Source: Myxococcales bacterium (GTDB lineage: Bacteria > Myxococcota_A > Polyangia > Palsa-1104 > JAEUJZ01). Taken from it: a stretch of 64,000 nt of DNA. A program made the translations under genes and the position numbers. How positions within the stretch are numbered: the first letter of the stretch is position 1; every line of letters starts with the position of its first letter. Shown here piece by piece: positions 1 to 64,000 of this stretch. Location of the stretch: assembly GCA_016794465.1 (NCBI GenBank), contig JAEUKA010000028.1, forward strand, positions 1-64,000. Reading direction: 5' to 3'. A model generated the notes under the pieces. It saw only the letters and a list, made by a program, of their open reading frames with translations, searched no databases and was not told where the DNA came from.

Positions 1-1811
1 CGGGTGACCACGGACTCCACTTCCGGAAAGCGCGCGACCACTTCTTCCATCTGGACTCCCAAGCGCTGGGCCTCGGTGATCGAGACAGAAGGGAGTCGCT
101 TTACATCAAACGCAAACTGGCCTTCCTCCAGCCTGGGCACAAACTCTGCGCCCAGCGTAGACGCAGTCCCCGCAGTCCCAAGCATGATCAGCAGCACCAG
201 TCCATAGACGTTCATCGGCTGACGGATAAGCCGCCCGAGCTGGGCTCCGTAGCCACGCTGCAGCTTGCCCCAGATTCTGTCGTGAAGTCCGTGTCCATGC
301 GCCTGGCTCGGAGCCTTCAGGAGAATCGCCGCGAGCGCCGGAAAGATCAGCAGCGTGAAGATCACCGCCCCGAGCAGCGCCAGCGCCACCGTGATCGCCA
401 TCGGCTTGAACATCCGGCCTTCGACTCCCTCCAGCGCCATCAGCGGCAGATACACCAGCATGATGATCGCGACCGCAAACGTGACCGCGCGCGCTGACTG
501 CGACATCGCTTCGGCCACGACCTTGGGAACATCTATCGGACCGACTCCGTGCTGGATCGCAAAGCGCACCATGACCGCTTCCAGCATCACGATCGCACCG
601 TCGACCAGCAGTCCAAAGTCAATCGCCCCCAGCGACATCAGGCTGCCAGTGACCTCCAGCTGCACCATTCCCATCACCGCAATTCCCATCGACAGCGGAA
701 TCGCCAGCGCCGCAATCAAGCTGCCGCGCAGCGTTCCCAAGGTCAGGAACAGGACCAGCACCACCAGCGCCGCGCCTTCCCCCAGGTTGATGAACACGGT
801 CTTGAGCATCCGATTGATGAACTGCGCGCGATCGTAATAGGCGCTGATGCGGACTCCTTCCGGCAGGCTGGATCGGACCTCATCGAGCGCCTTTTTGACG
901 TTGGTGACGACCTCGCGGGAGTTCTGTCCAATCAGCATCATCACCGTGCCCGCAACGATCTCTCCCTTGCCGTGCTTGGTCACCGTACCGAAGCGGAGCG
1001 CCGGCCCGAGCTTGATCTGTGACAGCTGGCGCAGCAGCACCGGAGTTCCGGCTTCATCGGTGGTGATGACGGTGTTGCCGATGTCACGCAGATCTTGATA
1101 CTGCGCTTCGCCGCGAATGACATAGCTCTCGCGGTTCTTTTCGATGTAGCCACCCCCGATGGTGGCGTTGTTGCGGCGGAGCATGTCGTAGACCTGGGTC
1201 AGCGTCACTCTGTAGGCCGCAAGTCGCTTGGGATTCAGCACCACTTGATACTGCTTGGCCTCGCCTCCCATCGCGTTCACTTCAATCACACCGGGCACCG
1301 AGCGGAGCTTGTAGGACACCACCCAATCGAGCAGAGTCCGCAGCTCCATCGGCGACTGTCTTCCGTCGGTGGATTCCAGATAGAACTCGTAGATCTCGCC
1401 CAGTCCCGTTGACACCGGAGCCAGCTCGGGATGTCCGTACTCTTTGGGAATGTCAACCTCTGCAATCTTCATTCGCTCCGACACCAGCTGCCGCGCAAAC
1501 CAGACGTTGACATGATCTTTGAACACCACCGTGACCGCAGAGACAGCGGTGCGACTGACCGAGCGGATCTCGGTGATGTCCGGCAGACCGTTGAGCGCCG
1601 TCTCGATCGGATAGGTGATGTACTGCTCGACTTCCGACGGTGACAGTCCCGGTGCAGAGGTCAAGACCGATACCTGGACGTTGGTGACATCGGGAACCGC
1701 ATCGACCGACAGCCGCTTGACAGCCCCATAGGAAAGGAGTGCGAGCAGGAGGGTCAGGACCAAGACCACCCCTCGCCGCTCTACACTTGCGCGAACCAGT
1801 TTTTCTAACAT
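1..1811 (-). CDS. Heavy-metal-efflux RND permease, CzcA/CusA family (partial; C-terminal part lies beyond window start)
   Basis: Minus-strand ATG at 1811-1809 opens a continuous frame to position 1: MLEKLVRASVERRGVVLVLTLLLALLSYGAVKRLSVDAVPDVTNVQVSVLTSAPGLSPSEVEQYITYPIE..., which matches the conserved CzcA/CusA N-terminus and TM/periplasmic-loop pattern. Not in the ORF track only because no in-window stop exists. All + strand ORFs here are low-complexity antisense. Confidence 0.85.
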   Translation of the reverse strand, partial: MLEKLVRASVERRGVVLVLTLLLALLSYGAVKRLSVDAVPDVTNVQVSVLTSAPGLSPSEVEQYITYPIETALNGLPDITEIRSVSRTAVSAVTVVFKDHVNVWFARQLVSERMKIAEVDIPKEYGHPELAPVSTGLGEIYEFYLESTDGRQSPMELRTLLDWVVSYKLRSVPGVIEVNAMGGEAKQYQVVLNPKRLAAYRVTLTQVYDMLRRNNATIGGGYIEKNRESYVIRGEAQYQDLRDIGNTVITTDEAGTPVLLRQLSQIKLGPALRFGTVTKHGKGEIVAGTVMMLIGQNSREVVTNVKKALDEVRSSLPEGVRISAYYDRAQFINRMLKTVFINLGEGAALVVLVLFLTLGTLRGSLIAALAIPLSMGIAVMGMVQLEVTGSLMSLGAIDFGLLVDGAIVMLEAVMVRFAIQHGVGPIDVPKVVAEAMSQSARAVTFAVAIIMLVYLPLMALEGVEGRMFKPMAITVALALLGAVIFTLLIFPALAAILLKAPSQAHGHGLHDRIWGKLQRGYGAQLGRLIRQPMNVYGLVLLIMLGTAGTASTLGAEFVPRLEEGQFAFDVKRLPSVSITEAQRLGVQMEEVVARFPEVESVVT

Positions 1812-1815
1812 CGTG

Positions 1816-3021
1816 TCACCTCAGCAGCTCGCTCTTGAGTAGGAATCCGCCATCGGTAGCGACGCGCTCACCCGCTGTCAGACCCGAGCGAACTTCGATC
1901 TGCGCGCCGCCAGAGATTCCCAGCTCGACGCTCCGCTTGCTAAACGTACCGTCTGCTTCCGCGACAAAGACCAGCGGCTTTCCTTCCACGGTCTGCACCG
2001 CTTTCCGAGGCACTGCCAGCACCTCTGTCTTGGCCCGGGCCGGATCTCCCAGCAGGGTCGCGGTCACAAACTGACCGGGGCGAAACAGTCCTTCGGCATT
2101 CTGAAACTCGATCCGGACCTGCGCCGTGCGGGTCTTTTCATCGATCACTTGACCGACATACGCAACGCGAGCGGGGAAGGTCTTGCCGGGATAGACCTCG
2201 GTCCGCAGCATCACTTTCTGTTCCTTGTTTACAAACGAGAGATCTTTCTCGAACAGCTCCAGCTCGACCCACAGCCAGGACAGATTCGCGACCTGAAAGG
2301 CATCGCTGGCCGCCTGCACCGCTTGACCCAGCGACACTTTGCGCGTCAGCACCACCCCGGCAATCGGACTCACCAAAGGAACCCGGCCCGGCCAGCCACC
2401 ACTGCGCTCCAGCGCCTTGATGTCCTCGGGCCGCAGACCCAGCGCACGCAGTCTTTGGGTGGCCGCAGCGAGTCCGGCGTCTTCAATCGCAGCTTGGGCT
2501 TCTGCCAGCTCTCTTTCACGAACGGAGGACACCCGCCGCTCTGCCAGCTCTCGCTCGCGACGCAGGTTGGCTTGTGCAGCCAGCGTCCCCGCGCGCGCCG
2601 TTAAGTAGGCCGCTTGGGCTTGACCGACCTCGGAGCTCTCGAGTGCAGCCAGGACCTGACCGGCCTTTACCGTGTCGCCGGTTCCTACTTCCAAAGAGAC
2701 AATCCGTCCGGCAATCAGCGGTCCCACATCGGCAAAGTGATCGGCGTCATAGCTGACCGAGCCCACCACTTCGATATCGCGCGCCAAGCGCAGCCGCGTC
2801 GCCACCGCCGTCTCGATGGGATTCTTTTTGCTCGCAAGTGGCGGCAACCGCAGGCGCTCTCCGCTCTCTTGTACGGAAGGAACAGGCGGCGGCACTACCG
2901 GTGGTGAGGGCTCGCGCTGTCTCCCCAAGTAGAAGCCGAGCAGAATGCCAACCACCGTCGGTGCTGCATAACGGAGTGTCCGAACAACTCGAGTACGAAA
3001 GCCTACGTCCGAAACCATCAT
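1816..3021 (-). CDS. RND efflux membrane fusion protein (periplasmic adaptor, CzcB/HlyD family)
   Basis: 401-aa ORF with N-terminal TM anchor, central coiled coil (LAAQANLRRERELAERR...) and C-terminal beta-barrel/MP domains (VLAVPRKAVQTVEGKPLVFV...). 4-bp overlap with upstream OMF gene; permease start 5 bp downstream. Confidence 0.85.
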   Translation of the reverse strand: MMVSDVGFRTRVVRTLRYAAPTVVGILLGFYLGRQREPSPPVVPPPVPSVQESGERLRLPPLASKKNPIETAVATRLRLARDIEVVGSVSYDADHFADVGPLIAGRIVSLEVGTGDTVKAGQVLAALESSEVGQAQAAYLTARAGTLAAQANLRRERELAERRVSSVRERELAEAQAAIEDAGLAAATQRLRALGLRPEDIKALERSGGWPGRVPLVSPIAGVVLTRKVSLGQAVQAASDAFQVANLSWLWVELELFEKDLSFVNKEQKVMLRTEVYPGKTFPARVAYVGQVIDEKTRTAQVRIEFQNAEGLFRPGQFVTATLLGDPARAKTEVLAVPRKAVQTVEGKPLVFVAEADGTFSKRSVELGISGGAQIEVRSGLTAGERVATDGGFLLKSELLR

Positions 3022-4310
3022 GAAGGGACTCCTTGCAGTAGCGGAGCGCCAACTGCACGCTCCAGCTCAATCGCTGCGACCCACAGATCTTCCAGCAGAT
3101 CGAGCAATCGCAGGCGCGTCTCGGTCAGCTCGCGCGAAGCGGTGATGACGCGAAACAGATCAAACTTTCCGGCTTGCCAGCCTCGGCGCAGCAGCTCCAT
3201 GTTGCGCTCGGCGGGGGGCAGTACGTTCTGCTGAAACTCCTGCACTTGCACCCGCAGCAGCTGAAGCTTACGGCTTGCCAGTGCGACTTCCCCGCGAATC
3301 CGCGTGCGCAGCAGACGCTCCTCTGCTTGTCGCTGCTGTTCGGTGGCATGCACCTGCGCCAGCGGCCCCTGATTGCGATTCCACATCGGCAAGGTCAGCC
3401 CCACAGTGCCTCCCAAGAAGGTCTGTCCGGGCAGATCGCGCTGATAATCAAACGCCAAAATCAGGGAAGGAACGGCTTCCCGGCGGAGGCGCGCTTCCTC
3501 GCTCTTGAGCGCCACTTCCTGACGACGAATGGCCTGCAGATCGGCACGCTCTGTCTCTGCCAAGAGATACAGATCATCCAGCGGCGCGACCTCCAGAACA
3601 GGAGGCAGCGCATGACTGGTAGACAACAAAAGCGGAGTACTTGCGGGCAGTCCACACAGAATCCCGAGCCCCGTCTGGCGACTGCTCATCAGGACCTCGG
3701 CTTGCACGCGCTCGCCCCGGACCCGACCCAGCTCAATCTGCGCCAGGTTGACCTCCAGCTCTCCGGTTGCACCCAGCTCCAGTCGGGTGCGCGCAGAGCC
3801 CAGGAGTCTGTCGGCTGTCTCCTCTCGACCCCGGGCCACCGCGACCCGCTGCTCGGCAAAGGAGGCCTGCACATACGCGGACAGCAGCAGCGCCCGCGAC
3901 TCGACCTGGGCCAGCTCGGTCTGGGCTTTGGCCACTTCCACCTGCGAGGCCACCGCCGCCAGTCGAGTCCAGCGCTGCCCGGCAATCTCTAGCGCTTGCT
4001 CGATGTGAACTTGGTACTGCACCCCAGCGGCCACCGGATCGCTGGTGGTTTCCTTTCGACTCCCGAGCAGCACGGTGGCGTAGGGATTCTGGGACAGCCA
4101 CAGCGCAGCGCCTTCCTTTTTGGACTCCACCACCTTCTGTTCGGTCCGCGCCCGTACCAGCTGCGGAATGTTGATCTGGCCAAGCTGCAGCGCTTCCCCA
4201 ATCGATAGCTCCCGGCGCGGCACGTCTGCTTGTGCTTGCGCAGTCGACAGACCGCCCAGCGCAGCAGCAACGGTCAGCAGACCATATATTAGTCGTTTTG
4301 TATGCTTCAT
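3018..4310 (-). CDS. Outer membrane efflux factor (TolC/CzcC family)
   Basis: Signal peptide MKHTKRLIYGLLTVAAALGGLSTAQA and two helical/coiled-coil halves typical of OMF proteins. Start placed at the internal Met (4310) preceded by GGGAG rather than track start 4343. Confidence 0.8.
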   Translation of the reverse strand: MKHTKRLIYGLLTVAAALGGLSTAQAQADVPRRELSIGEALQLGQINIPQLVRARTEQKVVESKKEGAALWLSQNPYATVLLGSRKETTSDPVAAGVQYQVHIEQALEIAGQRWTRLAAVASQVEVAKAQTELAQVESRALLLSAYVQASFAEQRVAVARGREETADRLLGSARTRLELGATGELEVNLAQIELGRVRGERVQAEVLMSSRQTGLGILCGLPASTPLLLSTSHALPPVLEVAPLDDLYLLAETERADLQAIRRQEVALKSEEARLRREAVPSLILAFDYQRDLPGQTFLGGTVGLTLPMWNRNQGPLAQVHATEQQRQAEERLLRTRIRGEVALASRKLQLLRVQVQEFQQNVLPPAERNMELLRRGWQAGKFDLFRVITASRELTETRLRLLDLLEDLWVAAIELERAVGAPLLQGVPS

Positions 4311-4473
4311 ATGTGACTCCCAAAACAACAGCAAGCTCACCATCAGCTCTCGGACGCGACGACTGGCGCCCCAGCAGGCTGGCGAACGAAGCTTCCTCGC
4401 AGAGAGGGTCTAGCGAGTGGTATGCTGAATAACTACACCGACAATCAACCTGAAGCAAAAATATCGTGCCACT

Positions 4474-5091
4474 ATGCTCGCCATGACCGCGCTATCGCAT
4501 CTGTTTGACCGCAATCGTGAATGGGCCGCCCGGCGAGTGGCCAGTGATCACGACTTCTTCCTGAGACTCGCTGCGCAGCAGGCCCCAAACTATCTGTGGA
4601 TTGGCTGTTCCGACAGTCGCGTCCCTGCCAATGAGATCGTGGGCCTCGATCCCGGCGAGCTGTTTGTGCATCGGAACGTCGCCAACGTGGTGGTGCATAC
4701 CGACCTCAACTGTCTGTCGGTGCTCCAGTTTGCGGTCGAGGTCCTTTCAGTGCAGCACGTGATTGTCTGTGGTCACTACGGCTGTGGCGGAGTGCGGGCC
4801 GCGCTCGATCGAGACTCCCATGGACTGATCGACAACTGGCTGCGTCACGTGGAGGATGTGCAGCGCGCGCATCAGTCCGAGCTGGCGCAGCTTCCTACCG
4901 TCCAGGCACGCGTCGATCGGCTGTGTGAGCTGAACGTGATCGAGCAGGTCAGCAACATCGCGCGAACCACCATTGTGCAAGATGCCTGGCGTCGCGGTCA
5001 CGCTCTGACGCTGCACGGCTGGATCTACGGACTTACGGACGGACTCCTACACGACCTGGGAGTCTCGCAGTCTTCCCCAAATGGCAATTAA
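4474..5091 (+). CDS. Beta-class carbonic anhydrase
   Basis: LWIGCSDSRVP and HxxCGG (VCGHYGCGG) zinc-binding motifs of beta-CA; 205 aa; divergent from the czc operon. Confidence 0.9.
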   Translation: MLAMTALSHLFDRNREWAARRVASDHDFFLRLAAQQAPNYLWIGCSDSRVPANEIVGLDPGELFVHRNVANVVVHTDLNCLSVLQFAVEVLSVQHVIVCGHYGCGGVRAALDRDSHGLIDNWLRHVEDVQRAHQSELAQLPTVQARVDRLCELNVIEQVSNIARTTIVQDAWRRGHALTLHGWIYGLTDGLLHDLGVSQSSPNGN

Positions 5092-5215
5092 GAGCGCCTA
5101 TCAAAACCGTAGCGAGGAACCCCAGCTGCAAGGAGGAAGGAGTGAGCGGCCTTGGGGCCGCGACCGACGACCGACGCAGCAGATGGGGTCCGCAGTAGGT
5201 TTTGATAGGCGCTCT
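5091..5215. terminator. Large inverted-repeat element / bidirectional terminator candidate between convergent genes
   Basis: Perfect 18-bp arms agagcgcctatcaaaacc (5091-5108) and ggttttgataggcgctct (5198-5215) flank an 89-nt GC-rich spacer that itself contains a cggcc-ttgg-ggccg hairpin. Left arm starts at the last base of the CA stop codon; right arm overlaps the stop of the convergent gene. Confidence 0.45.
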
Positions 5216-7073
5216 AACGGATCTCTGCATTTTGGCCAGAGATCAGCTTTACAAGGTCTGCGCCGAGGAGTATCCGTATCCGGTTTGCGCTCCACATGGG
5301 CTCGGAAGGCAGGTTATCTGTAACGATATAACCTGCTCCGATTTTAAATCCACCTAAGCCGATATTTAGCTGCGCTGAAAAGTTGTAAAAGTCCTTGTCC
5401 GCGAGCTGGCCGGGCTGACTTGGGTCGGCGGCAGGGAGCCGATCTTTGATAAATACTCCACCCAGGGCAATCCGAAGATCTGCAAATCGACTGCGTCCCC
5501 ACTGGTAGCGATATCCCAACAAATCGATGGCAGGGACAAGGTTTTCGACGCCCAGACTGGTGCCGGGGTTGTCGCCCCAGCGCAGCGATATCATGTTCCA
5601 CGGCGCCATAAAAAAGAACTGGTGAGGATCTCCGTACTCCATTCGCAGTATTTTCTCGCCAGACAGATATTTGGGATTTCTGCCCCGCGCTTCAAATATA
5701 CTGCTTTGGTCTTCAAGAGAGTCCGCAAATTTGGCAAAGAGTCGCGCTTGTTCCGCCGGATCTGAGACAATACGAACCGCATCTTTGCGAATCGTCTCTG
5801 CCAGCTGTCGAATCTGCGGCAGCATGTTGGCGACGCCAGTATAAACACTGACTAGATTTTCTACTTCCAGAATCAGCTGTACCTTCTTTTCCGAAGCAAT
5901 GGTTGATGCGTTGATTTTGTTAATGATTTCCATTTTTAGACTATATATATAATCTTTGATCTGGCTCTGGCTGAGCTTTGACAGCTGAGCCGCTGAGTCT
6001 TTGATCAGCGTATTCAGATCATCAATGCTCTTAATTTTTCCTGTTTTCAGCTGAGAAAATAGCTCATTTACTGGAAAGTGTTTGTCTTTTTCTGAATATA
6101 GATTCTTCAGCGCAGTTGTATCTACGCAAACATTGCTTGCTTCTTTACTAAGCTTGGTATCAGAATATTGAATGTCTCCAGACAGCGCGGAAGCAACCTC
6201 GACCAGTGCTTTGGTGTGTTCGATAATACAAACCATGTTTTTGTGAATTGCGTTGATTTGCTCCATTTGCTTATTTTCCGCAATGAGCGTCGTGATCGTT
6301 GCGGTTTTCAGCCTTGATAGCTCTGACTGCCAGCGGGAAGAATGCGCAGTGACGCGCTCAGCCAGCACAGACTCATCCACCTCTACACCACGAGGGATAA
6401 TCCTTAGATCGAAATCGGAGCGATGCGGCAATCGGGCAGCCGTTAGGCCATTCCCAGGGATTACCAGATCAGCGCCTCGCTCATCACTGGCGGGACCGTT
6501 CCAGACATAGGCCAAGGTTCCATTTCGATAGACTCTGATCAATTGAATATAATCACCAATTTGATGCCGCTTAGATGCGGGTCCAGCGGTGGGCGGTTCT
6601 TTTGTAGATATATGGATATCAAACGGATAATAATTATGAAATACATTGTTCCATTCGCAGGCATATTTGAATTTTTCACTATCAAATCCACTGCTATCAG
6701 GAGGATTGTCTTTGACAAATTTTTCGCGAGTATCACATATCGTTTTAACCGATGATTCACTCTGAGTTTCGGTGCAATCGATGACGTTTTGTCTACAAAA
6801 ATATCCAAATCTTGTGTGGGTAGAATCAGCTACGATAAAGAGAAGTATCGTCTGAGGAATTGAAATTGGAAGCCCAGGTTTTTTAATACATACAGGCTCG
6901 CTCTTTACGCTCGGAGTGAGATTGCTGGTTCCAGCGGTATAGCTCAAATCAAGAAACAGCTCACAGTCTTGCTCAGCTTTTGCAGCGCCGGCAGCCATCG
7001 CTTGATCAGGAATCATGAAGCTGCCAAGTAACGAAAGCAGCACACCAGCAATCATCATTTGCGTACGGGTCAC
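5214..7073 (-). CDS. Hypothetical secreted protein with GC-depleted central region
   Basis: 619-aa ORF with N-terminal signal peptide (MTRTQMMIAGVLLSLLGSFMIPDQAMA). Central ~1 kb (about 5880-6860) is 30-48% GC versus ~62% background and encodes a K/N/I/S-rich helical segment. C-terminus is beta-strand-rich (FSAQLNIGLGGFKIGAGYIV). No family recognised. Confidence 0.6.
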   Translation of the reverse strand: MTRTQMMIAGVLLSLLGSFMIPDQAMAAGAAKAEQDCELFLDLSYTAGTSNLTPSVKSEPVCIKKPGLPISIPQTILLFIVADSTHTRFGYFCRQNVIDCTETQSESSVKTICDTREKFVKDNPPDSSGFDSEKFKYACEWNNVFHNYYPFDIHISTKEPPTAGPASKRHQIGDYIQLIRVYRNGTLAYVWNGPASDERGADLVIPGNGLTAARLPHRSDFDLRIIPRGVEVDESVLAERVTAHSSRWQSELSRLKTATITTLIAENKQMEQINAIHKNMVCIIEHTKALVEVASALSGDIQYSDTKLSKEASNVCVDTTALKNLYSEKDKHFPVNELFSQLKTGKIKSIDDLNTLIKDSAAQLSKLSQSQIKDYIYSLKMEIINKINASTIASEKKVQLILEVENLVSVYTGVANMLPQIRQLAETIRKDAVRIVSDPAEQARLFAKFADSLEDQSSIFEARGRNPKYLSGEKILRMEYGDPHQFFFMAPWNMISLRWGDNPGTSLGVENLVPAIDLLGYRYQWGRSRFADLRIALGGVFIKDRLPAADPSQPGQLADKDFYNFSAQLNIGLGGFKIGAGYIVTDNLPSEPMWSANRIRILLGADLVKLISGQNAEIR

Positions 7074-7090
7074 GAGTATACCTCGATAAT

Positions 7091-7241
7091 ATGGTTATCG
7101 TCCTTTCAGTTGGTCACATCTCGGCTGTCACGGCGCGGGTCCCCCTTCCCGCCGATAAAAAAGTCTCTGGTCGGCCCACGCCTGCTTATCTCGTCGAGAA
7201 ACTCCCTTGTGACCAGCTGATGGTTATCGTCTGTTCAGTCC
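7091..7241. repeat. Two copies of a 21-bp direct repeat (19/21 identical), 130 bp apart, upstream of the GC-depleted gene
   Basis: atggttatcgtcctttcagtt (7091-7111) and atggttatcgtctgttcagtc (7221-7241) in the 300-bp intergenic region between 5214..7073 (start) and 7374..8450 (stop). Confidence 0.4.
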
Positions 7242-7373
7242 GTGTTGAGCCAGTCCATCAGAAAGCCTGGCATTGCGTCAGGTTTTCAGCCCACGGCGCG
7301 GCTCTTCAGCGGCAGACGAAGCGGAGCATATCAGCGATCGACGCCGCTGGGGCAAGTCGAACCCGGCTGATTG

Positions 7374-8450
7374 CTATCGCCCTTTTTTCTGCTGATCCAT
7401 GCAGTGGCGCAGCGCCTCTTGCAGGCTGCGCAGCGTGACAATGCTGTGCAGATCGACGCCGAGCTGCACGACAATCTGGGCGACGACCGGATGGATGCCG
7501 GTGACGATGCCGGTTGCCCCGAGCAGGCGCAGCGACGACAGCAGCCTGATGAGCTGCGCGGCGTTGTTGGTGTCGAGGTTGTCGACGCCGGTCAGGTCGA
7601 GAATGACAAACTGCACGCGCCGCTCGCTGACTGCGCTGAGCAAGCGCTCCGTGACCTCTGAGATGCGCAGGCTGTCGAGGCTGCCAACCATCGGGATGGC
7701 CAGCACGCCCAGCCAGACATCAAGCAGCGGCGCCGAGAGCGCGACGATCTGGCTGTGCTGCCGTTGAATGGTCGCCAGCTGCTCGTTCATTTCCCCGAGG
7801 AGCTGGTTGCGCTGGGTAGCCTGCTGCTGCGCCTCGGCAAGGCTCACGGCACGCTCGGCCGCGAGCTGGCGCAGATTTTCTTCAAGCTTTCGTCGCTCGC
7901 TGATGTCATGCACCAGCGAGAGCACGCCAACCACCTGCCCGTCGTCCCGGCGCAGCGGCGTGTTGTGCCACTCACAGACGATGAGGTGTCCGTCGTGGTG
8001 CAGGTTGTCGTTGACGCTGTGCGTGCCGCCCGCAGCGCGCATCAGACTGCGGAAAATGTCGTCGACCAGTGGCCGAACCTCGGGCGCAAGGATGAAGCTG
8101 GCGTGCTGGTTGAGCGCTTGCTCGTGGGACCAGCCAAAGATGCGGCTGGCTGCTTGGTTCCACTCGGCGACGCGAAAGTTGCCATCCCAGATGATGACGC
8201 CAATCGGTGTGTCGTCGAGAACACGGACCGGCAGGCTGTGCAAGAGTCCAGACTGAAGCAGCGTGGCGCGTTCCTCGGTGAGCTGGGCACTCACCCCTAC
8301 CCCTGGTTCAGACTCGATGATCGCAGACATACAGACACAATGATACGTGTCGCGCCAGCCCAGCGAAAGAGCGTCTTTATCAAACAATATAACTACATCA
8401 GCCCAGCTTGGGCACTTCCCACGCACTTCCCTGGTAAGCAGAAATGGCAC
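7374..8450 (-). CDS. PAS-domain / STAS-domain (anti-sigma-factor-antagonist-like) signalling protein
   Basis: Central PAS-like segment (FRVAEWNQAASRIFGWSHEQALNQHASFILAPEV...HDISERRKLEE) and C-terminal STAS/SpoIIAA-like segment (VQFVILDLTGVDNLDTNNAAQLIRLLSSLRLLGATGIVTGIHPVVAQ). Alternative start at internal Met near 8333. Confidence 0.75.
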   Translation of the reverse strand: MPFLLTREVRGKCPSWADVVILFDKDALSLGWRDTYHCVCMSAIIESEPGVGVSAQLTEERATLLQSGLLHSLPVRVLDDTPIGVIIWDGNFRVAEWNQAASRIFGWSHEQALNQHASFILAPEVRPLVDDIFRSLMRAAGGTHSVNDNLHHDGHLIVCEWHNTPLRRDDGQVVGVLSLVHDISERRKLEENLRQLAAERAVSLAEAQQQATQRNQLLGEMNEQLATIQRQHSQIVALSAPLLDVWLGVLAIPMVGSLDSLRISEVTERLLSAVSERRVQFVILDLTGVDNLDTNNAAQLIRLLSSLRLLGATGIVTGIHPVVAQIVVQLGVDLHSIVTLRSLQEALRHCMDQQKKGR

Positions 8451-8630
8451 AATGTCTCGACGGTGAACCAGGCGATTATCTGACAGCTTATCTGGCAGCT
8501 TCCATAGTATTTGTAGGATTGCTTGATTTGGATGGGCGACGCAATGGCTGCCAAAAACGCTAGTGCTGTCAGCGATTCAGCGCGTGTCGTTTCTGGGCGC
8601 ACCACCGCGAGAACCACGAGAGGATGGCGA

Positions 8631-9353
8631 TCAGGGCGCGTGGCGGACGGGACGGAGCTGCACCTCGGGCGCTTTGCAGGCGTCGCGCACGAAGCTGGTG
8701 CAGGGCATCGGGGACAAGTCTTTGTGGAGGCAGATGCGAACCTCGCGCAGATAGGTGCCGGAGCACTGGGCGGTGAGGCTGCTCGGGGTGAGGCGCGGAT
8801 TGGCGGCCAGGAAGCTCTGCTTTAGCTCGGCGAGCGAGGTCACCACCGGCGCGGTCGGCTGACGGTACGGCTCGGGAATGACCAGGCCCGCAAACGCTGT
8901 CTCGACCTGCGCGAAGTACTGCTCGGCGGACAGGCCGCTGCAGGTGCCATGCTTCTGCCACTCGTGCTCGATGAGCTTCTGACTGGGCATCATCTGCAGC
9001 GCTTTTTCGACGGTCGGCTGGGCGAGCGAAAAGCCGGTCTGACACGACTCGGGGTAGCCCTTTTCGTACTGCGGCCACAGCCCGTGGACGACAAAGCCAA
9101 AGCGACGGCCCTCGCCACACTGCTGATCGGACGGGGGAAACTTGCGGCTGTTACAAAACTGCGGCGACCACGACAGGCTCAGCACGTAGTAGTCAAACGA
9201 GCCGCTCGGCCCCGGACCCAGCGACGGAGCATCGTCTGGCTCTTGCTGCTGCGGCGGACTGCTCGACGGGGTGGACTTGGGACAGCCAAGCAGCGGCAGC
9301 GCCAACAAGGCCGCGCAGATCGTCAGGCGCGAAAACCAGTGGGAAAGAATCAT
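8631..9353 (-). CDS. Secreted ribonuclease T2 family lipoprotein
   Basis: Lipoprotein signal (ALLALPLLGC). Both RNase T2 catalytic CAS motifs are present: FVVHGLWPQ (CAS I) and HEWQKHGTC (CAS II). Start 3 nt after the stop of the upstream LON-N gene. Confidence 0.85.
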   Translation of the reverse strand: MILSHWFSRLTICAALLALPLLGCPKSTPSSSPPQQQEPDDAPSLGPGPSGSFDYYVLSLSWSPQFCNSRKFPPSDQQCGEGRRFGFVVHGLWPQYEKGYPESCQTGFSLAQPTVEKALQMMPSQKLIEHEWQKHGTCSGLSAEQYFAQVETAFAGLVIPEPYRQPTAPVVTSLAELKQSFLAANPRLTPSSLTAQCSGTYLREVRICLHKDLSPMPCTSFVRDACKAPEVQLRPVRHAP

Positions 9354-9356
9354 GGG

Positions 9357-10034
9357 CTAATTAAGCTCCGAGTCGCCGGGCTTCTTCAAGTCGGCAACCA
9401 GCTTGGCCAGCGCAACGGTGAGCAGCTCGCTCCGCGCCGCCAGATCGCGACACTCGAACAGCCGTCGCCGCAGCCCTGGCTGTTGAACCAGCGCCGCCGA
9501 CAGCACATCGACCAGACACGGCAGCCGCTTCGTCTCGGTCGAGAGGCTACGCAGCGACGGTCCACTCTCCCCCAGTCCCTTCGCCAGCGTCTCGACCAGC
9601 AGCCGCAGATAGCTGAGCGCCGCCGGCTGATCGAGCGTCTCAGCCACTCGATCGCGCACCAGATGGGCCCGCACCTCGCGAAACGAGCGCTCCGGCGGCA
9701 GCTCTTCGTCAATCCGCACCCGCCCCAGCCCTTCGAGGAGGATGTTGTACGTCCCGTCCCCGTTTTCGCGATGGGCAATGATCTTGCCCAGCCCCGCCAT
9801 CGACCGCACCTTGGGCCGCCCGTGATAGTTCGCTTCAAAGCCGGGGGTCAGCTGCGCGATCGCCAGCAGCCCGTTGCCTGCCAGGCACTCGGCGGTCAGC
9901 TCGCGATAGCGCGGCTCAAAGATGTACAGCGGCAGCAGTGCCCGAGGGAACAGCAGCACCCGATAGAGCGGAAACAGGGGCAGCCGCTGTAGCTTGTGCG
10001 AGAGGCGCTCGCGGTCATTCCGGCTCTCGGTCAT
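9357..10034 (-). CDS. LON N-terminal (substrate-binding, PUA-like) domain protein
   Basis: LPLFPLYRVLLFPRALLPLYIFEPRYRELTAEC matches the Lon protease N-terminal domain family (COG2802). Start at internal Met (MTESRNDRER) rather than track start 10292. Confidence 0.7.
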   Translation of the reverse strand: MTESRNDRERLSHKLQRLPLFPLYRVLLFPRALLPLYIFEPRYRELTAECLAGNGLLAIAQLTPGFEANYHGRPKVRSMAGLGKIIAHRENGDGTYNILLEGLGRVRIDEELPPERSFREVRAHLVRDRVAETLDQPAALSYLRLLVETLAKGLGESGPSLRSLSTETKRLPCLVDVLSAALVQQPGLRRRLFECRDLAARSELLTVALAKLVADLKKPGDSELN

Positions 10035-10134
10035 GGGTCTGTTCTCACTATGGGAAGATGCCGCCCCGCCGAAAACTGCACCCGGCTCCGCTGGGTAGGA
10101 CGGACCACCACACGCGTGGCGGGTACTGTGGGAC

Positions 10135-11292
10135 TCACGACCACACCAGCGTGGCGCGCACAGTGGCGCGACCGTCTTTGACAACCACCCGGAACTGCAC
10201 GTCACGACAGGCGTGTTCGCTGCGGATGCGCGCGTGGCTGCCGAGGACTTCGTCGCTGAATGTCTCGAAGCTGAGCCCGCCGAGCGGCTCACCGCAGCGC
10301 ACCCGCGTATTCACAAAATCGGCATACAGCTTGGGCAGATCATCGCTGGTCCGTGGCGGCGGCGGCTCGGCTTCACTTGCCACGGGCAAAGAAGGAACCA
10401 GCGGCGAAAAAGCGACCGGCGTGGCACGGGACAGCCGAGCCCGATCGACTCCGGCCAGCAGCAGCCCCATCACCAGCAGCAGCCCCGAGACGAGCGCGCC
10501 CCGCAGCAGCCACGGCGCCGGCAGCCCAGCCGCCACACCACGCGACAGACGCACCCGCAGCGGCACAGGGCCCGCTTGCGGCCAGCCCCACAGCGCCACG
10601 CCCGGCACCGATCCGGGACGCTGCACCAGCCGCACTGCCTCGCCCCGAGGAGTCTCCCGCTCCGTCCCAGCCACCGGCAAGGGCTGCCCATCTCGTCGCC
10701 ACTCCACCGGCAAGCCCAGGCGAACGCCCAGCCGCTCGTCGAGCAAGCGACCCAGCACCAGGACGCCGGCAGAGCGCTCGGATTGCAGCGTCGTCAGCGG
10801 CACCGCCACCACTTCAAAGAGCTGACCGCCTTGCTCATACAAGTCGTCGAGCCGATAGCCGCGCAGCCCGTGCTGGAGCAGCGGCCAGCCCGTCAGCGAG
10901 TCACCATGGCGATCCTCATTGAGCCCGACCCGTGCCAGCACCGTGCCTTCGCGGCTTGCCACGAGCAAAAGGCCCAGGCCCTGACCGTCGGTAAGTCGTC
11001 GCAGGCGCTTTTGAATCGACTGCCGCAGCAGCGCCGGCTCAGCCAGTCCGCGCTCGTGCGCTTCGAGGCTACTCAGCAAGGCGCGATCGCTGCCGATGGC
11101 CGTCGCCAGCTCGATCAGCTGATTGGCCTCGATGCGCAGCCACAGCTCTGCCGCCTGTTTTTGCAAGGCCAGCTGAGCCGCCCTCCCTTTCGACTCGTCG
11201 CGCTCCAGATCTTGCACGAGCAGGCCACCGCCGAGCAAAAGCCCCAGCACTCCGATCGAGAGCAGCAGCAGCCACAGCCGCGTCCAGGTCAT
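10135..11292 (-). CDS. Membrane-anchored hypothetical protein with Cys-containing conserved C-terminal domain
   Basis: N-terminal TM (WLLLLSIGVLGLLLGGGLLV), long helical region, second TM (LVSGLLLVMGLLLAGV), and C-terminal LYADFVNTRVRCGEPLGG...HACRDVQFRVVVKDGRATV module. The long + strand ORF 10213..13179 here is R-rich antisense. Confidence 0.55.
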   Translation of the reverse strand: MTWTRLWLLLLSIGVLGLLLGGGLLVQDLERDESKGRAAQLALQKQAAELWLRIEANQLIELATAIGSDRALLSSLEAHERGLAEPALLRQSIQKRLRRLTDGQGLGLLLVASREGTVLARVGLNEDRHGDSLTGWPLLQHGLRGYRLDDLYEQGGQLFEVVAVPLTTLQSERSAGVLVLGRLLDERLGVRLGLPVEWRRDGQPLPVAGTERETPRGEAVRLVQRPGSVPGVALWGWPQAGPVPLRVRLSRGVAAGLPAPWLLRGALVSGLLLVMGLLLAGVDRARLSRATPVAFSPLVPSLPVASEAEPPPPRTSDDLPKLYADFVNTRVRCGEPLGGLSFETFSDEVLGSHARIRSEHACRDVQFRVVVKDGRATVRATLVWS

Positions 11293-11355
11293 CGGTTCGC
11301 GCTCCTTACCCAGGTGGAAGTCGAGGGACAGCTCTTTGCGAAGAAAAAGTGTGGC

Positions 11356-13125
11356 TTAGGAAGAGGCAGAGGCAGCGAGCCGATCGGTCAGCTGGCGATG
11401 CTCATCCCACAGCGCGGGCGGCAGGTGGTCACCGAACTTGCTCAAAAATTGAGCACTCCGCGCCGCTTCCTCCCGCCAGGCCGCCAGATCGACCGCGAGC
11501 AGCTGATCCATCGTGCCCGGCGGCAGGTCGAGCCCACGCAGATCGATCGCACCCGGCGACGGCAGAAGGCCAATCGGGGTCTTCACAAACGAGCCCTCGC
11601 CACGGACCCGCTCGACGATCCACTTGAGGACGCGGACATTGTCACCGTAGCCCGGCCACAGGAACTTGCCGTCGTCGCCAGTGCGGAACCAGTTGACCTG
11701 AAACAGCTTGGGTCGCTTGTCTTCCGTTGTGCGCTGACCCATCCGCAGCCAGTGCGCAAAGTAGTCGCCCATGTTGTAGCCACAGAACGGCAGCATCGCG
11801 AACGGGTCGTTGCGGACTACGCCCACCTGCCCCACCGCCGCTGCCGTCGTCTCGGAAGCCATGGTCGCGCCCAGATACACGCCGTGCTGAAAGTCGTGCG
11901 ACTGCACCACCAGCGGCGCCAGCTTGGCCCGTCGTCCGCCAAAGATGATCGCCGAGATCGGCACTCCTTGCGGAGCGTCAAACAGAGGAGACACGCTTGG
12001 GCACTGCTGAATCGGCGCGGTAAAGCGCGAGTTGGGATGCGCCGCCTTCTCGCCGCTGTCTGGACGATAGGGACGCCCTTGCCAGTCGGTCAGATCCTCG
12101 GGCGGCTCGCTGGTGAGCCCTTCCCACCACGGCTCGTTTTGGCTCGTCAGCGCGACGTTGGTGAAGATGCTGTTCTTTTGCAGCGTCGCGAGCGCGTTCG
12201 GGTTGGTGCGCTTGCCCGTCCCCGGAGCGACGCCGAAAAAGCCCGCCTCGGGATTGATCGCCCACAGCTGACCGTCCGGGCCGTAGTGCATCCAGCAGAT
12301 GTCATCGCCGACGGTGGTGACCTTGAACTCGTCGCCGAGGCTCGGAACAAGCATCGCCAGGTTGGTCTTGCCGCACGCCGAGGGGAACGCCGCCGCAATG
12401 TAGGTGGTCTGCCCACGCTTGTCCTCGATGCCAAGGATCAGCATGTGCTCGGCGAGCCAGCCCTCGTCGCGGCCCATGGTGCTGGCAATCCGCAGCGCGA
12501 AGCATTTTTTGCCCAAGAGCGCGTTGCCGCCGTAGCCCGAGCCGATGCTCCAGATCTCGCGGCGCTGGGGAAAGTGACAGATGAAGCGACGATCGGGCGA
12601 CAGGTCACCGAGCGAGTGCAGGCCCTTCACAAAGCCGCCGCCATGCTGATTCAGGTGATCGATCGCGACCTGGCCCATGCGGGTCATGATGCGCATGTTG
12701 GCGACGACGTACGGGCTGTCGGTGATCTCGACGCCGACCTTGCTCATCGGCGACCCGGCAGGGCCCATCAGGTACGGAATCACGTACAACGTCCGACCGG
12801 TCATACAGGACTCGAACAGCGGCCAGACGCGACGCTCTGCCTCGGCGGGAGAGATCCAGTTGTTGGTCGGACCCGCTTCCTCTTCCGTATCGGTGCAGAT
12901 GAAGGTGAGGTGCTCCGTGCGGGCCACATCACTCGGGTGCGAGCGGTGCAGATAGCAGCCCGGATACGTCTGCTGGCGCAGCGGCAAGAGCACCCCGCTC
13001 TGCGTCATCTTGGCAAGGAGCCGCTGATTCTCTTCCTCGGAGCCGTCGCAGTAGACAACGCTTGCAGGCTTGGTGACGGAAGCGACCTCGTGTACCCAGC
13101 TTTGAATATTGGCAGGGACGTGCAT
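11356..13125 (-). CDS. pckG: Phosphoenolpyruvate carboxykinase (GTP)
   Basis: 589 aa with hallmark GTP-PEPCK segments (YGGNALLGKKCFALRIAS, AAAFPSACGKTNLAML, FGGRRAKLAPLV). Confidence 0.95.
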   Translation of the reverse strand: MHVPANIQSWVHEVASVTKPASVVYCDGSEEENQRLLAKMTQSGVLLPLRQQTYPGCYLHRSHPSDVARTEHLTFICTDTEEEAGPTNNWISPAEAERRVWPLFESCMTGRTLYVIPYLMGPAGSPMSKVGVEITDSPYVVANMRIMTRMGQVAIDHLNQHGGGFVKGLHSLGDLSPDRRFICHFPQRREIWSIGSGYGGNALLGKKCFALRIASTMGRDEGWLAEHMLILGIEDKRGQTTYIAAAFPSACGKTNLAMLVPSLGDEFKVTTVGDDICWMHYGPDGQLWAINPEAGFFGVAPGTGKRTNPNALATLQKNSIFTNVALTSQNEPWWEGLTSEPPEDLTDWQGRPYRPDSGEKAAHPNSRFTAPIQQCPSVSPLFDAPQGVPISAIIFGGRRAKLAPLVVQSHDFQHGVYLGATMASETTAAAVGQVGVVRNDPFAMLPFCGYNMGDYFAHWLRMGQRTTEDKRPKLFQVNWFRTGDDGKFLWPGYGDNVRVLKWIVERVRGEGSFVKTPIGLLPSPGAIDLRGLDLPPGTMDQLLAVDLAAWREEAARSAQFLSKFGDHLPPALWDEHRQLTDRLAASASS

Positions 13126-13259
13126 TCGAGTGGTGTCCTTTCTAAAACCAGCGTCCTACACATCAATCATCCTGACTGACGACGCGGCGACACTACCACA
13201 ACCGCGCGCGGGACGGGGAGGCGGTGGCAGTAGGTCCGCAGTAGTTCTGGTAGGCGTTG

Positions 13260-14753
13260 TTAGAAGCGACGGGAGCGACTGCTGGTGGCGCCGGACTGCG
13301 GCATGCCAGGGATGCTGCCCGAGACCTGCGAGCGCGCCATGCTGAGCGAGCTGGCGAGATTCCCGAGCGTGCTCAAGGCCTGATCTTGGCGAAGATCGTG
13401 CTGCTCGCGATCGCGCATATCTTGCAGATAGCCGGGAAGATCACGCTGACCACCAACGAGAGCCAGCGCCCCCAACATCACATCGATGATCGACTTCGGA
13501 TCTTCGATTCGCAGGACATGCTCGGGGGATATGACACCTGCCCACTGCCTAATAATCACGTCGTCTTGGTAGTTGGCGTAGAGCGGATTCTCGGACGCAG
13601 CCTGCGGATCTTCGACGGGGCGCTGGCTGGGATCGTAGGAAAACTCGGCAATCTGGATGTCGCTCTGGGCGCCCGTCTCGCCTTTGCTAGAGATGACACC
13701 TTCAAAGCGCTGGATGTTGCCGTTGACCTCTAGCTCGACGGAGTAGCTGGTCGGCGCGCGGTCCCCCTCATGGAAGCGGTAGTTCTGGACAAACAGACGG
13801 TAGCGACCGGCGGGGGCCTGACCTTTGCGCCAGCGAATGTTTTCGACCGGCTTGGTCGTCTCGCCTCGGACGTTGCGATCGACATCCAGCTCGCCGCGAC
13901 AGGCCGACTGCTTGTGACCGTAGAAGATGTGTTCTCCCGACGGTGTGATCATGTGTAGATCGAGATCGTTGCGGTTGTCCCAGATCAGGCTGGCGCGCAC
14001 ATCAACGCCTTCGTAGACGCCGCCGGCAGCCTCGACGCGCTTCTTGATCTCGGCATCAATGTCGCGCCGCCGCTCGGTCATCGACTTCTGGGGATAGATG
14101 AAAAAGACATGATATTTCTCGGCCAGCTCGCGAAATATCGTCGCTGAGTCTAGATCTCTTGGCTCCTCGCGACCGAGCACGCGGCGAACCTGCTCGCGGC
14201 TGACCTTGGGATAGAAGCCTTCGTCGCCGAGGAAGAAAAAATACCCCTTTTTACCCCTCCCAAGGCACGCCAGCTGGCTGTGCCTGGCGTAAAAGTAAGC
14301 CGCCAGCTCATAGGACTCTTGGCCGGTGCCGCCGCCGCCCTCTTCGATCCAGATCTTCGACAGCACATCGTCGAGTCGGTTGTCGGCCTCGAACTGTCCA
14401 ACCTGAAGCGGCGCCTGGTCCGAGCTGGCATCCCCGATCGCGGCAAAGCTGACCGCCGGCCCGGGAACGTAGTTCTTCATAATGATCTGCCCAATGAACA
14501 TTGGCAGCTTGTCGTAGATGATGCGGGTGTCGTCGCCGCGTGAGCGGGTTACGTCCATCGCCACGACAATCGGGGTTTCGTTTTGACACTCGCGGCTCTT
14601 GCCATGCACGTCGAGCTGCTGGTGTACGCCGCGCCGCGCCGTTGCTTCATTCGCCGAGCCATAGCCGCGATAGGTAAAGACATCGCGGTTCGACGAGCGG
14701 GCTTCTAACGCAATGTCCTCATCGTAATTTCCACCACCCATGGGGCCTCCCAA
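13260..14753 (-). CDS. vWA-like domain protein with uncharacterised beta-rich C-terminal domain
   Basis: N-terminal half has a vWA/MIDAS-like pattern (IVVAMDVTRSRGDD...GGGTGQESYELA). C-terminal half (LIWDNRNDLDLHMITPSGEHIFYGHKQSACRGELDVDRN...) resembles no domain I can name. 48 bp downstream of the pseudokinase gene on the same strand. Confidence 0.7.
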   Translation of the reverse strand: MGGPMGGGNYDEDIALEARSSNRDVFTYRGYGSANEATARRGVHQQLDVHGKSRECQNETPIVVAMDVTRSRGDDTRIIYDKLPMFIGQIIMKNYVPGPAVSFAAIGDASSDQAPLQVGQFEADNRLDDVLSKIWIEEGGGGTGQESYELAAYFYARHSQLACLGRGKKGYFFFLGDEGFYPKVSREQVRRVLGREEPRDLDSATIFRELAEKYHVFFIYPQKSMTERRRDIDAEIKKRVEAAGGVYEGVDVRASLIWDNRNDLDLHMITPSGEHIFYGHKQSACRGELDVDRNVRGETTKPVENIRWRKGQAPAGRYRLFVQNYRFHEGDRAPTSYSVELEVNGNIQRFEGVISSKGETGAQSDIQIAEFSYDPSQRPVEDPQAASENPLYANYQDDVIIRQWAGVISPEHVLRIEDPKSIIDVMLGALALVGGQRDLPGYLQDMRDREQHDLRQDQALSTLGNLASSLSMARSQVSGSIPGMPQSGATSSRSRRF

Positions 14754-14801
14754 AAAGCTCTGCGAGCGCTGCCAGTACTGCCGCTGCGACTCGCCCGGTT
14801 G

Positions 14802-15992
14802 TTACATCTCCAGCGGTAGGAAGCGCTGCGGACCAAAGACCTCAACGCGCAGCCGCGCCAGCTGCTCCGCCACTTCCCACGCATCTTGCGCCCGCTGACG
14901 GGGACTCTCTCTCACCATGAACTGAATGAAGCGCGCAAAGCGCTCATCGACGCTGGGCGGCAAGGTGTCCTGCCTGACATCGCCACCGAGCAGATAGATC
15001 ATCGTCTTGCCGAGGGAATACAGATCGGACGCGGGCAGCGGCGGCCTCCGCGCCGTCACTTCCGGTGGACTAAAGTCCGGATTGTGGGCGCGAAAGCCCT
15101 GCCCGGTCTTCTCGGGCGCCACCACCGCGTAGGTCCAGTCGATCACAAACACGTTGTGATCGTGCGGCCTGACCAGGATGTGCGCGGGCTCGATATTGCC
15201 GTGGATGATTCCCTGCTGATGCGCAAAGCCCAGTCCGGACAGAGCCCGCGCCAAAATCCACGCCACGTGCTCGGCATTGAGTCCATCGGGATAGCGCTCG
15301 CGCACCTCATCCAGATCGTAGCCATCCAGATACCCAAAGATCGTGCCCGCCTGTCCCGATGGAGTCTGGAACTGATCGTAGACCTCGGGCAGGTGCTTGC
15401 GCTGGGCTCCTTCCACCGACTGGAGCGTGCGCAGAATCCGCGTCTCTTCCAGCAGCAGATCGTTGTCCTCACGCTGCATCGCAATCTTGACCGTCACTTC
15501 CTGACCACTGCGCGCCCCCGTCTCGCAAGCGCCGCGATACAGCATCGCCAGATCTCCCTGCGCCAAGATCCGCTGCACGCGATAGGTACTGCCGGCGGCT
15601 GTGACCGTGAAGTCCACCTCCGAGTTCGGCGGAGGCGTCGGAACACTCCGCAGGCGCGGCGGCGGCACCGGGGCTCGCGGCGGACTCGTCTCTGGATCGA
15701 TCGGAATCGGCTGCGGAATCGGACGCGCTCGCTCTAGCTCTTGCACCGCTCGTTGATGCCAGTCGTACAGCTTGCTGAGCAGGTGCCGCGCGCTGTTCTG
15801 CGCCAAGCTGTTACCGGCAAAGCGCTCGGGCCGCAGCCGCCGCACCAGCACCACGTATTCCTCTTCCAGTAGCACCAGGCGCTCGTCGACACTGACCTCT
15901 GTAAGCGCCATCGCCGGAAACACATCCTGCGTCGATCGAGCCCCTGCCAGGAGCGACTTTATCTCGGCCAGATCTTCGTGCAGCACCGACAT
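14802..15992 (-). CDS. Ser/Thr protein-kinase-like pseudokinase
   Basis: Protein-kinase fold with conserved VAIK Lys (EVTVKIAM) and alphaC Glu, but the catalytic loop is HGNIEPAH instead of HRDLKPxN and DFG is DWT. Start at internal Met MSVLHEDL (15992) so it does not overlap the divergent gene at 16118. Confidence 0.75.
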   Translation of the reverse strand: MSVLHEDLAEIKSLLAGARSTQDVFPAMALTEVSVDERLVLLEEEYVVLVRRLRPERFAGNSLAQNSARHLLSKLYDWHQRAVQELERARPIPQPIPIDPETSPPRAPVPPPRLRSVPTPPPNSEVDFTVTAAGSTYRVQRILAQGDLAMLYRGACETGARSGQEVTVKIAMQREDNDLLLEETRILRTLQSVEGAQRKHLPEVYDQFQTPSGQAGTIFGYLDGYDLDEVRERYPDGLNAEHVAWILARALSGLGFAHQQGIIHGNIEPAHILVRPHDHNVFVIDWTYAVVAPEKTGQGFRAHNPDFSPPEVTARRPPLPASDLYSLGKTMIYLLGGDVRQDTLPPSVDERFARFIQFMVRESPRQRAQDAWEVAEQLARLRVEVFGPQRFLPLEM

Positions 15993-16117
15993 CCCCCTGG
16001 GACAGCCGGCGCCCTTTCGCACCTGACCACCGCCCCCACCAGAATAGGACCACCGCCCGCACAGAGGAAGCGGCTCCGCCAAGTGAACGGAATTGCTAGG
16101 GAACTTCGCCCGGCTCT

Positions 16118-17254
16118 GTGCTGCCGACCAAGACCGGCTACTGTAGGACGATGCACATCGTGCGGATTCAGCGGGGGAACGCGCCCCAGGTGTCGCTTCT
16201 GCAAGAGCAGCGGTACGAAAAGGAAAAGGATCTGGAGAAAGACCTGGCGGCGGCACCGCTCCTCCTACAGCAGGTGATGGGAACGCCGATTCAGCTGCTC
16301 GCTACCTCGTTTCGACTGCCTGGGGATGAGCGAGTGGCCGGGCTCTACATCGACAGCGAAGGGCGGCTCCTGATCAGCGAGGTCCGGCTGGCGCGCAACC
16401 TGGGCTCCACGCGGGAGGTGCTGGGACAGCTGCTCGACCATGTCTCGGCGCTGTCGCAGTTTCGGATTGAAGACCTCAGCTCGTCGCTGTCCGGAAAGCT
16501 CGAAGAGGTCTTGCGCAACCTCAGTCGCGGTGAAGTCGAGCGCTATGCTTCGCTGTGGCAGCAGGTCAGTGAGCACCTGCGCGCCGGTCGGGTCGGCATG
16601 GTGCTGGTCCTCGATCGCGCGCCCGCACACCTGCAGCGGATCTGCCGCTATCTGTGTCAAAACGTAAAGATTCAGTTTGTGCTGCTGACGCTCAAGCGGT
16701 TCCGCGCCAGCGACGACAGTGACATCGTGGTGCCCACGCTGGTGGCGCAAGCGGCGCAGCAGCAGGCCCAGGCCAATCTGCTCGAGCTAGCGGTTCAGTT
16801 TGCGCACCAAGGGCCGGCAGCGGTGACCATCGACAACCTCAAGCATCGGCCAGGCGGACTGACGATCTTTCCGCGCGGCTGGCCGCAGGCGGTTCACTAC
16901 GAGTTTGTGATCCATCCCGAGCAAGACTGCTGCATCGGCGTCGAGCTTCACCTGGAAGATCGCGACCTACCGCAGCTGCGCGAGCTGGTCCGCTTTCTGG
17001 GATCGCCGGACATGCAGGATGCGCTGAAGGTTCACTTTGACGGGGGCAGGATTGTCTGGGACCCGACGCACCTGGGGTGTGGACGCTTGGCGGTGATGTT
17101 TGATGCGGCGACCGAGCCGGACTCTCTGTCCGCTGCGATGTCGGTGCTGATGGAGCTAACGTATGCGCGAATCTCCGAGCGGCTCCGTCACCTCAGCCGT
17201 CCTCCCGAGCCGCCACGCGAGCGACCGCAAGCCCCGCCGAAGGAGCCCCAATAA
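16118..17254 (+). CDS. NucS/Hjc-like PD-(D/E)xK nuclease-domain protein with uncharacterised C-terminal region
   Basis: N-terminus EKDLEKDLAAAPLLLQQVMGTPIQLLATSFRLPGDERVAGLYIDSEGRLLISEVRLARN follows the DUF91/NucS pattern (E.dLe..L...pelL..g..ll.rE..t..GriDll..D..G.lvviElK), with Arg in place of the usual Lys. Divergent from the vWA/pseudokinase operon. Confidence 0.6.
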   Translation: MLPTKTGYCRTMHIVRIQRGNAPQVSLLQEQRYEKEKDLEKDLAAAPLLLQQVMGTPIQLLATSFRLPGDERVAGLYIDSEGRLLISEVRLARNLGSTREVLGQLLDHVSALSQFRIEDLSSSLSGKLEEVLRNLSRGEVERYASLWQQVSEHLRAGRVGMVLVLDRAPAHLQRICRYLCQNVKIQFVLLTLKRFRASDDSDIVVPTLVAQAAQQQAQANLLELAVQFAHQGPAAVTIDNLKHRPGGLTIFPRGWPQAVHYEFVIHPEQDCCIGVELHLEDRDLPQLRELVRFLGSPDMQDALKVHFDGGRIVWDPTHLGCGRLAVMFDAATEPDSLSAAMSVLMELTYARISERLRHLSRPPEPPRERPQAPPKEPQ

Positions 17255-17314
17255 GAGTCATCCAAGACTCCTCTTATGAAGTTCAAATAAGAGTCGTTTA
17301 ATACTCCTCTTATT
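17251..17314. terminator. Two AT-rich hairpins between convergent genes (bidirectional terminator candidate)
   Basis: ataagag(17251-17257)...ctcttat(17271-17277) and aataagag(17287-17294)...ctcttatt(17307-17314), followed by a T-rich tail. Between the stops of 16118..17254(+) and 17350..18300(-). Confidence 0.55.
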
Positions 17315-17349
17315 TGTCTTCCCAGACAGCACTCCTAACCGGTCGATGG

Positions 17350-18300
17350 TTACTTCGGCTTTTGTAGGGTGCAGCCGGCGCGGGTCAGGTCGATGTTGTT
17401 GCTGGCATCGAGACAAGAATAGATCTGGTAGATCTGCTGACCGTATGCGGCACCCTTGGTGGCGGTGGTGCGACCGGTGGCATCGACCTCGCAGGGATTG
17501 TTGAGCGTGCACATCGCGCCACTCTCGTTGCCGGTGTTGTTGATGCCAATGACCGCGCGGGTTTCAAAGTCAATGATGGGCGAACCAGAGGTGCCGCCGA
17601 TCGTCTCGCAGCCCGGCTGGGTGAAGCGGATCGAGTCACGGAAGGTCCAGGTTCCTTCGCGCAGCTCGGGAACGAAGCGATCGATCGAGCAGGAATAGAT
17701 GCGGCGCCAGTATCCAGAGACAATCCGGACTGCCGTTCCTTCGCTTGGTCGACGACTGGCAATTGTCAGCGGTGCCACCCGAAAGCGCGAGGCAAGCTGC
17801 GCATAGGTCTGCGTCAAGCGATAGATCGCAAAGTCCGATCCGGTCATCGTTGCGTACAACATCCGCTGCGCCCGCAGGGTACCCAGCGATCGGGCACTCG
17901 CATCCAGCAGCGTGAACGTGCGCGACGAAGCCTGATCGACAATGGCGTTTCCTGCCGCCACGAATCCGCTCAAGCAGTGACCATTGGTCAGCACCAGCGC
18001 ATAGTCATCAGTCCGTGAAGTCGAAAAGCGCACCAGCGAGCCCGAGCAGTTCGACAGCGCCACGATCGCGGTAAAGTCTACTCCTGCTGCATCAAGCTCT
18101 TCCCACGTAGGGGTCTGATTCGCGGCTTCCTGCGCCTCTTGCGGATTCCCAACCGGCAGCGCCAGTGCCGTCTGGGTCGTCGCTGTCACCACAAGCAGAG
18201 AGGCAACCAGCAGCGAACCCACAGAACCGAGCAGCGAACCCAGCTTCCCCCGAGCAGAGCGACCGAACAGACTTCTCATGTGCATTCCTCCTTGTGTCAC
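17350..18300 (-). CDS. Secreted trypsin-like (S1 family) serine protease
   Basis: Signal peptide; catalytic His (LTNGHC) and Ser (GGTSGSP, cf. GDSGGP) motifs. Confidence 0.8.
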   Translation of the reverse strand: MTQGGMHMRSLFGRSARGKLGSLLGSVGSLLVASLLVVTATTQTALALPVGNPQEAQEAANQTPTWEELDAAGVDFTAIVALSNCSGSLVRFSTSRTDDYALVLTNGHCLSGFVAAGNAIVDQASSRTFTLLDASARSLGTLRAQRMLYATMTGSDFAIYRLTQTYAQLASRFRVAPLTIASRRPSEGTAVRIVSGYWRRIYSCSIDRFVPELREGTWTFRDSIRFTQPGCETIGGTSGSPIIDFETRAVIGINNTGNESGAMCTLNNPCEVDATGRTTATKGAAYGQQIYQIYSCLDASNNIDLTRAGCTLQKPK

Positions 18301-18391
18301 GGTGTCAAAACGCTTGTGAGGAAGACACTACGCTAAGGGGTAGCCCTGTACACAAGATGGGGGTTTTGTTCCCGACTCTGCTACCCAGCTG

Positions 18392-18413
18392 GGGTCTATT
18401 CCCCCAGACCCCG
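18392..18413. terminator. GC hairpin downstream of the FN3 lipoprotein gene (minus strand)
   Basis: ggggtct (18392-18398) / agacccc (18407-18413), perfect 7-bp stem with 8-nt loop. Followed at 18428-18449 by an 11-bp tandem duplication agtccgttggg x2. Confidence 0.5.
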
Positions 18414-18474
18414 CACACGCCTCCAGAGTCCGTTGGGAGTCCGTTGGGAATCCCTCTAGTCTGCTGCTGCTCCG

Positions 18475-19887
18475 TCAGTTGTTGGGAGCCCCCGCTGCGA
18501 TCCAAGCGCTGATGGTGTTGATGTCCACTGCGGCAAGTGGCTGTCCCTTCGGCATCCGGGTTCCCATAAAGCACGGACCGGCGCCCTGCAGCTTGTGGAT
18601 AAGGTAGCTCATACTCGGAGTCGAAGGAAGGACGCGCTTGACGGTGGGACACTGCGCACTGGCAATGTTGACCAAGCTCCCGAAGCTCTTGCCAGCGCTT
18701 AAATCAAGCCCTTGCGCGGGACTTGCGCCAGCGTGACAGCCGCCCCCGCCACAGCTCTTGGTGAAGATGGGCTGGACCTGGGTGGCAAGGCTTGGGGCCT
18801 GGGTGACTGCGCTGCGCTCGACGGTGTTGATGCTGATGTTGCCGGCCTGATCTTGCGCTCGCACCACAAAGTAGTACGTCATGCCGGTGCTTAGACCGCT
18901 GACGACATACTGGACGGCTCCCGGGGAAGTGGTGAAGGTCGGGGTGGCGTAGTTTTCTCCTCCTGCGCTGCTGGCCTGATAGATGTGATACACAAGCTGC
19001 GCTTGAGGAGTCACCACGTCCGTCGCTGCGGTCCATGAAAGCGTGATGCTATTTCCCGATGCCGTGGCAGAGCCAAGTCCCGCAAAAGTCGGTGCCATCG
19101 TGTCACCTTGCGCGGGAGTCAGAGCACTCTGTTCCACCCGATTGGTATCGATGTTGCCGGCCTGATCTTGCGCTCGCACCACAAAGTAGTATCGCGTGCT
19201 GGTTGCGAGCTTTCCCACCACATAATTGGTAGCCCCCGGAGTCGTAACATACATCGGTGTCGCAAAGCTCTGTCCGCCCGCCGTACTCGCTTGGTAGATA
19301 AGATACTTTAGATCTGCGGGCAGCGAGACATTGTCGCTCCCAGCTGACCAAGAGAGTGTCACCGAGTTCGGGGCCGGAGCAGCCGCAGTCACCCCAGCAA
19401 ATGTCGGAGCGGTGGTATCGACCACCGTCATGTCGGCAGGAGGCGGAGCACCTCCGTCGTTTACACCACCCGCACCGCTAAGAATAAAGCTGCGAAGAAG
19501 CTCTAGCTCCGCCGCACTGAGTGCATTCCCAATCGGCATGTGTGAGCCAACAATCTTGGAACACGATGGATCTACTTTGCAGAACAGATAGCTCTCTGCG
19601 GGCTGCCCCGGACTGATCAGCTTACGCGCCGGATCTTGCATCGCAGCGACGTTGACGGTGTTGCGAAGTGCGACTGTGGCGGCCAGGACCAGACCCTCTG
19701 CCGGCGTTCCAGAGTCGCCGTGGCAGCCGGACAGCGCACATCGATTGGCAAACAGCTGCTCGACCGTACCACCAGGGCTTGGCGCCAGGTCAGGAAGCGA
19801 GGTGTTTGCGGGGTCCGAACAGGCCACAAATCCAGCCACTGCGCACAAAGGAATCACTAGGCCCGCGTAGACATAAGCTCTCACCAT
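18475..19887 (-). CDS. Lipoprotein with two fibronectin type III domains flanked by two CX4CH (PSCyt1-like) modules
   Basis: Start at internal Met 19887 (AAGGAG RBS, lipobox GFVAC). CALSGCHGD and CGGGGCHAG motifs each followed by P..GL.L segments. Two FN3-like repeats (TAPTFAG...SLSW / APTFAGL...TLSW). Confidence 0.7.
   Translation of the reverse strand: MVRAYVYAGLVIPLCAVAGFVACSDPANTSLPDLAPSPGGTVEQLFANRCALSGCHGDSGTPAEGLVLAATVALRNTVNVAAMQDPARKLISPGQPAESYLFCKVDPSCSKIVGSHMPIGNALSAAELELLRSFILSGAGGVNDGGAPPPADMTVVDTTAPTFAGVTAAAPAPNSVTLSWSAGSDNVSLPADLKYLIYQASTAGGQSFATPMYVTTPGATNYVVGKLATSTRYYFVVRAQDQAGNIDTNRVEQSALTPAQGDTMAPTFAGLGSATASGNSITLSWTAATDVVTPQAQLVYHIYQASSAGGENYATPTFTTSPGAVQYVVSGLSTGMTYYFVVRAQDQAGNISINTVERSAVTQAPSLATQVQPIFTKSCGGGGCHAGASPAQGLDLSAGKSFGSLVNIASAQCPTVKRVLPSTPSMSYLIHKLQGAGPCFMGTRMPKGQPLAAVDINTISAWIAAGAPNN
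18835..19191. repeat. 42-bp perfect direct repeat inside the FN3 gene, spaced by one FN3 unit
   Basis: 18835-18876 and 19150-19191 are identical (gatgttgccggcctgatcttgcgctcgcaccacaaagtagta); spacing 315 bp = 105 aa. Confidence 0.8.
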
Positions 19888-20131
19888 GGGGTCGCTCCTT
19901 GAGGGATCTGGGAACGCAAACGGGAGCCACAAAAAGGGCTGTACCAGCGGTGAGAAAAGCAAGTTCAAGGCCAGTCAAAATCATCCGTTTCTGCGACGAC
20001 AACAAGCCGGCTTCAGCCTCTTTATGATGTACCAATTGGGACAGAAGCAGCACCCATCGGTACAGCTTTTGGCACCCGGGTCGCCTTCCTTTCCGCAGGC
20101 ACCGCGAGTGCTCGCTTGGTGGGCGCGATTC

Positions 20132-22219
20132 CTACAGCTCGCCACGGACTCCCAGCGAAGGCAAGATCGGCAGTCCGGTGATCGCGGCGCGCTGGGTGTA
20201 GTCGTAGGAATAGACCAGCTGTTCCTGGGCCGGATTGTTGTAGAGGTTCGAGATGTCCAGATACAGCTTGAACGTCATCCGCCGGGTCACAAACGTACGA
20301 TCGATGCGCAGATCCAGCTGATGAAAGGGAGCCAGTCTCTCGGTGTTTCTCTCCGTCGCTGGAATCGGCTGATAGAGATCGGTATCACTGTCAAAGAAAC
20401 CACCCCGAACCGGAGTCTGCGGAATGCCACTGATGTAGCGGAAGCGGAGTCCGATCTCGAACTTGTAGGGAAGGTAGGCATGCGCGGCCAGGATCAAAAT
20501 GTGGGTCTGATCAAAGTCGAACAAGCGGAAGTCACAGCGTACACAGTCCGCCCGCTCACTGCGCAGAAGGGAATAGCTCAGCCAGCCAAAAAAGTACTTC
20601 GACAGACTCTGCCGCAGCAGCAGCGTGCCTCCGAAGATGCGACCGATTCCCTGCGAGGCAGTCCGCTCCGGACGAATATCGGTGGGTGAAAGACCACTCC
20701 CAAAGCGGCGTGACAGCGTCGAGCTTCCCGCAAAATCCCATAGATACTTGAACAGCCCCGTAAGCTCGATCGTAAGTCCCTTCCAGATCGCTTGTTCCAC
20801 CGCCAGCGACAGATGCAGAGCCCGCTCCAGCCGCAGCTCTCGGTTCCCAAACGAAGAGAAGTAGTCCTGCACCGCAGGGTCTTGGGAATACAGCCCAGCC
20901 CCAAGCTTTACCGTCGTCAGTGGAGTCGCCACAACCTTCGCCGTCAAGCGCGGATCAAGCGACCACCGCCGCAGATATCCAAAGTAGTCGAAGCGAATCC
21001 CTGGCACCACGCTGACGCGATCGTGAAGCTTCGCCACCGCTTCGGCATAGAGCGCCGGATTGGCAAAGAACGCTTGGTCCTGCGCGACGACCTGCGACAG
21101 CGAGCCCGGCGGTTTTTGGAACTCTCCTTCCCGCACCGGCGCAGGCACCGCCGCATCCAGCCAGACATAGGAGGTCTGCACATCGGCTCCCGCCAACACC
21201 CGAAATCGCGGTGACAGCATGCGCGCAGCCTCGATGCGAAAGTCCGTTCCCAGCGTCTTGACCGCCATCGAGACGGTGCGCCCCAGCTCAAGCTCCGTCG
21301 CGGTGTAGCCACTGGTGCTCTGGAACAGCCAGTCCCAGCCGGCCAGCCGACGCTGATACCGCAGCTGTAGTCGATGAAACATGATGTGCGTCGAAAACGT
21401 GCCATTGACCGACGGATCGACATCTTGAGGGCGCGCAAACTTGAGTGCGATCTGGTCATCGGCCCCCAGCACCATCACCCGCAGCGTCCCACCACCAAGG
21501 CTGTACTTGAGCAGCGCTTGATAGTCCCAGTAGACCGGCGCACTCGTAAAACGCAGACCGGGTGGATCACCAAGCGCCGCACCGACGAGCGCCAGCCCCG
21601 CATCAACATAGCTCCGCCTGACCCCGAGCAGGATCGAGCCACTTGGCGTCTGGGTCTGCGGATGCTTGGGCGGCAGTGGACCTTCGACCTCGACGCCCAG
21701 ATGGATCGGATTTGCGTCGAGCGCCGCGTGCCAGCGATCGGTCTGCCCCGTCCGCAGCTCGACATCAATCGTGCCCGCCGTCGCCCGCCCGTAGCGAACC
21801 CCAAAGTTGTGCGGCAGATAGGTCACACTGGCCAGCGTCCCGGCTGGCACCACCGACGTAAAACCCCCGTAGTGATACAGCTGCGGCACCTCGGCCGTGG
21901 CCAGGTACACCCGAGAGTCCGACGGTCGCGCCCCCTCGATGATGAACAGCCCGGTGTTGAGGGGTGGTCGCGCCGCTCCCGGCAGGTTCTCGATCGCTCG
22001 CAGCGGGTCACCCAGCGTCCCCGGCAGCTTGCGCAGCTCCTCGGTCTTGAGCGTCTGCTTGCTGATTTCTTCACGCAGAGCGGGATCGTCCGCCGTCACC
22101 ACCGCTTCAAAGCGACCGTCCGCGCGGGCAAAAGCCGCCCCCAGTCCACATCCCAGCGACGGCACGATCCGCAGCAGCACGACTTGCGTCAGCTTGGCAT
22201 CGAAGACCGGGCGCCACAT
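20132..22219 (-). CDS. TonB-dependent receptor-like outer membrane protein
   Basis: Signal peptide then a TonB plug-like segment (EELRKLPGTLGDPLRAIENLPGAARPP...GFTSVVPAGTLASVTYLPHNFGVRYGRATAGTIDVELRTG), followed by a long beta-barrel-type region. Start at internal Met (22219) with plausible signal peptide. Confidence 0.7.
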   Translation of the reverse strand: MWRPVFDAKLTQVVLLRIVPSLGCGLGAAFARADGRFEAVVTADDPALREEISKQTLKTEELRKLPGTLGDPLRAIENLPGAARPPLNTGLFIIEGARPSDSRVYLATAEVPQLYHYGGFTSVVPAGTLASVTYLPHNFGVRYGRATAGTIDVELRTGQTDRWHAALDANPIHLGVEVEGPLPPKHPQTQTPSGSILLGVRRSYVDAGLALVGAALGDPPGLRFTSAPVYWDYQALLKYSLGGGTLRVMVLGADDQIALKFARPQDVDPSVNGTFSTHIMFHRLQLRYQRRLAGWDWLFQSTSGYTATELELGRTVSMAVKTLGTDFRIEAARMLSPRFRVLAGADVQTSYVWLDAAVPAPVREGEFQKPPGSLSQVVAQDQAFFANPALYAEAVAKLHDRVSVVPGIRFDYFGYLRRWSLDPRLTAKVVATPLTTVKLGAGLYSQDPAVQDYFSSFGNRELRLERALHLSLAVEQAIWKGLTIELTGLFKYLWDFAGSSTLSRRFGSGLSPTDIRPERTASQGIGRIFGGTLLLRQSLSKYFFGWLSYSLLRSERADCVRCDFRLFDFDQTHILILAAHAYLPYKFEIGLRFRYISGIPQTPVRGGFFDSDTDLYQPIPATERNTERLAPFHQLDLRIDRTFVTRRMTFKLYLDISNLYNNPAQEQLVYSYDYTQRAAITGLPILPSLGVRGEL

Positions 22220-22787
22220 GAGGCGGTCATCGTAGCACCGGCCTTCATCCGTCTGCCGAGCTGCCTTTGATCGGCGGCGCCGGACGAGGATAGGGCGGCG
22301 GAGCGGGATAACCGAGCAACCCCAAGGGGCGGAGCACATGGCGGGTCATGCCTACATCCAACGCTCGTTCCGCCCCAAAGTTTCGGCTTGCTCAAGGCTG
22401 TTTTTTGTATGGCATGTTACATGCACACATCAAAGAGTGTTGCGCGCCGGCAATCCTGAGCCCATAAGAGTGTGTCTCGTGTCAGTTGCCTGCGGAAGCA
22501 ACCCAGCGCAGCGTCATCAATGAAGAGGTATCGCACACCATGCGACCAAGGAAACAGCACCCGCAGCCGCACCTACTACTGGCGAGAACCTGCTTGAGAA
22601 GTCAGGTTACACAAAGTATTTTTTGTGCTTTGCATTGCAAATCACGCAAGTATCCTAAAGATCGGTTAAAAACAAACTTGCTGCCCTGCCCACACACCGC
22701 GCAGGGAGCCTGTCAGGGGGACTCGGTGGTTTCGCGCCACGCTCGCGATCTCCGTCTTGCCTGCTCACAGAACACAGGGAGGATTCA

Positions 22788-24440
22788 ATGAGCCGTCCAG
22801 TTCTCACGCGTACGTTGACCGGGGCATTGCTTACCCTGTCACTCGGCGCGTGCACCGCTCCACAGGTAGGCAGCCCATGCCCAATTCCGGAAAAGGCCGA
22901 TGCCAAGACGCGGCAGGAGGCGGTCCAGAAGTGCTTCGGGCTGATCGCGGGCAACTCCAACGACTTCCGAGTCAAAAAGGATGTCGACATCCTCTTTATG
23001 ATTGACAACTCGCCGTCGATGTCCCCCAAGCAGGCGGCGCTCGCAAAGAACATTCCCAAGTTCATCGAGAGGATCGAGTCGTTCGGGGTCAACTACCACG
23101 TCGGCATCATCACCTCTGACGTGGGAACGACCGTCTCGGATGGCGCGACCTGGGGCGCCGGCTCAGAGTCGTCGTGCGATAGCTTCGCTGGCGACGACGG
23201 GCGACTTCAGGATCTGACCTGCGACAAGCGCAACACCGTCTCGCCACAGGCTTCGCAGGCGTGTACCTCGCTCTGCCCGGACAACCGCTTCAAGCCGACC
23301 GACGGTTCCAAGTACATCTCCAAGATCGATGGCAAGACCAACGTCCCGCCGGCGCTGCGACTCGATCCGATGACCGGCCGCATGGTCGACGACGGACCCG
23401 TCAATGCCTTCAAATGCATGGCGCTCGTCGGAGACTCTGGCTGCGGCGTCGAAGGTCAGATGGAAGCGGTGCGGCGCGCCCTGAAAAACAGCGCCAACGG
23501 CGACTTCCTGCGCAACGGCTCGACGCTGGCGGTCATCTACATCACCGACGAAGATGACTGTTCGGTTCAGCCCAGCCGCCGCTCGGAGCTAAACCCCGGC
23601 TACCGCAACTGCACCCCCGGCCAGCCCGACTCGTACGACTGCTACAAGGTCGATTACCGCTGCATGGCCCGCTCGATCCAGTGCACCGAAGGCATGATGA
23701 CGCCCGGCGGCAAGACCAACTGCAAAGAGCGCAGCGACAGCTTCCTCGAGCCGGTCAAGACCTTCTATAACGATCTCCTCGCGGTGCGCTCGTCGGACAA
23801 GCTGCTGGTCAGCGGCATCTGGACCCAGCCCAACATCGACGTGGCCAAGGGTGGCAGCGTGACGATCATCGGCGGGCCCCAGACCTCGGATCTGCGCCGC
23901 GAGCCCGCTTGCCGCAACGCGGTCGACAGCACCGTCGTGGGCCAGCCGCAGTTCCGAATGTCGCAGCTGGCAGCGATGTTCGGCAAGGACAAGGACGGCA
24001 ACGACAACGCGCCGCAGCTGAACGTCTGCAACACCGACGATTATCCGAGCGCGCTCGATACGATCCTCAAGGCCCTGGAAAAGAAGCTGGTGCCGTGCCT
24101 GCCGATCACGCTCAAGACCGTGGGCGGACTGCCGATCTGCCTGGTCGGTGATGTCGACTCGAACACGCCGGACGCCGTGCCTGAGAAGTACTTCCCACTG
24201 TGCTCCACCAGCTGCTGCGATGCTTGGGCTAGCACCAAGACTCCGTCGCTGGCTGACGCTGGCATCCAGAGCGCGTGTGCCGGCGAGACAACCGACGCCT
24301 GCTACTGCGCCATCAAGAGCAAGGACCCGACGGTCTGCACCGAGGGAGTCAACGGCGGCGTCGTGACTGGCGTGTGGCGCAAGAACAACGCCAATCCTCC
24401 GGTCGGCAAGGTCGTCAACTTCCGCTGCGTCGGCTACTAG
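22788..24440 (+). CDS. Secreted Cys-rich vWA(MIDAS) lipoprotein, paralog A
   Basis: AGGGAGG RBS. Lipoprotein signal (LTLSLGAC), MIDAS motif DILFMIDNSPSM, about 30 Cys. 550 aa. Paralogous to the next gene (roughly 55-60 percent identity by eye, same length and Cys spacing). Confidence 0.75.
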   Translation: MSRPVLTRTLTGALLTLSLGACTAPQVGSPCPIPEKADAKTRQEAVQKCFGLIAGNSNDFRVKKDVDILFMIDNSPSMSPKQAALAKNIPKFIERIESFGVNYHVGIITSDVGTTVSDGATWGAGSESSCDSFAGDDGRLQDLTCDKRNTVSPQASQACTSLCPDNRFKPTDGSKYISKIDGKTNVPPALRLDPMTGRMVDDGPVNAFKCMALVGDSGCGVEGQMEAVRRALKNSANGDFLRNGSTLAVIYITDEDDCSVQPSRRSELNPGYRNCTPGQPDSYDCYKVDYRCMARSIQCTEGMMTPGGKTNCKERSDSFLEPVKTFYNDLLAVRSSDKLLVSGIWTQPNIDVAKGGSVTIIGGPQTSDLRREPACRNAVDSTVVGQPQFRMSQLAAMFGKDKDGNDNAPQLNVCNTDDYPSALDTILKALEKKLVPCLPITLKTVGGLPICLVGDVDSNTPDAVPEKYFPLCSTSCCDAWASTKTPSLADAGIQSACAGETTDACYCAIKSKDPTVCTEGVNGGVVTGVWRKNNANPPVGKVVNFRCVGY

Positions 24441-24654
24441 CCTCTCACCGCATCGCCTCCGCAAGTCCCCCGAAAAAACTTCATAAAAATCGCGCTTCCA
24501 GCGAAAGGTCTGGGGCCTCCGTGCGCCTAACCAACCAAGTAGGTCGATGGCAGTGACTGTGGCTTGCTCTCCCTCATCTTGTGAGCTACCGTGCCGCTGT
24601 ACGCCGACGACCCTACATGGTGTGGCGCTACTGAAATCCGTATGGAGGCTTGTG

Positions 24655-26322
24655 ATGCGACGTTCTCAACTTACTCTCGCGCTCTTGGGGCTAGGCTCTG
24701 CGCTGCTCCTGTCGGCCTGCACCAATCCGCAGGTCGGGTCGACCTGTCCGGTGCCAACGACGGGCGATTCCAAGTCAAAGCAAAAAGAGTTCGGCAAGTG
24801 CATTAGTCAGCTCGGCGAAAGTGTCGTCGATGCGCGGCTCCGCAAAGATGTCGATATCCTGTTCCTGGTCGACAACTCTCCGTCGATGACGCCGAAGCAA
24901 AAGGCGCTCGCGAACAACATCCCCAAGTTCATCCAAAAGATTGACGCCACGGGCGCCAACTACCACGTCGGTATCGCCACCAGCGACATCGGCAGCAACG
25001 TCCAGCCTGGTGTGCCCTGGGGCGGCAACATCGGCAAGTGCGACAGCTACGAAGGCGATGACGGCGTCCTGCAAGCCGTGCCTTGCACCACCCGCAACAC
25101 CGTCACTCCCGATGCCCGCAACGGCTGCGCGCAGCTGTGCCCAGACGACAAGTTCGTACCGACCGATGGCCGCCGCTTCATCTCGAAGGTCGATGGCGTG
25201 ACCAATGTGCCGGTTTCGATGGAGCGCGACCCGGTCACCGGCAAGATGGTCGACACCGGTCCTATCAAGTCGTTCAAGTGTATGGCTCTCGTCGGTGACG
25301 ACGGCTGCGGCATCGAGGGCCCGCTCGAAGGCGCCAAGCGTGCTGTGGACGGTCATCGCAGTGAAAACTCGGGCTTCTTGCGCGCCAACTCGGTGCTGGC
25401 GGTCATCTTCATCACCGACGAAGACGACTGCTCAGTCCAGATGGCCAAGCGGGACCAGAACAACCCGAGCTACCGCGACTGCGATCCGACGCAGCCGGAC
25501 TCTCCCGAGTGCTACAACGTCGACTTCCGCTGCTTGGCGCGCTCGATTCAGTGCAACGAGACGCTGCTCACCACGGGCGTCAAGAATGCTTGCAAAGAGC
25601 GGCCCAACAACTACCTCGAGCCCGTCGAGAAGTACTATCGCTTCTTTAGCAACCTGCGCCCGGCCAACAAGCTGCTCATCAGCGGCATCTGGACGCTCCC
25701 CTCGATCGATCTGGGCGGCAAGGTCGAGATCGCTCGCGCCGGTGGCACCACCACCCCGAACCTAAACCGAGCGGGCGGCGCGGGCGCTTCCTGCGTCTAC
25801 GTCGGTGACCAGAGCGTCTACGGTCAGGCTCAGATGCGGCTGTCGAAGTTCGCCAAGCAGTTCGGCTCCGACGCCAAGGGTCAGGCCAACGCGCTCGAAG
25901 TCTCGATCTGCGACATCGACAACTACCCGACGGCACTTGACCGCATCGCCAAGGCCATTGAGCAGCGGCTCCAGGCGCAGTGCTTGCCGGTCATTCCGAA
26001 GACCGATGCCAATGGCAACCCGATGTGTCTCGTCGGTGATGTCGATGAAGCCTCGCCCGCCAGCGCACCGGACCCCGACACCGCGTTCCCGGTCTGCTCG
26101 AAGACTTGCTGCAATGCTTGGGCAGCGACGAGCACGCCAACTCCGGGCGACGACTCGATCAAGATGGCCTGCGAGTCCGAAGCGCGTGACTGCTACTGCG
26201 CGATCAAGAGCAAGGACCCGAACATCTGCAGCGACTCGGTGGTAGCAGGTGTGTGGCGCAAGGGCGGCGCTCAGCCACCTCCGGGCAAGGTCGTCAACTT
26301 CCGCTGCGCCGGCGGCGGCTGA
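24655..26322 (+). CDS. Secreted Cys-rich vWA(MIDAS) lipoprotein, paralog B
   Basis: Start at internal ATG 24655 with GGAGG RBS, 6-nt spacer. Signal LLLSAC; DILFLVDNSPSM MIDAS; collinear with paralog A to the C-terminal VVNFRC motif. Confidence 0.75.
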   Translation: MRRSQLTLALLGLGSALLLSACTNPQVGSTCPVPTTGDSKSKQKEFGKCISQLGESVVDARLRKDVDILFLVDNSPSMTPKQKALANNIPKFIQKIDATGANYHVGIATSDIGSNVQPGVPWGGNIGKCDSYEGDDGVLQAVPCTTRNTVTPDARNGCAQLCPDDKFVPTDGRRFISKVDGVTNVPVSMERDPVTGKMVDTGPIKSFKCMALVGDDGCGIEGPLEGAKRAVDGHRSENSGFLRANSVLAVIFITDEDDCSVQMAKRDQNNPSYRDCDPTQPDSPECYNVDFRCLARSIQCNETLLTTGVKNACKERPNNYLEPVEKYYRFFSNLRPANKLLISGIWTLPSIDLGGKVEIARAGGTTTPNLNRAGGAGASCVYVGDQSVYGQAQMRLSKFAKQFGSDAKGQANALEVSICDIDNYPTALDRIAKAIEQRLQAQCLPVIPKTDANGNPMCLVGDVDEASPASAPDPDTAFPVCSKTCCNAWAATSTPTPGDDSIKMACESEARDCYCAIKSKDPNICSDSVVAGVWRKGGAQPPPGKVVNFRCAGGG

Positions 26323-26514
26323 TCGCAGCTTCCCCCTCGCCTTTTTTGACCCTGCTCAAGCTTCCCCTTCCCGCCTTCCCACACTCCTGACTGGTTCCGC
26401 TTCGACTCCCGCTTGCTCTCGCTGAGACGGAGCGGACCGTGCTGCGTCGGCTTGGGTTGACCCCATCCCGGCGGGTGCGAGATGATCCCACCGGATTTTC
26501 ATTGGGGCTCGCAC

Positions 26515-26522
26515 AAAGGGGG
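26515..26522 (+). promoter_or_regulatory. Shine-Dalgarno (aaaggggg) for the MVP homolog
   Basis: GGGGG at 26518-26522, 6 nt before ATG 26529. The alternative ATG at 26523 abuts the SD directly. Confidence 0.5.
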
Positions 26523-26528
26523 ATGGTC

Positions 26529-29453
26529 ATGAACGAGCGCGGCAGTCGCAAGATTCCGGTTACGGAGCGACAGTTTCTTTGGGTTCAGGACGACGACAAG
26601 GGAGAGGTGACGCTCCACGTTGGTCCGACGATGGTGTCACCGACCGCTGCCGATCGAGTGGTGATCGACGACGGCGCCGGCAGCTTCCGCGAGGACACCT
26701 CGGGGCGGCCACAGATGATGATCGAGGTCGGCGATCACCAGTACGCGGTGCTGTTCAATCCGCTGCTGGAAAACGACGGTGGCGCCAACGGTCGCTTCCG
26801 CATTGGCCGCAACGAGGCGCGTCCGCTGAAGAACGGCACCCGGGCGATGATTCCCGGTCCCTGTAGCTTCTTTCTGCGACCCGGACAGCGCTGCGAGGTG
26901 CGCGACGCTCACGAGCTGTCGGCGAGTCAGTACTTGGTGGTGAAGGCCTACGGTCCGGTGGATCGCTCGGCGCCGTACTTCGATGTGACGGTGCGCTCGG
27001 CAGCGATCACCCGGGCGACGGCGGAAGCGCTCGACGGGCGTCCGACGCCACTGCCCGACAAAGGCACCGATCAGGATCTCAAGCGCGGGCAGCTGATCGT
27101 TATCCGAGGCATTGATACCCAGTTTTACATTCCGCCCACGGGCGTTGACATTGTGCCGGACACCTCGGTGGACGAGTCGGGCGCAACCGTCAGTGCGACG
27201 ACGGCACAGAAGCTGATGCAGCAGATGCAGGCGCAGCTGAGCAAGCCGTCGCCTTCGACTGTGGCCCCGATGGCGCCACCGCTGGCCAAAAAAGGAAGTC
27301 TGAGCGAAGAAGAGCTGGAGCTGCGGCTCGAGGACGATGAGTCGCTAAGTGACAAGAGTCGTTCGCCGCGTCGAGCGGTCGCACAGTACCAAGCGGAAGC
27401 CGCTGCCCAGATGGTCGATCAGTCGGCACGGACCCGACAGCGAGTCGCACCACCTACGGCGATTCCTGCCCCGGCCGCTCCGGCTCGGGCTTCTGCTGCG
27501 CCACCACCGCCCCCTCCGCTGTCCGCTGCTTCGTCCGGTGCAGTTGCTGCGGCTCCTTCAGTCGGTGCGGCGACCGTATCGGTAGACGATGTCCTGTCTT
27601 CGGATGCTCTCCGCAAAGCGATCGAAAAAGAGGCACGGCAAGCGCGTCTTATTCGCAGCGCGGTGGTGCTAGGGGAAAAGGAATACTGCGTTCTCATCGA
27701 TCCAGACGGCAAGCGCGAGATCAAAGTGGGACCGGCGCGGGTCTTCCCAGGACCGTACGACACCTTCATGATCAAGGGCTCGCGCAATCGGGTCTACGAT
27801 GCGTATGAGCTGCTTCCCCAGCGCGCGCTGTGGCTGCGGGTGATCTCGCAGAGCAGTCGCGATGACATGGCCAAGAAGATGCCGCGCGGAGTCGAGCTGG
27901 ACAAAGAGCTGTACTATCCCGGCGACGAGCTGCTGCTGTCCGGAGTGTCCGGTTTCTTCTTTCCGTTCAACGAGATCGAGGTCCTGTCTCCGCATACCGG
28001 CGAGGCAGTGGTTGGGAATAACCACTCCAACGTCTTTATCGAAGCGATCGGAATCGATCAAAAGAGCGGCATCTATGTTCGCGATCTGACCACCGGAGAG
28101 GTGCGGCTGATTCGCGGCAAGCAGTCGTACTTGGTTGATCCTCGCAAAGAGATTCACATCACACGCGGTGTGAATCCGCATGACTGGAACCTGTGGATCG
28201 CCGCCAGTGAGCTGCACAAGCGGACCGATCGACATGTCACCACACCGTGGGCGATCTCGATCATTGTGCCGCACAACACAGCGGTATTGGCGACGAGCGC
28301 GGCGGGTCAGCGGGTGATTGAAGGACCATGCGTCACGCTGCTTGAGTATGAAGAGAACTTGGTGCCGCTGCGCCTGTCTACCGATACTCCCAAAGATGAC
28401 AGCAGTCCGCTGGTGACCTGCTTTCTGCGAACGATTGGGAATCGTGTCTCGGATGTGATTGAGATCGAGTCCGCTGACTTCGTCCGCATCAGCCTGCGCA
28501 TCACCGTGAGTGTGACCTTCCTACGTGATCACCGGGACAAGTGGTTTAACGCCGAGAACTACATTCAGGTGCTCTGTGATCACCTCCGTTCGATCGTTAG
28601 GAGTCGGACTCGGACGCTGTCTCTGTCGTCGCTGTGGCCGCAGCTTGCAGCCGTTGTCCGCGATACCATCTTGGGTCCACGCAGTGATGCCGATGGCAGT
28701 CGCAAGGGACGCTTCTTTGCGGAAAACGGAATGCTGGTGCATGAGGTCGAAGTCCTTGATGCAACGATCGAAGACGAGCAGATTGCCGAGATGATGCGGA
28801 GCGTCCAGAGAGAGTCGGTGACGCTAACGATTGGGGATCGGCAAGCGCAAGACAAGCTTCAATCGACCAAGCTCCGCGCCGAGCTAGAGCTAAAGACGCA
28901 CGAGCTACAAGCGCAGGTGCGAGAGCATGAGTCGAAGCTGCGCGAGCTGGAGCGCAAGCTGGTTCATGAGACGCGTCTTCTGGAGCTGCGGGATCGGGAA
29001 GCGATGGCGCGGGAACAGTCGCAGCTGGTAGCAGAGCGGGAAGCGAGCGAGCTGCGTCTGCGCTTGGATCGGGAGTCGGCGGCGCAGAGTGCAGCTCGGG
29101 AAGCGCTGCTCAAGGATGCGGCGACCAAAGCGCAAGCGGCGCAGTCTCTGCATGAGGAGGAGTTTGGACACCTGAGCCGCATCAAGGGACTGGACATGGC
29201 GCTGATCGATGCGCAGGCGCGTGCAGTGGTGGCAGAGCGAACTGCCGTTCAGCCGCAGCTTGTCGAAGCACTGACCGCGCTGGGTGACAAGACGCTGCTT
29301 GGTGAGGTGGCGCAGAACATGAACTTGGTGTCTCTGTTCCGGGGCAAAGAAGCGGGAGAGATTCTCAAGGAAGTGGTAGGTGGGACGCGCTTTGTGCCCG
29401 CCCTTCAGGAAGCGCTGACCGCCAAGCCGAAGTCGCCCGAGCCGAAGAAGTAG
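26529..29453 (+). CDS. Major vault protein (MVP) homolog
   Basis: About 975 aa, no signal peptide. N-terminal repeated ~55-aa beta modules with landmarks matching eukaryotic MVP (SFFLRPGQ vs SFFLQPGE; YCVLIDPDGKREIKVGP vs YCVILDPVGPDGKNQLG). Shoulder-like segment VIEIESADFVRISLRITVSVTF (cf. [21 protein letters not shown]). A ~150-aa coiled coil (LQSTKLRAELELKTHELQAQVREHESKLRELERKL...) in the cap-helix position, then a basic tail. A Pro/Ala-rich low-complexity insert sits inside the repeat region. Confidence 0.85.
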   Translation: MNERGSRKIPVTERQFLWVQDDDKGEVTLHVGPTMVSPTAADRVVIDDGAGSFREDTSGRPQMMIEVGDHQYAVLFNPLLENDGGANGRFRIGRNEARPLKNGTRAMIPGPCSFFLRPGQRCEVRDAHELSASQYLVVKAYGPVDRSAPYFDVTVRSAAITRATAEALDGRPTPLPDKGTDQDLKRGQLIVIRGIDTQFYIPPTGVDIVPDTSVDESGATVSATTAQKLMQQMQAQLSKPSPSTVAPMAPPLAKKGSLSEEELELRLEDDESLSDKSRSPRRAVAQYQAEAAAQMVDQSARTRQRVAPPTAIPAPAAPARASAAPPPPPPLSAASSGAVAAAPSVGAATVSVDDVLSSDALRKAIEKEARQARLIRSAVVLGEKEYCVLIDPDGKREIKVGPARVFPGPYDTFMIKGSRNRVYDAYELLPQRALWLRVISQSSRDDMAKKMPRGVELDKELYYPGDELLLSGVSGFFFPFNEIEVLSPHTGEAVVGNNHSNVFIEAIGIDQKSGIYVRDLTTGEVRLIRGKQSYLVDPRKEIHITRGVNPHDWNLWIAASELHKRTDRHVTTPWAISIIVPHNTAVLATSAAGQRVIEGPCVTLLEYEENLVPLRLSTDTPKDDSSPLVTCFLRTIGNRVSDVIEIESADFVRISLRITVSVTFLRDHRDKWFNAENYIQVLCDHLRSIVRSRTRTLSLSSLWPQLAAVVRDTILGPRSDADGSRKGRFFAENGMLVHEVEVLDATIEDEQIAEMMRSVQRESVTLTIGDRQAQDKLQSTKLRAELELKTHELQAQVREHESKLRELERKLVHETRLLELRDREAMAREQSQLVAEREASELRLRLDRESAAQSAAREALLKDAATKAQAAQSLHEEEFGHLSRIKGLDMALIDAQARAVVAERTAVQPQLVEALTALGDKTLLGEVAQNMNLVSLFRGKEAGEILKEVVGGTRFVPALQEALTAKPKSPEPKK

Positions 29454-29478
29454 TCCCTCCGCGCCTTCCTCTACAGAC

Positions 29479-29526
29479 TCCCAACACCGGACAGAGTCCC
29501 GATTCCCAACACCGGACAGAGTCCGG
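29479..29526. repeat. Tandem 21-bp repeat with embedded palindrome between convergent MVP and EF-hand genes (terminator candidate)
   Basis: tcccaacaccggacagagtcc at 29479-29499 and 29504-29524. The second copy forms ccggac-aga-gtccgg (29512-29526). Confidence 0.45.
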
Positions 29527-29531
29527 ATTCG

Positions 29532-30098
29532 CTACAGCTTGCCGCAGTAGAAGAAGTTTCCGGGTGCCTCGGGATCGTCGCTCATCATAAACTCCAGCGA
29601 GAGTGCAATCAGCTCGTCGAGCGTGAGCCGGCCATCTTGGTTGCGATCGAGGCGCGCAAACGTCGCCGCTGCATCCGCTGTAGAGCCCATCGCTTGCAGC
29701 AGCCGCGCATACTCATGAACGGTCAGAGACTGACTGCCATCTTGATCAATCAGCTCGATCACATCACGACAGACCTGAGTCAGCCAAGGGGACGCGACAT
29801 GCGCCGCGCGATGCACCAGAATCTGGCGCTCGAAGTAGCGCAAAAACTCGGGCAGAGACACCGAGCCGTCCCGATCTTTGTCCGCTCCGGAAGCCAAGCG
29901 ATGAAACAGATCGACTCTGCTCTCTAACAAACGGCGCGCGCGACGATCCTCTGCCGACAGCCCGAACGCCTGCTGAATCCGTCGTGCTTGCTCGCGAAAG
30001 TCGGACTCCGTAAGAGCCCCGCTTCCATCGACATCGTACATCGCAAAGAGCGTCGAAAACTTGCGTACCTGCAGCGGCGTGAGTGTCGTCTGTTCCAT
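29532..30098 (-). CDS. Four-EF-hand calcium-binding protein (calmodulin/calerythrin-like)
   Basis: Four canonical 12-residue loops: DVDGSGALTESDF, DKDRDGSVSLPEF, DQDGSQSLTVHEY, DRNQDGRLTLDEL. Start at internal Met MEQTTL (30098). Confidence 0.85.
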   Translation of the reverse strand: MEQTTLTPLQVRKFSTLFAMYDVDGSGALTESDFREQARRIQQAFGLSAEDRRARRLLESRVDLFHRLASGADKDRDGSVSLPEFLRYFERQILVHRAAHVASPWLTQVCRDVIELIDQDGSQSLTVHEYARLLQAMGSTADAAATFARLDRNQDGRLTLDELIALSLEFMMSDDPEAPGNFFYCGKL

Positions 30099-30338
30099 CG
30101 CGCATGTCCCCCAAAGAGTCCGGGTCATTTTCGCTGCGATTCCTATTTCTGTCTATACCGACCGCGCGAACGTCACCCCGACCTACCTAGGTGTACACTT
30201 CCGTTCCTCTGAGTTCAGCCGCATGGCACGACGAACGGACTGTCGCGGCACCCTTGTGATAATGATCTTCCTGTAGGACTCTTTTTTGAGCGGGCGACCC
30301 AAAAACGCGCTAGGAGTACGCCCAACATCGGGAGTAAC

Positions 30339-32792
30339 ATGCCTCAAAAGAGACAAATCACCATGCGGCTGACCAGTAGGATTCTCTCTCTGTGTGCCTT
30401 GCTCGTCGCCACTTGTGAAGGCCCTGTGGGGCCGAGCGGTCCGACGGGTCCGGAAGGAATGCCCAGCACTCCCGACACCATGTCGTGCGATCCCAGCCAG
30501 ACCGGACTCCGCGCCGAGCTATCGATCACTCCGCCAGCGCACGGCTCCTTCTATCAAGTCGGAGAAGCGCCGCTGCTTACCATCCGGCTCCTGAGTGGCT
30601 GTCAAAAAGTACTGGCTCCTGCCGAGCTGGGAACAGCGGCTCTGTATCTGGTAGGACCGCGTGGCGCCCTCACCACCCGCAGTGCCAACACGCTCCTCAA
30701 TGCGGTGACTGATCGCGCCGCCAAAGATCGCCAGCACCACTACATCAACCTGATCAGTCCGGCCTATGCAAACCCAAGTCAAGGCGGACTCAAGACGCTG
30801 CCAGATGGATCGCTACAGTATCAGCTGGCACCGATTACCAAGGAAGCGGCGGGCACCTACACCGCAGCGGTACGCGTCAAGTCGAAGGATGAAGTCGAGC
30901 AGATCTTCCCGATGCTTGATCTACAGATTGGCACGGCCACCGTCGAGAAATATGCCTCTGGAGATCCGAACGCATCCAGCTGTGCTGACTGTCACAAGGG
31001 ACCTTCCAGCGGCAAGATGTACATGCACCACATTGAGCCGGGCAGCTCTGCGGTGGGAAACTGGGCGCTCGATCTGTATCCGATCGCGACCTGCAAGCTG
31101 TGCCACAACCAAGACGGCTACAGCGCCAACTCAACGCTGCGCAAGGTTCACGCCGTTCATCGAGGAAAAAACCAAGCCAACCCCGGAGCGGCCCATCCAG
31201 AGTACGGAGTCCCGGCCGATGGCTCGCTGGCGCTGTACACCAACGTCGGCTTCCCCGTGATGCCGGATCAAGAGAAGGACTGCGGCAAGTGTCACCGCGA
31301 TGATCGCAACCTCAAGCTGCCTTCTCGTCAGGCCTGCGGTGCGTGTCATGATGCGCTGTTCTTTGATACCGGCACGCTGTCGCCACCCCGTACTTTCACG
31401 GGAACCTGCGCGGTGGATGCAGACTGTGCATCACGTGGCAGTCTCGCGAAGTGTAACACCGCACTCAGTGTCTGTCAGACGGCGACACATCCCAAACAGA
31501 GCGACGATGCGCAGTGCAGTACCTGCCACTCTGCCGACTCTTCCGGAATCTCTCCGATTCCCGATCGTCATGAAGTGGTCACGCGGACAAGAGTCCGCAA
31601 GATCAAGCTCAGTGAAGTCTCTGTAAGTGGCGGATCGGGACCGCTGGCGGCGATGATGGTGGGTGACACGCTCAAGCTCAGCTTCAAGCTGCTCGACGGA
31701 AAAGGTGCGCCGATCACCGATCTGAAGACCAATGCCACACTGTCCGGAACGCTGCTGATAGGGGGGCCGACCGATGATCGGCAGATGATCTTCCCATCGA
31801 TCAACATCAAGACCGGAACCGGACTTGTGTTTGATGCCGCGACCGCTGTCTATACCTATACGCACAGTGCGACGTGGCCGGCGAGTGCGCTGGCTCCGCT
31901 CAACAGTACGGGTCTTTTGCCACGAGCGAATCCGCCCGGAACGTACACCGCGTGGCTCTATGTCGTCGAGACTTCCACCTATAATGGCGTGCAGGTGCGT
32001 GATGTTGGAACCACGCTGGTGGACTTCCGGGTCGGTGGTTCCCAAGCGATTCGTCCGCGTCATGTGATCACCCGCGACTCCTGCAACTCCTGTCATGTGA
32101 TCGCGCAAGCCCACGGCGGAAGTCGCCGCGATGCCGAAGGCTGTTCGATCTGTCACACGGCTGGCGCAGTCGATCGCACCGTCGGTGCCAGAGGCGTTGC
32201 CTGTACCACCAGCAGTCAGTGTCCCGGCGCAGCAGCGGGCTGGGAGAGCTGTCAGGACACCAACGCAGATGCCAAGCTGGATACCTGCATCATCACGGTC
32301 GATCCGACTCCGGGACAGACCATCAAGTTCTCTGCGATGATTCACTCGACCCACTACGCCCGACGGCTGGGTGGCTATGCTGCGCGGAGCAGTCTGATCA
32401 AGCCGGGAGCGCTCACGTACATCGGCAACTCGAATCGGGTGTTTGATCTTTCAGAGATCCTGTTTCCCCAAGATGTCCGCAGCTGCGAAAAGTGTCACGG
32501 TGACTCTGGAGCAAGCTGCAGCGCCAACAGTCCCTGCGGAATCGGCCAGAGCTGTGTGTCTGGGAAGTGCAAGAACATCGCCTTTACAGCTGCTGACACC
32601 GCCGCTTGCCTGGGCTGTCACGACACCGCAGCAGCAGCCGGTCATGCCGCCCTAAATACCTGGACCGATCCAATGGGAAAGCCGGTGGAAACCTGCGCAG
32701 TCTGTCATGGTCCCACTGCTGAGTTTGCGGTCAGCAGAGTCCACAACATCAGCAGTCCCTACCAGCCTCCCTATTCACGCGAGAAGGAGTAA
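30339..32792 (+). CDS. Decaheme c-type cytochrome lipoprotein (outer-surface MtrC/OmcA-like candidate)
   Basis: GGGAG RBS. Lipoprotein signal (LSLCALLVATC). Ten CxxCH motifs (CADCH, CKLCH, CGKCH, CGACH, CSTCH, CNSCH, CSICH, CEKCH, CLGCH, CAVCH). 817 aa. Confidence 0.85.
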   Translation: MPQKRQITMRLTSRILSLCALLVATCEGPVGPSGPTGPEGMPSTPDTMSCDPSQTGLRAELSITPPAHGSFYQVGEAPLLTIRLLSGCQKVLAPAELGTAALYLVGPRGALTTRSANTLLNAVTDRAAKDRQHHYINLISPAYANPSQGGLKTLPDGSLQYQLAPITKEAAGTYTAAVRVKSKDEVEQIFPMLDLQIGTATVEKYASGDPNASSCADCHKGPSSGKMYMHHIEPGSSAVGNWALDLYPIATCKLCHNQDGYSANSTLRKVHAVHRGKNQANPGAAHPEYGVPADGSLALYTNVGFPVMPDQEKDCGKCHRDDRNLKLPSRQACGACHDALFFDTGTLSPPRTFTGTCAVDADCASRGSLAKCNTALSVCQTATHPKQSDDAQCSTCHSADSSGISPIPDRHEVVTRTRVRKIKLSEVSVSGGSGPLAAMMVGDTLKLSFKLLDGKGAPITDLKTNATLSGTLLIGGPTDDRQMIFPSINIKTGTGLVFDAATAVYTYTHSATWPASALAPLNSTGLLPRANPPGTYTAWLYVVETSTYNGVQVRDVGTTLVDFRVGGSQAIRPRHVITRDSCNSCHVIAQAHGGSRRDAEGCSICHTAGAVDRTVGARGVACTTSSQCPGAAAGWESCQDTNADAKLDTCIITVDPTPGQTIKFSAMIHSTHYARRLGGYAARSSLIKPGALTYIGNSNRVFDLSEILFPQDVRSCEKCHGDSGASCSANSPCGIGQSCVSGKCKNIAFTAADTAACLGCHDTAAAAGHAALNTWTDPMGKPVETCAVCHGPTAEFAVSRVHNISSPYQPPYSREKE

Positions 32793-32797
32793 CGGCG

Positions 32798-34462
32798 ATG
32801 CACTTGCGTGGTGGCGTTCTGACCAGCGCAAGAGTCCGTTTGTCGTCGCTGTGTGCGTCACTGCCGGTGCTCTTGATGATGCTGTTGGGAGTCGGCTGTG
32901 GAGATCCGCGCCCAACTCTGGGAACCCGCAGTCAGTGCATCAGCTGGAAGCAGGAGATTGCGCCCCTCCTTTCCGAAAACTGCGGTTCCTGTCATAGCGG
33001 CGGGAGTCCTGCCGGTGGACTCGATACCTCTTCGTACTTGGCCGTCTTGGGAGGCGGAGAGGTGCGGGTTCGTGCCGTCGCTGGTGATCCAGACTCGGTG
33101 CTGCTTCGGGTACTGAAGAAGGAGTCTGCAACGACCGCACATCAGGGCATCGCGGACTCTGTTCGCGAGCAGCTTCAGCACTGGGTGGTTGACTGCAAGG
33201 TGTCGTATCTGCGCTCTGTTCAGCATCAAGGGGGAGTCCTCAATCCCGATGATCCGCAGGGACAGTTTCACGGCACTCTGCTGCGTGCGACGGGCTACCA
33301 GCTGTCGGCCTGCACTGGCTGTCATGGTGAGGATCTGTCCGGAGGCAAGGCCAAGTCATCCTGTCTTACTTGTCATGCGCAGGGAGTCACGACCTGTGCG
33401 ACCTGTCACGCCCGACAGTCACCTGTTCACAGAGCCCACACGCAAGGCACGACCCAAGGCAAGTCCTTTGCTTGTGCAGCGTGTCATCCGCAGCCGCGCT
33501 TCTGGAATGATCCGGGTCACGTTTCCGAGGCTGATGGCTCTGCACGAACCACCAAGGTCCGGGTTGCGCTGGGCAGTCTGGCCAACCTCACTCCTTCCTC
33601 TTCCATGCGCTCTTCTGCGGCCACTTTTGACTCCGAAACCAAGCAGTGCACAAGTGTCTACTGTCATGGTGGGGTGTTCCCAGATCGCGCCGCAACCAAC
33701 ACCTCTCCGCTGTGGACAGGAGTCGCGAAAGAAGCGGAGTGCGGAACCTGTCATGGCCTGCCACCCAGCTCTCATGATGCGAGCCAGACCCGCTGCAGTC
33801 TGTGTCACAACCGCACCGCTACTGCCGATCAAAAGCTGCTGTCAGGAGGCCGGCATCTAAGCGGGATCAGCGAGATCGGCGACGGCAGCGGCACCTGTGC
33901 GGCTTGTCATGGTTACACCGGAAGTACTCCGTTTCAGGATCTCGCAGCACAGACCGACCAGACTCTGCTCGGAGTCGGCGCCCATGCCGCACACGTGAAT
34001 GCCAGCCATCGCTTGAGCGCTCCGCTTGCATGCAGTGAGTGTCATGGCAGTGTCACCCCGATTCCCAATACGTCTCGCCACGCCGTAACCGGACAAGGAG
34101 TCCGGATCTTTCCTTCTGGCAGCGGCGCCAAGCTGAGCGAATTGGAAGGAGCAAAGCCCACCTGGGATCGCCCAAGTGCGCGCTGCTCCACCAACTACTG
34201 TCACGGCGGTGGCAGCAAGCTGCTGACCGATCTGAGTCCGGGGGTGAATCGCACTCCGGTGTGGACGGCGAGCAGTCAGGCCTCTTGCGGATCGTGTCAC
34301 GGCATTCCGCCCAAGGATGGGAATCACACCGCTACCATGCGTCTTGTCGACTGCGCCACTTGTCATGCCAAGACGATCGATGCCAGCGGAACGATTCTGT
34401 TTGTCGGTCCGGTCGGCGCGCAAAAGACCACCCACTTGAACGGAGTCGCCGATGGCAACTAG
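32798..34462 (+). CDS. Multiheme c-type cytochrome (11 CxxCH + 2 CX4CH)
   Basis: Signal peptide; CGSCH, CTGCH, CLTCH, CATCH, CAACH, CGTCH, CSLCH, CAACH, CSECH, CGSCH, CATCH plus CTSVYCHGG and CSTNYCHGG. Starts 5 bp after the upstream cytochrome stop. Confidence 0.8.
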   Translation: MHLRGGVLTSARVRLSSLCASLPVLLMMLLGVGCGDPRPTLGTRSQCISWKQEIAPLLSENCGSCHSGGSPAGGLDTSSYLAVLGGGEVRVRAVAGDPDSVLLRVLKKESATTAHQGIADSVREQLQHWVVDCKVSYLRSVQHQGGVLNPDDPQGQFHGTLLRATGYQLSACTGCHGEDLSGGKAKSSCLTCHAQGVTTCATCHARQSPVHRAHTQGTTQGKSFACAACHPQPRFWNDPGHVSEADGSARTTKVRVALGSLANLTPSSSMRSSAATFDSETKQCTSVYCHGGVFPDRAATNTSPLWTGVAKEAECGTCHGLPPSSHDASQTRCSLCHNRTATADQKLLSGGRHLSGISEIGDGSGTCAACHGYTGSTPFQDLAAQTDQTLLGVGAHAAHVNASHRLSAPLACSECHGSVTPIPNTSRHAVTGQGVRIFPSGSGAKLSELEGAKPTWDRPSARCSTNYCHGGGSKLLTDLSPGVNRTPVWTASSQASCGSCHGIPPKDGNHTATMRLVDCATCHAKTIDASGTILFVGPVGAQKTTHLNGVADGN

Positions 34463-35738
34463 GCCGCTACAGCGCCGCTTGCGGAGTCTGTGGAAGGGTC
34501 TGTGCTGTGGCCTGGGAAGCGGACTCCTGCTCTGGCAGGGAGTCGCGCAGGCGGACTCTGTAGAGTTCAATGTCTCGACGCTGCTGGCCGGTCGTGCTGA
34601 TCCCCGCGATGGCGAAGTTCACACTGTGGTTCCGGTCTATCAGTCCCTGGGCGCACAGGCCACGATTCTGCGTCCGTACTTTGACAGCATTCACATTGTG
34701 ATGTCGGGCTGGGGCTCGGTACAGCTGGACATCGGTCGCAGCGAGTACTGGTCGGGAGACATCGATCTTGGCTACATCGACGGCAGCTTTGCCAAAAAGC
34801 GCTTGCAGGTGCGCGTCGGTCGCCAGTTTGTGATGGGCGGAGCCGCGCGCAGTGCCCAGCTCGATGGCGCAGTGACCACGCTACAGCTGTACAAAGGACT
34901 GGGAATCACGGCTTATGGTGGCATTCCGGTCACGCCGCGCTTTTCCGCGAGCCGGGGAGATGCGATGTTCGGCGGACGGATGTTCTATCGGCACTCCTTT
35001 GACACTGAAGTCGGTCTGTCGTTCAACCAAGTGATGGGCGAAGGACGAGCCGCGCGACAAGACCTGGCCGTCGACGCGCGCTATGTTCCACATCCCCAGA
35101 TCGCGCTGACCGGATATACGCTGTATGCCATTCCGGAAGCGCGGGTGGCGGAAGCAGACTTCTCTGTGACCTGGCTTCCCAACCTGAAGCTACAGTTTGG
35201 AGCAGACTATCGGCGCACTGCACCGGATCTGTTTCTGCCGCTCAACTCGATCTTCTCGGTGTTCTCGCAAGAGACGCGAGATGAGGTCGGTGGTACGGTG
35301 TATCTGCGACCGATCTCGCGGCTGCGCATCTATGGTGATCTGCGCGCGGTGGTGAACCTGGAGGGAGCCGGAGCGCGGGGCGGAGTCAAGGCAACGGTAG
35401 CACTGGGTCCGCGTGATCACACGACGCTGAGCGCGGAGCTGCGACTCCTCAAGCTACCAAACAACGGCTATGTCCAGGCGCGTCTGTATAGTACGCATCG
35501 ACTGCATCCAGCGTGGTTTGTGACGCTGGGTGCCAACAGTTACTTTCTCGATCAACCGATCAATGGACAGGGGTATTCCTTCACAGGAACCGGCACCGTG
35601 GCGGCAGAGCTGGGCCGGGGCTTCCGTCTGGTCGCCACTGGCTTTGCGGATGTGACTCCGTTTGTGGAGCGCCGCGTTGAGTTTGTGGTCAAGCTCGCCT
35701 ATCACGCCACGCAGACCTTCCGCGAGGTATCGAAATGA
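34452..35738 (+). CDS. Outer-membrane beta-barrel (porin-like) protein of the cytochrome operon
   Basis: Signal peptide (LLLWQGVAQA), alternating hydrophobic beta-strand pattern throughout, no Cys/heme motifs. 11-bp overlap upstream and 4-bp ATGA overlap downstream, so tightly coupled. Confidence 0.6.
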   Translation: MATRPLQRRLRSLWKGLCCGLGSGLLLWQGVAQADSVEFNVSTLLAGRADPRDGEVHTVVPVYQSLGAQATILRPYFDSIHIVMSGWGSVQLDIGRSEYWSGDIDLGYIDGSFAKKRLQVRVGRQFVMGGAARSAQLDGAVTTLQLYKGLGITAYGGIPVTPRFSASRGDAMFGGRMFYRHSFDTEVGLSFNQVMGEGRAARQDLAVDARYVPHPQIALTGYTLYAIPEARVAEADFSVTWLPNLKLQFGADYRRTAPDLFLPLNSIFSVFSQETRDEVGGTVYLRPISRLRIYGDLRAVVNLEGAGARGGVKATVALGPRDHTTLSAELRLLKLPNNGYVQARLYSTHRLHPAWFVTLGANSYFLDQPINGQGYSFTGTGTVAAELGRGFRLVATGFADVTPFVERRVEFVVKLAYHATQTFREVSK

Positions 35739-36796
35739 GGGCCTTTCGCCTGCGCTGGCTGCTCTGTGCCAGCGTCCTACTTCTCGTCGCCTGCGCGACC
35801 TATTGGAGCAAGATCGGTGGGGGCGACTCGATCAAGGCTTCGCACAGTGTCCATGCGCGCGCCAAGCTCGACTGCTTGGTCTGTCACGAGCCGATCTATG
35901 ACGCGCAGAGTCTTACCGGAGACTTCCTTCCCAAAGAACAGAAGTGTCTGGAGTGCCATGAAGACAACAAGAAGAAGGGGGAGTGTGGCTACTGTCATAC
36001 TGATCCTACTCGTCCGCTGACCTACCGAAGGGAGCCCTCTGTCCTAACGCTGTCTCATGCCAAGCACATTGAGCGGACCAAAGAAGACTGCACGCGGTGT
36101 CACAAGACGCTGTCTGATCGTGGCCAGGCGGCAGTAGCGCCGACCATGGACTCGTGTCTGGGCTGTCATCCGCACCAGCAAGAGTTCGATCAGGGGTCGT
36201 GCGGAGCGTGTCACAAGGATCTCAAGCGCTATCCCCAGAAACCCCTAACAAGGTTCTCGCACCGAGGGAACTTTGTCTTGGGACACGCCCGCGCCGCTCG
36301 CTCGACTCCTGAGAGCTGTGCGACCTGTCATGAGCAGTCCTCCTGCGCAGACTGTCATGCCAAGACCGTGCTCGGTCCGATCGAGCTGAAGTTCCCAGAG
36401 CGGGCGGACAGCGACCTGATTCATCGCGGCGACTTCCTCGGTCGACACAGCATGGAGTCGCGCGCCGATCCCGCTTCCTGCTTGCGCTGTCACGGCACCA
36501 GCTTCTGTGAGCGCTGCCACAGCCAACAGGGAGTGAGTGGTAGGAGTGACAACCCGCGCAACCCACATCCGGCGGGCTTTAACACGCCAAGTCATCCGCA
36601 GTTTCACGGACTTGCGGCCCGGCGCAACATCTCAAGCTGTGCCAGCTGTCATGATCAGGGTCCGCGCTCCAACTGTGTCAGCTGTCACAAGGTCGGTGGC
36701 CTCGGGGGAAGCCCACATCCTCCTGAATGGACAGAGCGTCACGATCGTCAAGAGATCCTACGAAATGGCATGTGTCGCTACTGCCATACGCTGTGA
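35735..36796 (+). CDS. Periplasmic 13-heme c-type cytochrome
   Basis: 13 CxxCH motifs in 353 aa (CLVCH, CLECH, CGYCH, CTRCH, CLGCH, CGACH, CATCH, CADCH, CLRCH, CERCH, CASCH, CVSCH, CRYCH); lipoprotein-like signal (LLLVAC). Confidence 0.85.
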   Translation: MRAFRLRWLLCASVLLLVACATYWSKIGGGDSIKASHSVHARAKLDCLVCHEPIYDAQSLTGDFLPKEQKCLECHEDNKKKGECGYCHTDPTRPLTYRREPSVLTLSHAKHIERTKEDCTRCHKTLSDRGQAAVAPTMDSCLGCHPHQQEFDQGSCGACHKDLKRYPQKPLTRFSHRGNFVLGHARAARSTPESCATCHEQSSCADCHAKTVLGPIELKFPERADSDLIHRGDFLGRHSMESRADPASCLRCHGTSFCERCHSQQGVSGRSDNPRNPHPAGFNTPSHPQFHGLAARRNISSCASCHDQGPRSNCVSCHKVGGLGGSPHPPEWTERHDRQEILRNGMCRYCHTL

Positions 36797-36861
36797 AAAG
36801 CCAAGCGAGTGTCACGCACTCAGCCACAGAGATTCCTACTAACAAGGAGAGAGAAAATCCC

Positions 36862-37224
36862 ATGCGCACCGTACTTGTCCTCGTGTCTCTGTTTTCGTTT
36901 GCTCTTACGACTTCGGCCAGCGCGGATGAGAATGATCCCCGGGTGAAGCGGGCCTGGAAAGCAAAGTGCGCGTCCTGTCATGGAGAGGATGGCAAAGGAG
37001 ACACCGAGCAAGCCAAGAAAAAGTTCGGCGGTCCGCTGCGTGATCTTACTGATGCCAAAGTGCAAGAGCGCTTCAAAGATCCCGAGCTGCGCGACATGAT
37101 CACCAAAGGCAAGACCGAGACGAAGGACGGCAAGGAAGTCAAGATGCCGGCCACTCCCGAGATCGCCGGAGAGCAGCTTGATGGCCTGGTGCAGTTTGTC
37201 CGCAAGCTCGCCGTCAAGAAGTAG
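36862..37224 (+). CDS. Monoheme class I cytochrome c
   Basis: Start at internal ATG with AAGGAGAGAG RBS; signal peptide; single CASCH and downstream Met ligand (KMPATPEI). Confidence 0.75.
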   Translation: MRTVLVLVSLFSFALTTSASADENDPRVKRAWKAKCASCHGEDGKGDTEQAKKKFGGPLRDLTDAKVQERFKDPELRDMITKGKTETKDGKEVKMPATPEIAGEQLDGLVQFVRKLAVKK

Positions 37225-37263
37225 CGCGTCCCAGAGCGCGCGAATCGGACGCAGGGTGAAGCC

Positions 37264-37866
37264 ATGTTAGTGGTGCTGTTTGGGCTGTCGATGCTGCTCT
37301 GTGTGGTGCTGTTTTTGCGGCCTACCCAGCCGAGCAGAGTGCTCGCGTTTGCCAGTCTGTTTGTGCTGCCAGTCACAGTCAGCTACATGGGAGTGGAGAC
37401 TCACATTGAGAACTCCAAACAGACCAGCTTCTGTACTTCCTGTCATGTCATGAGCAAGCACGGACGGAGCCTGCTCGTCGACGACACCACCATCTTGGCG
37501 GCTTCCCACTATCAAGGGGGAAGGATTCCGCGTGACCGCGCCTGCTTTACCTGTCACACCACCTACACGATGTACGGAGACATGCAGGCCAAGCTACGCG
37601 GGGTCAAGCATGTCCTCGTCAACTACTTTGGCAAGGTTCCAAGTCAGCCAAAGCTGTACGAGCCGTACCACAATCGGGAGTGTCTGCACTGCCATGAGGG
37701 GGCGCGCCGCTATCTGAAGGGAGAGACGCACACCGCCGAGCCAGGGCGGATGGAAAAGATGCGACAGAATCAGCTGTCCTGCATCACCAAGGACTGTCAC
37801 GACACCGTACATGTTGTAAGTGAAGTCGACAGCTTGCCACTGTGGAAGCCGGAGCCATCCAAATGA
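37264..37866 (+). CDS. NapC/NirT/NrfH-family membrane-anchored tetraheme quinol dehydrogenase
   Basis: N-terminal TM helix then CTSCH, CFTCH, CLHCH and a fourth CX4CH (CITKDCH); about 200 aa, typical of the family. Confidence 0.8.
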   Translation: MLVVLFGLSMLLCVVLFLRPTQPSRVLAFASLFVLPVTVSYMGVETHIENSKQTSFCTSCHVMSKHGRSLLVDDTTILAASHYQGGRIPRDRACFTCHTTYTMYGDMQAKLRGVKHVLVNYFGKVPSQPKLYEPYHNRECLHCHEGARRYLKGETHTAEPGRMEKMRQNQLSCITKDCHDTVHVVSEVDSLPLWKPEPSK

Positions 37867-38057
37867 CCAAGGACAGTCAACGCATCCGGATCGCCTCTGC
37901 CCTGGTGTTTGTTGGTCTGGGAGTCGAAGGATTCACCCTGCGCTGGTCGCATCCGACTGCCTTCTTTGTCTTTGCAGGAATCGGCGGTCTGCTGCTCCTG
38001 CTCGGGGTGCTGGTCTTTCTTTCTACGCTGCTTGGCGGAGCAAACCGGCTATCATGA
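37842..38057 (+). CDS. Small two-TM membrane protein (tentative)
   Basis: 71-aa ORF overlapping the end of the NapC-like gene; two hydrophobic helices (ASALVFVGLGV.., FFVFAGIGGLLLLLGVLVFL). No homology recognised. Confidence 0.35.
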   Translation: MEAGAIQMTKDSQRIRIASALVFVGLGVEGFTLRWSHPTAFFVFAGIGGLLLLLGVLVFLSTLLGGANRLS

Positions 38058-38060
38058 GCC

Positions 38061-39362
38061 ATGAATCCCGATCGACAGCGCGCGCTGGAGGAGCAGCTCG
38101 CCCTGGAGATAAGCCGCACAGAGAAGCTCCGCGCCACGATCATGGCGCTCGCGTTTACGAGCGGATTTGTGATCGCGCTGTTGATCTTTCAAGTGTGGCT
38201 CAAGCGGCTGCCATCAGGCTTCGGTGCGGTGTTCCTGCGCGTCAGTCCGATTGTGATGACTGGCGTCGGACTCATGACCATTTATGGCTGGCTGGCTCGG
38301 CTGTACATCTCTCGCTACGTCGCTCGTCAGAAGCGCGTTCCGCTCGGCTTCGTCCTTATCAACGCAGGCTTTGAGGTCAGCGCGGTTTCCTTCTTCATCC
38401 TGCTGATTGCACGCGCTTCCTCGCCGGCTTTTGCCATCAGCGCGCCACCGATCCTCATCTACTCCCTCCTCATCATGATGTCGGTCCTGCGGCTCGACTT
38501 CTGGCTGTCTCTGTTTGTCGCGGTGATGGTGGCGATTCAGTACGTTCTGTTAGGAAGACTCCTGCTACCAGCAGTTCCCATTGAGGGAGAGCTTGGCTTG
38601 TTGATGTCCCCGATTCCGCTCTACCTGCGAGCAGGAATCTTCATGATCACTGGACTGGCTGCGGGGGTCATCGGCAATGATCTGCGGCACAGACTCATCC
38701 GCACCACAGAGATCGTTGTGGAGAAAGATCGAGCCGTCGCGATGTTTGGTCAGCATGTCTCTCCGCAAGTGGCAGAGCAACTCCTCCGCGAACATACCGG
38801 GGTCCTGACCGAGACGCGGCATGTCTGCATTCTCTTCCTGGATATCCGCAACTTCACACGCTTTGCAGAGAGCCGGACTCCCAGCGAAGTGGTGGACTAT
38901 CTGAACGCTCTGTTCGGGCCGCTGGTCGAGATCGTGGACCGGCATGGCGGCATCATCAACAAGTTCCTTGGCGACGGCTTTCTGGCCATCTTTGGCGCCC
39001 CCCTGGCCAATGACCAGCACTGTCTGTCTGCGGTTCGTGCCGCGCTCGCCATGCTTCAAAAAGTGGAGGAGTTGGGAGCCGCGCAGCTCATTCCCCCCAC
39101 TCGCTTGGGAATCGGTCTGCATGCGGGGATGGTGGTCACGGGCAGTGTCGGCTCGCACCTGCGACGCGAATACACAGTCATCGGAGATGCCGTCAATCTG
39201 GCGGCCCGGATCGAGCAGCTGACCAAGGTTCACAGTGCCCAGCTCCTAGCGAGTGACTCGGTGATCGCCCACCTTCCCGTAGAAGAGATAGCAACTGAGA
39301 AGCTCGCGCTGGTGCAGGTCAAGGGCCGAGAGGCGCCCGTGCAGATCTTCAAGCTCGCATAG
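38061..39362 (+). CDS. Membrane-bound class III adenylate/guanylate cyclase
   Basis: Six-TM N-terminal region and C-terminal cyclase homology domain (ILFLDIRNFT, KFLGDGFLAIFGAP, YTVIGDAVNLAARIE). Confidence 0.85.
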   Translation: MNPDRQRALEEQLALEISRTEKLRATIMALAFTSGFVIALLIFQVWLKRLPSGFGAVFLRVSPIVMTGVGLMTIYGWLARLYISRYVARQKRVPLGFVLINAGFEVSAVSFFILLIARASSPAFAISAPPILIYSLLIMMSVLRLDFWLSLFVAVMVAIQYVLLGRLLLPAVPIEGELGLLMSPIPLYLRAGIFMITGLAAGVIGNDLRHRLIRTTEIVVEKDRAVAMFGQHVSPQVAEQLLREHTGVLTETRHVCILFLDIRNFTRFAESRTPSEVVDYLNALFGPLVEIVDRHGGIINKFLGDGFLAIFGAPLANDQHCLSAVRAALAMLQKVEELGAAQLIPPTRLGIGLHAGMVVTGSVGSHLRREYTVIGDAVNLAARIEQLTKVHSAQLLASDSVIAHLPVEEIATEKLALVQVKGREAPVQIFKLA

Positions 39363-39523
39363 CGGCCTCACCTTAAAAGGCTGCGCGATGGTACGGACCT
39401 CTGCTCGGTCGCGTCTACATCGGCACCAATGATCGTGGCACCTTCTACGGTGAGCCGCAGTCCCCGCAAGCGCGAATTTTCGAGAGAAAACGCGGCCTAC
39501 CCTGTGATAACTTCGGAAGCGCC

Positions 39524-41011
39524 GTGCCATCGAATGTGAGCCTTGCCTCCGCACCTGGACGCGCTCACTCTGCGCAGTCGCTGCCCCGTGCTCTGTTTCG
39601 TACCGCACTCCTTTGCGCGGCTGGCGCAGGGCTGCTCAGCAGTCAGTACGTGGCCGCGCGCGAGCTGGGCTCGACCTTCTTTGTCACCGAGCTATCAATC
39701 ATCGCAGCGACGGTGGTCACCCTCATCGGCCCCAGCCTCAGCTACGCACTCGGGGATCGACTGCGCGGATCGGATCGCTTGCTCCAGTGGTGGGCACTGG
39801 CCGCACTCCTTATTCAGCTGGCACTCCCTTTCGGGATTCGCGCGCTCGTTGGATCGCTCGGGGCATCGCATCCACTGTGGGCTGCTGCCATCACCGCTTC
39901 GGCGGTAGCGCTGCTGTGCGGATATTACGCTTTTATTCTGCCTCTTTATGCCGAGCCTGCCTCTCTGCCTCGGCTGTATGCGGCGGAGCTTGGCGGCGCT
40001 CTGCTGACCTTGCTGCTGCTCGCAGTGGCGCCTTCGTATCGGCTGTTCTTGCCTTTCTTTCTGCTGCTGCCGGTGCTGATTGCCTGGCTGACTCAGCGAC
40101 GGCTGGTGGCGCTCTGTACGCTGCTCTTGGCGGGCGCAGTATCCACCCAGACAGAGTCCCTCGATCGCTGGGCCAGTACCCACTACTACCGACATTATCA
40201 TCAGCTGGACGCGCCCCGTGTTATCGAGAGTGTTTACTCTCCCTATCAGCGCATTGATGTGGTGGAAGCGGCTGCCGACACCGCGCTGTACTTGGACGGA
40301 GTGCCATTCTATCGCTCCGGTGATCTCGATTCCTTCAATGTCTTTCTGGCCGAGCTACCGGGCTCTCTCTTGCCGAAAAGGGGTCGGGCACTGGTGGTAG
40401 GGAGTGGCAGTTTCTCGTCGGCGGCACGGCTTCATCGACTGGGTTACCGCGTCACCGTCATCGAGCTGGATGCTCTGGTGGCCAAGGTCGGATTTCATCG
40501 CTTTGCGCACCTGCACAAGCTTTCGCCAGAGATGATCACCCTGCACATCGACGACGCACGCCGGGTGCTTGCGACTCACTCCGATTCCTATGATCTGATT
40601 GTCCTTGATGTACCTGCACCGTATCGGATTGCGACGGCGCTCCTGCACTCACCGGAGTTCTATCGCCAGGTGGCGGCACGCCTGACCCCCACAGGAGTCG
40701 TTGCGCTCAGTCTCTGTGATGACCTGGCGGGATCGCTTGGGAAGCGCATCGCAGCGTCGGCAGCCCAGGTCTTTGCAGAGATCATGGTGGTGGAGAGCAG
40801 TGCCGTAGGACTCGGGGTTCTGTATGGTGGCGCGCAGCTGCCGTTTTCGATCCAAGCCGCTGCAGAACAGCTCCGTGCCCGCGATCCGCAAGGCGGACAG
40901 GTGACTCCTGATCAGCTGGTACGCAGCCAGGTTCTCGACGCTGATCCGCTTGGTCCCCAGGATCTACTTGGCGTCCTGTTGCTGTCACGTCAAGTGGTGC
41001 AGTTGCCATGA
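39524..41011 (+). CDS. Membrane-bound spermidine-synthase-like (PABS-fold) protein
   Basis: N-terminal multi-TM region then Rossmann/PABS-like module (ALVVGSGSFSSAARLHRLGYRVTVIELDALV...YDLIVLDVPAP). 4-bp ATGA overlap with the next gene. Confidence 0.7.
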   Translation: MPSNVSLASAPGRAHSAQSLPRALFRTALLCAAGAGLLSSQYVAARELGSTFFVTELSIIAATVVTLIGPSLSYALGDRLRGSDRLLQWWALAALLIQLALPFGIRALVGSLGASHPLWAAAITASAVALLCGYYAFILPLYAEPASLPRLYAAELGGALLTLLLLAVAPSYRLFLPFFLLLPVLIAWLTQRRLVALCTLLLAGAVSTQTESLDRWASTHYYRHYHQLDAPRVIESVYSPYQRIDVVEAAADTALYLDGVPFYRSGDLDSFNVFLAELPGSLLPKRGRALVVGSGSFSSAARLHRLGYRVTVIELDALVAKVGFHRFAHLHKLSPEMITLHIDDARRVLATHSDSYDLIVLDVPAPYRIATALLHSPEFYRQVAARLTPTGVVALSLCDDLAGSLGKRIAASAAQVFAEIMVVESSAVGLGVLYGGAQLPFSIQAAAEQLRARDPQGGQVTPDQLVRSQVLDADPLGPQDLLGVLLLSRQVVQLP

Positions 41012-44000
41012 CCCAGCTGCCAGAGAGCCTGCGGAAGCTCGAAGCATTTTTGACTGGGTCTGCGCTGGCCCACCTGCAAGTCGCACTCGGCTTTGCGGCG
41101 ATGCGCGGCCTGGGAGCCAGTGCCTCTGCATGGTTTGCGGTGCTGTTTTGCTGGCTGCTCGGTGGGCTCTTCGGAACCCTCTTGGCCAGGCGTGGCTGGC
41201 TCACTTCCCGTCGAGAATCTACCCTCGCTTTATTGGCCCTGCTCTTCCTTACCCTGACAGAAGCGGCGACTCTGCTTCAGCCGTTCTCCGCGCTTCCTCG
41301 CTTGGCCATCGTGCTGGCGGCGGTGTTGTCCGGAGGCTATGGCGGCGCATTCCTGGCCAGTCGTGGTACCCAAGGAGCCTCTATTGCCGCGCTGTTTTTT
41401 CATGAAAACAACGGCTTTCTGTGTGGCTTTGTCGTTGCCAGCGGAGTCTTGCTCCTCCACGCTCCGCTGCTGCTGCCACTGACCGCTTTGGGAGTGCTTG
41501 CAGCCCGCGCCGCTGCGCCGAACCGGCAGTCTGGTCCGCTCCTGTTTGCGGTAATATTAGGCATATCATCTACTTCCTTTCAGCTGCTCTTTGCGTGGGG
41601 GGGCGAGCCGGCCTGGGATGCCCTCATGACTGCCTCGGTGCTCACTCATCCCGACGCTGTGGATCTGCAAGGCTGGCTGTTCTTTGCGCATCCGCTGGTG
41701 ATTCCTCTGACCGCGCCTTTTCGCTTGTTCACAGGTGATCCGTTGCAAGCGGTGACGCTGCGTGAAGCAGTCTGTCATGGTGGCGTGATCACCCTGCTCT
41801 ACTTGGCTGGACGAGCGCTCGCTGGCCCGCACAAGCACGGCCTGCTGATCGCGCTGCTGACAGCGCTGCAAGTCTTCCTTTCCGTCGGAAAATGGCAGCT
41901 TGCCCTGGCTGGAGAGGAAAAGGAAATCACCGTTCTGGCTAGCAGTGCCTTTCTGTTTTTCTATCTCGATCATCGCGGCCTGTGGAGCCTTCACATCGTG
42001 TCGTTTTCGGCCCTGGCACCGCGCTGGCGCCGCTTCCTACTGGGTGCGCTGCTTGCGCTGGCGATGTCGATTCACATCCAAAATGGACTGCTGGTGGTGT
42101 GGCTCCTGTTTGATCTGCTGCTGACACTTCACAAGCCCAATCTCCGTCGACAAGCTGCCATTGATGTGGTGGTAGTTTTCATCGTTTCAGCAGCGCTTGC
42201 CGGACCGTTTTTTGTGTGGCTGGCCAGCGCGGGAGGAGGTGCAAGAACCCCGCGCGAGCTGCTCCAGTTCTATTTGGAATATCACCTGTCTGGTGAGTTT
42301 TTTTCGATTCCGGCTTCCCTGTCCGAGCGCCTGTCTGAGTGCTATCGCGGGCTGCGCTTGTGGCTGCTCGGTGATCTCCCGCTTGGGAGTCCTCGGCTAG
42401 AGCCTGCGCTGGCGACTCTTGGCCTGCTCTTGCTGTCGCTGTCGGCCCTTCGGCAGGCACCGCTGGTGGTGTCGCGGCTGCTGGCTTGGCCACTGCTGAT
42501 CTTCCTCCACTTTTTCTTCTATCAGCCATGGCATCCCGAAGCATGGAGTCCCGCTGCGGCGTGCGGCTCTCTGGTGATCTCGCTGGGACTGCTGGGAAGA
42601 GGTCGCCTGCTTCCGCTGCGGTGTGGACTGGCGGTGCTGTGGATTGCCGTACTGGCATTCCTACTCGGTCGCGATCAGCAGCAAGGAAGACGCCTATCTG
42701 AAGAGGTTCAAGCGTTTGTGGAGGCAGATTCTCCGTCGAGAACTCCGCTGCGCGAGCTTACGCGCTGGCTGGATGTCCACCTTGAACCAGAGGCCGAGAT
42801 CCTGGTCACAGATCGACTCCTGGTGTCGTATTTTCAGCTCTATACCAAGCGAACTCCCCTGGTTCGCGAGTATCTGGGAGTTCCCAAGGAAGCGCTGCGC
42901 GGCACCTATCACCTCACCTCCCTGAGCCTGCGCTTTTACACGCCACAGCGTACTCTGGCCGAGATCGATGCGGCCATCTTGGCGGGTCGTCCAGTGTATC
43001 TTCTCAGCACGGAGTCCGGGTCTTCTCCGACGGTCGAGCTGCCTTGGGGCGGACTCCTTTTGTCACGGCTTACTACCCCTTTGGGAGTCCGGGCAGAGAC
43101 TCCTTTGACACCACCTTCGCGGACTCTGGTTCACGCTACAGATCTGCTCTCAAACGATCTGACACTGACAGCAGTAACTCCGATCAATCCGTCGGTGTAT
43201 CGGCTCGTTTTGCGAAACGGAGAGCGGACGTTTTCGGCCAAGTGGAAGCCGCTGGGTGTGGAAGGGAGTGAGGTGCAGGAGGGCTTTGATGGCAACAACG
43301 CACCGCGCTGCGAGCTGGCGGCACGGCGCATCGATCAGTTCTTGTCCGACGGTGATCCGCGCAGAGAGCTGGTTCCTGAAGTGGTGCTGCGTTCGTTTCA
43401 TCGCCAGGTTCCCTGCGACCGTCCCTGTCAGGGAATCCCTCAGCTCATCGGTGCAGGAGTCCCGGCTACGTTTGCTGCGATCAACGATCATCTGGTGCTG
43501 GGTGCCCTGAGTCTGTGGATCGAGGATGCCGAGCGTCCGCAGCGCTTTTCGGGTCAATTGTGGAGTCCGCAGCGCTTTGCCCAAGACCCGGCGTACCGAC
43601 GGAACTTTGCCGATTTGATGACGTTTCTCTATCTGATTGCACATGGTGACGCAAACTACGCGGACAACTTCCTGTATTCCGAAGGTCCACCACCACGCGC
43701 CTACAGCATCGACAACGGACGCTCTCTGGATGGCATTCCTTTTTACACCACAGAGGGCGATCCAGACTGGCAGCCTCTGGCGCAGCTCACACCGCAGTCG
43801 CTCGTCGCTCCGGCACTGTCTAGGCAGACTCTCCATCGAGTCGCTGCGCTCCAAGACGCACGACTCCTTCCATCACTGTATCTGGTTGCGGCGATCGATC
43901 TGAGCTCTGGCCGCACCGTCAGCGAACCGGACTCTGTCCCAAGCCTGCGCAAGTATGTCGGACGACCGCTGTCAAACATTCCGCAGCTGCAGAAGGTCAG

Positions 44001-44148
44001 TCGCCAAAGTTACCTGACTCCCAAGGAAGGCAGCGACGGGCCATGGCTGCTGCTGGGAGTCTCGGAGTCGGGCACCAAGGAACTCCTAACGCGAGCGGCC
44101 GCCCTGCTTCTGCATCAGCGTACCGCCAAGCTGCCGCTGTTCGACTGA
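41008..44148 (+). CDS. Large integral membrane protein, GT-C glycosyltransferase-like, with protein-kinase-like C-terminal domain (tentative)
   Basis: 1046 aa. More than 12 predicted TM helices with long loops, resembling PMT/ArnT-type GT-C proteins. The soluble C-terminal ~400 aa contains a Brenner-type catalytic pattern HGDANYADNFLY...YSIDNGRSL (HGD..N and DxG equivalents of APH/CotH-like kinases). Confidence 0.65.
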   Translation: MTQLPESLRKLEAFLTGSALAHLQVALGFAAMRGLGASASAWFAVLFCWLLGGLFGTLLARRGWLTSRRESTLALLALLFLTLTEAATLLQPFSALPRLAIVLAAVLSGGYGGAFLASRGTQGASIAALFFHENNGFLCGFVVASGVLLLHAPLLLPLTALGVLAARAAAPNRQSGPLLFAVILGISSTSFQLLFAWGGEPAWDALMTASVLTHPDAVDLQGWLFFAHPLVIPLTAPFRLFTGDPLQAVTLREAVCHGGVITLLYLAGRALAGPHKHGLLIALLTALQVFLSVGKWQLALAGEEKEITVLASSAFLFFYLDHRGLWSLHIVSFSALAPRWRRFLLGALLALAMSIHIQNGLLVVWLLFDLLLTLHKPNLRRQAAIDVVVVFIVSAALAGPFFVWLASAGGGARTPRELLQFYLEYHLSGEFFSIPASLSERLSECYRGLRLWLLGDLPLGSPRLEPALATLGLLLLSLSALRQAPLVVSRLLAWPLLIFLHFFFYQPWHPEAWSPAAACGSLVISLGLLGRGRLLPLRCGLAVLWIAVLAFLLGRDQQQGRRLSEEVQAFVEADSPSRTPLRELTRWLDVHLEPEAEILVTDRLLVSYFQLYTKRTPLVREYLGVPKEALRGTYHLTSLSLRFYTPQRTLAEIDAAILAGRPVYLLSTESGSSPTVELPWGGLLLSRLTTPLGVRAETPLTPPSRTLVHATDLLSNDLTLTAVTPINPSVYRLVLRNGERTFSAKWKPLGVEGSEVQEGFDGNNAPRCELAARRIDQFLSDGDPRRELVPEVVLRSFHRQVPCDRPCQGIPQLIGAGVPATFAAINDHLVLGALSLWIEDAERPQRFSGQLWSPQRFAQDPAYRRNFADLMTFLYLIAHGDANYADNFLYSEGPPPRAYSIDNGRSLDGIPFYTTEGDPDWQPLAQLTPQSLVAPALSRQTLHRVAALQDARLLPSLYLVAAIDLSSGRTVSEPDSVPSLRKYVGRPLSNIPQLQKVSRQSYLTPKEGSDGPWLLLGVSESGTKELLTRAAALLLHQRTAKLPLFD

Positions 44149-44187
44149 TCGCGCAGCAGCCGCTTGGTGATCGGTTTGGTGATCGGT

Positions 44188-45270
44188 TTAACGCGAAGGG
44201 AGTCGGGCCAGATAGCTCAGCAGCTCGGCGTCGAAGGGACTATCGGGGGACAGGGTCTGCCCGGGCCGCAGCGCCGGAACGAGCGGCGCCGGACGGGTCG
44301 GTCGCGCCCGTACCATCGTGGTGCGAATCGGGTCGGCGACCGTGCGGCTGATCGGCACCGGCGGACTCCGCTTCAGCGTCACACCTTCGGCAGTCGGTCG
44401 CGGCTTGAACAGCTCCGGCGGAATCGTGTAGGTCGGAATCGATCGCTGCACCGGGGCCGGAGCAGGTGGCGCTGGGACGGGCCGAGCCGGCGGCTGAACG
44501 GTCGGCATCTGACTGGCGCCAAACTGCGCGGTGCTGTCCTCGTCGTACGCAGCCAGAGGCCGTGCTTTCGGCAGCGGCGTGTTCTCGCTCAGCATGTCCT
44601 CGTCGGACTCGGCCTCGAAGGTCAGCGCTGGCTCATCATCATCGGCGGCGGCTTCAATCTCAACCACGGCGTCATCTTGGCCGGCGATGAGCTCCGGCGA
44701 GATCACGACCTTGCTCTCGGGTACTTGCGGCTGCGCCACGGCTGCGGCGGCGGCACTGCTCAGCTTCTTAAGCCGCTCGGCCAGCGTGCTCGTCCCCTGC
44801 GCTGGACCGACGGGCGGCGGCGGCACTGGCGAGAGAATCGGCGACGAGCCCGGCTCGACCTTACCGACATCGGGCGGCAGCTTCGGCAGCACCGTCTTTT
44901 GGGTATCGCCCGCGCCGTCTTTGACCGCTGGCGCCGCATGCTCGCCGCCCTTGTTTGCAGGGTGCCGCTGCACCTCGGGCAGGTTGTCAAACAGTCCATC
45001 ACGCAGACGCTTGAGCATTCCTTTGTGCTGCTCTTGCATCCGCTTTTGGGTCACCGTCTCCGGCTCGTCGAGCGAATACGGCGTCCGCTGCGACGAGAGG
45101 ATGCTGCCCTCGATGAACAGGTGGGTGGACAGGACCGGACGGGCCGGACCCGAGTCCTCAGTCTGGACATGGAACAGCCGTCCAGCGTGACGGACGTTAT
45201 GGTTATAGCCAAGGAGCGGCGGACGCTTTGACACCAGGAGATAGGCTATCACGCCTGTTTCGCTCGCCAA
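44188..45270 (-). CDS. Pro/Ala-rich hypothetical protein with conserved N-terminal module
   Basis: 360 aa. N-terminal about 90 aa ordered (VSKRPPLLGYNHNVRHAGRLFHVQTEDSGP...), the rest low-complexity P/A-rich. The opposite-strand ORF 44164..45231 is R-rich nonsense. Confidence 0.5.
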   Translation of the reverse strand: MASETGVIAYLLVSKRPPLLGYNHNVRHAGRLFHVQTEDSGPARPVLSTHLFIEGSILSSQRTPYSLDEPETVTQKRMQEQHKGMLKRLRDGLFDNLPEVQRHPANKGGEHAAPAVKDGAGDTQKTVLPKLPPDVGKVEPGSSPILSPVPPPPVGPAQGTSTLAERLKKLSSAAAAAVAQPQVPESKVVISPELIAGQDDAVVEIEAAADDDEPALTFEAESDEDMLSENTPLPKARPLAAYDEDSTAQFGASQMPTVQPPARPVPAPPAPAPVQRSIPTYTIPPELFKPRPTAEGVTLKRSPPVPISRTVADPIRTTMVRARPTRPAPLVPALRPGQTLSPDSPFDAELLSYLARLPSR

Positions 45271-45369
45271 AGAGCCTTCTTTTCAGTGTCCTAGGTCCGT
45301 GTCAGGTCGGTGCGCCACGTCGGTGCGCGAACGCCGGTAGGGTAATGTGGGGAGAGGAAGGCCCCGGCA

Positions 45370-46161
45370 ATGTTTTCCAGACACGACCCTGAGCCTGCTG
45401 GTACATTCTGCCGCCTGATGAAGGCCAAGGGAGACGCCCACGCCGCAGGCTCGGACCGACGCGCGCTGCTCGAAGAACCGACCCTGTACGAAGCGCAGCA
45501 TGCCGCCCAAGCGTTTGGGATTGAGCTGCTCGCCCCCGAGCCACTATCGACGCCGGCTGAGCTTCACGCAACTCCAGCCGCGCTTCACGCCTCTCCGTGG
45601 GAAGAGGCCACGGTGGTTCCTCCGGTGAGTGGCCAGCCGACCCAAGCGCTGCCGCAGGTCGCGTTTGCAGCCACCCAGCACGCGGTGCCGTTGTCTGCCG
45701 CGTTGTCAGGCCCTTCAGCGGCGACGACAGAACGAACGATCCCCAACCTTGACCCTGGCGCAGCCTTGGCGATGGCGAGTCTGACGGCGGGCACCAGCGT
45801 TACCGAGATGCGTCCCATGCCACGTCCGCCGGCCAGCGCAGCGCCCTCGGTCGGTCGACGGCAGCGCCTGTACTATCCGTTTCTGGTCGGGACGATCGGT
45901 GGACTGTGTGGTCTGCTCGTCGCAATGGGTGGGCTGCGCGTCTTTAACCAGCGGCGAGCCCGTGAGCAAGTCACCCGCGCCCAGACGCAGGCACTCCAGC
46001 AGCAGCTGATGGAACAGGTACTTCGAGCCCTTCTGTCGGGGCGGCCACAGGAAGCACGCACCCTGCTGCACACCTACCAGCAGCGCTGGCCGACGCCGGC
46101 CGTCCGTCAGCTGCTCGATGCGCTGGAACAGCCGGGGCCGCACCAAAAAGACCGTCGCTAA
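45370..46161 (+). CDS. Hypothetical single-TM protein
   Basis: 263 aa. One TM (LVGTIGGLCGLLVAMGGL) and a C-terminal helical region. Divergent from 44188..45270. Confidence 0.45.
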   Translation: MFSRHDPEPAGTFCRLMKAKGDAHAAGSDRRALLEEPTLYEAQHAAQAFGIELLAPEPLSTPAELHATPAALHASPWEEATVVPPVSGQPTQALPQVAFAATQHAVPLSAALSGPSAATTERTIPNLDPGAALAMASLTAGTSVTEMRPMPRPPASAAPSVGRRQRLYYPFLVGTIGGLCGLLVAMGGLRVFNQRRAREQVTRAQTQALQQQLMEQVLRALLSGRPQEARTLLHTYQQRWPTPAVRQLLDALEQPGPHQKDRR

Positions 46162-46254
46162 CCACTACTTTCTGCGGTCCTGCCGCTGCGCCGCCGCCGC
46201 TGAGATTCGCGATACAGTAGACACAGCCAGGCCGAAGTCCCGCTGGCAGGAGTC

Positions 46255-47160
46255 TTGCTTATGAAGCCGCTCGCTCTCCGACTGCTCACCCGCCTCGCGA
46301 TCGCTCTTGTGGTGCTGTACTTTCTGCTCGGCCTGCTCGTCGTCGCCGTCCTGAGCAAGCCCAAGCGCCGCCTGGATCTCAGCAAACATCCCGGCACGCA
46401 CGGACTGCGCTACCAAGACGTACGCTTTCCCGCCCGAGGTGGAGACGCCGAGCTGGCCGCTTGGTACATCCCACACGACAGCCGTCGCCTGGCGCTGGTG
46501 ATGGTCCACGGCAAAGATGGCAGCCGTACCAACGAGCAGAACGGCCGCAACGACGAGCTGCTCGCCGCGCTGCACCAGCTCGGCTTTACGCTGCTGGCGA
46601 TCGACCTGCGCGGCCATGGTCAGTCGTCGAGTGCGCGCTTCAGCTTCGGCGTCCACGAGAGTCGCGATGTCCTCGGAGCAGTCGATTATTTGGGCAGCCA
46701 AGGCTTCGCCAAAGCCCAGATTGGCCTCCATGGCGTGTCGATGGGCGCAGCATCGGTGCTGATCGCGGCGGCGCAAGACCCCACGGTGCCGGCGCTGATC
46801 GCGGACTGCGGCTATGCCGACTTTGGTCGAGTGCTCCGTCGCGAGTGGACCCACCGAACCCACCTGCCGATGTGGGTGATGCCGGCCTCGCAGATCATCG
46901 GGCGGCTGTGGCTCGGGACCGACATGACGACGGTGCGACCGATCGAGCACATTCCGCAGATCAAGAGCCGGGTCCTGTTCATCCATGCGGAAAAAGACCG
47001 TCTCATCCCACCGACGGACTCGCAGGAAATGGCGGCCCTATTGCCGGGCTCACAGCTGTGGATTCAGCCCGGTGCCCAGCACGCCAGCGGCTTCGACGCG
47101 GACCCCGAAGGCTACACCCGCCACGTCGCCGACTTCTTCACCCAGACCTTGCACAATTAG
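46255..47160 (+). CDS. Alpha/beta-hydrolase fold protein
   Basis: N-terminal TM, nucleophile elbow GVSMG, and downstream Asp/His region (HAEKDRLIP...AQHA). Confidence 0.8.
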   Translation: MLMKPLALRLLTRLAIALVVLYFLLGLLVVAVLSKPKRRLDLSKHPGTHGLRYQDVRFPARGGDAELAAWYIPHDSRRLALVMVHGKDGSRTNEQNGRNDELLAALHQLGFTLLAIDLRGHGQSSSARFSFGVHESRDVLGAVDYLGSQGFAKAQIGLHGVSMGAASVLIAAAQDPTVPALIADCGYADFGRVLRREWTHRTHLPMWVMPASQIIGRLWLGTDMTTVRPIEHIPQIKSRVLFIHAEKDRLIPPTDSQEMAALLPGSQLWIQPGAQHASGFDADPEGYTRHVADFFTQTLHN

Positions 47161-47228
47161 CGTCCCAACCGCTCCTGGTTTTGCATAACATCCGGCGCGC
47201 GCACCCACAGCAAGTCGGAAGGTCCAGC

Positions 47229-49157
47229 ATGCTATCGATCTCTGCTTCACATGTCGCAGCGGTTCACTTGTCGACCTCGTCGCGGACTCTCGGGGACATG
47301 TTTCGACGGCGGGCCGAGCTGTCACCGCACCGGGAGGCTTTCTTCGAGAAGCAGGGCAACACCTGGCAGCCGACGACCTGGGCTACAGCATTCACCCGAG
47401 CGTCACGCATCGCCGCTGGGCTGCGCAAGCTCTCGCTGGTCCAAGGTGATCGCATCGCCATCCTGGGTCCGACGCAGCTGCGCTGGGCGCTGTATGACCT
47501 GGCGGCGCAGCTTACCGGCCTGGTCGGCTTCGGGATCTATCAGCAGCAGACCGTCGAGCAGGTTCGCTATCTGCTCGCGCACAGTGAAGCCAAGGTCATC
47601 CTCGTCGGAGATGAGCAAGAGCTGCAGACCGTCCTCGCCGCCGCACGGGAGCTGCCCCACGTCACCGCGATCATTCCCTGGGACGAAGCACTGTTTGCGC
47701 GCCTCCAAGCGACTGAGCCGCTCCTTCAGTCACCGGCCATTCTCGACGGAGAGCCGCTCTCTTCACAGGAGCTGACAAAGTCTCTCGCCGCCATTTCCCC
47801 CGACGACACAGCGATCTTGATTTACACCTCGGGGACGACCGGACCACCCAAGGGTGCGATGGTGTCGCACCGCAACGTCCTGTCGATGTTTAACGCCTGC
47901 CATCACTTCTCGGAGTTCTTCGAGGACGATGTGACGATGAGCTTCCTGCCGATGGCACACTCTGCCGAGCGGGTGCTGTCGTTCTACGGTCGCGTGTCGA
48001 GCGGCGTCGCCAGCGCCTACGCCTCCAGCATGAGCAAGCTGCTCGACGAGCTGCGTGAGGTCGGACCGACGGTGTTTGGCTCGGTGCCGCGCATCTTCGA
48101 GAAGGCCTACGGCAAGATCCTCGGTGAGGTCGAACGAAAGCCAGCGCCGCTTCGTCGCATCTTTGCCTGGGCCCGACGGGTCAGCGGTGAGCGGCTGCAG
48201 CTGCGGCTCGCCGGTCAGACGGTGCCATGGACGCTGGAGCTACAGCATCAGCTGGCCGATCGCTTGCTGTGGCGCAAAATCCGCAGCTTCTTCGGCGGTC
48301 GAGTTCGTTATTTTATCGTCGGTGCCGCCCCAACTCCCAAGGACGTTCAAGCGTTCTTTTGGGCCGCCGGAATGCCGCTGCTTGAGGTCTACGGCATGAC
48401 CGAGGCCACCACCGTCACCCACGCCAACTCGCTTCAGTCCGTCAAGATTGGCACCGTCGGCAAGCTCCTGCCGGGTTTAGAGCAGCGCATCGCCGATGAT
48501 GGCGAGATCTTGGTCCGAGGCCCGTGGGTGTTCAAAGGCTACTACCGCAACCCCGAGGCCACCGCAGCGACGGTCATCGACGGCTGGCTGCACACGGGCG
48601 ATGTCGGCTCCCTCGACGAGGAGGGCTACCTGCGCATCACCGATCGCAAAAAACACCTCATCATCACCGCCGGCGGCAAAAACCTCTCGCCCGGCAACAT
48701 CGAGGCGGCCTTAAAGAGCGCCGATCCGCTCATCAGCCATGTCATCGCCCACGGTGACCGTCGCCAGTTCGTCAGCGCCCTCATCGCCCCGAGCCCGCTC
48801 GAGACGCTCGACTGGGGCCTGGCGCGCGGCCTGGTCAGCGCCGACGAAGTTGCGGCCCGTCAGCGCGAGCTCTTCGAGAATCCGACCGCCCGCAGCGAAG
48901 CCCTCGCCCGCGCCATGGCGCCGATTGTCCGCAGTCGCGAGTTCGAGTCGCGCATGCAGGCGGCGGTACGGCAAGGCAACCAACACCTCGCTCACGTCGA
49001 GCAGGTGCGGCGCTTCCTCGTGCTACCTCGCGATCTGTGTCAAGAGCAGGGCGAGCTTACGCCGACCATGAAGGTCCGTCGCCGCGAAGTCGAGCAGAAG
49101 TACCTGCCCGAGCTGGATCGACTGTACCAAGACGAGCACTTCGGCCTATCGGTGTAA
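47229..49157 (+). CDS. Long-chain-fatty-acid--CoA ligase (AMP-forming; FadD-like)
   Basis: AMP-binding signature IYTSGTTGPPKG, YGMTE, GWLHTGDVG..GYLRITDRKK. Start at ATG 47229; the track ORF beginning at 46461 is an upstream in-frame extension overlapping the hydrolase gene. Confidence 0.9.
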   Translation: MLSISASHVAAVHLSTSSRTLGDMFRRRAELSPHREAFFEKQGNTWQPTTWATAFTRASRIAAGLRKLSLVQGDRIAILGPTQLRWALYDLAAQLTGLVGFGIYQQQTVEQVRYLLAHSEAKVILVGDEQELQTVLAAARELPHVTAIIPWDEALFARLQATEPLLQSPAILDGEPLSSQELTKSLAAISPDDTAILIYTSGTTGPPKGAMVSHRNVLSMFNACHHFSEFFEDDVTMSFLPMAHSAERVLSFYGRVSSGVASAYASSMSKLLDELREVGPTVFGSVPRIFEKAYGKILGEVERKPAPLRRIFAWARRVSGERLQLRLAGQTVPWTLELQHQLADRLLWRKIRSFFGGRVRYFIVGAAPTPKDVQAFFWAAGMPLLEVYGMTEATTVTHANSLQSVKIGTVGKLLPGLEQRIADDGEILVRGPWVFKGYYRNPEATAATVIDGWLHTGDVGSLDEEGYLRITDRKKHLIITAGGKNLSPGNIEAALKSADPLISHVIAHGDRRQFVSALIAPSPLETLDWGLARGLVSADEVAARQRELFENPTARSEALARAMAPIVRSREFESRMQAAVRQGNQHLAHVEQVRRFLVLPRDLCQEQGELTPTMKVRRREVEQKYLPELDRLYQDEHFGLSV

Positions 49158-49175
49158 CACCCAAAAAGGATAGAA

Positions 49176-49409
49176 ATGCTGGATATCCGCTTACCACTCG
49201 GTTTGTTGCTCAGCGCACTTGGCACTTTGCTCACTGGTTATGGCGCAATCACCAGCGGTGACAACATGTATATTCGCTATTCTCTCGGTATTAATATAAA
49301 CCTCTGGTGGGGAATTGTGTTGCTATGTACCGGGCTGATCTTGCTCGGCATGCTTGTCCGCGCTCGCGCCGCCAACAAGCTCAGCTCGACCGAGCCCAGC
49401 GCTCAGTGA
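49176..49409 (+). CDS. Small two-TM membrane protein
   Basis: 77 aa. AAAAAGGA RBS 6 nt upstream, 18 bp after the fadD-like stop. Two hydrophobic helices. Confidence 0.45.
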   Translation: MLDIRLPLGLLLSALGTLLTGYGAITSGDNMYIRYSLGININLWWGIVLLCTGLILLGMLVRARAANKLSSTEPSAQ

Positions 49410-49822
49410 TCGGCGCTCACCAGCTCGACCAGCACACCGCCGAGCGCCTTGGGATGCAGAAACGCCACCTGATGGCCACGCGCGCCCGGCCTCGGCACCT
49501 TGTCGATCAGCGGCACACCTCGCTCGGCCAGCTCGCTGAGGGCCGCCGCGATGTCCTCGACCGCAAACGCGATGTGGTGCAGCCCGCCCCGCTTGTCCAA
49601 AAACTTCTCTAGGCCGGCATTTTCGCCACGCGGCAGCGGTGCAATCAGCTCGATGCAGGCATCCGCTTGGGCCGGTGTGAGCAAAAAGGCAGCCTCGGTC
49701 AGCTGGGTCGGCACGTACTCACGCGCCCCGAGAAACAGCGGCAACACCGCCTGCCAAGCAGCCAGCGCACCATCCAGCTCTGGAACACACAGCGCCACGT
49801 GATCAATGCGAACGATCTTCAT
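49403..49822 (-). CDS. VOC/glyoxalase-family protein (methylmalonyl-CoA-epimerase-like)
   Basis: MKIVRIDHVALCV...GGLHHIAFAV pattern of the vicinal-oxygen-chelate fold; 139 aa. Confidence 0.75.
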   Translation of the reverse strand: MKIVRIDHVALCVPELDGALAAWQAVLPLFLGAREYVPTQLTEAAFLLTPAQADACIELIAPLPRGENAGLEKFLDKRGGLHHIAFAVEDIAAALSELAERGVPLIDKVPRPGARGHQVAFLHPKALGGVLVELVSADH

Positions 49823-49959
49823 GGCCGTACACTACCGCGCTCGCAGAGGCTGTAAAGCGCCACACGCAGCCAAGTCACCCCCTTTTTGAGGGGGATGAAG
49901 CCGCGTAGGTCGTTGTCGGGGAAAGTAGGGAGAGAGGCGAAGCGGAAGGAAGGCGCCGA

Positions 49960-52900
49960 CTAGAAGCTGAGGCGCCAGCCGAAGCGCATGAACAGCGGCA
50001 GCTGATAGCCGGTCGGCTGACCATAGTTCGAGTTGAACGTCGGCAGCGTACCGTTGTTGGCCTTGAGGTGCTTCAGATCGCTGATCTGACCGTTGACGAT
50101 CGGCGACACCGTTGTGGCGGTGAACTCGTCGTCGACGTTGGTGACCTCGCGCTGGTTGAACAGGTTGACCACGTCGACAAACAGGCTCATGCCCACCGTC
50201 TGGGTCAACTTGTGATCGTAGCCAACGTGCAAGTCGAACTGCGTCACCGTCGGGGTACGACCGCCCGAGCCACGCGGCAGGAGGTAGACCTCGCGGCGTC
50301 CGTAGTACGGGTGACGGCCGAGCACTTCGATCGGACGACCGCTGGTGGCGGTGAAGGTCAGACCGATGGTCAGCTTGCCCTTGTCGCCAAACAGCGGCTG
50401 GTCGTAAAACGCCGTCGCCTTGAAGTTGTGCGGGCGATCGGTGGGCAGCGGACCGTTGCGGTTTGCCAACAGGTCAATCAGGTCGAACTGCGACGAGATG
50501 TTCGGGTCACTCTGACCGTTCGAGGCCGAGAACGTGCCCGGGTAGTTGCCGAGCGTGCGCGAGTAGGTGTAGCTCGAGATGATCGAGAAGCGGTTCGACA
50601 GCCGCTTGTTCAGCGTCAGCACCAGGGCGTCGTAGTTGCGGCGCGCCTTCGGGAACACCGATCCAACCAGCTTGTACGCGCCGAGCAGCGCGACTGCATC
50701 TTGGTACGCCAGCTGATCCGCCACCTTGGCATTCGCCGCCGTGCCTGCTGACTTCAGACGATCGACATCATCCTGCAGCTGCTTGACGACGTTCGGGTCC
50801 GAGCCCACACCAGGGTTGGCGAGCAGATAGGTCGAGCCACCATCGGGCGACATATCCTCGACGATGTTGCCAAGGTCACGGTGGATGTAGCTGACGCCCA
50901 CGACGATATCGAGGCCGACATCATAGTTGATGCCGAGCGTGATCTCGTTGATGAACTGGCCCTTGATAACCGGGGAGATGAGCGGTGCACGGCCACCGTT
51001 GACCACGCCACCATCCGCCTCGAGGAACTTGCAGTTTGCCGACGGAACCGGCACCGCTCGTCCGCCCGGCTGGAGCGTCACCCGATCGCAGTCGGTACCC
51101 GGCACAAAGCCTGACGAGTACATACCCTCGGCAGTGAGCTGGCGATCGTTGATGTTGAGCGGAATCGACTGGTAGAACCGCCCGTAGTTGAAGAACACCT
51201 TCGAGCGACCGGGCCGCGACGTGAGCTGCGTAAAGTCGTAGACCAAGCCGATACGCGGTGCCCAGTTGTCCTTGATATCAATATAGCGGCGTCCATCAGA
51301 GCCATAGAGCTCTTGGCCTTCCCAGCGCACACCGGCATTGAGCACCAGACCCGGCGCCCAGCCAATGCTCCACGAGTCGCGGAGATATGCTGAAAAGTTC
51401 TGTGTATAGCTCCGACCCTCAAAGTTGTTGAGGTGCTCGATTTCCTTCGTCTCCAGGTTCTGGCGAGCATACTCGCGGGTGATCTGGATCGAACCATCGG
51501 GCTGCTGGCTATAGGCCCGGTGACCGCTCGCCGGATCATTCGGATCGAGGTCGGTGCCGGTGTAGGTACGGTTGTTGTAGCTGTCGAGGTACTCAAACTC
51601 GAAGCCGACCTTGATGGCGTGAATGCCGCGCAGCGGATTCCAGGCCGAGGTCATGTGGAGAAAGTACGTCGCTGAAGCAATCAGCTGGTGCCGCTGCAGC
51701 AGGCTGTCCGAGTACTGACCGAAGCCACGGGTATAGCCGGTCAGCGGGCACGGATTGAACAGCACCGAGCGACCCATCGTGTCCATCTTCATCTGACGAC
51801 GACACGCACCGACATCCTCGAAGTCCGCGAGCGTAAATGGATCGGTCTGCGCCGCTGACCACGCGATGCTGGGAAGGTTCGGCTGCTCGGGAGTCGCCCG
51901 TGAGCTCTGGTAGTGATAGCCGTACAGCACATCTAGCTGCAGCTTGCGGTCGAACAGCTTGCCGATGTAGTGGAAGATGCCGTCGTGGACTTGATCTTCC
52001 TGCTTGAACCGCTGCGTGCCGAGATCGACCGCCCGGATGCCTCCGTAGTCGTCACTGATCTTCGGTGAAGCGATGTAGGTCAGCTGGATGTTGTGATCGG
52101 GATTGAGGTTGAACTGGAGCTTGGCGATGCCGTTGAAGAGACGCTCCACCGCGCCAGCATCTTGGGCATAGTTGATCTCCTCGGTACGCAGGGCCAGCGT
52201 CCTCGGACCGTCACACAGCGACGAGTTCGCCAGATAGGCTGGGCACTGGAAGTCGTTGTCAAGTGCCGCGCGTCCATTCGCCGCATCAAACGACAGTGAG
52301 CGCGCCTGGCGCTGATAGAGCCGCTCGGTGAAGGTTGGCGCAAAGCCGACATAGAACCAGATTCGGTCCTTGACGATCGGACCACCTAGCTCGAAGCCAA
52401 AGTCGTAGAGCAGGTTGGTACGGCTGCGCGTGATGAGCGCTTCGCCGAGGCGAGCAACCCCGCGCGGCTCCAGCTGGAAGGGCTGAAACGAGCCGAACAC
52501 CGAGCCCTTGAACTCGTTGCCGCCGGTCTTGGTGGCAATGTTGACGACACCGCCCGTGGCGCGACCGTACTCGGCCTGATATCCACCGGTGATGACGTTG
52601 ACTTCCTGAATGAAGTACTGCGAAAGCTCAGTACCAATCAGGCCCTTGTTCGGGTCGGAGGTGTTGAGTCCGTCGATGATGTAGTTGTTCTCACTGCCCG
52701 TCGAGCCCGAGATCTGAACACCAACGTCACCGCCTGCCGCACCGGTCTTGCCAGCCACGTCCGAAGTACCGGGCGCGAGGGTCAGGATCGACTCGAAGGT
52801 ACGGCCACGGACCGGAGTCGCGCGAAGGACTTCCTGGTTCACTTCGACGCCGGTCGAGGTGCTCGCGGTATCGACGACAGGCGCCGACTCGCGGATGACC

Positions 52901-53313
52901 TTGACCTCACGTTTGGTCGCGCTGAGGTTGATCTCGCCGTTAACGGTAACGGTCTTGCCGAGGCTCAGACGGATGCCAGGGCGCTCCACCCGGGGCTTGT
53001 CGTCAGCGCCGAAGAAGAAGCTGACTTTGTAGTCATCGCCCGAGGGAAGCTGGGTGATGATGTAGCGACCGTTGTTGTCCGTGATTTCAGCCTGCTCGCC
53101 TTGCAGCGCTGGGCTCTGCACGACGACGGTGACACCCGCCAGTGGCTTGCCATTCTCATCTTTGACCGTGCCCTGAATCTGGGCCAGCGTCTGCTGGGCA
53201 AGTGCGGCTTGCGGAGCCAGGTACGCTCCCGGCAGCACCAGCAGCCAGGGAAGCAGCTTGGCGCGCAACACTACGGCAGCCCGCCCCTGGTGTTTCGATT
53301 TCGTTCGTCGCAT
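49960..53313 (-). CDS. TonB-dependent receptor with N-terminal carboxypeptidase-regulatory-like domain
   Basis: 1117 aa. Signal peptide, CarboxypepD_reg-like beta-sandwich (GTVKDENGKPLAGVTVVVQSP...NGRYIITQLPSGDYKV), plug and 22-strand barrel region, C-terminal FGWRLSF. Confidence 0.9.
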   Translation of the reverse strand: MRRTKSKHQGRAAVVLRAKLLPWLLVLPGAYLAPQAALAQQTLAQIQGTVKDENGKPLAGVTVVVQSPALQGEQAEITDNNGRYIITQLPSGDDYKVSFFFGADDKPRVERPGIRLSLGKTVTVNGEINLSATKREVKVIRESAPVVDTASTSTGVEVNQEVLRATPVRGRTFESILTLAPGTSDVAGKTGAAGGDVGVQISGSTGSENNYIIDGLNTSDPNKGLIGTELSQYFIQEVNVITGGYQAEYGRATGGVVNIATKTGGNEFKGSVFGSFQPFQLEPRGVARLGEALITRSRTNLLYDFGFELGGPIVKDRIWFYVGFAPTFTERLYQRQARSLSFDAANGRAALDNDFQCPAYLANSSLCDGPRTLALRTEEINYAQDAGAVERLFNGIAKLQFNLNPDHNIQLTYIASPKISDDYGGIRAVDLGTQRFKQEDQVHDGIFHYIGKLFDRKLQLDVLYGYHYQSSRATPEQPNLPSIAWSAAQTDPFTLADFEDVGACRRQMKMDTMGRSVLFNPCPLTGYTRGFGQYSDSLLQRHQLIASATYFLHMTSAWNPLRGIHAIKVGFEFEYLDSYNNRTYTGTDLDPNDPASGHRAYSQQPDGSIQITREYARQNLETKEIEHLNNFEGRSYTQNFSAYLRDSWSIGWAPGLVLNAGVRWEGQELYGSDGRRYIDIKDNWAPRIGLVYDFTQLTSRPGRSKVFFNYGRFYQSIPLNINDRQLTAEGMYSSGFVPGTDCDRVTLQPGGRAVPVPSANCKFLEADGGVVNGGRAPLISPVIKGQFINEITLGINYDVGLDIVVGVSYIHRDLGNIVEDMSPDGGSTYLLANPGVGSDPNVVKQLQDDVDRLKSAGTAANAKVADQLAYQDAVALLGAYKLVGSVFPKARRNYDALVLTLNKRLSNRFSIISSYTYSRTLGNYPGTFSASNGQSDPNISSQFDLIDLLANRNGPLPTDRPHNFKATAFYDQPLFGDKGKLTIGLTFTATSGRPIEVLGRHPYYGRREVYLLPRGSGGRTPTVTQFDLHVGYDHKLTQTVGMSLFVDVVNLFNQREVTNVDDEFTATTVSPIVNGQISDLKHLKANNGTLPTFNSNYGQPTGYQLPLFMRFGWRLSF

Positions 53314-53337
53314 CGTTCAAACTCCTGGCGAGTCGTA

Positions 53338-54648
53338 CTAGCAGTTGTTGGGGTCCGAAACCAAGCTCGACGGGATGCCATGGTAGTCACCAGGCGTTGC
53401 GCCCTTGAGCAGCTTCGCGCGGATGACAATGTCCTTGCCCATCGTGTGAATGCCCTTGCCGGCCGGATGTCCCTTGAGCTGGCTGAGGTCATAAATGGCT
53501 GCACCTTTGAGGGTCACCGTGAGGACGACTTCATCAGTCATCGGGTTCGTCCGCGTCGTCCAGTCCCCACCGCTCGCCGGGGCGACATAGATCGAGCGCA
53601 GATTGCCGCAGTCACCGTCGACATTCGGGCTCACGATCACCGGTACCGCTGTGCCAGCGCCCCCGTTGACCGAAACCATTGCCGTCGCCGAGGTGCCATT
53701 CAGGCGACTCGGATCGACTGCCGCATTGAGTGCAACCTCAAGCGCACCATCAATGGCAATCAGATCATCCGACACCACGTACGGGTCGGCGGTGCTCCCG
53801 GTGCCAACCTCGCCAGGACGAACCTCGGCAGAGTGCTCACCATCGCCATTGCCGACGGTGTTGACCTGGAACGGCTCAGTGCGGAAGGTCAGCAGCGACA
53901 TCGCCCGGTCGTCGAGCTGAATCTTCTGCTGATCCCGACCCGCCAGGCCCTTCGACATCATGACCGTGTAGCTCGCATCCGGCTCTAGCGCGGCCAGCGG
54001 GTCCACTGTCTTCGTCGTCAGACCAATCTTGGCGCACTTGAAAGCGTTGGCGGCGCTCGTGCAGCTGGTCAGAACCTCCATCTGCAGGCCAGGTCCGTAC
54101 GGGAACTGCGATGGATCGGGGCTCAGATCCGAGCCGGTCAGCTGGAGGCTGTTGTAGGTCAGAGGAATTCCGACCTCACCAGTGGTTTCCGTCGAGCAGT
54201 TGCTGCAGGCCAGGCCGATGACCTTCTGATCGACCAGCTTGAGGTCCGTCGGAACTCCCGAATCGGGAACCAGCTCCAGCTCTGTCGAAGTCGCTCCTCG
54301 GCTTGGCGCATCCAAATCGAGCAGCGGCGCCTTGTTGAAGACCACGCGCAGACGGCGCAGCGAGTCTGGATTCGGCGGACTCTTCTTAACGCCGTACGTG
54401 TCCATGAAGGGGTCGTTGGTACACTGCTTGAGGTCTTTGAACTGAGGCAGCGTACAGTCCGACGGGACGCTTGTGTCGGTGAAGACCAAGTGACCGGTGT
54501 TGAGGCCGAAGTCAATCAAGGTGAGACGCAGCACCTTGAGAGGACCTTCCGGCTCGCCGTCTTGGCCAGTCAGGTGGTCATTACACGCCCCCAGCAGCAG
54601 CAGGCTCGCGGTGGCACCCAGGAATAGCGACTTCTTATGCTTCTTCAT
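53338..54648 (-). CDS. Hypothetical lipoprotein co-transcribed with the TonB-dependent receptor
   Basis: Lipoprotein signal MKKHKKSLFLGATASLLLLGAC; 436 aa; 24 bp upstream of the receptor gene. Confidence 0.6.
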   Translation of the reverse strand: MKKHKKSLFLGATASLLLLGACNDHLTGQDGEPEGPLKVLRLTLIDFGLNTGHLVFTDTSVPSDCTLPQFKDLKQCTNDPFMDTYGVKKSPPNPDSLRRLRVVFNKAPLLDLDAPSRGATSTELELVPDSGVPTDLKLVDQKVIGLACSNCSTETTGEVGIPLTYNSLQLTGSDLSPDPSQFPYGPGLQMEVLTSCTSAANAFKCAKIGLTTKTVDPLAALEPDASYTVMMSKGLAGRDQQKIQLDDRAMSLLTFRTEPFQVNTVGNGDGEHSAEVRPGEVGTGSTADPYVVSDDLIAIDGALEVALNAAVDPSRLNGTSATAMVSVNGGAGTAVPVIVSPNVDGDCGNLRSIYVAPASGGDWTTRTNPMTDEVVLTVTLKGAAIYDLSQLKGHPAGKGIHTMGKDIVIRAKLLKGATPGDYHGIPSSLVSDPNNC

Positions 54649-54970
54649 CGGCTCGAAGCTCCTTCAATCGGCCACACCGGGATTGCAGGCCCCGGCGCCA
54701 AACCAGACAGTTGCAAACATGGACTTCCTTCGCGCGCACTGCACCGTCGCACCACCGCAGAAATCGCGGCACGACGCTGGGTTGAATTGTGAACGCATGT
54801 ACGGAAGCGACATTTCGCACAACAGTGTACTAATGAGGCATTCCACTAGGACCGGGGAATAAAGTCAACGTGAAACCCTTCGGTTGGGCCATTCACTGCT
54901 CAATCGCTCGGTCCCGCGCCGAAAGCTGCCCCGATCCGTGATCCGCGCCGTGGGCTGCTTTCGACGGCAT

Positions 54971-56089
54971 TTACCCGAGATAGCCATCGATTAGTAGCTG
55001 CTCGGCGGTCAAGATCGCGCCTTGGGCCGCGCCCATCTTGGTGTTGTGGGAAAGCAGGACGTACTTGACTCCGTGCTCGCCGAGCGCCCGCTCCGGTCGC
55101 AGCCGACCGACGACGGTGGTCAAGCCACCACCCAGCTCGCGATCGAGGCGTGGCTGTGGTCGATAGGGATCGTCGGTCACCGCAATGAGCTGCTGCGGCA
55201 GCGACGGCAGCTTCAGCGCCCCCAGCTCTTGTCCAAACTCGAGCAGCGCCGCCTTGACCTCGTCGATTGGCGCCGGTCGTGTCGTGGCACAGAACACCGC
55301 CTCGGTATGTCCATCGAGAACCGCGACCCGAGTGCAGGTACAGCTGATCGCGACTGCAAGCGGCTCGATGTGGAGCCCGTCCGTCCCGTCGCCAAGGCAA
55401 GCACCGAGGATCTTGCGCGTCTCTCGCTCGACCTTCTCTTCTTCACCGGGAATAAACGGGATGATGTTGTCGATGATATCGAGCGCGGACACTCCCGGCG
55501 ATCGCCCCGCCCCCGACACCGACTGCAGCGAGGTCATGACCACTCGTGAAAGCCCAAAGTGACGCAGGATCGGCTGCAGCGTAATCGCCAGGCCCACCGT
55601 CGTACAGTTTGGCCCCGGGGCAATGAAGCCGCGAAAGCCACGCCGCCGTTGTTGGGTCCGCAGCAGCGCCGCATGGGAGCGATTGACCCCCGGCAGCAAG
55701 ATCGGCACGTCCGGCTCGTAACGAAACGCGCTTGCCGTCGAGAACACCGGCACCTGAGCAGCCAGACGCGGCTCTAGCTCTTTGGCGACATCGCTCTCGA
55801 CGGCGGAGAACACCAGATCGATCCCGTCGGTGGTTGCCTCTTTGGCTGACTCGACGGGCAATTCCAGCGCCTCGGCGGGCGGCTGTCCCCCGGCATACCA
55901 GCGCAGACTGCCGCGCTCGTCTCGCAGCGACTCGCGATAGGAACGACCGGCCGATCGCTCCGACGCACACAGCCGTGCCAGCGAGAAAAAAGGATGGCCA
56001 CTGAGCGCAGCGACAAACTGCTGCCCGGCGACTCCCGTCGCACCCACGACCATCGCACGCAGCTTTGGATTCATTGCGGCAGGAAGCAT
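54971..56089 (-). CDS. asd: Aspartate-semialdehyde dehydrogenase
   Basis: NAD(P)-binding N-terminus (RAMVVGATGVAGQQF) and active-site Cys region (APGPNCTTVGLAITLQP), C-terminal SHNTKMGAAQGAILTAE. Alternative start 56074. The track ORF extended to 57403 is antisense read-through over the C69 gene. Confidence 0.9.
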   Translation of the reverse strand: MLPAAMNPKLRAMVVGATGVAGQQFVAALSGHPFFSLARLCASERSAGRSYRESLRDERGSLRWYAGGQPPAEALELPVESAKEATTDGIDLVFSAVESDVAKELEPRLAAQVPVFSTASAFRYEPDVPILLPGVNRSHAALLRTQQRRRGFRGFIAPGPNCTTVGLAITLQPILRHFGLSRVVMTSLQSVSGAGRSPGVSALDIIDNIIPFIPGEEEKVERETRKILGACLGDGTDGLHIEPLAVAISCTCTRVAVLDGHTEAVFCATTRPAPIDEVKAALLEFGQELGALKLPSLPQQLIAVTDDPYRPQPRLDRELGGGLTTVVGRLRPERALGEHGVKYVLLSHNTKMGAAQGAILTAEQLLIDGYLG

Positions 56090-56125
56090 AATCGGACTTT
56101 CCGCAAAGCAACAAAAAGGATCGCC

Positions 56126-57343
56126 ATGTGTGACACCGTCGTCGTGGTTCGGCCTGACTGTGTGCTGTTTGCCAAGAACTCGGATCGCCCGCCCGAGGAA
56201 GCGCAGGTCATCGACTGGCAGCCGGCGCGAGAGCATCCGCCGGGCTCGTTTGTCGAGTGTACCCACCTGCGCATTCCCCAGCGTCGACGCACCCACGCGG
56301 TGATGCTGTCGCGGCCATCGTGGATGTGGGGAGCCGAGATGGCGACCAACGAGCATGGCGTCACCGTCGGAAATGAAGCGGTCTTCACCCGCCACGGAGT
56401 GCCGCGCACCGGCCTCACCGGCATGGACCTTGTCCGCTTGGCCGTCGAGCGCGCTGCGTCCGCCGAGTCCGCCGTCGAGACAATCCTCGATCTGGTGGCA
56501 CAGTTTGGCCAGGGCGGCTCCTGCGATCGTCACAACCCCAGCTTTCGCTACTTCAGCAGCTTCCTCGTCGCAGATCGGCGCCGAGCATTTGTACTGGAGA
56601 CGGCTGGTCCGCACCACGCCGTCGAGGAAGTCCGAGGCGCTCGCAGCATCTCGAACGGCCTGACCATCCCTGGCTTTGCCGAGGCGCACAGCGATGTGAT
56701 CAAGACCTGGGCGGCGCGCTGTCGGATTCGTCAGCCTCGGACCGAAGCGAACGCCCAGATGGCTGACGAGCTGCTCGGCCTGCTCTCGGTGCTGCGGGAT
56801 CATGGGCCCGTCGCAGCGCGCACTGGTCAGATCGACTATCACCCGCTGCTTGGTGGCATGACGGGGCCGTGTATGCACGCGGCGGGCCTGGCCGTCGACT
56901 CGCAGACGACGGCGTCGTGGGTTTCGCGGCTGTCCCGAAGCGGCGATCGGCACTTGGTAACAGCGACGGCAGCACCGTGTACAGCGCTGTTTAAGCCGGT
57001 GTCCGTGCACGAGCCGCTCGACCGAGAGCTTTTGGGAGCGCCCGCCTACGGTCGCGCCGATCAGCACTCGCTGTTTTGGCTGCACGAGCGACTTCACCGT
57101 CTGGTGATGCAAGATCCCGAGCAACTCCTGAGCCATTACGAAGCCGAGCGCGATGCCGTGGAGCGGCGATTTTTGGACAGTCCGCCGTCGTCGGCGCAGG
57201 CGTTTTCGGAGAGCCGGCAGCTGCTGCACAAGTGGACGAAGCTGGTGACGGACGCGCTGGCGGCCAGCCCACTGCCACGACCGAAGCGTGCGCGGTGGGT
57301 CGAGCGCTATTGGCACAGGCAGAACCGCCGCGTGGGACTGTAG
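56126..57343 (+). CDS. Secernin/peptidase-C69-like Ntn-hydrolase
   Basis: AAAAAGGA RBS. N-terminal MCDTVVVVRPDCVLFAKNSDRPPEEAQV matches the secernin/C69 pattern (CDTFVAL...FGKNSDR..DEVQEV) with Cys2 as N-terminal nucleophile. Confidence 0.85.
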   Translation: MCDTVVVVRPDCVLFAKNSDRPPEEAQVIDWQPAREHPPGSFVECTHLRIPQRRRTHAVMLSRPSWMWGAEMATNEHGVTVGNEAVFTRHGVPRTGLTGMDLVRLAVERAASAESAVETILDLVAQFGQGGSCDRHNPSFRYFSSFLVADRRRAFVLETAGPHHAVEEVRGARSISNGLTIPGFAEAHSDVIKTWAARCRIRQPRTEANAQMADELLGLLSVLRDHGPVAARTGQIDYHPLLGGMTGPCMHAAGLAVDSQTTASWVSRLSRSGDRHLVTATAAPCTALFKPVSVHEPLDRELLGAPAYGRADQHSLFWLHERLHRLVMQDPEQLLSHYEAERDAVERRFLDSPPSSAQAFSESRQLLHKWTKLVTDALAASPLPRPKRARWVERYWHRQNRRVGL

Positions 57344-57433
57344 ACGGCGCCCAGGGAGTCTCTGTATCGGCACCTGCTCGCTCCGGCGAAAAATTGCTCC
57401 CACGACGCGCCTCTTGTATATGAGGCGGCGGAA

Positions 57434-57937
57434 ATGGGGATTTGGACCGCACGCTTCTGGGTCTTCGTAGCGCTGCTCTCGCTCGTGATGGAGCTTGGGC
57501 AGGGGCCGCGACCCATGCGCTCGTGGTGCGATGGGTCTGTGGTTTCACGAGCGGGCGATCGCGCCGCGCACCACTCAGCTGAAACGACCGAGGCTGTGAC
57601 CGAAGCGGAAGAGCAAGCCGAAGCGGACAGCCCAGACGGTACTCCCGAGCCAGGGGAAGACTCCGACGAAAGACCAGATGAAGAGCCTGGCGAGAAGTCC
57701 GGCGAGAAGTCCGGCGAGAAGTTCGGCGAAAAGTCCGGCGAAAAGTCCGGCGAGCAAGCCGAAGAAGAAGACACGGAGGAGCTGGGCAAAAAAACGCTCG
57801 ACCCCGTGCATATGGCGGTAACGACCTATGCTTTTGTTGGACTGATCAGCGGCCGACTCAAGCAATTCAGACACATCGCCGAGCTGATCGATCTGACGCA
57901 TCACGAAGCTCCCGAGCGGCCTCCTCGTCCGGTGTAG
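57434..57937 (+). CDS. Acidic repeat protein with N-terminal TM helix
   Basis: 167 aa. TM (FWVFVALLSLVMELG), highly acidic middle with (GEKS)n repeat, conserved C-terminal helix. Confidence 0.5.
   Translation: MGIWTARFWVFVALLSLVMELGQGPRPMRSWCDGSVVSRAGDRAAHHSAETTEAVTEAEEQAEADSPDGTPEPGEDSDERPDEEPGEKSGEKSGEKFGEKSGEKSGEQAEEEDTEELGKKTLDPVHMAVTTYAFVGLISGRLKQFRHIAELIDLTHHEAPERPPRPV
57689..57760 (+). repeat. 12-bp tandem repeat x6 (ggcgagaagtcc) encoding GEKS/GEKF units
   Basis: Five near-perfect units 57689-57748 plus a degenerate sixth (ggcgagcaagcc). Confidence 0.8.
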
Positions 57938-58044
57938 CCGGACAACGAAGGTCAGCAAGGTACCCGGCGCGCCCCGCGACCCGAGGTCCACCAGCGCACT
58001 AACTGCACCCGGTTGCAGTGCGCCAACCCGCTGTGGGAGTGATC

Positions 58045-60132
58045 ATGAAAATTACTGTAAACAAGTCCGCTCGCGGTCAGGGCCGGGCGGCGCCATCGCC
58101 CTTTCTGGAGCGGCTCCAGTCGATGGTGTCGGCATGGAAAGCAGACTGGCTCGACGCCATCCATCAGCCCAAGCTACCGAATATTTTGGCGGCAATTACC
58201 GTCGCTGCGGTTGCGATGCCACTCAACCTAGCGCTGGCAGTTGCAAGTGGACTTCCGCCCGCTGCCGGTCTGTTTTCCGGAGCCATCGGTGGCTTTATCG
58301 CAGCCGCATTTGGTGGCTCGCCGATGCAAGTCACCGGCCCGGCCGCCGCACTGTCTGTCATGGTGCTCGCACTCGCCAAACAGTTTGGTGTGGTCGGTGT
58401 GGCGGCTGCCTGCTTGATCATCGGAGTTCTCCAAGTCGGACTCTCGCTATCAGGAGCGGGACGGCTTGGGAAGTACGTTCCAGAGAGCGTCCTCGCCGGC
58501 TTCACCACCGGAGTAGGAATCAAGCTCCTCGATACTCAGCTGCCCGAGCTGCTTGGCTTCCCAGAGGTCGTAAACTATCAGCTGATTGACCTGGCAATGA
58601 TGATGCACCGTCCCCAGTGGCTGCATCAGGTGTCGTGGCTAGCGGTCGTCTCTGGTCTGGTTGTGGCGTTCTCGATTGTGGGACTGGCCAAGTACCGACG
58701 CGTACCTGCCGCCGCGCTGGCCGTCGGGATCGTCACCTTTGTCTCTGTGTATGTGAACTGGGATGTGCAGCGGGTCCGCGACATCGGGGAAGTCCTATCG
58801 GTATTCCCAGCGCCGTCGCTGCCAGTGATTGCCGACGAAAAGCTGCTTGATCTGCTAATGGCGACTCTGCCCCTCGCGCTGCTTGCATCGCTAGAGTCGC
58901 TGCTCTCTGCGCAGGCCATTGATCGTATGGTTCCGGACCGCCGTCCGCACGAGCCGAACCTAGAGCTGATGGGCCAGGGCCTTGCCAACTTTACCGTCGG
59001 TATTTTCAGTGGACTGCCGGTGACTGGCGTGGTGGTGCGATCAGGAGTCAACGTCCAGAGTGGCGCCACCAATCGCTTGTCTTCGCTGCTGCACGGACTG
59101 CTTCTGGCCGGCCTGGTGATGACGCTGGCGCCAATCATCAGCAGCATTCCGCAGGCCGCTCTGGCCGGTCTGCTGTGCGTCGTAGGATTCCGCTTGATCG
59201 AATGGCGGACTCTGTTCGAGCTATCCAAGAAGGAAAAAGTCGAAGCAGCAGCGTTCGCGGTGACGGCCATTGGCACGGTAACAGGTCACCTCCTGACCGG
59301 CCTGGTCCTCGGGATGGTGCTGCATGCCATCGATCGTTACCTGCACCGTGGCTCACGCGAGAGCTCGCTGGTCAATGCGGAAGCACGCGCCAGAGGAGTC
59401 CGCGCCACGCTGGGAAAAGCGCACGCACAAGCGCGGGTCACCAAGCACTCTGATCCCCTGCCCTCTCATCATCGCTGGCTGCGGCACATTCGCTATGAAG
59501 GAGTCCGGGCCCCGACCGCGTACGTACATCCGGATGGATCGGTGATTGGGAAGGTAGTGCTCGGTGATCATGTTCACATCGCTGCCGATACCTCTCTGCG
59601 CGCGGATGAGGGCTCGCCGTTTTTCATCGGACCGAACTCCAACATCCAAGACGGAGTGATTCTGCACGCGCTCAAAGAGAAGTACGTAGAAGTCGCAGGG
59701 GAGGAGTGGGCGATCTACATTGGCAAAGATGTCTCGATCGCGCACAACGCGCTCATCCACGGCCCAACGTACATCGGTGATCACTCCTTTGTCGGCTTTA
59801 ACGCAGTCGTGCATGACTCTGTCGTCGGCTCTGGTTGTTACATCGGAATCGGCGCAATTGTCGTCGGTGTCGAGATTCCCGATGGTCGCTTTGTTCCGCA
59901 CGGAGCGATCGTCGATACGGCGGACGCAGTCGATAAGCTGCCGCTGGCATCCGAGCACCACCGCGAGTTCAACGAAGACGTGGTGGAGGTCAATCGCGGC
60001 TTGGCCATCGCCTACGCGGCAGCCGATGCTGAAACCGAGCTACGCCAGGAAGATGACGCACGAGCGCACGAGCTGGAAGTCCAGCCCTGGCAAGATCGCT
60101 GGCTCATTCCCCCTCACACAGAGAGGTTCTAA
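58045..60132 (+). CDS. SulP-family anion transporter fused to a gamma-carbonic-anhydrase-like (left-handed beta-helix) domain
   Basis: GGGAG RBS. About 11 TM SulP core (FSGAIGGFIAAAFGGSPMQVTGPAAA...). C-terminal hexapeptide-repeat domain: NIQDGVILHA...IGKDVSIAHNALIHG...IGDHSFVGFNAVVHDSVVGSGCYIGIGAIVVGVEI, with His at i and i+5 as in gamma-CA Zn ligands. No recognisable STAS domain between them. Confidence 0.85.
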   Translation: MKITVNKSARGQGRAAPSPFLERLQSMVSAWKADWLDAIHQPKLPNILAAITVAAVAMPLNLALAVASGLPPAAGLFSGAIGGFIAAAFGGSPMQVTGPAAALSVMVLALAKQFGVVGVAAACLIIGVLQVGLSLSGAGRLGKYVPESVLAGFTTGVGIKLLDTQLPELLGFPEVVNYQLIDLAMMMHRPQWLHQVSWLAVVSGLVVAFSIVGLAKYRRVPAAALAVGIVTFVSVYVNWDVQRVRDIGEVLSVFPAPSLPVIADEKLLDLLMATLPLALLASLESLLSAQAIDRMVPDRRPHEPNLELMGQGLANFTVGIFSGLPVTGVVVRSGVNVQSGATNRLSSLLHGLLLAGLVMTLAPIISSIPQAALAGLLCVVGFRLIEWRTLFELSKKEKVEAAAFAVTAIGTVTGHLLTGLVLGMVLHAIDRYLHRGSRESSLVNAEARARGVRATLGKAHAQARVTKHSDPLPSHHRWLRHIRYEGVRAPTAYVHPDGSVIGKVVLGDHVHIAADTSLRADEGSPFFIGPNSNIQDGVILHALKEKYVEVAGEEWAIYIGKDVSIAHNALIHGPTYIGDHSFVGFNAVVHDSVVGSGCYIGIGAIVVGVEIPDGRFVPHGAIVDTADAVDKLPLASEHHREFNEDVVEVNRGLAIAYAAADAETELRQEDDARAHELEVQPWQDRWLIPPHTERF

Positions 60133-61049
60133 TGCTTACGACAGGAATCATCCTAGGAATGCTGCTGCTCGTAGCCCTGCTCTTGGCGCGCAGCTATGTC
60201 TATGTTGCAGAAGGAGAAGTCGCGGTCCTGACTCGCTTTGGCAGAGCGGTTCGGGAGTCGGACGGAACCCTGCGAGTCCTGAATGCAGGACTACACCGCA
60301 AGCTCCCGTGGGATCATCTTTTGCGGGTCAGCATCAAGGAACAGAGTATCGAGCTGGCCGGCGATGAAGATCGCACGGTGATGACCAACGACGGGATCGT
60401 GATTCGCTACCAATCGGCGCTGCGGTTTGCGCCGCTCAACGACAAGCTCGAGCACTATCTGTTTGGTCTGGCGCGTCCGATCGAACACATGGTGGGGACG
60501 TTCACATGTCTGCTCCGCAATGAGATCGCCAACTTTCAGTCCCCGCCTCCGCCCACCAGCAGCGCGACCGGTCTGTCGCGACTGACTACCGCAGAGCAGC
60601 TGATCGATGACTCGCTGGGAGCGTACGCGCTGATTCGTCGGGAACGCAAAGCCCTGAACACCCGCGTCACTGACTTCGGAAAGCGCCTGGTCGGGGATCA
60701 GTTCGGAGTCCGCTTGGAAGCGATCGATGTGATGAACTTCGAGCCTCCTGATGAGCTGCGGGAAGCGCTGAACACCGTCGTGCAAGCCAAGAATGATGTC
60801 GATGCCGGGCTGTTCCGCGCGGAAGGAGAGTGTCAGCAGCGGCTGCTCGCGGCCAAAAAAGGAGTCGAGATCGCCCAAGATCGCGCCCGCGCCATTGAAG
60901 TCGAGATGATCACGCTGGGCGAAAAGCTAGGCGAGCTGTGCCGCGCCAAAGTCCTGGATGACTACGTTTCTCGACGGCGTGCCGAGGTCTTGTCCGAGTC
61001 GCGTCAGGTCTATGTGCGCGGAAGCGCAGAACAGAAGGTGAATCCATGA
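60132..61049 (+). CDS. SPFH/band-7 domain membrane protein (HflK/HflC-like)
   Basis: N-terminal TM; SPFH core (AEGEVAVLTRFGRAVR...DGIVIRYQSALRF); C-terminal coiled coil. Start overlaps the stop of the SulP fusion gene. Confidence 0.8.
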   Translation: MLTTGIILGMLLLVALLLARSYVYVAEGEVAVLTRFGRAVRESDGTLRVLNAGLHRKLPWDHLLRVSIKEQSIELAGDEDRTVMTNDGIVIRYQSALRFAPLNDKLEHYLFGLARPIEHMVGTFTCLLRNEIANFQSPPPPTSSATGLSRLTTAEQLIDDSLGAYALIRRERKALNTRVTDFGKRLVGDQFGVRLEAIDVMNFEPPDELREALNTVVQAKNDVDAGLFRAEGECQQRLLAAKKGVEIAQDRARAIEVEMITLGEKLGELCRAKVLDDYVSRRRAEVLSESRQVYVRGSAEQKVNP

Positions 61050-61927
61050 CTCCCTATTTCCCCCTCGCCCTGGGTCTGCTCGCACCGCTAGCGATTGCGC
61101 TCGGCTTGTGGCTCCTTTTGCGCGCGACCACTGTGGAAGTCGAAGACGAAGCAGTCATCTTGGTCGAGCAGTTTGGCAAACATGTCGCCACCCTGAAGGA
61201 CCCCGGTCTGGCCTGGCTACCGTCGAGAATGCTGCCGTGGGTATCGCTCAAACACGTCTCTCTGCGGCGCGACTTCCTCCAGCTATCCGAAGTGCATGTT
61301 GCGGATCGGCAAGGAACCACGGTGATTGTCGATGTCTGGATCGACTACCGCATCATCGATCCGGTCAAAGCAGAGTACGCAGTGGCACACCTTCACGAGT
61401 CCCTGCATAGCTTGGTGATGCACGCGACGCTGTCGCTGCTTGGCCGCCGCACCTTCTATGAGATCCTCTGTGATCGATCGGAGCTTGGGGAGCTGCTCAA
61501 GAATGACATCCGCACCGACACCGAGCGCTGGGGGGTTGCGATCGAGCTGGCATTCCTACAGAAAGTCAGTCTGCTTCCGGAAGTCTCCTCGCGGATTCTG
61601 TCCACGATCGCGGCCCGACTGGGTCGCGCGCGGGCAGAGCTGCTGGAAGTAGGAAGGCTGGCAGTGGCGTCGATCGAAGCGGAAACCAGTGTCAAGGTTG
61701 CGACGCTGATGGCCGAAGCCAAAGGTCAGTACCCGCTGGCGATCGGTCGAGCGATGACGCAGCTTGGCGCCGAGCCAAAGGTGCTCGCTGCCTACAACGA
61801 GCTGTATCGCTTGTCCTTGCTGCGACCGCATCGCTCGACTGCCTTCATCGGATTTGGGGAAGACGGACTACGCGCGGCAGAAGCAGCGATGATTCCGCAG
61901 CCTCCACCTCCCTCTGCCAGCCACTAA
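61046..61927 (+). CDS. SPFH/band-7 domain membrane protein, second subunit
   Basis: N-terminal TM; SPFH-like core (VEDEAVILVEQFGKHVATL...VIVDVWIDYRIIDPVKA); 4-bp overlap with the previous gene. Confidence 0.75.
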   Translation: MTPYFPLALGLLAPLAIALGLWLLLRATTVEVEDEAVILVEQFGKHVATLKDPGLAWLPSRMLPWVSLKHVSLRRDFLQLSEVHVADRQGTTVIVDVWIDYRIIDPVKAEYAVAHLHESLHSLVMHATLSLLGRRTFYEILCDRSELGELLKNDIRTDTERWGVAIELAFLQKVSLLPEVSSRILSTIAARLGRARAELLEVGRLAVASIEAETSVKVATLMAEAKGQYPLAIGRAMTQLGAEPKVLAAYNELYRLSLLRPHRSTAFIGFGEDGLRAAEAAMIPQPPPPSASH

Positions 61928-62586
61928 TCGGACTGTCCGTTCGGTTTTGCTTGGGGCGGTGCTACTTCCAGACCACACTCTGCGGCAAACGCTCGCCAGT
62001 CGAAGCGGAGCCGCTCAGCAAGCTGGAAATAGCGCTGCGCTTGCTCATCACTCTGCGGAGCGCCATCCCCGATCGCAAACATCACACCCAGCGTAGCCGC
62101 CGCCCGACCACTGCCACTGTGGGCCGCTCGGTCATACCAAAACACGGCCTGCGCGAGATCCTGCGGAACTCCGTCTCCGGTGGCATAGAAGCCGCCCAAG
62201 TTGGCCATCGCCCGCGCGCTTCCCGACTCTGCGGCGCGCTGACACCACTTGACTGCTTGTGGAGGATCAGCCGGAACTCCGACCCCTTTGATGTAGAAGA
62301 CATACAGCTCGAACATCGCATCGGCTTCACCGGCGGCGGCGGCAAGCTGATGATAATGAATACTTTTTGATACCTCTTTTTGGCAGCCGAAGCCTGCGTA
62401 GTAAAACAGTCCCAAAAGATACAGTGCCCGCGCTTCGGTCTGGGATTTCTCGACGAGCGCGAAGGCTTCCTCGGCCCGCTCACTCTGGCGCGAAAAGTAG
62501 ATCTGGTTGGCCAGCTCGATTTCGGCCTTTCGCGCAGCTTGCTGCGGATCGGTATCGGCACTCTGTTCATCCATGGTCCGTCTCAT
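61924..62586 (-). CDS. Sel1-like repeat (TPR-like) protein
   Basis: Several ~36-aa Sel1 repeats (ALYLLGLFYYAGFGCQKEVSKSIHYHQLAAAAG; AMANLGGFYATGDGVPQDLAQAVFWYDRAA). Confidence 0.75.
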   Translation of the reverse strand: MRRTMDEQSADTDPQQAARKAEIELANQIYFSRQSERAEEAFALVEKSQTEARALYLLGLFYYAGFGCQKEVSKSIHYHQLAAAAGEADAMFELYVFYIKGVGVPADPPQAVKWCQRAAESGSARAMANLGGFYATGDGVPQDLAQAVFWYDRAAHSGSGRAAATLGVMFAIGDGAPQSDEQAQRYFQLAERLRFDWRAFAAECGLEVAPPQAKPNGQSD

Positions 62587-62610
62587 TCCCTTTCGGTGAT
62601 TCGAGCCCAG

Positions 62611-64000
62611 CTAGAAACACACGTGAGTGGTCATGTTGCACATCTTCCCACCCGAGCAGTCGGCATCCATCAGGCACTCTACACACAGCGTCTTGGTCGG
62701 ATCGGCGTTGTCCTTATAACACTTGGGAGTCCCTCCCTTGCAGTCCGCGTCCATGGCGCACGGCACACAGAGGTTCTTCACCGGCATCCCCGTCACCGTC
62801 TGACAGATCTTGTTGGTTCCAGTGCAGTCGGCATTGGCCAGACACTGGGTACAGACATTGAGGTGCTTGTCCGCCGCATCAATGGAACACTTGCTCGCCG
62901 TAGCTACCTTGCAGTCTGCGTTCGCAAGACAGACCGTACATGCGTTCTTCTTCGGGTCCGCAGCATCGGTGTAGCACTTCGAGTTCGGCGCAATGCACTG
63001 CATGTCATTCTGACACTCCACACAGTAGTTCTTGGTGTCATCGTTGCCGGGGTCCTTGTAGCAGGAAGGCATCGAGAACGCCGTCAGCGCCGTGCAGTTG
63101 GTATCCATCAGACAGACCAGACACTGGTTCTTGCTCGGGTCCATTGCGTCCTGCTTGCAGGTTGGCTTCGGAGTCATACAACCCGACGCCGCCGTGCAAG
63201 GAACACACTGATTCTTGGTGGTATCGGCGACGTTGACAAAGCAGGACGGCTTCCCTGCCACCATCGCGCAGTCCGAGTCTCCCTTGCAGGCCACGCACTG
63301 ATGGTTGCCAAGATCACACAGCGGCTTGCCCATCACATTCATACAGTCCATGTCCGCCAGACACCCGACACACTGGTTCTTGCTGGTCACTCCGCCGCTG
63401 TCCTTCAGACACTTCGGACTCGTCATCGGACAGTCAGAATCACCCAGGCACGGCACGCACTTGTTGAGGTTCGTATCGCAAGCGGGCCGACTGGTCAGCG
63501 TCTTGCAATCGTTCGAGCTCAGACACTCCACACAGGCATTCAGCGTCGAGTCCGGATTGGTCTTGCACTGCGCCGGAGTCATGTTCTTACAGTCCGCAGC
63601 CAGCAGACACGGCACGCACTTGTTGATCGTGACATCGCAGGTCGACTTGTTTGGATCGGTGCAGTGACTGTTCTGGGTACACTCCACACAGACGTTCTTG
63701 CTGCTATCTGTTGAATCGATCTTGCAGCCTGGTGCCGTCGCAGTCTTGCAGTCCAGGTTCGACAGACACTTTGTGCAGCGACCCGCTGTGGTGTCACAAG
63801 CAGGTCCATTTGGAGACGTGAGACAGAAGCTGTTGTCGGTACACTCTACGCACAGATTGTTCGTCGGACTGCACGCGCGGGTGGTGGTTCCGCTGCCCAA
63901 GATGCGCAGACAGTCCGAGCCCGTCAGACACTGCACACAGCCCTTGCCGGCCTTGCACAGAGACTTGGTCGGGTTAAACGGATCGCAGCCGATATCGTTA
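62611..64000 (-). CDS. Myxococcus-type cysteine-rich repeat protein (partial; N-terminus beyond window end)
   Basis: More than 12 tandem ~38-aa repeats of the form xCVxCLxDxDCxxxxPxCxxDxxDxxKNxC. Frame stays open through 64000 (the track start at 63936 is a GTG inside the ORF). Confidence 0.75.
   Translation of the reverse strand, partial: NDIGCDPFNPTKSLCKAGKGCVQCLTGSDCLRILGSGTTTRACSPTNNLCVECTDNSFCLTSPNGPACDTTAGRCTKCLSNLDCKTATAPGCKIDSTDSSKNVCVECTQNSHCTDPNKSTCDVTINKCVPCLLAADCKNMTPAQCKTNPDSTLNACVECLSSNDCKTLTSRPACDTNLNKCVPCLGDSDCPMTSPKCLKDSGGVTSKNQCVGCLADMDCMNVMGKPLCDLGNHQCVACKGDSDCAMVAGKPSCFVNVADTTKNQCVPCTAASGCMTPKPTCKQDAMDPSKNQCLVCLMDTNCTALTAFSMPSCYKDPGNDDTKNYCVECQNDMQCIAPNSKCYTDAADPKKNACTVCLANADCKVATASKCSIDAADKHLNVCTQCLANADCTGTNKICQTVTGMPVKNLCVPCAMDADCKGGTPKCYKDNADPTKTLCVECLMDADCSGGKMCNMTTHVCF

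Follow-up and report, generated by a model that had tools for sequence, protein, structure and literature searches.

A pseudokinase and vWA/DUF2135 gene pair in a Myxococcales bacterium is a reduced form of a conserved, uncharacterised module

The TerY-P triad reportedly consists of a TerY vWA protein, a PP2C phosphatase and a Ser/Thr kinase (Anantharaman, Iyer and Aravind 2012). In the window analysed here (the whole stretch of 64,000 nucleotides from a Myxococcales bacterium), the gene for a cytosolic vWA protein likewise adjoins a kinase-fold gene. However, there is no PP2C gene among the annotated flanking genes, as an earlier note on this DNA had rightly remarked, and the kinase, which is fused to a J domain, has a degenerate catalytic loop. 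Its vWA neighbour also belongs to another family than TerY: none of the Pfam VWA models detects it, and it bears a DUF2135 domain. Elsewhere, the third partner of the module is a PurA-like ligase, not a phosphatase. On these grounds, the analogy with TerY-P drawn in the earlier note fails.

A second point of comparison is provided by the vWA-MoxR and 'ternary' NTP-dependent conflict systems of multicellular bacteria (Kaur et al. 2020, PMC7159879), with which the module shares a vWA component, inactive kinase-like domains and interchangeable TIR and CHAT heads. In contrast to these systems, it has no MoxR, STAND or GTPase NTPase partner, and its conservation is far above what is typical there. 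Adenylosuccinate, pyruvate kinase and DUF2135 are not mentioned in that paper, and no description of the kinase and vWA module was found in the literature searched.

The gene pair and its divergent neighbour

Both minus-strand ORFs claimed previously, one kinase-like and one vWA-like, are real and co-oriented (Table 1), but the proposed gap of 48 bp requires correction. For the vWA gene, the start is ATG 14741 (MGGG...), which follows a GGGAGG ribosome-binding site and is conserved in all orthologs, so that 60 bp separate the gene from the kinase stop. The start of the kinase-like gene at 15992 agrees with that of its orthologs; a longer ORF from a GTG at 16256 was rejected, as it would overlap the divergent gene.

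Table 1. Positions of the genes, domains and motifs in the window.
Feature	Coordinates	Strand	Evidence or remark
Gene for J-like domain + pseudokinase, 396 aa	14802..15992	-	Pfam Pkinase 2.6e-13, ortholog alignments, dN/dS
N-terminal J-like domain, aa 1-85	15738..15992	-	hhalign vs E. coli DnaJ J domain
RPE in place of HPD, J-like domain	15825-15833	-	
Kinase-fold domain, aa 126-396	14802..15617	-	K169, E183, HGNIEPAH, DWT
K169 (beta3 Lys)	15486-15488	-	
E183 (alphaC Glu)	15444-15446	-	
Catalytic loop HGNIEPAH	15180-15203	-	
DWT replacing DFG	15132-15140	-	
Gene for vWA + DUF2135-like protein, 493 aa	13260..14741	-	Homologs, RBS, GenBank match
vWA domain, complete MIDAS motif	14085..14597	-	
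MIDAS element DVTRS	14541-14555	-	
MIDAS Thr in GGGGTGQE	14316-14339	-	
MIDAS Asp in GDEG	14217-14228	-	
DUF2135/YfaP-type beta-sandwich (WDNRNDLDLH...LDVDRN...KPVENIRW)	13623..14060	-	hhalign, phrog_1735, relatives' Pfam matches
C-terminal helical domain	13326..13571	-	AlphaFold helices 397-476, pLDDT 85-92; conservation
Low-complexity basic tail	13260-13325	-	Ends RRF here, RRL in most orthologs
Divergent neighbour, 367 aa	16151..17254	+	Lineage-restricted, outside conserved module

Selection on the pair is purifying (dN/dS of 0.06-0.15), similar to that on the neighbouring PEPCK gene (0.12). For the kinase-like gene, the dN/dS is 0.15 and 0.08 compared with the genomes L088 and L002, respectively, and for the vWA gene it is 0.06-0.08 compared with fragments from close relatives. 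The surroundings in the window are ordinary chromosome and the locus lies outside any defence island. Neither a PurA-like gene nor a pyruvate-kinase-barrel gene is present within the 64 kb.

The earlier note had combined the vWA protein, the dead kinase and the product of the divergent gene, read as a NucS/Hjc-like nuclease, into a three-gene signalling or defence module. The likeliest start of this third gene is ATG 16151, and the divergent spacer consequently measures 158 bp, not the 125 bp assigned to a divergent promoter region. All three genes are neighbours in the window, and the kinase and the third gene also in L088; furthermore, the N-terminal half of the third protein matches the defence-candidate model PDC-S11 (2.6e-10), and a PD-(D/E)xK core would be consistent with its predicted alpha-beta-beta-beta-alpha order and D68...E77 spacing. 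The nuclease fold nevertheless stays putative: the product has no match in Pfam, NCBIfam, PHROG or PDB, the N-terminal half of its AlphaFold model has a pLDDT <50, and even homologs of 75-99% identity do not all keep the Arg that was put forward as a stand-in for the catalytic Lys, P0399 having Leu at this position. Its C-terminal domain has a T3SS-chaperone/YbjN-like fold. A search among 5.8 billion proteins yielded 10 close homologs (75-99% identity) and one distant homolog, and the gene adjoins the pair or the kinase in the window and L088 (~80% nucleotide identity) but in none of the other 80 vWA loci. Because it stays beside the kinase in L088 despite the loss of the vWA gene, its adjacency looks like local synteny of an unrelated neighbour. 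The three-gene model is thus largely refuted by the distribution of the third gene, and we give it hardly any chance of being correct.

A degenerate kinase domain behind variable N-terminal heads

The kinase fold is confirmed by a Pfam Pkinase match of 50.4 bits (cut-off 31.7; E value of 2.6e-13), and the motifs described before were all recovered at the coordinates of Table 1. In an alignment of 54 non-identical orthologs, the nucleotide-binding residues are retained (Lys and Glu in 54/54, the Asp of DFG in 53/54), as is the Glu of APE (54/54). In contrast, the Asp of HRD is replaced by Asn in 53/54, the catalytic-loop Lys by Glu or Asp in 51/54, the loop Asn by His in 52/54 and the Phe of DFG by Trp in 54/54. 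This gives the family pattern HGN-x-(E/D)-P-x-H followed by DW(C/S/T), and HRD is absent wherever the catalytic loop of an ortholog can be recognised. The degenerate loop is therefore a family-wide trait and not a sequencing or annotation artefact. The residues for Mg and nucleotide binding are kept, while those for phosphotransfer have been swapped for an equally conserved set.

Judged from the alignment, these conserved Asn, Glu/Asp and His replacements could point to atypical catalysis instead of a dead site. In this case, the protein would be an active enzyme for AMPylation or another nucleotidyl or phosphoryl transfer, directed at the vWA protein or a small molecule. SelO-type pseudokinases, which are active AMPylases, provide a precedent, and the near-invariance of the substitutions next to intact ATP- and Mg-binding residues, together with a family-specific invariant DNDL motif between beta3 and alphaC, is in line with such an activity. 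However, the loop positions vary in phage orthologs (HGAITPDN in Catera) and in some bacterial ones (HANLCPDT, HGNVSPEH), which argues against a strict catalytic constellation, and the glycine-rich loop is degenerate (AQGDLAMLY). Overall, an active enzyme seems quite unlikely to us.

The N-terminal region is homologous to the J domain of the DnaJ family, the co-chaperones of Hsp70. The profile of the orthologs aligns with the E. coli DnaJ J domain over helices II-III (hhalign probability of 95.4%, E value of 1.8e-8), and 17 of 120 homologs carry a precomputed Pfam DnaJ annotation, although this model does not match the window protein. Many orthologs possess the HPD motif (for instance those in L001, L079, P0150 and P0200), whereas RPE or NPE is found in the window, L002 and L088. 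With RPE at the position of HPD, the window protein is unlikely to stimulate DnaK in the canonical way. In some orthologs within the same operon, TIR or CHAT takes the place of the J domain, and other heads include a Zn-ribbon and an active kinase. No description of a fusion between a J domain and a pseudokinase was found.

Domains of the vWA protein and occurrence of the module elsewhere

The vWA protein is identical to the 493-aa MBL9041458.1, 'hypothetical protein [Myxococcales bacterium]'. It is cytosolic, begins with a conserved MGGGxY and ends in a basic tail, and has >1201 homologs with ~60% identity across phyla. Its AlphaFold model is of moderate quality (mean pLDDT of 71). The WDNRNDLDLH...LDVDRN signature of the beta domain was correctly recognised earlier, but the domain is a known one, being homologous to the DUF2135 of E. 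coli YfaP (hhalign probability of 96.4%, E value of 1.2e-9, 38% identity over 71 columns); the shared stretch contains the W-x-x-x-D-L-D-L-H-V motif. It also matches phrog_1735 (1e-31) and shares 52% identity with a segment of a Bacillus phage protein. Relatives with this domain match Pfam DUF2135 and P_proprotein, while the window protein stays below the DUF2135 threshold. In contrast, YfaP itself is a small protein of the yfaS alpha-2-macroglobulin cluster without a vWA domain or kinase partner.

The kinase-vWA operon is a genuine unit, as the pseudokinase gene lies directly upstream of the vWA gene on the same strand in 60/80 species genomes from several phyla. Of the 80 loci, 51 have a divergent PurA-like gene within 6 kb of the vWA gene (directly downstream in 24 cases), and 17 have a pyruvate-kinase-barrel gene between the pair and the PurA-like gene. 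NAD-salvage genes are sometimes found near the module. In L097 and the IMG/VR contigs L098 and L099, PK-like and PurA-like genes likewise follow a short-form vWA gene. Either gene of the pair can also occur by itself: in cultured Nannocystis genomes, neither a kinase nor a PurA-like gene lies within 6 kb of the vWA gene, and the close relative L088 keeps the kinase without an adjacent vWA gene.

In other genomes, a divergent PurA-like GTP-dependent ligase is the third conserved partner, sometimes accompanied by the pyruvate-kinase-barrel protein. The ligase shares with PurA and phage PurZ the Adenylsucc_synt fold (Pfam 4.9e-83), the P-loop and the equivalents of Asp13, His41, Gln224 and Asp333. 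However, these genes score far below the NCBIfam cut-offs (148-223 bits versus 402 for the PurA equivalog and 28-72 versus 300 for PurZ). Common changes are N38Q, TT to SC, TRVG to TRHG and ATTGRRRR to xWQG-xFR. Replacements affect the aspartate-binding loop as well as several of the IMP contacts.

The order kinase, vWA, PurA-like also occurs in gp249-gp252 of the mycobacteriophage Catera and in ~200 cluster C phages. In Bxz1 and Catera, these genes are annotated but not characterised (gp249 'serine/threonine kinase', gp250 hypothetical, gp252 'adenylosuccinate synthetase'). Catera gp249 shares 30% identity with the window kinase over the kinase domain (E value of 6e-42) and combines an N-terminal HPD with a degenerate HGAITPDN loop and IDW, while gp250 shares 42% identity with the vWA core (5e-43). 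The phage vWA protein is a short form lacking the DUF2135 beta domain; the helical C-terminal domain is common to the long form, the short form and gp250. The phage loci further differ from the window in their catalytic-loop substitutions, in an intervening 88-aa gene and in the PurA-like gene that follows.

This distribution bears on a possible anti-phage or conflict function, in which the vWA/DUF2135 protein or the pseudokinase would detect invaders or a nucleotide alarm signal, the variable head would be the effector, the PurA-like and PK-like enzymes would make or remove the signal, and the phage copy would be a counter-measure. It fits with such a role that relatives are patchy (118 found when 185,579 species genomes were scanned in a pattern-limited way), that identity departs from taxonomy (61% for a Planctomycetota copy versus 55-57% for Kofleriaceae, which belong to the phylum of the window) and that homologs exist in mycobacteriophages and a 188-kb viral contig. 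TIR- and CHAT-fused orthologs also reside in the same operon, one pseudokinase locus adjoining TCAD9/pentapeptide genes and another a Trypco1 gene, although TCAD9 matches the window kinase at an E value of only 0.11. The kinase domain matches the PADLOC kinase models PD-T4-6, MkoA and mad6, but this reflects generic kinase-fold similarity (74 bits versus a cut-off of 460 for NCBIfam MAD6), and the vWA protein matches no PADLOC model. Moreover, ~60% identity across phyla and a dN/dS of ~0.1 are unlike fast-evolving sensors, the module is found in CPR genomes of ~1.3 Mb, and the pair is flanked by housekeeping or regulatory genes and by no defence genes in the window or the sampled loci. A conflict system is therefore considered unlikely.

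A tentative reading of the module

The window pair is a reduced two-gene form of the conserved module. It might be argued that in this lineage it is a functionless, decaying remnant, since HPD has become RPE or NPE at three loci without a PurA-like gene nearby (the window, L002 and L088). In sister genomes (L018, L010), the vWA gene is interrupted by a 4.3-kb insertion, 413-aa and 88-aa pieces are common in the 90%-identity cluster of the vWA protein, and L088 lacks the vWA gene beside its kinase. Yet both window ORFs are full length with every family-invariant residue intact, their dN/dS is as low as that of PEPCK, and the vWA proteins of the window and L002 share 80% identity despite saturated synonymous sites, making decay highly improbable.

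Gene order and residue conservation suggest how a functional module may work. The kinase-like and vWA proteins would form a complex, in which the pseudokinase may serve as a nucleotide-binding, non-phosphorylating scaffold and the MIDAS site of the vWA protein may hold an acidic or phosphate ligand of a partner. The N-terminal head would be the output, with the J domain of most orthologs recruiting DnaK and TIR, CHAT, Zn-ribbon or active kinase heads replacing it in some. The module would then regulate, assemble or read the product of the PurA-like enzyme. Combined with the PurA-like linkage, these proposals would place the module around purine nucleotides. This model comes from other genomes and may not carry over to the window copy, which has no HPD and no PurA-like or PK-like gene; the window copy probably acts without canonical DnaK stimulation, its PurA-like enzyme being encoded elsewhere or lost.

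The pair is real, strongly conserved and uncharacterised, and occurs in several bacterial phyla and in mycobacteriophages. As a joint reading, which we hold tentatively and at a little short of an even chance, the window would contain a reduced two-gene copy of a widespread, purine-nucleotide-centred accessory module, whose pseudokinase would act as a non-phosphorylating, nucleotide-binding scaffold.

The pseudokinase gene and its vWA neighbour

The open reading frames initially taken for this locus were 14802..15992(-), 13260..14753(-) and the divergent 16118..17254(+). Ortholog alignments shift the start of the vWA gene to ATG 14741 (MGGGNY...), which is common to all 20 aligned orthologs and is preceded by a GGGAGG ribosome-binding site. 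This start gives a 493-aa product that matches GenBank MBL9041458.1 ('hypothetical protein [Myxococcales bacterium]') exactly; the neighbouring entry, MBL9041459.1, is annotated as 'protein kinase'. For the third, divergent gene, ATG 16151 is the most likely start.

The product of the kinase gene scores 50.4 bits against Pfam PF00069 (cut-off 31.7, residues 139-337), which places it in the protein kinase-like superfamily. Across 54 non-identical orthologs, the residues for nucleotide and Mg binding are kept, namely the β3 Lys (K169, 54/54), the αC Glu (E183, 54/54) and the DFG Asp (D285, 53/54), and the structural landmarks APE Glu, αF Asp and αH-I Arg are likewise invariant. The HRDxKPxN stretch reads HGNIEPAH in the window protein and thus departs from a competent Hanks-type catalytic loop. 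At the phosphotransfer positions of the orthologs, the HRD Asp is replaced by Asn (53/54), the loop Lys by Glu or Asp (51/54) and the loop Asn by His (52/54), while DFG has become DW(C/S/T/A), with Trp in place of Phe in all 54. Judged by its sequence, the domain is a pseudokinase in which the canonical catalytic residue was lost, and this loss is conserved family-wide. The earlier note had allowed that the degenerate motifs might be an artefact if orthologs retained HRD or DFG; HRD occurs in none of those whose catalytic loop can be recognised, so the degeneracy is a true family trait. That the domain is instead an atypical catalyst appears quite unlikely. Assignments to the MADS6, PglW and PD-T4-6 kinases were rejected, as these are generic kinase-fold matches far under the curated cut-offs (NCBIfam MAD6, 74 bits vs 460; PglW, 22 vs 990).

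The N-terminal 85 residues of the pseudokinase correspond to a J domain, since the ortholog profile aligns with helices II-III of E. coli DnaJ 1-78 (hhalign probability 95.4%, E 1.8e-8). The precomputed Pfam DnaJ family (PF00226) matches 17 of 120 homologs, the window protein itself not being among them. The HPD tripeptide, which is needed for Hsp70 stimulation, is absent from the window protein; its position is occupied by RPE or NPE in the window and its nearest relatives, and by HPD in many orthologs. In other orthologs, the same pseudokinase domain carries a different head, which can be a TIR domain, a CHAT domain, a Zn-ribbon region or an active kinase.

The protein encoded by the neighbouring gene has a vWA (Rossmann-like) fold. 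Its putative MIDAS (DxSxS...T...D) appears complete, with D67-V-T69-R-S71, T143 (Thr/Ser in orthologs) and D177 invariant or near-invariant in the ortholog alignment, and the Pfam VWA-clan HMMs gave no VWA-family match to it at E <= 1. For the C-terminal β domain (residues ~232-377), previously described as unfamiliar, hhalign shows homology to the DUF2135 domain in YfaP of E. coli (probability 96.4%, E 1.2e-9). Pfam PF09906 (DUF2135) matches relatives sharing this domain and does not match the window protein, and in NCBI the ortholog from Uabimicrobium is called 'YfaP family protein'. The β domain is also found alone in many phage and bacterial proteins. It is followed by a helical domain and then a basic tail. 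The N-terminal MGG(G/S/A)xY and the C-terminal (R/K/D)RL are kept even in the short relatives without the β domain, including gp250 of mycobacteriophage Catera; the window protein ends in RRF. At full length the protein is unusually conserved, with ~60% identity among its versions from Myxococcota, Leptospirales, Acidobacteriota, Planctomycetota and CPR bacteria. An exhaustive profile search returned 8,179 cluster representatives at E <= 1e-3 and 731 at E <= 1e-30, most of which share just one domain. Searches of Pfam, NCBIfam and PDB sequences with this protein and with the product of the third gene gave nothing useful.

Coordinates of the features discussed. Locations lie in the window unless a locus (L-number, a relative's locus from the genome scan) is named.
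Feature	Location	Strand	Remark
Pseudokinase gene	14802-15992	-	J-like domain and kinase fold
Position of the HPD tripeptide	15825-15833		RPE
vWA gene	13260-14741	-	vWA, DUF2135-like domain, helical tail
Putative MIDAS elements of the vWA protein			DVTRS; Thr in GGGGTGQE; Asp in GDEG
Third gene	16151-17254	+	divergent from the pseudokinase gene
GTP-dependent PEPCK gene	11356-13125	-	134 bp downstream of the vWA gene, same strand, in the window and L018
AT skew of -0.17 to -0.28	38000-44000		over plus-strand ORFs 38061-39362, 39524-41011 and 41008-44148
Split vWA gene, L018	4691-5725 and 10028-10261		86-89% identical relative
Split vWA gene, L010	6001-7068 and 2358-2597		86-89% identical relative
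Locus L088	5525-9173		GCA_963851905.1, contig CAWKSS010000006.1
NAD-salvage genes, L079	2611-4852		co-oriented, directly upstream; also upstream of the pseudokinase in L021, L027, L033, L038, L052, L057, L058 and L069
Second divergent module, L078	298-4184		Polyangiaceae
Second divergent module, L083	1920-5965		Polyangiaceae
Catera gp252	L007, 4079-5407		PurA-like gene

Gene neighbourhoods and the linked PurA-like enzyme

A scan of one genome per species (185,579 species) found 118 relatives, of which 80 loci were kept; the closest are Polyangia/Myxococcales metagenome-assembled genomes. Neighbours in these 80 loci were counted by targeted tblastn. This replaced an all-against-all clustering of crude ORFs, which was discarded because spurious high-GC ORFs and single linkage had fused the kinase and PurA-like proteins. 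The pseudokinase gene immediately precedes the vWA gene, in the same orientation, in 60/80 loci, and about five of the remainder have almost no upstream sequence, so that the two genes form a genuine pair, as had been proposed from the window alone. An adenylosuccinate-synthetase homolog (PurA-like) is found within 6 kb in 51/80 loci, either directly downstream (24), after one intervening gene or ~4 kb (14), or divergent and 3-5 kb upstream (13). In 17/80 loci, a 310-aa pyruvate-kinase-barrel (PK-barrel) gene lies between the vWA and PurA-like genes. Independent Pfam-annotated loci again show the order kinase, vWA, Adenylsucc_synt, with otherwise unrelated genes around them. TIR- and CHAT-headed pseudokinases occupy the same operon, and short-form vWA genes, too, are followed by PK-like and PurA-like genes.

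Furthermore, NAD-salvage genes are situated upstream of the pseudokinase in 13/80 loci, from Acidobacteriota, CPR and Omnitrophota. The set comprises an isochorismatase/nicotinamidase-like gene, a NadD-like gene or ~820-aa NadE-NadD fusion, and a PRK/uridine-kinase-like gene. This linkage suggests a larger nucleotide operon that has moved horizontally.

The same families occur in the same order in cluster C mycobacteriophages (Bxz1, Catera and ~200 other records). In Catera, gp249 combines a J-like domain with a degenerate kinase (HGAITPDN, IDW), gp250 is a short vWA protein and gp252 is PurA-like. A scan of IMG/VR with long-form patterns yielded just two viral contigs, each carrying short forms. 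In two Polyangiaceae loci, a second, divergent module lies head-to-head with the long-form vWA gene; it has a pair of short vWA-like genes, a kinase-like gene at 27% identity and a PurA-like gene resembling that of Catera. Cultured Nannocystis (L011-L015, L017) encode a long-form vWA protein at 64% identity, with pseudokinase and PurA-like genes absent within 6 kb on either side. Judging from record titles, our impression is that the long-form carriers (L008-L087) are largely predatory or epibiotic, comprising Nannocystis, Polyangia, Candidatus Uabimicrobium, Omnitrophota and CPR bacteria (Moraniibacteriota, Parcubacteria, Saccharibacteria); Leptospirales and Acidobacteriota are further carriers.

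The PurA-like genes score 148-223 bits against the PurA equivalog (cut-off 402) and 28-72 bits against PurZ (cut-off 300), and by this measure the linked enzyme is neither canonical PurA nor PurZ. When 54 sequences are aligned to the authentic PurA of E. coli, they keep the P-loop and residues equivalent to His41, Gln224 and Asp333. Asn38 is changed to Gln, TT128/129 to SC, TRVG to TRHG and ATTGRRRR, the aspartate-binding loop in PurA structures, to xWQG-xFR. The RefSeq name of Catera gp252, '2-aminooxy adenylosuccinate synthetase' (PurZ), was rejected at 57 bits vs the cut-off of 300, and a PurA label is likewise unsupported (148 bits, cut-off 402).

The window copy and the divergent third gene

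The window contains neither a PurA-like nor a PK-like gene within its 64 kb. Its flanking genes encode HlyD/OEP efflux, PAS-STAS, RNase T2, a LON-N domain, GTP-dependent PEPCK (directly downstream), a trypsin-like protease, FN3 and a TonB-type receptor. The locus is ordinary chromosome and not a defence island. A promoter and terminator scan found one promoter-like and one terminator-like site, with counts at or under those of shuffled sequence. A strongly negative AT skew was seen elsewhere in the window (Table). In other lineages, the PK-barrel gene holds the position equivalent to that of PEPCK; a shared PEP or GTP link is possible, as is coincidence.

In the sister lineage (L018/L010), the vWA gene is split by a 4.3-kb insertion spanning three opposite-strand ORFs (203, 619 and 490 aa). 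The main piece matches only residues 79-423/434, and the last ~78 codons lie ~4.3 kb off; a kinase gene is absent from the 4.7 kb upstream. Many members of the 90%-identity cluster of the window vWA protein are pieces of 413 aa or 88 aa, and dN/dS of the split fragments is still 0.06-0.08. Another relative, L088 (~80% nucleotide identity), keeps the pseudokinase and the divergent gene and has PI-PLC, MFS transporter and AMP-binding genes in place of the vWA and PEPCK genes, with the synteny break exactly at the kinase stop. The window pair lacks the HPD tripeptide and the PurA-like neighbour. Since both genes are intact, all family-invariant residues are kept and dN/dS (0.06-0.15) is comparable to that of PEPCK (0.12), we read the window copy as functional but reduced.

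The earlier note took the third gene for a NucS/Hjc-like PD-(D/E)xK nuclease partner in which Arg replaces the catalytic Lys. Only ten close homologs of the gene (75-99% identity) and a single distant one were found, and it occurs in none of the other 80 vWA loci. Because it stays beside the kinase in L088, where the vWA and PEPCK genes have been replaced, its adjacency is local synteny, and it does not belong to the module. The D...(D/E)xK triad is not conserved: D68 is invariant and E77 ~90% conserved, while the Lys position is Arg in the window and Leu in the homolog P0399, so that the Arg is not conserved either. The gene product has no HMM or PDB match, and its structural model is of low confidence over the N-terminal half. 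The sole positive lead is that part of the profile of the PADLOC candidate PDC-S11 aligns to it (E 2.6e-10, profile positions 8-194 of 358).

Relation to known systems and possible function

All that the pair shares with TerY-P and vWA-MoxR systems is the combination of vWA and kinase-fold proteins; the defining partners of these systems are absent. No PP2C phosphatase gene was found among the window flanks, and across the sampled loci such a gene is not conserved, with a single SpoIIE gene near L004 only. The vWA protein matches neither a TerY nor a VWA HMM, and neither the window flanks nor the Pfam-annotated ortholog loci contain a MoxR AAA+, STAND or GTPase NTPase. With no PP2C, a degenerate kinase and no VWA/TerY match, membership of the TerY-P triad was rejected, and the analogy drawn by the earlier note falls with it. 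The observation itself was largely right; the pair and the pseudokinase stand, while the nuclease partner and the TerY-P comparison do not. What emerges is a pseudokinase/vWA module that is conserved but uncharacterised; elsewhere it has PK-like and PurA-like partners, and the window copy is a reduced one. No description of the module was found in the literature, our coverage of which was incomplete, so that an earlier description is possible.

From the folds, motifs and gene linkage we infer a tentative model, to which we give slightly less than even chances as a whole. The pseudokinase would act as a nucleotide-binding scaffold without phosphorylation, the MIDAS-vWA/DUF2135 protein would bind to it, the exchangeable head at the pseudokinase N-terminus (J, TIR, CHAT) would provide the output, and the whole module would be tied to the chemistry of the divergent PurA-like ligase. 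A role in conflict or defence is a serious rival, to which the TIR and CHAT heads, the copies in phages and the patchy distribution all point. Weighing against it are the very strong sequence conservation, gene contexts of a housekeeping kind and the lack of defence genes nearby, and PADLOC-DB 2.0 gave no match for the vWA protein, generic kinase-domain matches only for the kinase and no specific defence model. On balance, we regard a defence role as improbable.

A bolder reading, which we consider a long shot, would make the pair the core of an unrecognised nucleotide-centred pathway common to bacteria and mycobacteriophages. Here, the PurA-like GTP-dependent ligase, with its WQG-xFR loop, would join a purine nucleotide to a non-aspartate nucleophile, for which the Gly that is invariant at the N-terminus of the vWA protein is one candidate. 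The PK-barrel protein would use PEP to regenerate GTP, and the pseudokinase would read the product and signal to its J-domain, TIR or CHAT head.

For annotation, the likely mislabels 'serine/threonine kinase' and 'adenylosuccinate synthetase'/PurZ are corrected, as is a third, the supposed nuclease partner. If the scaffold model is true, a family now named 'protein kinase' and 'hypothetical protein' would define a conserved module of Myxococcota, Leptospirales, Acidobacteriota, Planctomycetota, CPR bacteria and ~200 mycobacteriophages, in which a pseudokinase with an invariant alternative active site is linked to a MIDAS-vWA protein and a new PurA paralog. The paralog would be a candidate for new purine-nucleotide chemistry. 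With the module, pseudokinase function could be studied in tractable bacterial and phage systems, and it would illustrate how an unchanging sensor or scaffold can be coupled to a chaperone (J), an NADase (TIR) or a protease (CHAT) as its output.

Follow-up and report, generated by a model that had tools for sequence, protein, structure and literature searches.

Eukaryotic major vault protein (MVP), represented by rat and human structures (PDB 4V60, 4HL8, 7PKZ, 9BW5 and 11DR), is soluble, has no membrane anchor and assembles into a known particle (a 39-fold half-shell and a 78-mer barrel), and the function of vaults has been an open question for decades. Homologs outside eukaryotes have been described more than once. 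Myxobacterial, Bacteroidota and Chloroflexi representatives were reported in 2013 (PMC3762200), when Daly et al. listed proteins from Corallococcus coralloides (H8MNI3), Plesiocystis pacifica (A6FXM1/A6FXE2), Saprospira grandis (H6L4P8) and Microscilla marina (A1ZGE7), and bacterial homologs were described again in 2019 by Sokolskyi (bioRxiv 10.1101/872010). The MVP homologs of Asgard archaea (PMC12962969; five repeats in the Asgard example) and of phages (bioRxiv 10.1101/2023.11.10.566534), both with the MVP fold, have a reduced number of repeats, a shoulder and a cap helix, and both sets are known in silico only. The SPFH/Band-7 cages (HflK/C, QmcA, stomatin, prohibitin, erlin and flotillin) likewise join an SPFH-fold domain to a long helix, which packs laterally into a closed dome in every solved case, but they are anchored in the membrane and have no wall of MVP repeats. 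Our literature search found no report of a bacterial vault particle.

Here we report that an MVP-like gene at 26529..29453 (+ strand) of the 64 kb stretch of DNA analysed here (the window) encodes a protein of 974 aa plus stop that is a clear homolog of MVP, with matches far beyond chance, and belongs to a Polyangia-specific subfamily of a large bacterial "MVP-like / SPFH domain-containing" family. The assignment draws on the open reading frame, an alignment of relatives, Pfam, PDB and hhalign comparisons and the predicted fold. Like eukaryotic MVP, the protein has the colinear domain order and no membrane anchor; whereas MVP assembles into a known particle, this protein is known here from its gene and predicted fold.

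The open reading frame spans 26439..29453 (+), and the in-frame ATG at 26529, which gives the 974-aa product, agrees with the N-terminus in 38 aligned relatives. A Shine-Dalgarno-like AAGGGGG (26516..26522, +), read from the sequence, lies 6 nt before this ATG. Further upstream, within the longer GTG reading of the frame, lies a weak sigma-70-like promoter match, TTGACC-18-GATGAT (26457..26486, +), which is a consensus match only (1 found vs 0.4 expected). Neither a Kyte-Doolittle 19-residue scan (largest mean 1.3) nor inspection of the sequence revealed a transmembrane segment or lipobox, and the protein is predicted to be soluble and cytoplasmic.

Homology to MVP had been proposed in the initial annotation, and Pfam, phmmer, profile search, hhalign and Foldseek all agree with it. 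The Pfam model MVP_shoulder (PF11978) matches aa 638-748 with 65.9 bits (cut-off 25; E 4.2e-18) and is present in 39/39 relatives; phmmer against PDB finds human and rat MVP (E 2.8e-20), and a profile search matches PDB MVP at E 7.6e-34. In hhalign, aa 379-947 align with human and rat MVP (E 3.6e-33, probability 99.9%, ~25% identity), and homology is firm from R6 onwards into the C-terminal region. An AlphaFold model built from a 79-sequence alignment, in which invariant residues run from V45 to A914, contains the MVP repeat beta fold, present in the N-terminal half of the protein, and the cap helix, and its top Foldseek matches are MVP chains only (E 7.7e-32); a single-sequence run gave a pLDDT of 39. 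The profile and structure checks suggested beforehand thus both came out in favour of MVP, the former with MVP_shoulder well above its cut-off. The repeat models give a mixed picture: Vault_4 at aa 506-541 barely exceeds its cut-off (23.5 bits vs 22.9), Vault_3 at aa 579-624 stays under its own (26.3 vs 28.8 bits), Vault_2 reaches E 0.21 and the classical Vault repeat PF01505 has no match in the protein; among the relatives, Vault_3 is found in 39/39 and Vault_4 in 37/39. No match was returned by NCBIfam, PADLOC or PHROGs, so these collections offer no tie to a named bacterial family, defence system or phage family.

The protein contains the whole MVP domain order of repeats, shoulder, long cap helix and C-terminal region, but the description "full-length" needs qualification, as there are ~7 repeats rather than the nine (R1-R9) of MVP, and an insert of ~160 aa, predicted to be disordered, is absent from eukaryotic MVP. 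The N-terminal beta-rich module (aa 1-215; 26529..27173, +) has about 15 strands, or roughly three MVP-type repeats, the third carrying a loop at aa ~141-188, where eukaryotic MVP fits R1-R5 into 271 aa. These N-terminal repeats line up with MVP R1-R2 in the same order, and no other part of the protein is as well conserved (column identity 0.90). After the insert follow four repeats equivalent to R6-R9 (aa 375-637; 27651..28439, +), colinear with MVP 274-519 in HMMER and hhalign, with aa 379-637 as the stretch aligned to R6-R9. The repeat count is based on the DSSP string and the alignments; an hhalign self-comparison for internal repeats was weak, with probabilities <7%.

Two of the strings that had been aligned by eye, YCVLIDPDGKREIKVGP at aa 386 and IEIESADFVRISLRITVSVTF at aa 644, are paired by both HMMER and hhalign with exactly the MVP strings then named. 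The third, SFFLRPGQ at aa 113, does mark an MVP-type repeat but is not the positional equivalent of SFFLQPGE in MVP: aa 103-147, which contain it, align with MVP 297-343, that is, repeat R6 (E 0.0023), while the full-length alignment places SFFLQPGE opposite aa ~410-418. The likeness is therefore a match across repeats, which shows the type of repeat and not an equivalent position.

The SPFH-like shoulder domain (aa 638-749; 28440..28775, +) leads directly into a long helix, the arrangement seen in SPFH/Band-7 cages. The protein has no match to Band_7 (PF01145) in Pfam, whereas this model scores 26.5 bits (cut-off 23.6) in the relative P0365.

Closest in architecture are bacterial MVP-like proteins of ~810-870 aa (P0178; P0365, Nannocystis punicea), which share all modules in colinear order from the N-terminus as far as the C-terminal motif (28-33% identity) and which, like the gene studied here, are stand-alone genes in Myxococcota among other phyla. 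A tblastn search with P0178 found three colinear blocks in the MVP-like gene and no other such gene elsewhere in the 64 kb window. Two further length differences separate the Polyangia subfamily from the ~830-aa family: a cap-helix span of 171 rather than 152 aa (19 aa more) and a segment aa 375-743 that is ~37 aa shorter. The Asgard and phage homologs belong to different lineages. Full-length relatives at 25-33% identity occur on 226 IMG/VR (viral contig) stretches, and the Polyangia-type insert was seen in only one of these contigs, L078.

Bacterial MVP homologs had been called rare, which the counts contradict: the family comprises 908 clusters at 50% identity and >5000 at 90%, and has been reported since 2013. 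Nor does the implied novelty hold, since relatives already carry the names "major vault protein" or "SPFH domain-containing protein" at JGI and NCBI and homologs were published in 2013 and 2019. The find is genuine yet not new, as bacterial relatives have long been reported and are abundant in metagenomes. Peculiar to the Polyangia subfamily are the insert, a conserved V-D-Q-x-x-R-x-R-x-R island within it and the fixed 171-aa helix span (152 aa in the main family). The contribution of the present analysis is a practical one: the great size of the family, with many members on phage contigs, the distinct Polyangia subfamily, and two features open to experiment, the helix length and the island.

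Purifying selection on the gene is strong (dN/dS 0.06-0.09 against orthologs of 87-89% identity), which argues that it is functional. This also bears on the idea that it was recently acquired from a eukaryote, or is a decaying relic, and has no bacterial role of its own. Horizontal transfer from eukaryotes has been offered as one possibility for bacterial MVPs (PMC3762200), but we regard a recent acquisition or a relic at this locus as highly improbable: orthologs occur at 72 species-level loci in Polyangia, local GC (0.59-0.64) does not depart from that elsewhere in the window, and housekeeping genes flank the locus. Moreover, the Polyangia subfamily and the ~830-aa family match each other at ~265 bits, while either matches animal MVP at only ~74 bits, and the bacterial family is itself large. 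The subfamily also occurs in cultured strains, including Polyangium spp. and Minicystis rosea DSM 24000.

The gene stands alone, with no conserved neighbour. When all open reading frames at 77 loci were clustered, only the MVP gene and antisense shadow frames inside it occurred in more than 8 loci, and synteny was confined to the genus level; the window neighbours (two lipoproteins, an EF-hand protein and cytochromes) are shared only with relatives that are ~85% identical or more. At 80 viral loci there was likewise no conserved neighbour (maximum 12/80). The minor vault components (TEP1, PARP4, vault RNA) were not found within the window: Rfam at gathering thresholds gave no RNA family in the 64 kb, hence no vault RNA or Y RNA there, and Pfam gave no TROVE, NACHT or PARP domain in 34 other open reading frames of the window. 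A tandem pair of canonical Band_7 proteins is encoded separately in the window, at 60132-61927.

By analogy with MVP and the SPFH cages, we suggest, with a probability of about 0.6, that the protein is a soluble MVP-family member that self-assembles into a vault- or SPFH-type dome with ~37 subunits per ring. Subunits would line up laterally and close into a ring or dome, as MVP and all solved SPFH proteins do, with shoulder and cap helices as the roof and the repeats as the wall. More speculatively, two domes might dock through the highly conserved N-terminal repeats to give a closed vault-like particle; in the rat vault, R1-R2 form the waist contact. The nanocompartment envisaged in the initial annotation is a plausible proposal. 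Alternatively, a single dome might sit on a surface, such as the inner membrane or a partner complex, and fence off a patch or a client, for example a protease, instead of forming a free two-halved vault. All other SPFH cages sit this way, yet we consider it unlikely here: the protein lacks a transmembrane segment, a lipobox and a Band_7 match; ~480 structured residues of MVP-type wall repeats lie below the shoulder, where membrane SPFH proteins have none; its most conserved part is the N-terminal repeats colinear with R1-R2; and no protease or NfeD partner adjoins the gene in any lineage examined.

The cap helix (aa 750-901; 28776..29231, +), which follows the shoulder, is predicted as one helix of 152 aa (pLDDT ~70-75), and hhalign pairs it with the MVP cap helix. 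A ~150-residue coiled coil had been described at this place; the single long helix stands, but heptad periodicity is absent (428/1000 shuffles reach the observed power), and we therefore avoid the term canonical coiled coil. Its highly charged composition (E/R/K/A/L) and lack of heptads, together with the reduced number of repeats and the large insert, would also suit a protein that forms no cage, that is, a monomeric or low-order scaffold or a filament former that keeps the MVP fold and uses the helix as a spacer resembling a single alpha-helix and the insert as an interaction hub. What makes this distinctly unlikely is the length of the helix: of 37 Polyangia subfamily members, 36 have a span L743-A914 of exactly 171 aa, and of 42 members of the ~830-aa family, 40 have exactly 152 aa in the equivalent span, even though L743-A914 is the least conserved of the structured segments. 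A fixed span despite drifting sequence is what a geometric constraint on assembly predicts, and a spacer need not show it. In addition, every solved protein with an SPFH domain and a long helix forms a closed ring (including those in PMC12624060).

For the dome with ~37 subunits, the ring size comes from a published linear relation, subunits = 0.1782 x CC1 length + 10.22 (PMC12624060). Fitted to membrane SPFH complexes and MVP, and applied here to a predicted helix, it gives 37.3 subunits for 152 aa, pointing to ~37 per ring (35-39). The rat MVP cap helix, which we take to be 156 aa long (Asp647-Leu802), gives 38.0, and the observed number for MVP is 39.

The C-terminal region (aa 902-974; 29232..29450, +) contains the conserved motif LVEALTALGDK..NMNLVSLF.GK and is a possible equivalent of the cap ring, with a column identity of 0.83 over aa 902-950. 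The hhalign alignment reaches human MVP residue 843 opposite the motif, at aa 908-947, where the model has a pLDDT of 37-55; a PDB search with the C-terminal 85 aa by themselves did not find MVP. Cap-ring equivalence is thus only weakly indicated. The sole PDB matches of these 85 aa were de novo designed proteins, which we judged spurious.

Several points weigh against the dome-forming reading. All statements on assembly are by analogy; the missing heptad periodicity argues against a classical coiled coil, a point tempered by the description of SPFH CC1 helices as joined through lateral hydrogen bonds (PMC12624060); the wall, with ~7 repeats in place of nine and an insert of 160 aa, might be unable to close into a barrel or close differently; the cap-ring region is poorly modelled and was not independently detected; and the window contains no TEP1, PARP or vault-RNA-like partner.

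The A/P/S-rich insert (aa 216-374; 27174..27650, +) is specific to the subfamily and is predicted to be disordered (pLDDT 31-46). Placed after the N-terminal repeats and ahead of the R6 equivalent, it measures 106-164 aa in 37 Polyangia-type proteins and has a column identity of 0.43; 42 proteins of the ~830-aa family have ~4 aa at this place. Inside it lies a conserved island, VDQSARTRQR (aa 296-305; 27414..27443, +), with the pattern [VI]-[DEN]-Q-x-x-R-x-R-x-[RQK], in which none of Q298, R301 and R303 varies across the sequences (39/39), whereas the flanks cannot be aligned. More speculatively, the insert and its basic island may serve as a built-in tether for cargo encoded elsewhere. An extended version, which we offer as a long shot, would have bacterial vault-type cages of ~37-fold symmetry in which ~37 (or 74) disordered arms recruit RNA, ribosomes or trans-encoded cargo into the lumen through the Q-x-x-R-x-R island, with cap-helix length (171 vs 152 aa span) giving each of the two bacterial subfamilies its own cage size. 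If true, the tether arms would represent a principle of cargo loading not known for eukaryotic vaults, in which PARP4 and TEP1 are separate proteins. A bacterial homolog would offer a simpler system for studying vault function, an opportunity visible since 2013 and not owed to this locus; the ruler-like cap helix, with its ~37 predicted subunits per ring, and the basic island make for sharp, testable predictions. A string similar to the island, VQQAARRRHR, occurs in L078, a viral contig of 60.6% GC that may be host DNA.

The gene at 26529-29453 on the forward strand is a real, well-conserved bacterial MVP (major vault protein) family member; the initial annotation had called it an MVP homolog, and Pfam, phmmer, profile, hhalign and Foldseek comparisons all agree. 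In its 974-aa product Pfam found MVP_shoulder at 65.9 bits (cut-off 25), Vault_4 slightly over and Vault_3 slightly under cut-off, and no unrelated family. When all PDB sequences were searched by phmmer, only MVP chains were returned (E 2.8e-20, residues 379-902 against rat 274-780), and a profile built from 39 relatives improved the PDB MVP match to E 7.6e-34. A 79-sequence profile aligned by hhalign with human MVP (PDB chain 11dr_A, 893/893 residues identical) paired residues 379-947 with human 274-843 at 99.9% probability (E 3.6e-33). The fold is likewise that of MVP: the AlphaFold2 model obtained from a 79-sequence alignment (mean pLDDT 73; shoulder above 90; residues 10-215 at 80-92) had twelve full-length MVP chains as its best Foldseek matches in the PDB (E 1e-25 to 8e-32), followed by a murine fragment of MVP repeats R1-R7 (4e-11) and then by SPFH cage subunits (~1e-6).

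The open reading frame spans 26439..29453 (+) if a longer GTG reading is included, and the in-frame ATG at 26529 yields the 974-aa product. We favor this ATG, as originally annotated, because 38 aligned relatives share the N-terminus that it sets (consensus MxERTSRKIPVTERQF), AAGGGGG lies 6 nt 5' of it, and a weakly matching promoter-like site at 26457-26486 would fall within the longer GTG reading. The three strings on which homology had first been proposed are present at residues 113, 386 and 644. Two of them, YCVLIDPDGK... and IEIESADFVRISL..., lie opposite exactly the MVP strings then named (HMMER, hhalign). For the other, SFFLRPGQ, the likeness to MVP SFFLQPGE holds as cross-repeat similarity (residues 103-147 against MVP 297-343, E 0.0023) and not as a positional match, the full-length alignment placing SFFLQPGE opposite residues ~410-418.

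The order of modules is that of MVP, and in this sense the protein can be described as full-length. A beta-rich module of ~15 strands, roughly three repeats (residues 1-215), opens the protein; over its first ~80 residues hhalign matched it, starting from the N-terminus of each, to human R1-R2 (E 4.7e-5, probability 68%). An A/P/S-rich segment (216-374; pLDDT 31-46) leads to four repeats colinear with R6-R9 (375-637), the SPFH-like shoulder (638-749), a single uninterrupted predicted helix of 152 residues (750-901) and a C-terminal region (902-974) with the well-conserved motif LVEALTALGDK...NMNLVSLF.GK. It differs in detail: there are about seven repeats where eukaryotic MVP has nine, and an insert between the N-terminal repeats and the R6-R9 equivalents that eukaryotic MVP does not carry. 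The cap ring is also only putative: hhalign set the C-terminal motif opposite the MVP cap-ring region, but this part is poorly modelled and did not find MVP when searched alone. The protein is soluble and lacks any hydrophobic segment (its highest 19-residue Kyte-Doolittle mean is 1.3).

An alignment that combined 37 Polyangia-type proteins and 42 proteins of the main bacterial family (~830 aa) identifies the protein as a new member of a subfamily from Polyangia, set apart by its insert and by a longer cap helix. The stretch between residues 215 and 375 measures 106-164 aa in the Polyangia type versus ~4 aa in the ~830-aa type. Most of it is unalignable, except for an island, [VI]-[DEN]-Q-x-x-R-x-R-x-[RQK] (here VDQSARTRQR, residues 296-305), found in 39/39 sequences with Q298, R301 and R303 invariant. 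From L743 to A914 extend the cap helix and a short linker; 36/37 Polyangia-type proteins have a span of exactly 171 aa here, and 40/42 of the ~830-aa type one of exactly 152 aa. No other structured segment has a column identity as low (0.41). Constant length with drifting sequence is what a geometric constraint on assembly would predict.

By analogy, we infer that the protein probably self-assembles. All solved proteins in which a long helix follows an SPFH domain form closed rings roofed by the helices, with subunit numbers that 0.1782 x helix length + 10.22 reproduces to within 2 in all known complexes (PMC12624060). This regression would give ~37 subunits per ring for the predicted 152-aa helix, and ~34 for the ~830-aa family, whose span is 19 aa shorter. 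The cap helix shows no heptad periodicity, so its copies would be expected to pack laterally, as in SPFH proteins and MVP, and not as a classical coiled coil. A scaffold instead of a cage seems improbable to us; slightly less so, though still unlikely, is a single dome docked on a surface like the membrane SPFH complexes. Two such domes might dock through their N-terminal repeats into a closed barrel. R1-R2 form the waist contact in the rat vault structure, and the N-terminal repeats, colinear with R1-R2, are the most conserved part of our protein (0.90), which is suggestive only. Eukaryotic vaults are reported to enclose ribosomes, with TEP1 and PARP4 positioned internally; on this basis, our guess is that the insert and its basic island could tether RNA or trans-encoded cargo.

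Bacterial MVP homologs as a kind are already known and annotated as such, and the earlier view of them as rare does not hold. Daly et al. 2013 listed Corallococcus, Plesiocystis (two copies), Microscilla, Saprospira, Flexibacter and Herpetosiphon (PMC3762200), Sokolskyi 2019 re-analysed the bacterial homologs (bioRxiv 10.1101/872010), and phage (bioRxiv 10.1101/2023.11.10.566534) and Asgard (PMC12962969) homologs followed. A word-indexed search gave 377 relatives; the best 120 (56-100% identical, ~910-1010 aa) come from Polyangium, Byssovorax, Minicystis and Polyangia MAGs, and many are already named "major vault protein" (JGI) or "Major vault protein shoulder domain-containing" (UniRef). Exhaustive HMMER searching of 1.84 billion cluster representatives returned 908 clusters at E<=1e-3 (459 at E<=1e-30), and one genome per GTDB species yielded 72 loci, almost all in Myxococcota/Polyangia, with a few in MAGs labelled Planctomycetota or Thermoanaerobaculia. 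With P0178, a ~840-aa relative 33% identical to our protein, as query, >5000 clusters at 90% identity were matched in Myxococcota (Nannocystis punicea, Labilithrix), Planctomycetota, Parcubacteria and other groups, under the names "major vault protein" or "SPFH domain-containing protein". Consistent with the initial annotation, a full-text literature search of limited coverage gave no purified or imaged bacterial particle.

This breadth argues against a recent relic derived from a eukaryote, as do a GC content resembling the surroundings and bacterial subfamilies that score ~265 bits with each other versus ~74 bits to animal MVP. The gene is also under strong purifying selection, with dN/dS of 0.06-0.09 against three orthologs 87-89% identical, and of 0.16-0.18 against orthologs 73-75% identical, where dS is close to saturation. 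We consider such an origin very improbable.

Full-length relatives (25-33% identity, ~800 aa) are encoded on 226 IMG/VR stretches, far exceeding the pair of phage MVPs described in 2023 (bioRxiv 10.1101/2023.11.10.566534). Many lie on contigs of 100-500 kb with 22-40% GC, and in the viral loci (L079-L157) the recurring neighbours, each at <=12/80 loci, are RNA ligase, AAA_33 kinase, metallophosphoesterases, RlaP-like nucleotidyltransferase and GIY-YIG/NUMOD3 endonucleases. One Polyangia-type copy (47% identity), with insert and VQQAARRRHR island, is located at the end of a 54-kb contig that is classified as viral (L078, IMGVR_UViG_3300031673_000059, 5001-7853); given its GC of 60.6%, this locus could belong to the host genome or mark the edge of a provirus. 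Two single MAGs hold two subfamily loci each (L040 and L063 in BF4_93; L009 and L076 in La1_concoct.199), e.g. 55% and 51% identical to our protein, suggesting paralogs in one genome or mixed bins.

The gene lies in an ordinary chromosomal region, near genes for PEPCK, a Lon-domain protein, a Ser/Thr kinase, carbonic anhydrase and TonB-dependent receptors. Directly upstream are two tandem paralogous Cys-rich lipoprotein-like proteins (22788-24440 and 24547-26322, +; ~550 aa, 52% identical) without a Pfam match; downstream and convergent is a 198-aa 4-EF-hand calcium-binding protein (29532-30128, -). Flanking genes recur only where the relative is at least about 85% identical: the lipoprotein-like pair keeps its position only in the closest relatives, and the EF-hand gene adjoins only where the MVP protein is about 87-89% identical. 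When all ORFs of 77 loci were clustered, no family occurred in >8 loci apart from the MVP gene itself and the shadow ORFs antisense to it, and unrelated genes stand beside it in Polyangium spumosum, Minicystis rosea and one Thermoanaerobaculia MAG. The gene is therefore a stand-alone one. The window yielded no RNA family and no TROVE, NACHT or PARP gene.

Beyond the EF-hand gene, a multihaem c-type cytochrome cluster (30339-37866, +) encodes an 817-aa MtrC/MtrF-like protein, Cytochrome_C7/GSu_C4xC proteins and a NapC/NirT-type protein, and looks like a gene set for extracellular electron transfer, here in a Polyangia genome; among its ORFs, several fall under the GC3 threshold that most other large window ORFs passed. 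A strongly T-rich coding stretch (39524-44148, +; AT skew -0.2 to -0.28) encodes a 495-aa protein with a spermine/spermidine-synthase domain and then a 1046-aa protein without a Pfam match, both probably polytopic membrane proteins. An RNase T2 family protein (8631-9353, -) adjoins a Lon substrate-binding-domain protein and GTP-dependent PEPCK. Ordinary SPFH proteins are also encoded in the region, as an overlapping tandem pair of canonical SPFH/Band_7 genes (60132-61049 and 61046-61927, +) in an HflK/HflC-like arrangement.

Follow-up and report, generated by a model that had tools for sequence, protein, structure and literature searches.

A gene cluster with 41 haem motifs in an uncultured myxobacterium of the class Polyangia very probably encodes a porin-cytochrome conduit across the outer membrane

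The DNA examined here, a 64-kb stretch hereafter called the window, comes from an uncultured myxobacterium of the class Polyangia. Seven tightly packed genes on its plus strand, designated A to G, occupy positions 30363-38057 (Table 1). Their coordinates leave 5 nucleotides between A and B, 65 between D and E, and 39 between E and F, while B and C overlap by 11 nucleotides, and the C/D and F/G pairs by 4 nucleotides each, the stop codon of one gene running into the start codon of the next. The original prediction had placed here a unit of seven close-set, partly overlapping genes with about 40 haems; all seven reading frames were indeed found on this strand and in this place, and together they carry 41 haem motifs. 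The concentration of these motifs in the cluster is far beyond chance. There are 38 CXXCH motifs in the 2529 amino acids of the cluster as against 0 in the remaining 16,818 amino acids of called open reading frames of the window, and the six-frame CXXCH count peaks only in bins spanning 30-38 kb. Of the two neighbours that had been foreseen, the EF-hand gene was confirmed on the divergent side. The adenylate cyclase gene, designated H, is also present, but it is more than a flanking gene as first described: it matched PF00211 with 94.7 bits and starts 3 nucleotides past the stop codon of G, and is thus probably the eighth, co-transcribed gene of the operon, possibly providing the system with a regulatory input or acting as an output from it.

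Table 1 Genes of the cluster and its neighbours (positions in the window)
Gene	Position	Strand	Length (aa)	Features
EF-hand gene	29532-30128	-		Divergent neighbour of the cluster
A	30363-32792	+	809	10 CXXCH; alternative start at 30339
B	32798-34462	+	554	11 CXXCH + 2 CX4CH = 13 haem motifs
C	34452-35738	+	428	Predicted outer-membrane beta-barrel; 2 Cys, both in signal peptide
D	35735-36796	+	353	13 CXXCH
E	36862-37224	+	120	1 CXXCH
F	37264-37866	+	200	3 CXXCH + 1 CX4CH
G	37863-38057	+	64	Two hydrophobic helices
H	38061-39362	+		Membrane-anchored class III adenylate/guanylate cyclase; PF00211

Protein A begins with a lipobox (LVATC); a collagen-like Gly-Pro-X tether comes next and then four domains, the haems being divided 5 + 5 between domains II and IV. 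The lipobox and the tether are conserved in 8 loci, and all 10 CXXCH motifs and 10 distal histidines are invariant among 61 homologues. A scored 101.4 bits against Pfam PF22113, the MtrC/MtrF domain II/IV family (gathering cutoff 30), whereas its score against NCBIfam TIGR03507 (OmcA/MtrC decahaem), 165.3 bits with an E of 2e-48, fell below the curated cutoff of 209.3. By these profiles, A is a divergent relative of MtrC/OmcA that lies outside the curated TIGR03507 subfamily. When the AF2 model of A (pLDDT 90.2) was compared with the PDB by Foldseek, the top 14 matches were all MtrC, OmcA or UndA of Shewanella (E 3e-19 to 6e-15, TM about 0.5), and those that followed were Ig-like domains only. 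The modelled protein alternates beta and pentahaem domains in the four-domain pattern of this family, its ten haems are bis-His ligated, and its lipid anchor lies at the N-terminus; A is a predicted surface decahaem lipoprotein of the MtrC/OmcA/UndA fold, and its early description as a decahaem lipoprotein holds. In MtrC and OmcA of the Shewanella clade, a CX8C disulfide is conserved in domain III; this disulfide is missing in A, since its domain III (residues 413-560) contains zero cysteines. Together with three 4-Cys inserts, the collagen-like tether and an identity to MtrC of about 14%, this sets A apart from the Shewanella protein.

Protein B matched the Geobacter-type CxxxxCH/CxxCH domain of TIGR01904 in two copies (77 bits, cutoff 27) and also matched PF09698 (41 bits). 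It had been taken for a cytochrome of about 12 haems; its multihaem nature was confirmed, but the count is to be corrected to 13 motifs. The 28 full-length homologues mostly have 13 motifs as well, within a range of 11-13, apart from one expanded protein with 38. Wherever the start could be read, they have lipobox-like N-termini, i.e., a cysteine after a hydrophobic stretch, and B is presumed to lie on the cell surface.

Protein C matched no family or PDB sequence in searches of Pfam, NCBIfam and the PDB, porin and usher families included. Its AF2 model (pLDDT 87.3, pTM 0.75) is all-beta over residues 35-427 and forms a barrel of about 22 strands in which a plug domain is absent. The model aligns over 320-333 residues with the barrels of 22-strand TonB-dependent receptors and with MtrB, and C is, as modelled, an outer-membrane beta-barrel. 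The sequence starts with a Sec signal peptide (VAQA/D); the description of C as Cys-free is correct for the mature barrel but not for the signal peptide. At E <= 0.001, a profile of the C family retrieved 1023 sequences, each representing one cluster at 50% identity. It is to be noted that the C-terminus of C lacks the usual aromatic end residue, which counts against a role in an electron conduit.

The neighbouring protein D had been predicted to be a periplasmic cytochrome of 13 haems. The haem number was correct; however, in 44 homologues not only the 13 CXXCH motifs and 13 further histidines but also the lipobox Cys20 are invariant, and because of this invariant cysteine D is, by its sequence, a lipoprotein and not soluble in the periplasm. 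When its profile was compared with the PDB, the best match was 3ouq (E 1.7e-13), which we take to be part of GSU1996, a c7-polymer cytochrome of Geobacter, and PpcA-type c7 cytochromes were matched as well, suggesting that D is built of c7-like units. Against MtrA (6r2q_A) the profile reached an E of 0.006 only, and there was no match to the MtrA/DmsE family. At 27 amino acids per haem, D is also denser than MtrA, which has about 33 (PMC5566968). D is presumed to thread barrel C from the periplasmic side.

Three smaller proteins complete the cluster, and the roles first proposed for them (a monohaem cytochrome c, a NapC/NirT quinol dehydrogenase and a small membrane protein) were all borne out. 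The lysine-rich E scored above the cutoffs of both PF00034 and PF13442, and at least 90% of its homologues (n=24) keep the CxxCH motif and a Met downstream; E is a class I monohaem cytochrome c, predicted to be soluble and periplasmic and presumably with His/Met ligation. F scored 40.8 bits against PF03264 (NapC/NirT; cutoff 24.1), but was far below the cutoffs of all equivalog models (NrfH, NapC, TorC), and by these models it is a member of none. Its two N-terminal hydrophobic helices and the CX4CH form of its fourth haem motif both deviate from the NapC/NirT/NrfH pattern. Four homologues, whose identity goes as low as 47%, retain both the first haem motif, CXXCHXM (CTSCHVM), of the kind that marks the quinol sites of NapC and NrfH, and the fourth, SCxxxxCH. 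F is thereby classed, on sequence grounds, with the NapC/NirT/NrfH family, as a tetrahaem quinol dehydrogenase of the inner membrane. G matched no family in Pfam or NCBIfam; it has a conserved motif, W-x-HPTAF-x-V-[FY]-AG-x-GG, comes after the NapC-like gene wherever a related locus contains such a gene (four loci: L007, L008, L011 and L024), and is probably the partner of F.

The barrel of the C family was found in 39 substantial genome loci, and adjacency of C and D was scored in the 34 that had enough sequence. All 39 are from metagenome-assembled genomes (MAGs) that either bear a Myxococcota label or are compatible with that phylum. The D gene lies directly downstream of the barrel gene in every one of the 34 loci; in the vicinity of the barrel, B was found in 31 of the 39 loci, E in 21, an A-like gene in 18 and NapC in 4, and the B-C-D core is present without the cyclase in at least 30. 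The inner-membrane partners are more varied. L024 has the NapC + G module of the present cluster, L048 encodes a CbcL-like fusion of a multihaem cytochrome and cytochrome b, and L010 has an adjacent Rieske/cytochrome b/octahaem module; the NapC module is of a quinone-reactive type, and the Pfam domains of the latter two suggest the same for them. L049 has two class I cytochrome c genes immediately upstream of its barrel. Comparison of the loci thus indicates a conserved B-C-D core joined to inner-membrane quinol:cytochrome modules that appear interchangeable among relatives. An Anaeromyxobacteraceae MAG (L045) contains two tandem pairs of a barrel and a 12-haem protein, with 35% and 41% identity to C and D, respectively. 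Fens, palsa, groundwater and sludge are the sources of the relatives, most of which derive from anoxic peat and fen; the closest one, L007, is by its name an activated-sludge MAG from a membrane bioreactor. The original prediction had called a conduit unexpected in such an organism, and this part of it has to be abandoned: all 39 loci are of Myxococcota type, and Pcc clusters of Anaeromyxobacter are known (PMC4245776). Myxococcota MAGs are rich in putative extracellular electron transfer (EET) clusters, MtrC included (bioRxiv 10.1101/2022.03.26.485925), in keeping with a conduit. The system is not a surprise in its phylum; it is of a known kind, with surface cytochromes added.

Overall, we consider it very probable that the cluster encodes a Pcc-type trans-outer-membrane electron conduit. 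Two gene features of Pcc clusters were found here: the porin gene is adjacent, as it always is in such clusters, to the gene for a periplasm-facing cytochrome of 5-14 haems (D, with 13), and there are genes for multihaem lipoprotein cytochromes of the outer membrane (B and A, both predicted to be at the surface), which most but not all Pcc clusters have. The porin-cytochrome architecture that was originally proposed is upheld by the MtrC/OmcA/UndA fold of A, the lipoprotein-barrel-13-haem core that extends through Myxococcota, and the CXXCHXM motif of F. In such a conduit, F with its small partner G would oxidise quinol at the inner membrane, and the electrons would cross the periplasm, either directly or via monohaem E, to reach D, the 13-haem c7-like wire that would be lipid-anchored at the outer membrane. 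Lodged inside the barrel of about 22 strands formed by C, D would then carry the electrons through the outer membrane, and acceptors such as Fe(III)/Mn(IV) oxides or humic substances may receive them from B and A at the surface. Where each protein resides, which substrates are used, which way the electrons run and that D threads C are inferred here. That the conduit joins the quinone pool of Polyangia to redox-active material outside the cell, with an outward, respiratory flow, seems to us slightly better than an even prospect. The occurrence of NapC at just 4 of 39 loci counts against this reading, as does the aerobic life of cultured Polyangia, and E, as a His/Met class I cytochrome, is a poor fit in line with low-potential bis-His wires under outward flow; cytochromes of this class usually have a high potential and usually feed oxidases.

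Among the known systems, group IV Pcc of Anaeromyxobacter is from the same phylum and likewise combines a porin-like gene with a cytochrome of about 340-350 amino acids and 12-14 haems (D: 353 and 13); the clusters reported in 2014 have a porin and a cytochrome of 338-344 amino acids and 12-14 haems, and Adeh_3392 increases during Mn(IV) reduction (PMC4245776). Those clusters are described without outer-membrane cytochrome genes, whereas A and B plus E, F and G are present here, and D is a lipoprotein, the published proteins being compared by description only. The OmbB-OmaB-OmcB and Ext systems of Geobacter sulfurreducens share with our cluster a three-part plan encoded by adjacent genes, in which an outer cytochrome that is a lipoprotein and a multihaem cytochrome facing the periplasm accompany a barrel of about 20-22 strands; their barrels are likened to C by layout and strand number, not by sequence. 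The TIGR01904 domain of B and the resemblance of the c7-like units of D to PpcA are further points in common. In contrast, OmaB is soluble and has 8 haems where D has 13 and a lipid anchor, an extra MtrC-family decahaem is present here, and the inner-membrane partner is NapC-type instead of ImcH or CbcL. The wiring itself, that is, a quinol dehydrogenase, a barrel-sheathed wire and a surface decahaem, is that of Shewanella MtrCAB with CymA; A has the same four-domain fold, 5 + 5 haems and lipid anchor, and F belongs to the same NapC/NirT family as CymA. Nonetheless, MtrB/PioB was rejected as an identity for C, which has no TIGR03509 match and is a protein of 428 amino acids and about 22 strands compared to about 650-700 amino acids and 26 strands, and MtrA was rejected for D in view of its 13 haems, c7 polymer and weak profile match. 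The low residue-to-haem ratio of D, suggestive of a wire, is shared with the PCC3 systems of iron oxidisers, in which the periplasmic and extracellular cytochromes have medians of 21 and 34 haems and a conserved inner-membrane protein of 5 helices bears two WX3HX13H motifs (PMC5566968). The cluster could not be assigned to PCC3: its multihaem proteins have 13, 13 and 10 haems, its membrane proteins are a NapC-type cytochrome and a two-helix protein of 64 amino acids, and no 5-helix protein of that type is encoded in it, as checked by composition.

The same conduit may also work inward, drawing electrons from Fe(II), Mn(II) or reduced humics outside the cell or from a cathode-like surface, which we regard as unlikely but deserving serious thought. 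By analogy with MtoAB-MtoD-CymA of Sideroxydans, electrons would pass from A/B through D and E to a terminal oxidase, or via F into the quinone pool, although no match to the MtoA/MtoB family of this pathway (PMC11429942) was found here. The Mto system also joins a porin and a multihaem cytochrome to a monohaem class I cytochrome and a NapC/NirT protein, and the layout found here thus favours inward flow, as does the fact that E, with its conserved Met, is a steadier partner of the barrel than NapC. The paired class I cytochromes of L049, the Rieske/cytochrome b module of L010 and the activated-sludge origin of the nearest relative point the same way. However, E showed no meaningful similarity to MtoD (4xxl; E 0.3), and the anoxic peat and fen from which most relatives derive argue for the opposite direction. 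Moreover, the known oxidative systems are without MtrC-like surface cytochromes (bioRxiv 10.1101/2022.03.26.485925), while GSu-type CxxxxCH cytochromes, the Anaeromyxobacter homologues and CbcL-like modules such as that of L048 all have links with metal reduction (PMC4245776). Outward flow is therefore somewhat favoured over inward.

The remaining alternatives depart further from a respiratory conduit. It is exceedingly improbable that the cytochromes form a purely periplasmic respiratory module, such as a nitrite, hydroxylamine, sulfur or DMSO-type reductase chain, with the barrel as an unrelated neighbouring porin or usher. While periplasmic reductases, too, often contain multihaem proteins, and F weakly matched the NapC models and that of NrfH (TIGR03153, 37.8 bits; cutoff 134), the cluster proteins matched no NrfA, HAO, octahaem or molybdopterin family; for A, B and D, no NrfA, HAO or octahaem catalytic family appeared at E <= 0.1, and CXXCK was absent. 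Such a module is also at odds with the lipoboxes on A, B and D, the MtrC fold of A, the 34/34 adjacency of barrel and D with overlapping stop and start codons, and the position of the barrel outside every porin or usher family searched. The original prediction had itself named homology to reductase and porin/usher families as the sign of a periplasmic role; searches revealed no nitrite/hydroxylamine reductase, usher or MtrB family match, and the conduit reading stands. Also improbable, if less so, is a conduit that serves electron exchange between cells or with the matrix, or redox sensing, in which the redox state outside the cell would be reported by the surface cytochromes and converted by the cyclase to a cAMP signal. 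Anaerobic respiration in Shewanella is under cAMP/CRP control, H occupies the same position next to G in L007, L008 and L011, and the adjoining divergent gene for the EF-hand Ca-binding protein is kept in L007 and L008. The linkage of the cyclase is, however, limited to these closest relatives, as the many cores that lack it attest, and 41 haems plus a quinol dehydrogenase would be a heavy investment for a sensor.

A conduit that is inward or two-way in the otherwise aerobic, often predatory Polyangia, with the cyclase coupling redox state to cAMP, is an idea that we rate as quite unlikely. Here reduced minerals, humics or other cells would supply the electrons gathered by the tethered A, and D would pass them to the high-potential His/Met cytochrome E and thence to an oxidase. 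If true, oxidative electron uptake would have in A its first member of the MtrC family, and the system would provide myxobacteria with a lithotrophic or electrotrophic supplement to their energy supply.

The seven genes of the cluster (A to G) are tightly packed, with successive intergenic distances of 5, -11, -4, 65, 39 and -4 nt, and gene calls made independently on identical metagenome contigs match these open reading frames. Together they carry 41 haem-binding motifs. Those of the CXXCH type number 38 in the 2529 residues of the cluster and none in the remaining 16,818 residues of the window ORFs, which rules out chance clustering; a six-frame count likewise peaked in the 30-38 kb bins only. 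The seven-gene multihaem operon of the original prediction was thereby confirmed, with small amendments: B, which had been given about 12 haems, is indeed a multihaem protein but has 13 motifs, and D has the 13 haems expected of it but is a lipoprotein instead of a soluble protein of the periplasm; a third concerns the cyclase gene (see below). A promoter and terminator scan, which is weakly informative because myxobacterial promoters are poorly modelled, found neither a convincing plus-strand promoter ahead of A nor a strong terminator within the cluster, and an Rfam search of the entire window returned no match.

Coordinates of the cluster genes, their relatives and neighboring features
Feature	Locus	Position	Strand	Description
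A	window	30363-32792	+	809 aa; 10 CXXCH
B	window	32798-34462	+	554 aa; 11 CXXCH, 2 CX4CH
C	window	34452-35738	+	428 aa; Cys confined to signal peptide
D	window	35735-36796	+	353 aa; 13 CXXCH
E	window	36862-37224	+	120 aa; one CXXCH
F	window	37264-37866	+	200 aa; 3 CXXCH, one CX4CH
G	window	37863-38057	+	64 aa; two hydrophobic helices
Cyclase gene	window	38061-39362	+	class III adenylate/guanylate cyclase
G homologue	L007	13338-13616
G homologue	L008	13315-13593
G homologue	L011	4950-5228
G homologue	L024	12808-13083
Expanded B type	L039	5497-9822		~1350-aa lipoprotein; 31 CXXCH, 7 CX4CH
Partner genes	L010	2495-5781	-	Rieske, cytochrome b and octahaem cytochrome adjoining barrel and 13-haem core
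Partner gene	L048	11433-13505	+	multihaem-cytochrome b561 fusion (CbcL-like) beside core
Partner genes	L049	12518-18885		two class I cytochromes and Rieske protein beside barrel and 13-haem core
Tandem pairs	L045	20-6106		two barrel and 12-haem cytochrome pairs
Vault protein homologue	window	26439-29453	+	1004 aa
EF-hand protein	window	29532-30128	-	four Ca-binding motifs
Gene pair	window	39524-44148	+	495-aa and 1046-aa proteins
GC dip	window	4001-8000		GC 0.53-0.56

By its fold, the putative surface cytochrome A belongs to the MtrC/OmcA family, in which it is divergent. It matched the Pfam model of MtrC/MtrF domains II/IV with 101 bits (cutoff 30) and the NCBIfam OmcA/MtrC model with an E-value of 2e-48, although its 165 bits lie under the curated cutoff of 209. 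Its AlphaFold2 model, built with 61 homologues (pLDDT 90.2, pTM 0.85), alternates beta and haem domains, with five haems each in domains II and IV, and its only strong PDB structure matches were Shewanella MtrC, OmcA and UndA (E 3e-19 to 6e-15), aligned over the full length with a TM-score of about 0.5; the next matches were Ig-like fragments. Ten CXXCH motifs and ten other histidines are invariant among the homologues, and the haem domains bear three 4-Cys inserts. Domain III is free of cysteine, unlike that of Shewanella MtrC and OmcA. After the lipobox Cys comes a collagen-like Gly-Pro-X tether; many homologues are annotated with the Pfam Collagen model. One homologue, of 48% identity, occurs in Anaeromyxobacter oryzae; it is solitary, with no barrel gene found nearby, and hence does not tie the barrel family to a cultured organism.

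In B, the Geobacter CxxxxCH/CxxCH domain occurs twice (TIGR01904, 77 bits); a search of the PDB with B gave no match. Most of its 28 full-length homologues have 13 haem motifs (range 11-13), except for one expanded to 38, the L039 lipoprotein, which looks like an internal amplification of the CxxxxCH/CxxCH unit. Where the start was readable, the homologues showed a lipobox-like Cys past a hydrophobic stretch.

The barrel C found no family match in Pfam, NCBIfam or the PDB sequences, nor did a profile of its family match any PDB sequence. Its predicted structure is a plugless barrel of about 22 strands (pLDDT 87.3). The family is large: among representatives of clusters at 50% identity, the profile retrieved 1023 with E <= 0.001, of which 305 had E <= 1e-30. 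In a cluster look-up, every distant relative was unnamed or 'hypothetical', and tblastn against plasmid records gave no match. D has 27 residues per haem, and its 44 homologues invariantly keep the lipobox Cys20, the 13 CXXCH motifs and 13 other histidines; in the 90% clusters, its family numbers more than 880. The best PDB match of its profile was 3ouq (E 1.7e-13), a fragment of GSU1996, a poly-c7 cytochrome of Geobacter, followed by the alternative complex III subunit ActA and PpcA-type c7 cytochromes.

Among the remaining products, E belongs to the class I cytochromes c and its Met is conserved, hence its presumed His/Met ligation; no informative PDB relative was found (MtoD, E 0.3). F passes the NapC/NirT Pfam model, and its homologues, down to 47% identity, keep the CXXCHXM motif of the first haem and an unusual SCxxxxCH fourth motif. 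G matched no family model, but has the motif W-x-HPTAF-x-V-[FY]-AG-x-GG and lies 3' of the NapC-like gene in all four related loci that have one, perhaps encoding a novel subunit of the NapC/NirT variant.

The operon is real, well conserved and of the porin-cytochrome type. Proteins identical to these are found in many sequencing runs and on a JGI metagenome contig of 116 kb, and the closest genome loci, with barrels 82-83% identical, belong to a Polyangia MAG from membrane-bioreactor sludge and to 'Myxococcales' MAGs. All 39 substantial related loci are in MAGs whose labels name Myxococcota or are compatible with it (among the labels are Polyangia, Myxococcales, Archangium sp., Anaeromyxobacteraceae and, for several, only delta- or other Proteobacteria), many of them from fen, palsa, groundwater and soil. 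A 13-haem gene directly follows the barrel in 34 of the 34 loci with enough sequence, whereas the other partners vary: near the barrel, B was found in 31 of the 39, E in 21, A-like MtrC-domain genes in 18 and F in 4. Several fen MAGs have B-C-D alone, the three parts of a canonical porin-cytochrome module. The inner-membrane module of NapC plus G occurs here and in L024, while the cores of L010, L049 and the distant relative L048 adjoin other quinol:cytochrome modules (see table). The inner-membrane partner swaps with lineage, the types found here, in L010 and in L048 all being quinone-reactive, as shown for NapC and judged from Pfam domains for the other two. Such swapping is expected if a constant outer module has to plug into the quinone pool.

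The neighborhood is also partly retained. The adenylate cyclase gene, originally regarded as a mere flank, does adjoin the cluster, but is probably a member of the operon. Its product is membrane-anchored. The gene lies only 3 nt from G and stays in this place in L007, L008 and L011, the three closest relatives, which points to co-transcription and to a connection of the conduit with cAMP. Just 5' of the cluster, also in L007 and L008, lies a gene for a homologue of the eukaryotic major vault protein (MVP), with Pfam matches to MVP_shoulder (65.9 bits), Vault_3 and Vault_4; by phmmer against the rat and human MVP structures (E 4e-20), residues 409-932 correspond to MVP 274-780. The EF-hand gene, divergent from the cluster and kept beside it in the same two loci, gave weak matches to the XopAW and lanmodulin models. 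Downstream, a gene for a spermine-synthase-like protein, whose long N-terminal half is hydrophobic, overlaps by 4 nt the gene of a second protein, very hydrophobic in its N-terminal half and matching no Pfam family. The pair is kept downstream in L007, L008 and L011, and the AT skew of the region is strongly negative (-0.17 to -0.28). Other window genes encode an efflux pump, TonB-dependent receptors, a Ser/Thr kinase, a PAS/STAS protein and others, and no further respiratory genes were found in the window outside the cluster. The GC dip (about 0.60-0.66 elsewhere) spans the genes of a beta-carbonic anhydrase, a PAS/STAS protein and a 619-aa product that matches nothing in Pfam.

By analogy, the cluster would work like the Pcc and Mtr systems, with mixed family membership. 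C had no TIGR03509 match and is not an MtrB/PioB protein, D, whose profile reached MtrA with an E-value of only 0.006, is not an MtrA, and the PCC3 features are absent here (PMC5566968). The nearest described relatives, likened by published description, are the 'group IV' Pcc clusters of Anaeromyxobacter, with a porin and a 12-14-haem cytochrome of 338-344 aa and no outer cytochromes reported (PMC4245776). The tandem pairs in the Anaeromyxobacteraceae MAG locus L045, related to C and D, recall the duplicated ombB-omaB-omcB / ombC-omaC-omcC of Geobacter. Such a system had been called unexpected in this organism; a preprint, however, already places Myxococcota MAGs at the top of its list for novel putative EET cytochrome clusters, with MtrC, ExtABC and CbcL hits (bioRxiv 10.1101/2022.03.26.485925), and therefore it is not unexpected in the phylum.

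On the observed composition, motifs, lipoboxes, folds, family assignments and synteny, the cluster is very probably a trans-outer-membrane electron conduit, for which we infer the location of every protein, the seating of D in C, the substrates and the direction of flow. F and G would exchange electrons with quinol, E and/or direct contact would bridge the periplasm, D, lipid-anchored at the outer membrane, would thread the barrel C, and B and the tethered A would expose haems on the outside of the cell. A role as a periplasmic reductase is disfavoured: a nitrite or hydroxylamine reductase family match and a CXXCK motif were both looked for and neither was found in the cluster, nor was any catalytic family matched, leaving the Pcc-like reading in place.

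As to direction, an outward flow respiring Fe(III), Mn(IV) or humics is moderately likely, since A has the MtrC fold, B is a Geobacter-type outer cytochrome, the partners are CbcL-like and NapC-type, the habitats of the relatives are anoxic, and Mn(IV) reduction is reported to raise the level of Adeh_3392, a Pcc cytochrome of Anaeromyxobacter (PMC4245776). Inward flow through the same conduit seems rather unlikely, although NapC accompanies the barrel less constantly than the conserved His/Met class I cytochrome does, a Rieske/cytochrome b neighbor occurs in L010, and the cluster resembles MtoAB-MtoD-CymA.

Beyond Shewanella MtrCAB and some Geobacter complexes, the mechanism of extracellular electron transfer (EET) is not known to be understood. 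The family described here unites parts that had been met with in different systems (a decahaem of MtrC fold, a CxxxxCH cytochrome of Geobacter type, a c7-polymer wire that is here a lipoprotein, and a NapC-type quinol dehydrogenase) with a model-less barrel and a swappable inner-membrane module. Searches for marker genes, for example those of the FeGenie type, would gain from a profile of this barrel. If functional, the small sheath C and its 13-haem wire would serve comparative and synthetic studies, and uncultured myxobacteria of peat, groundwater and sludge would add to the redox cycling of iron, manganese and humics.
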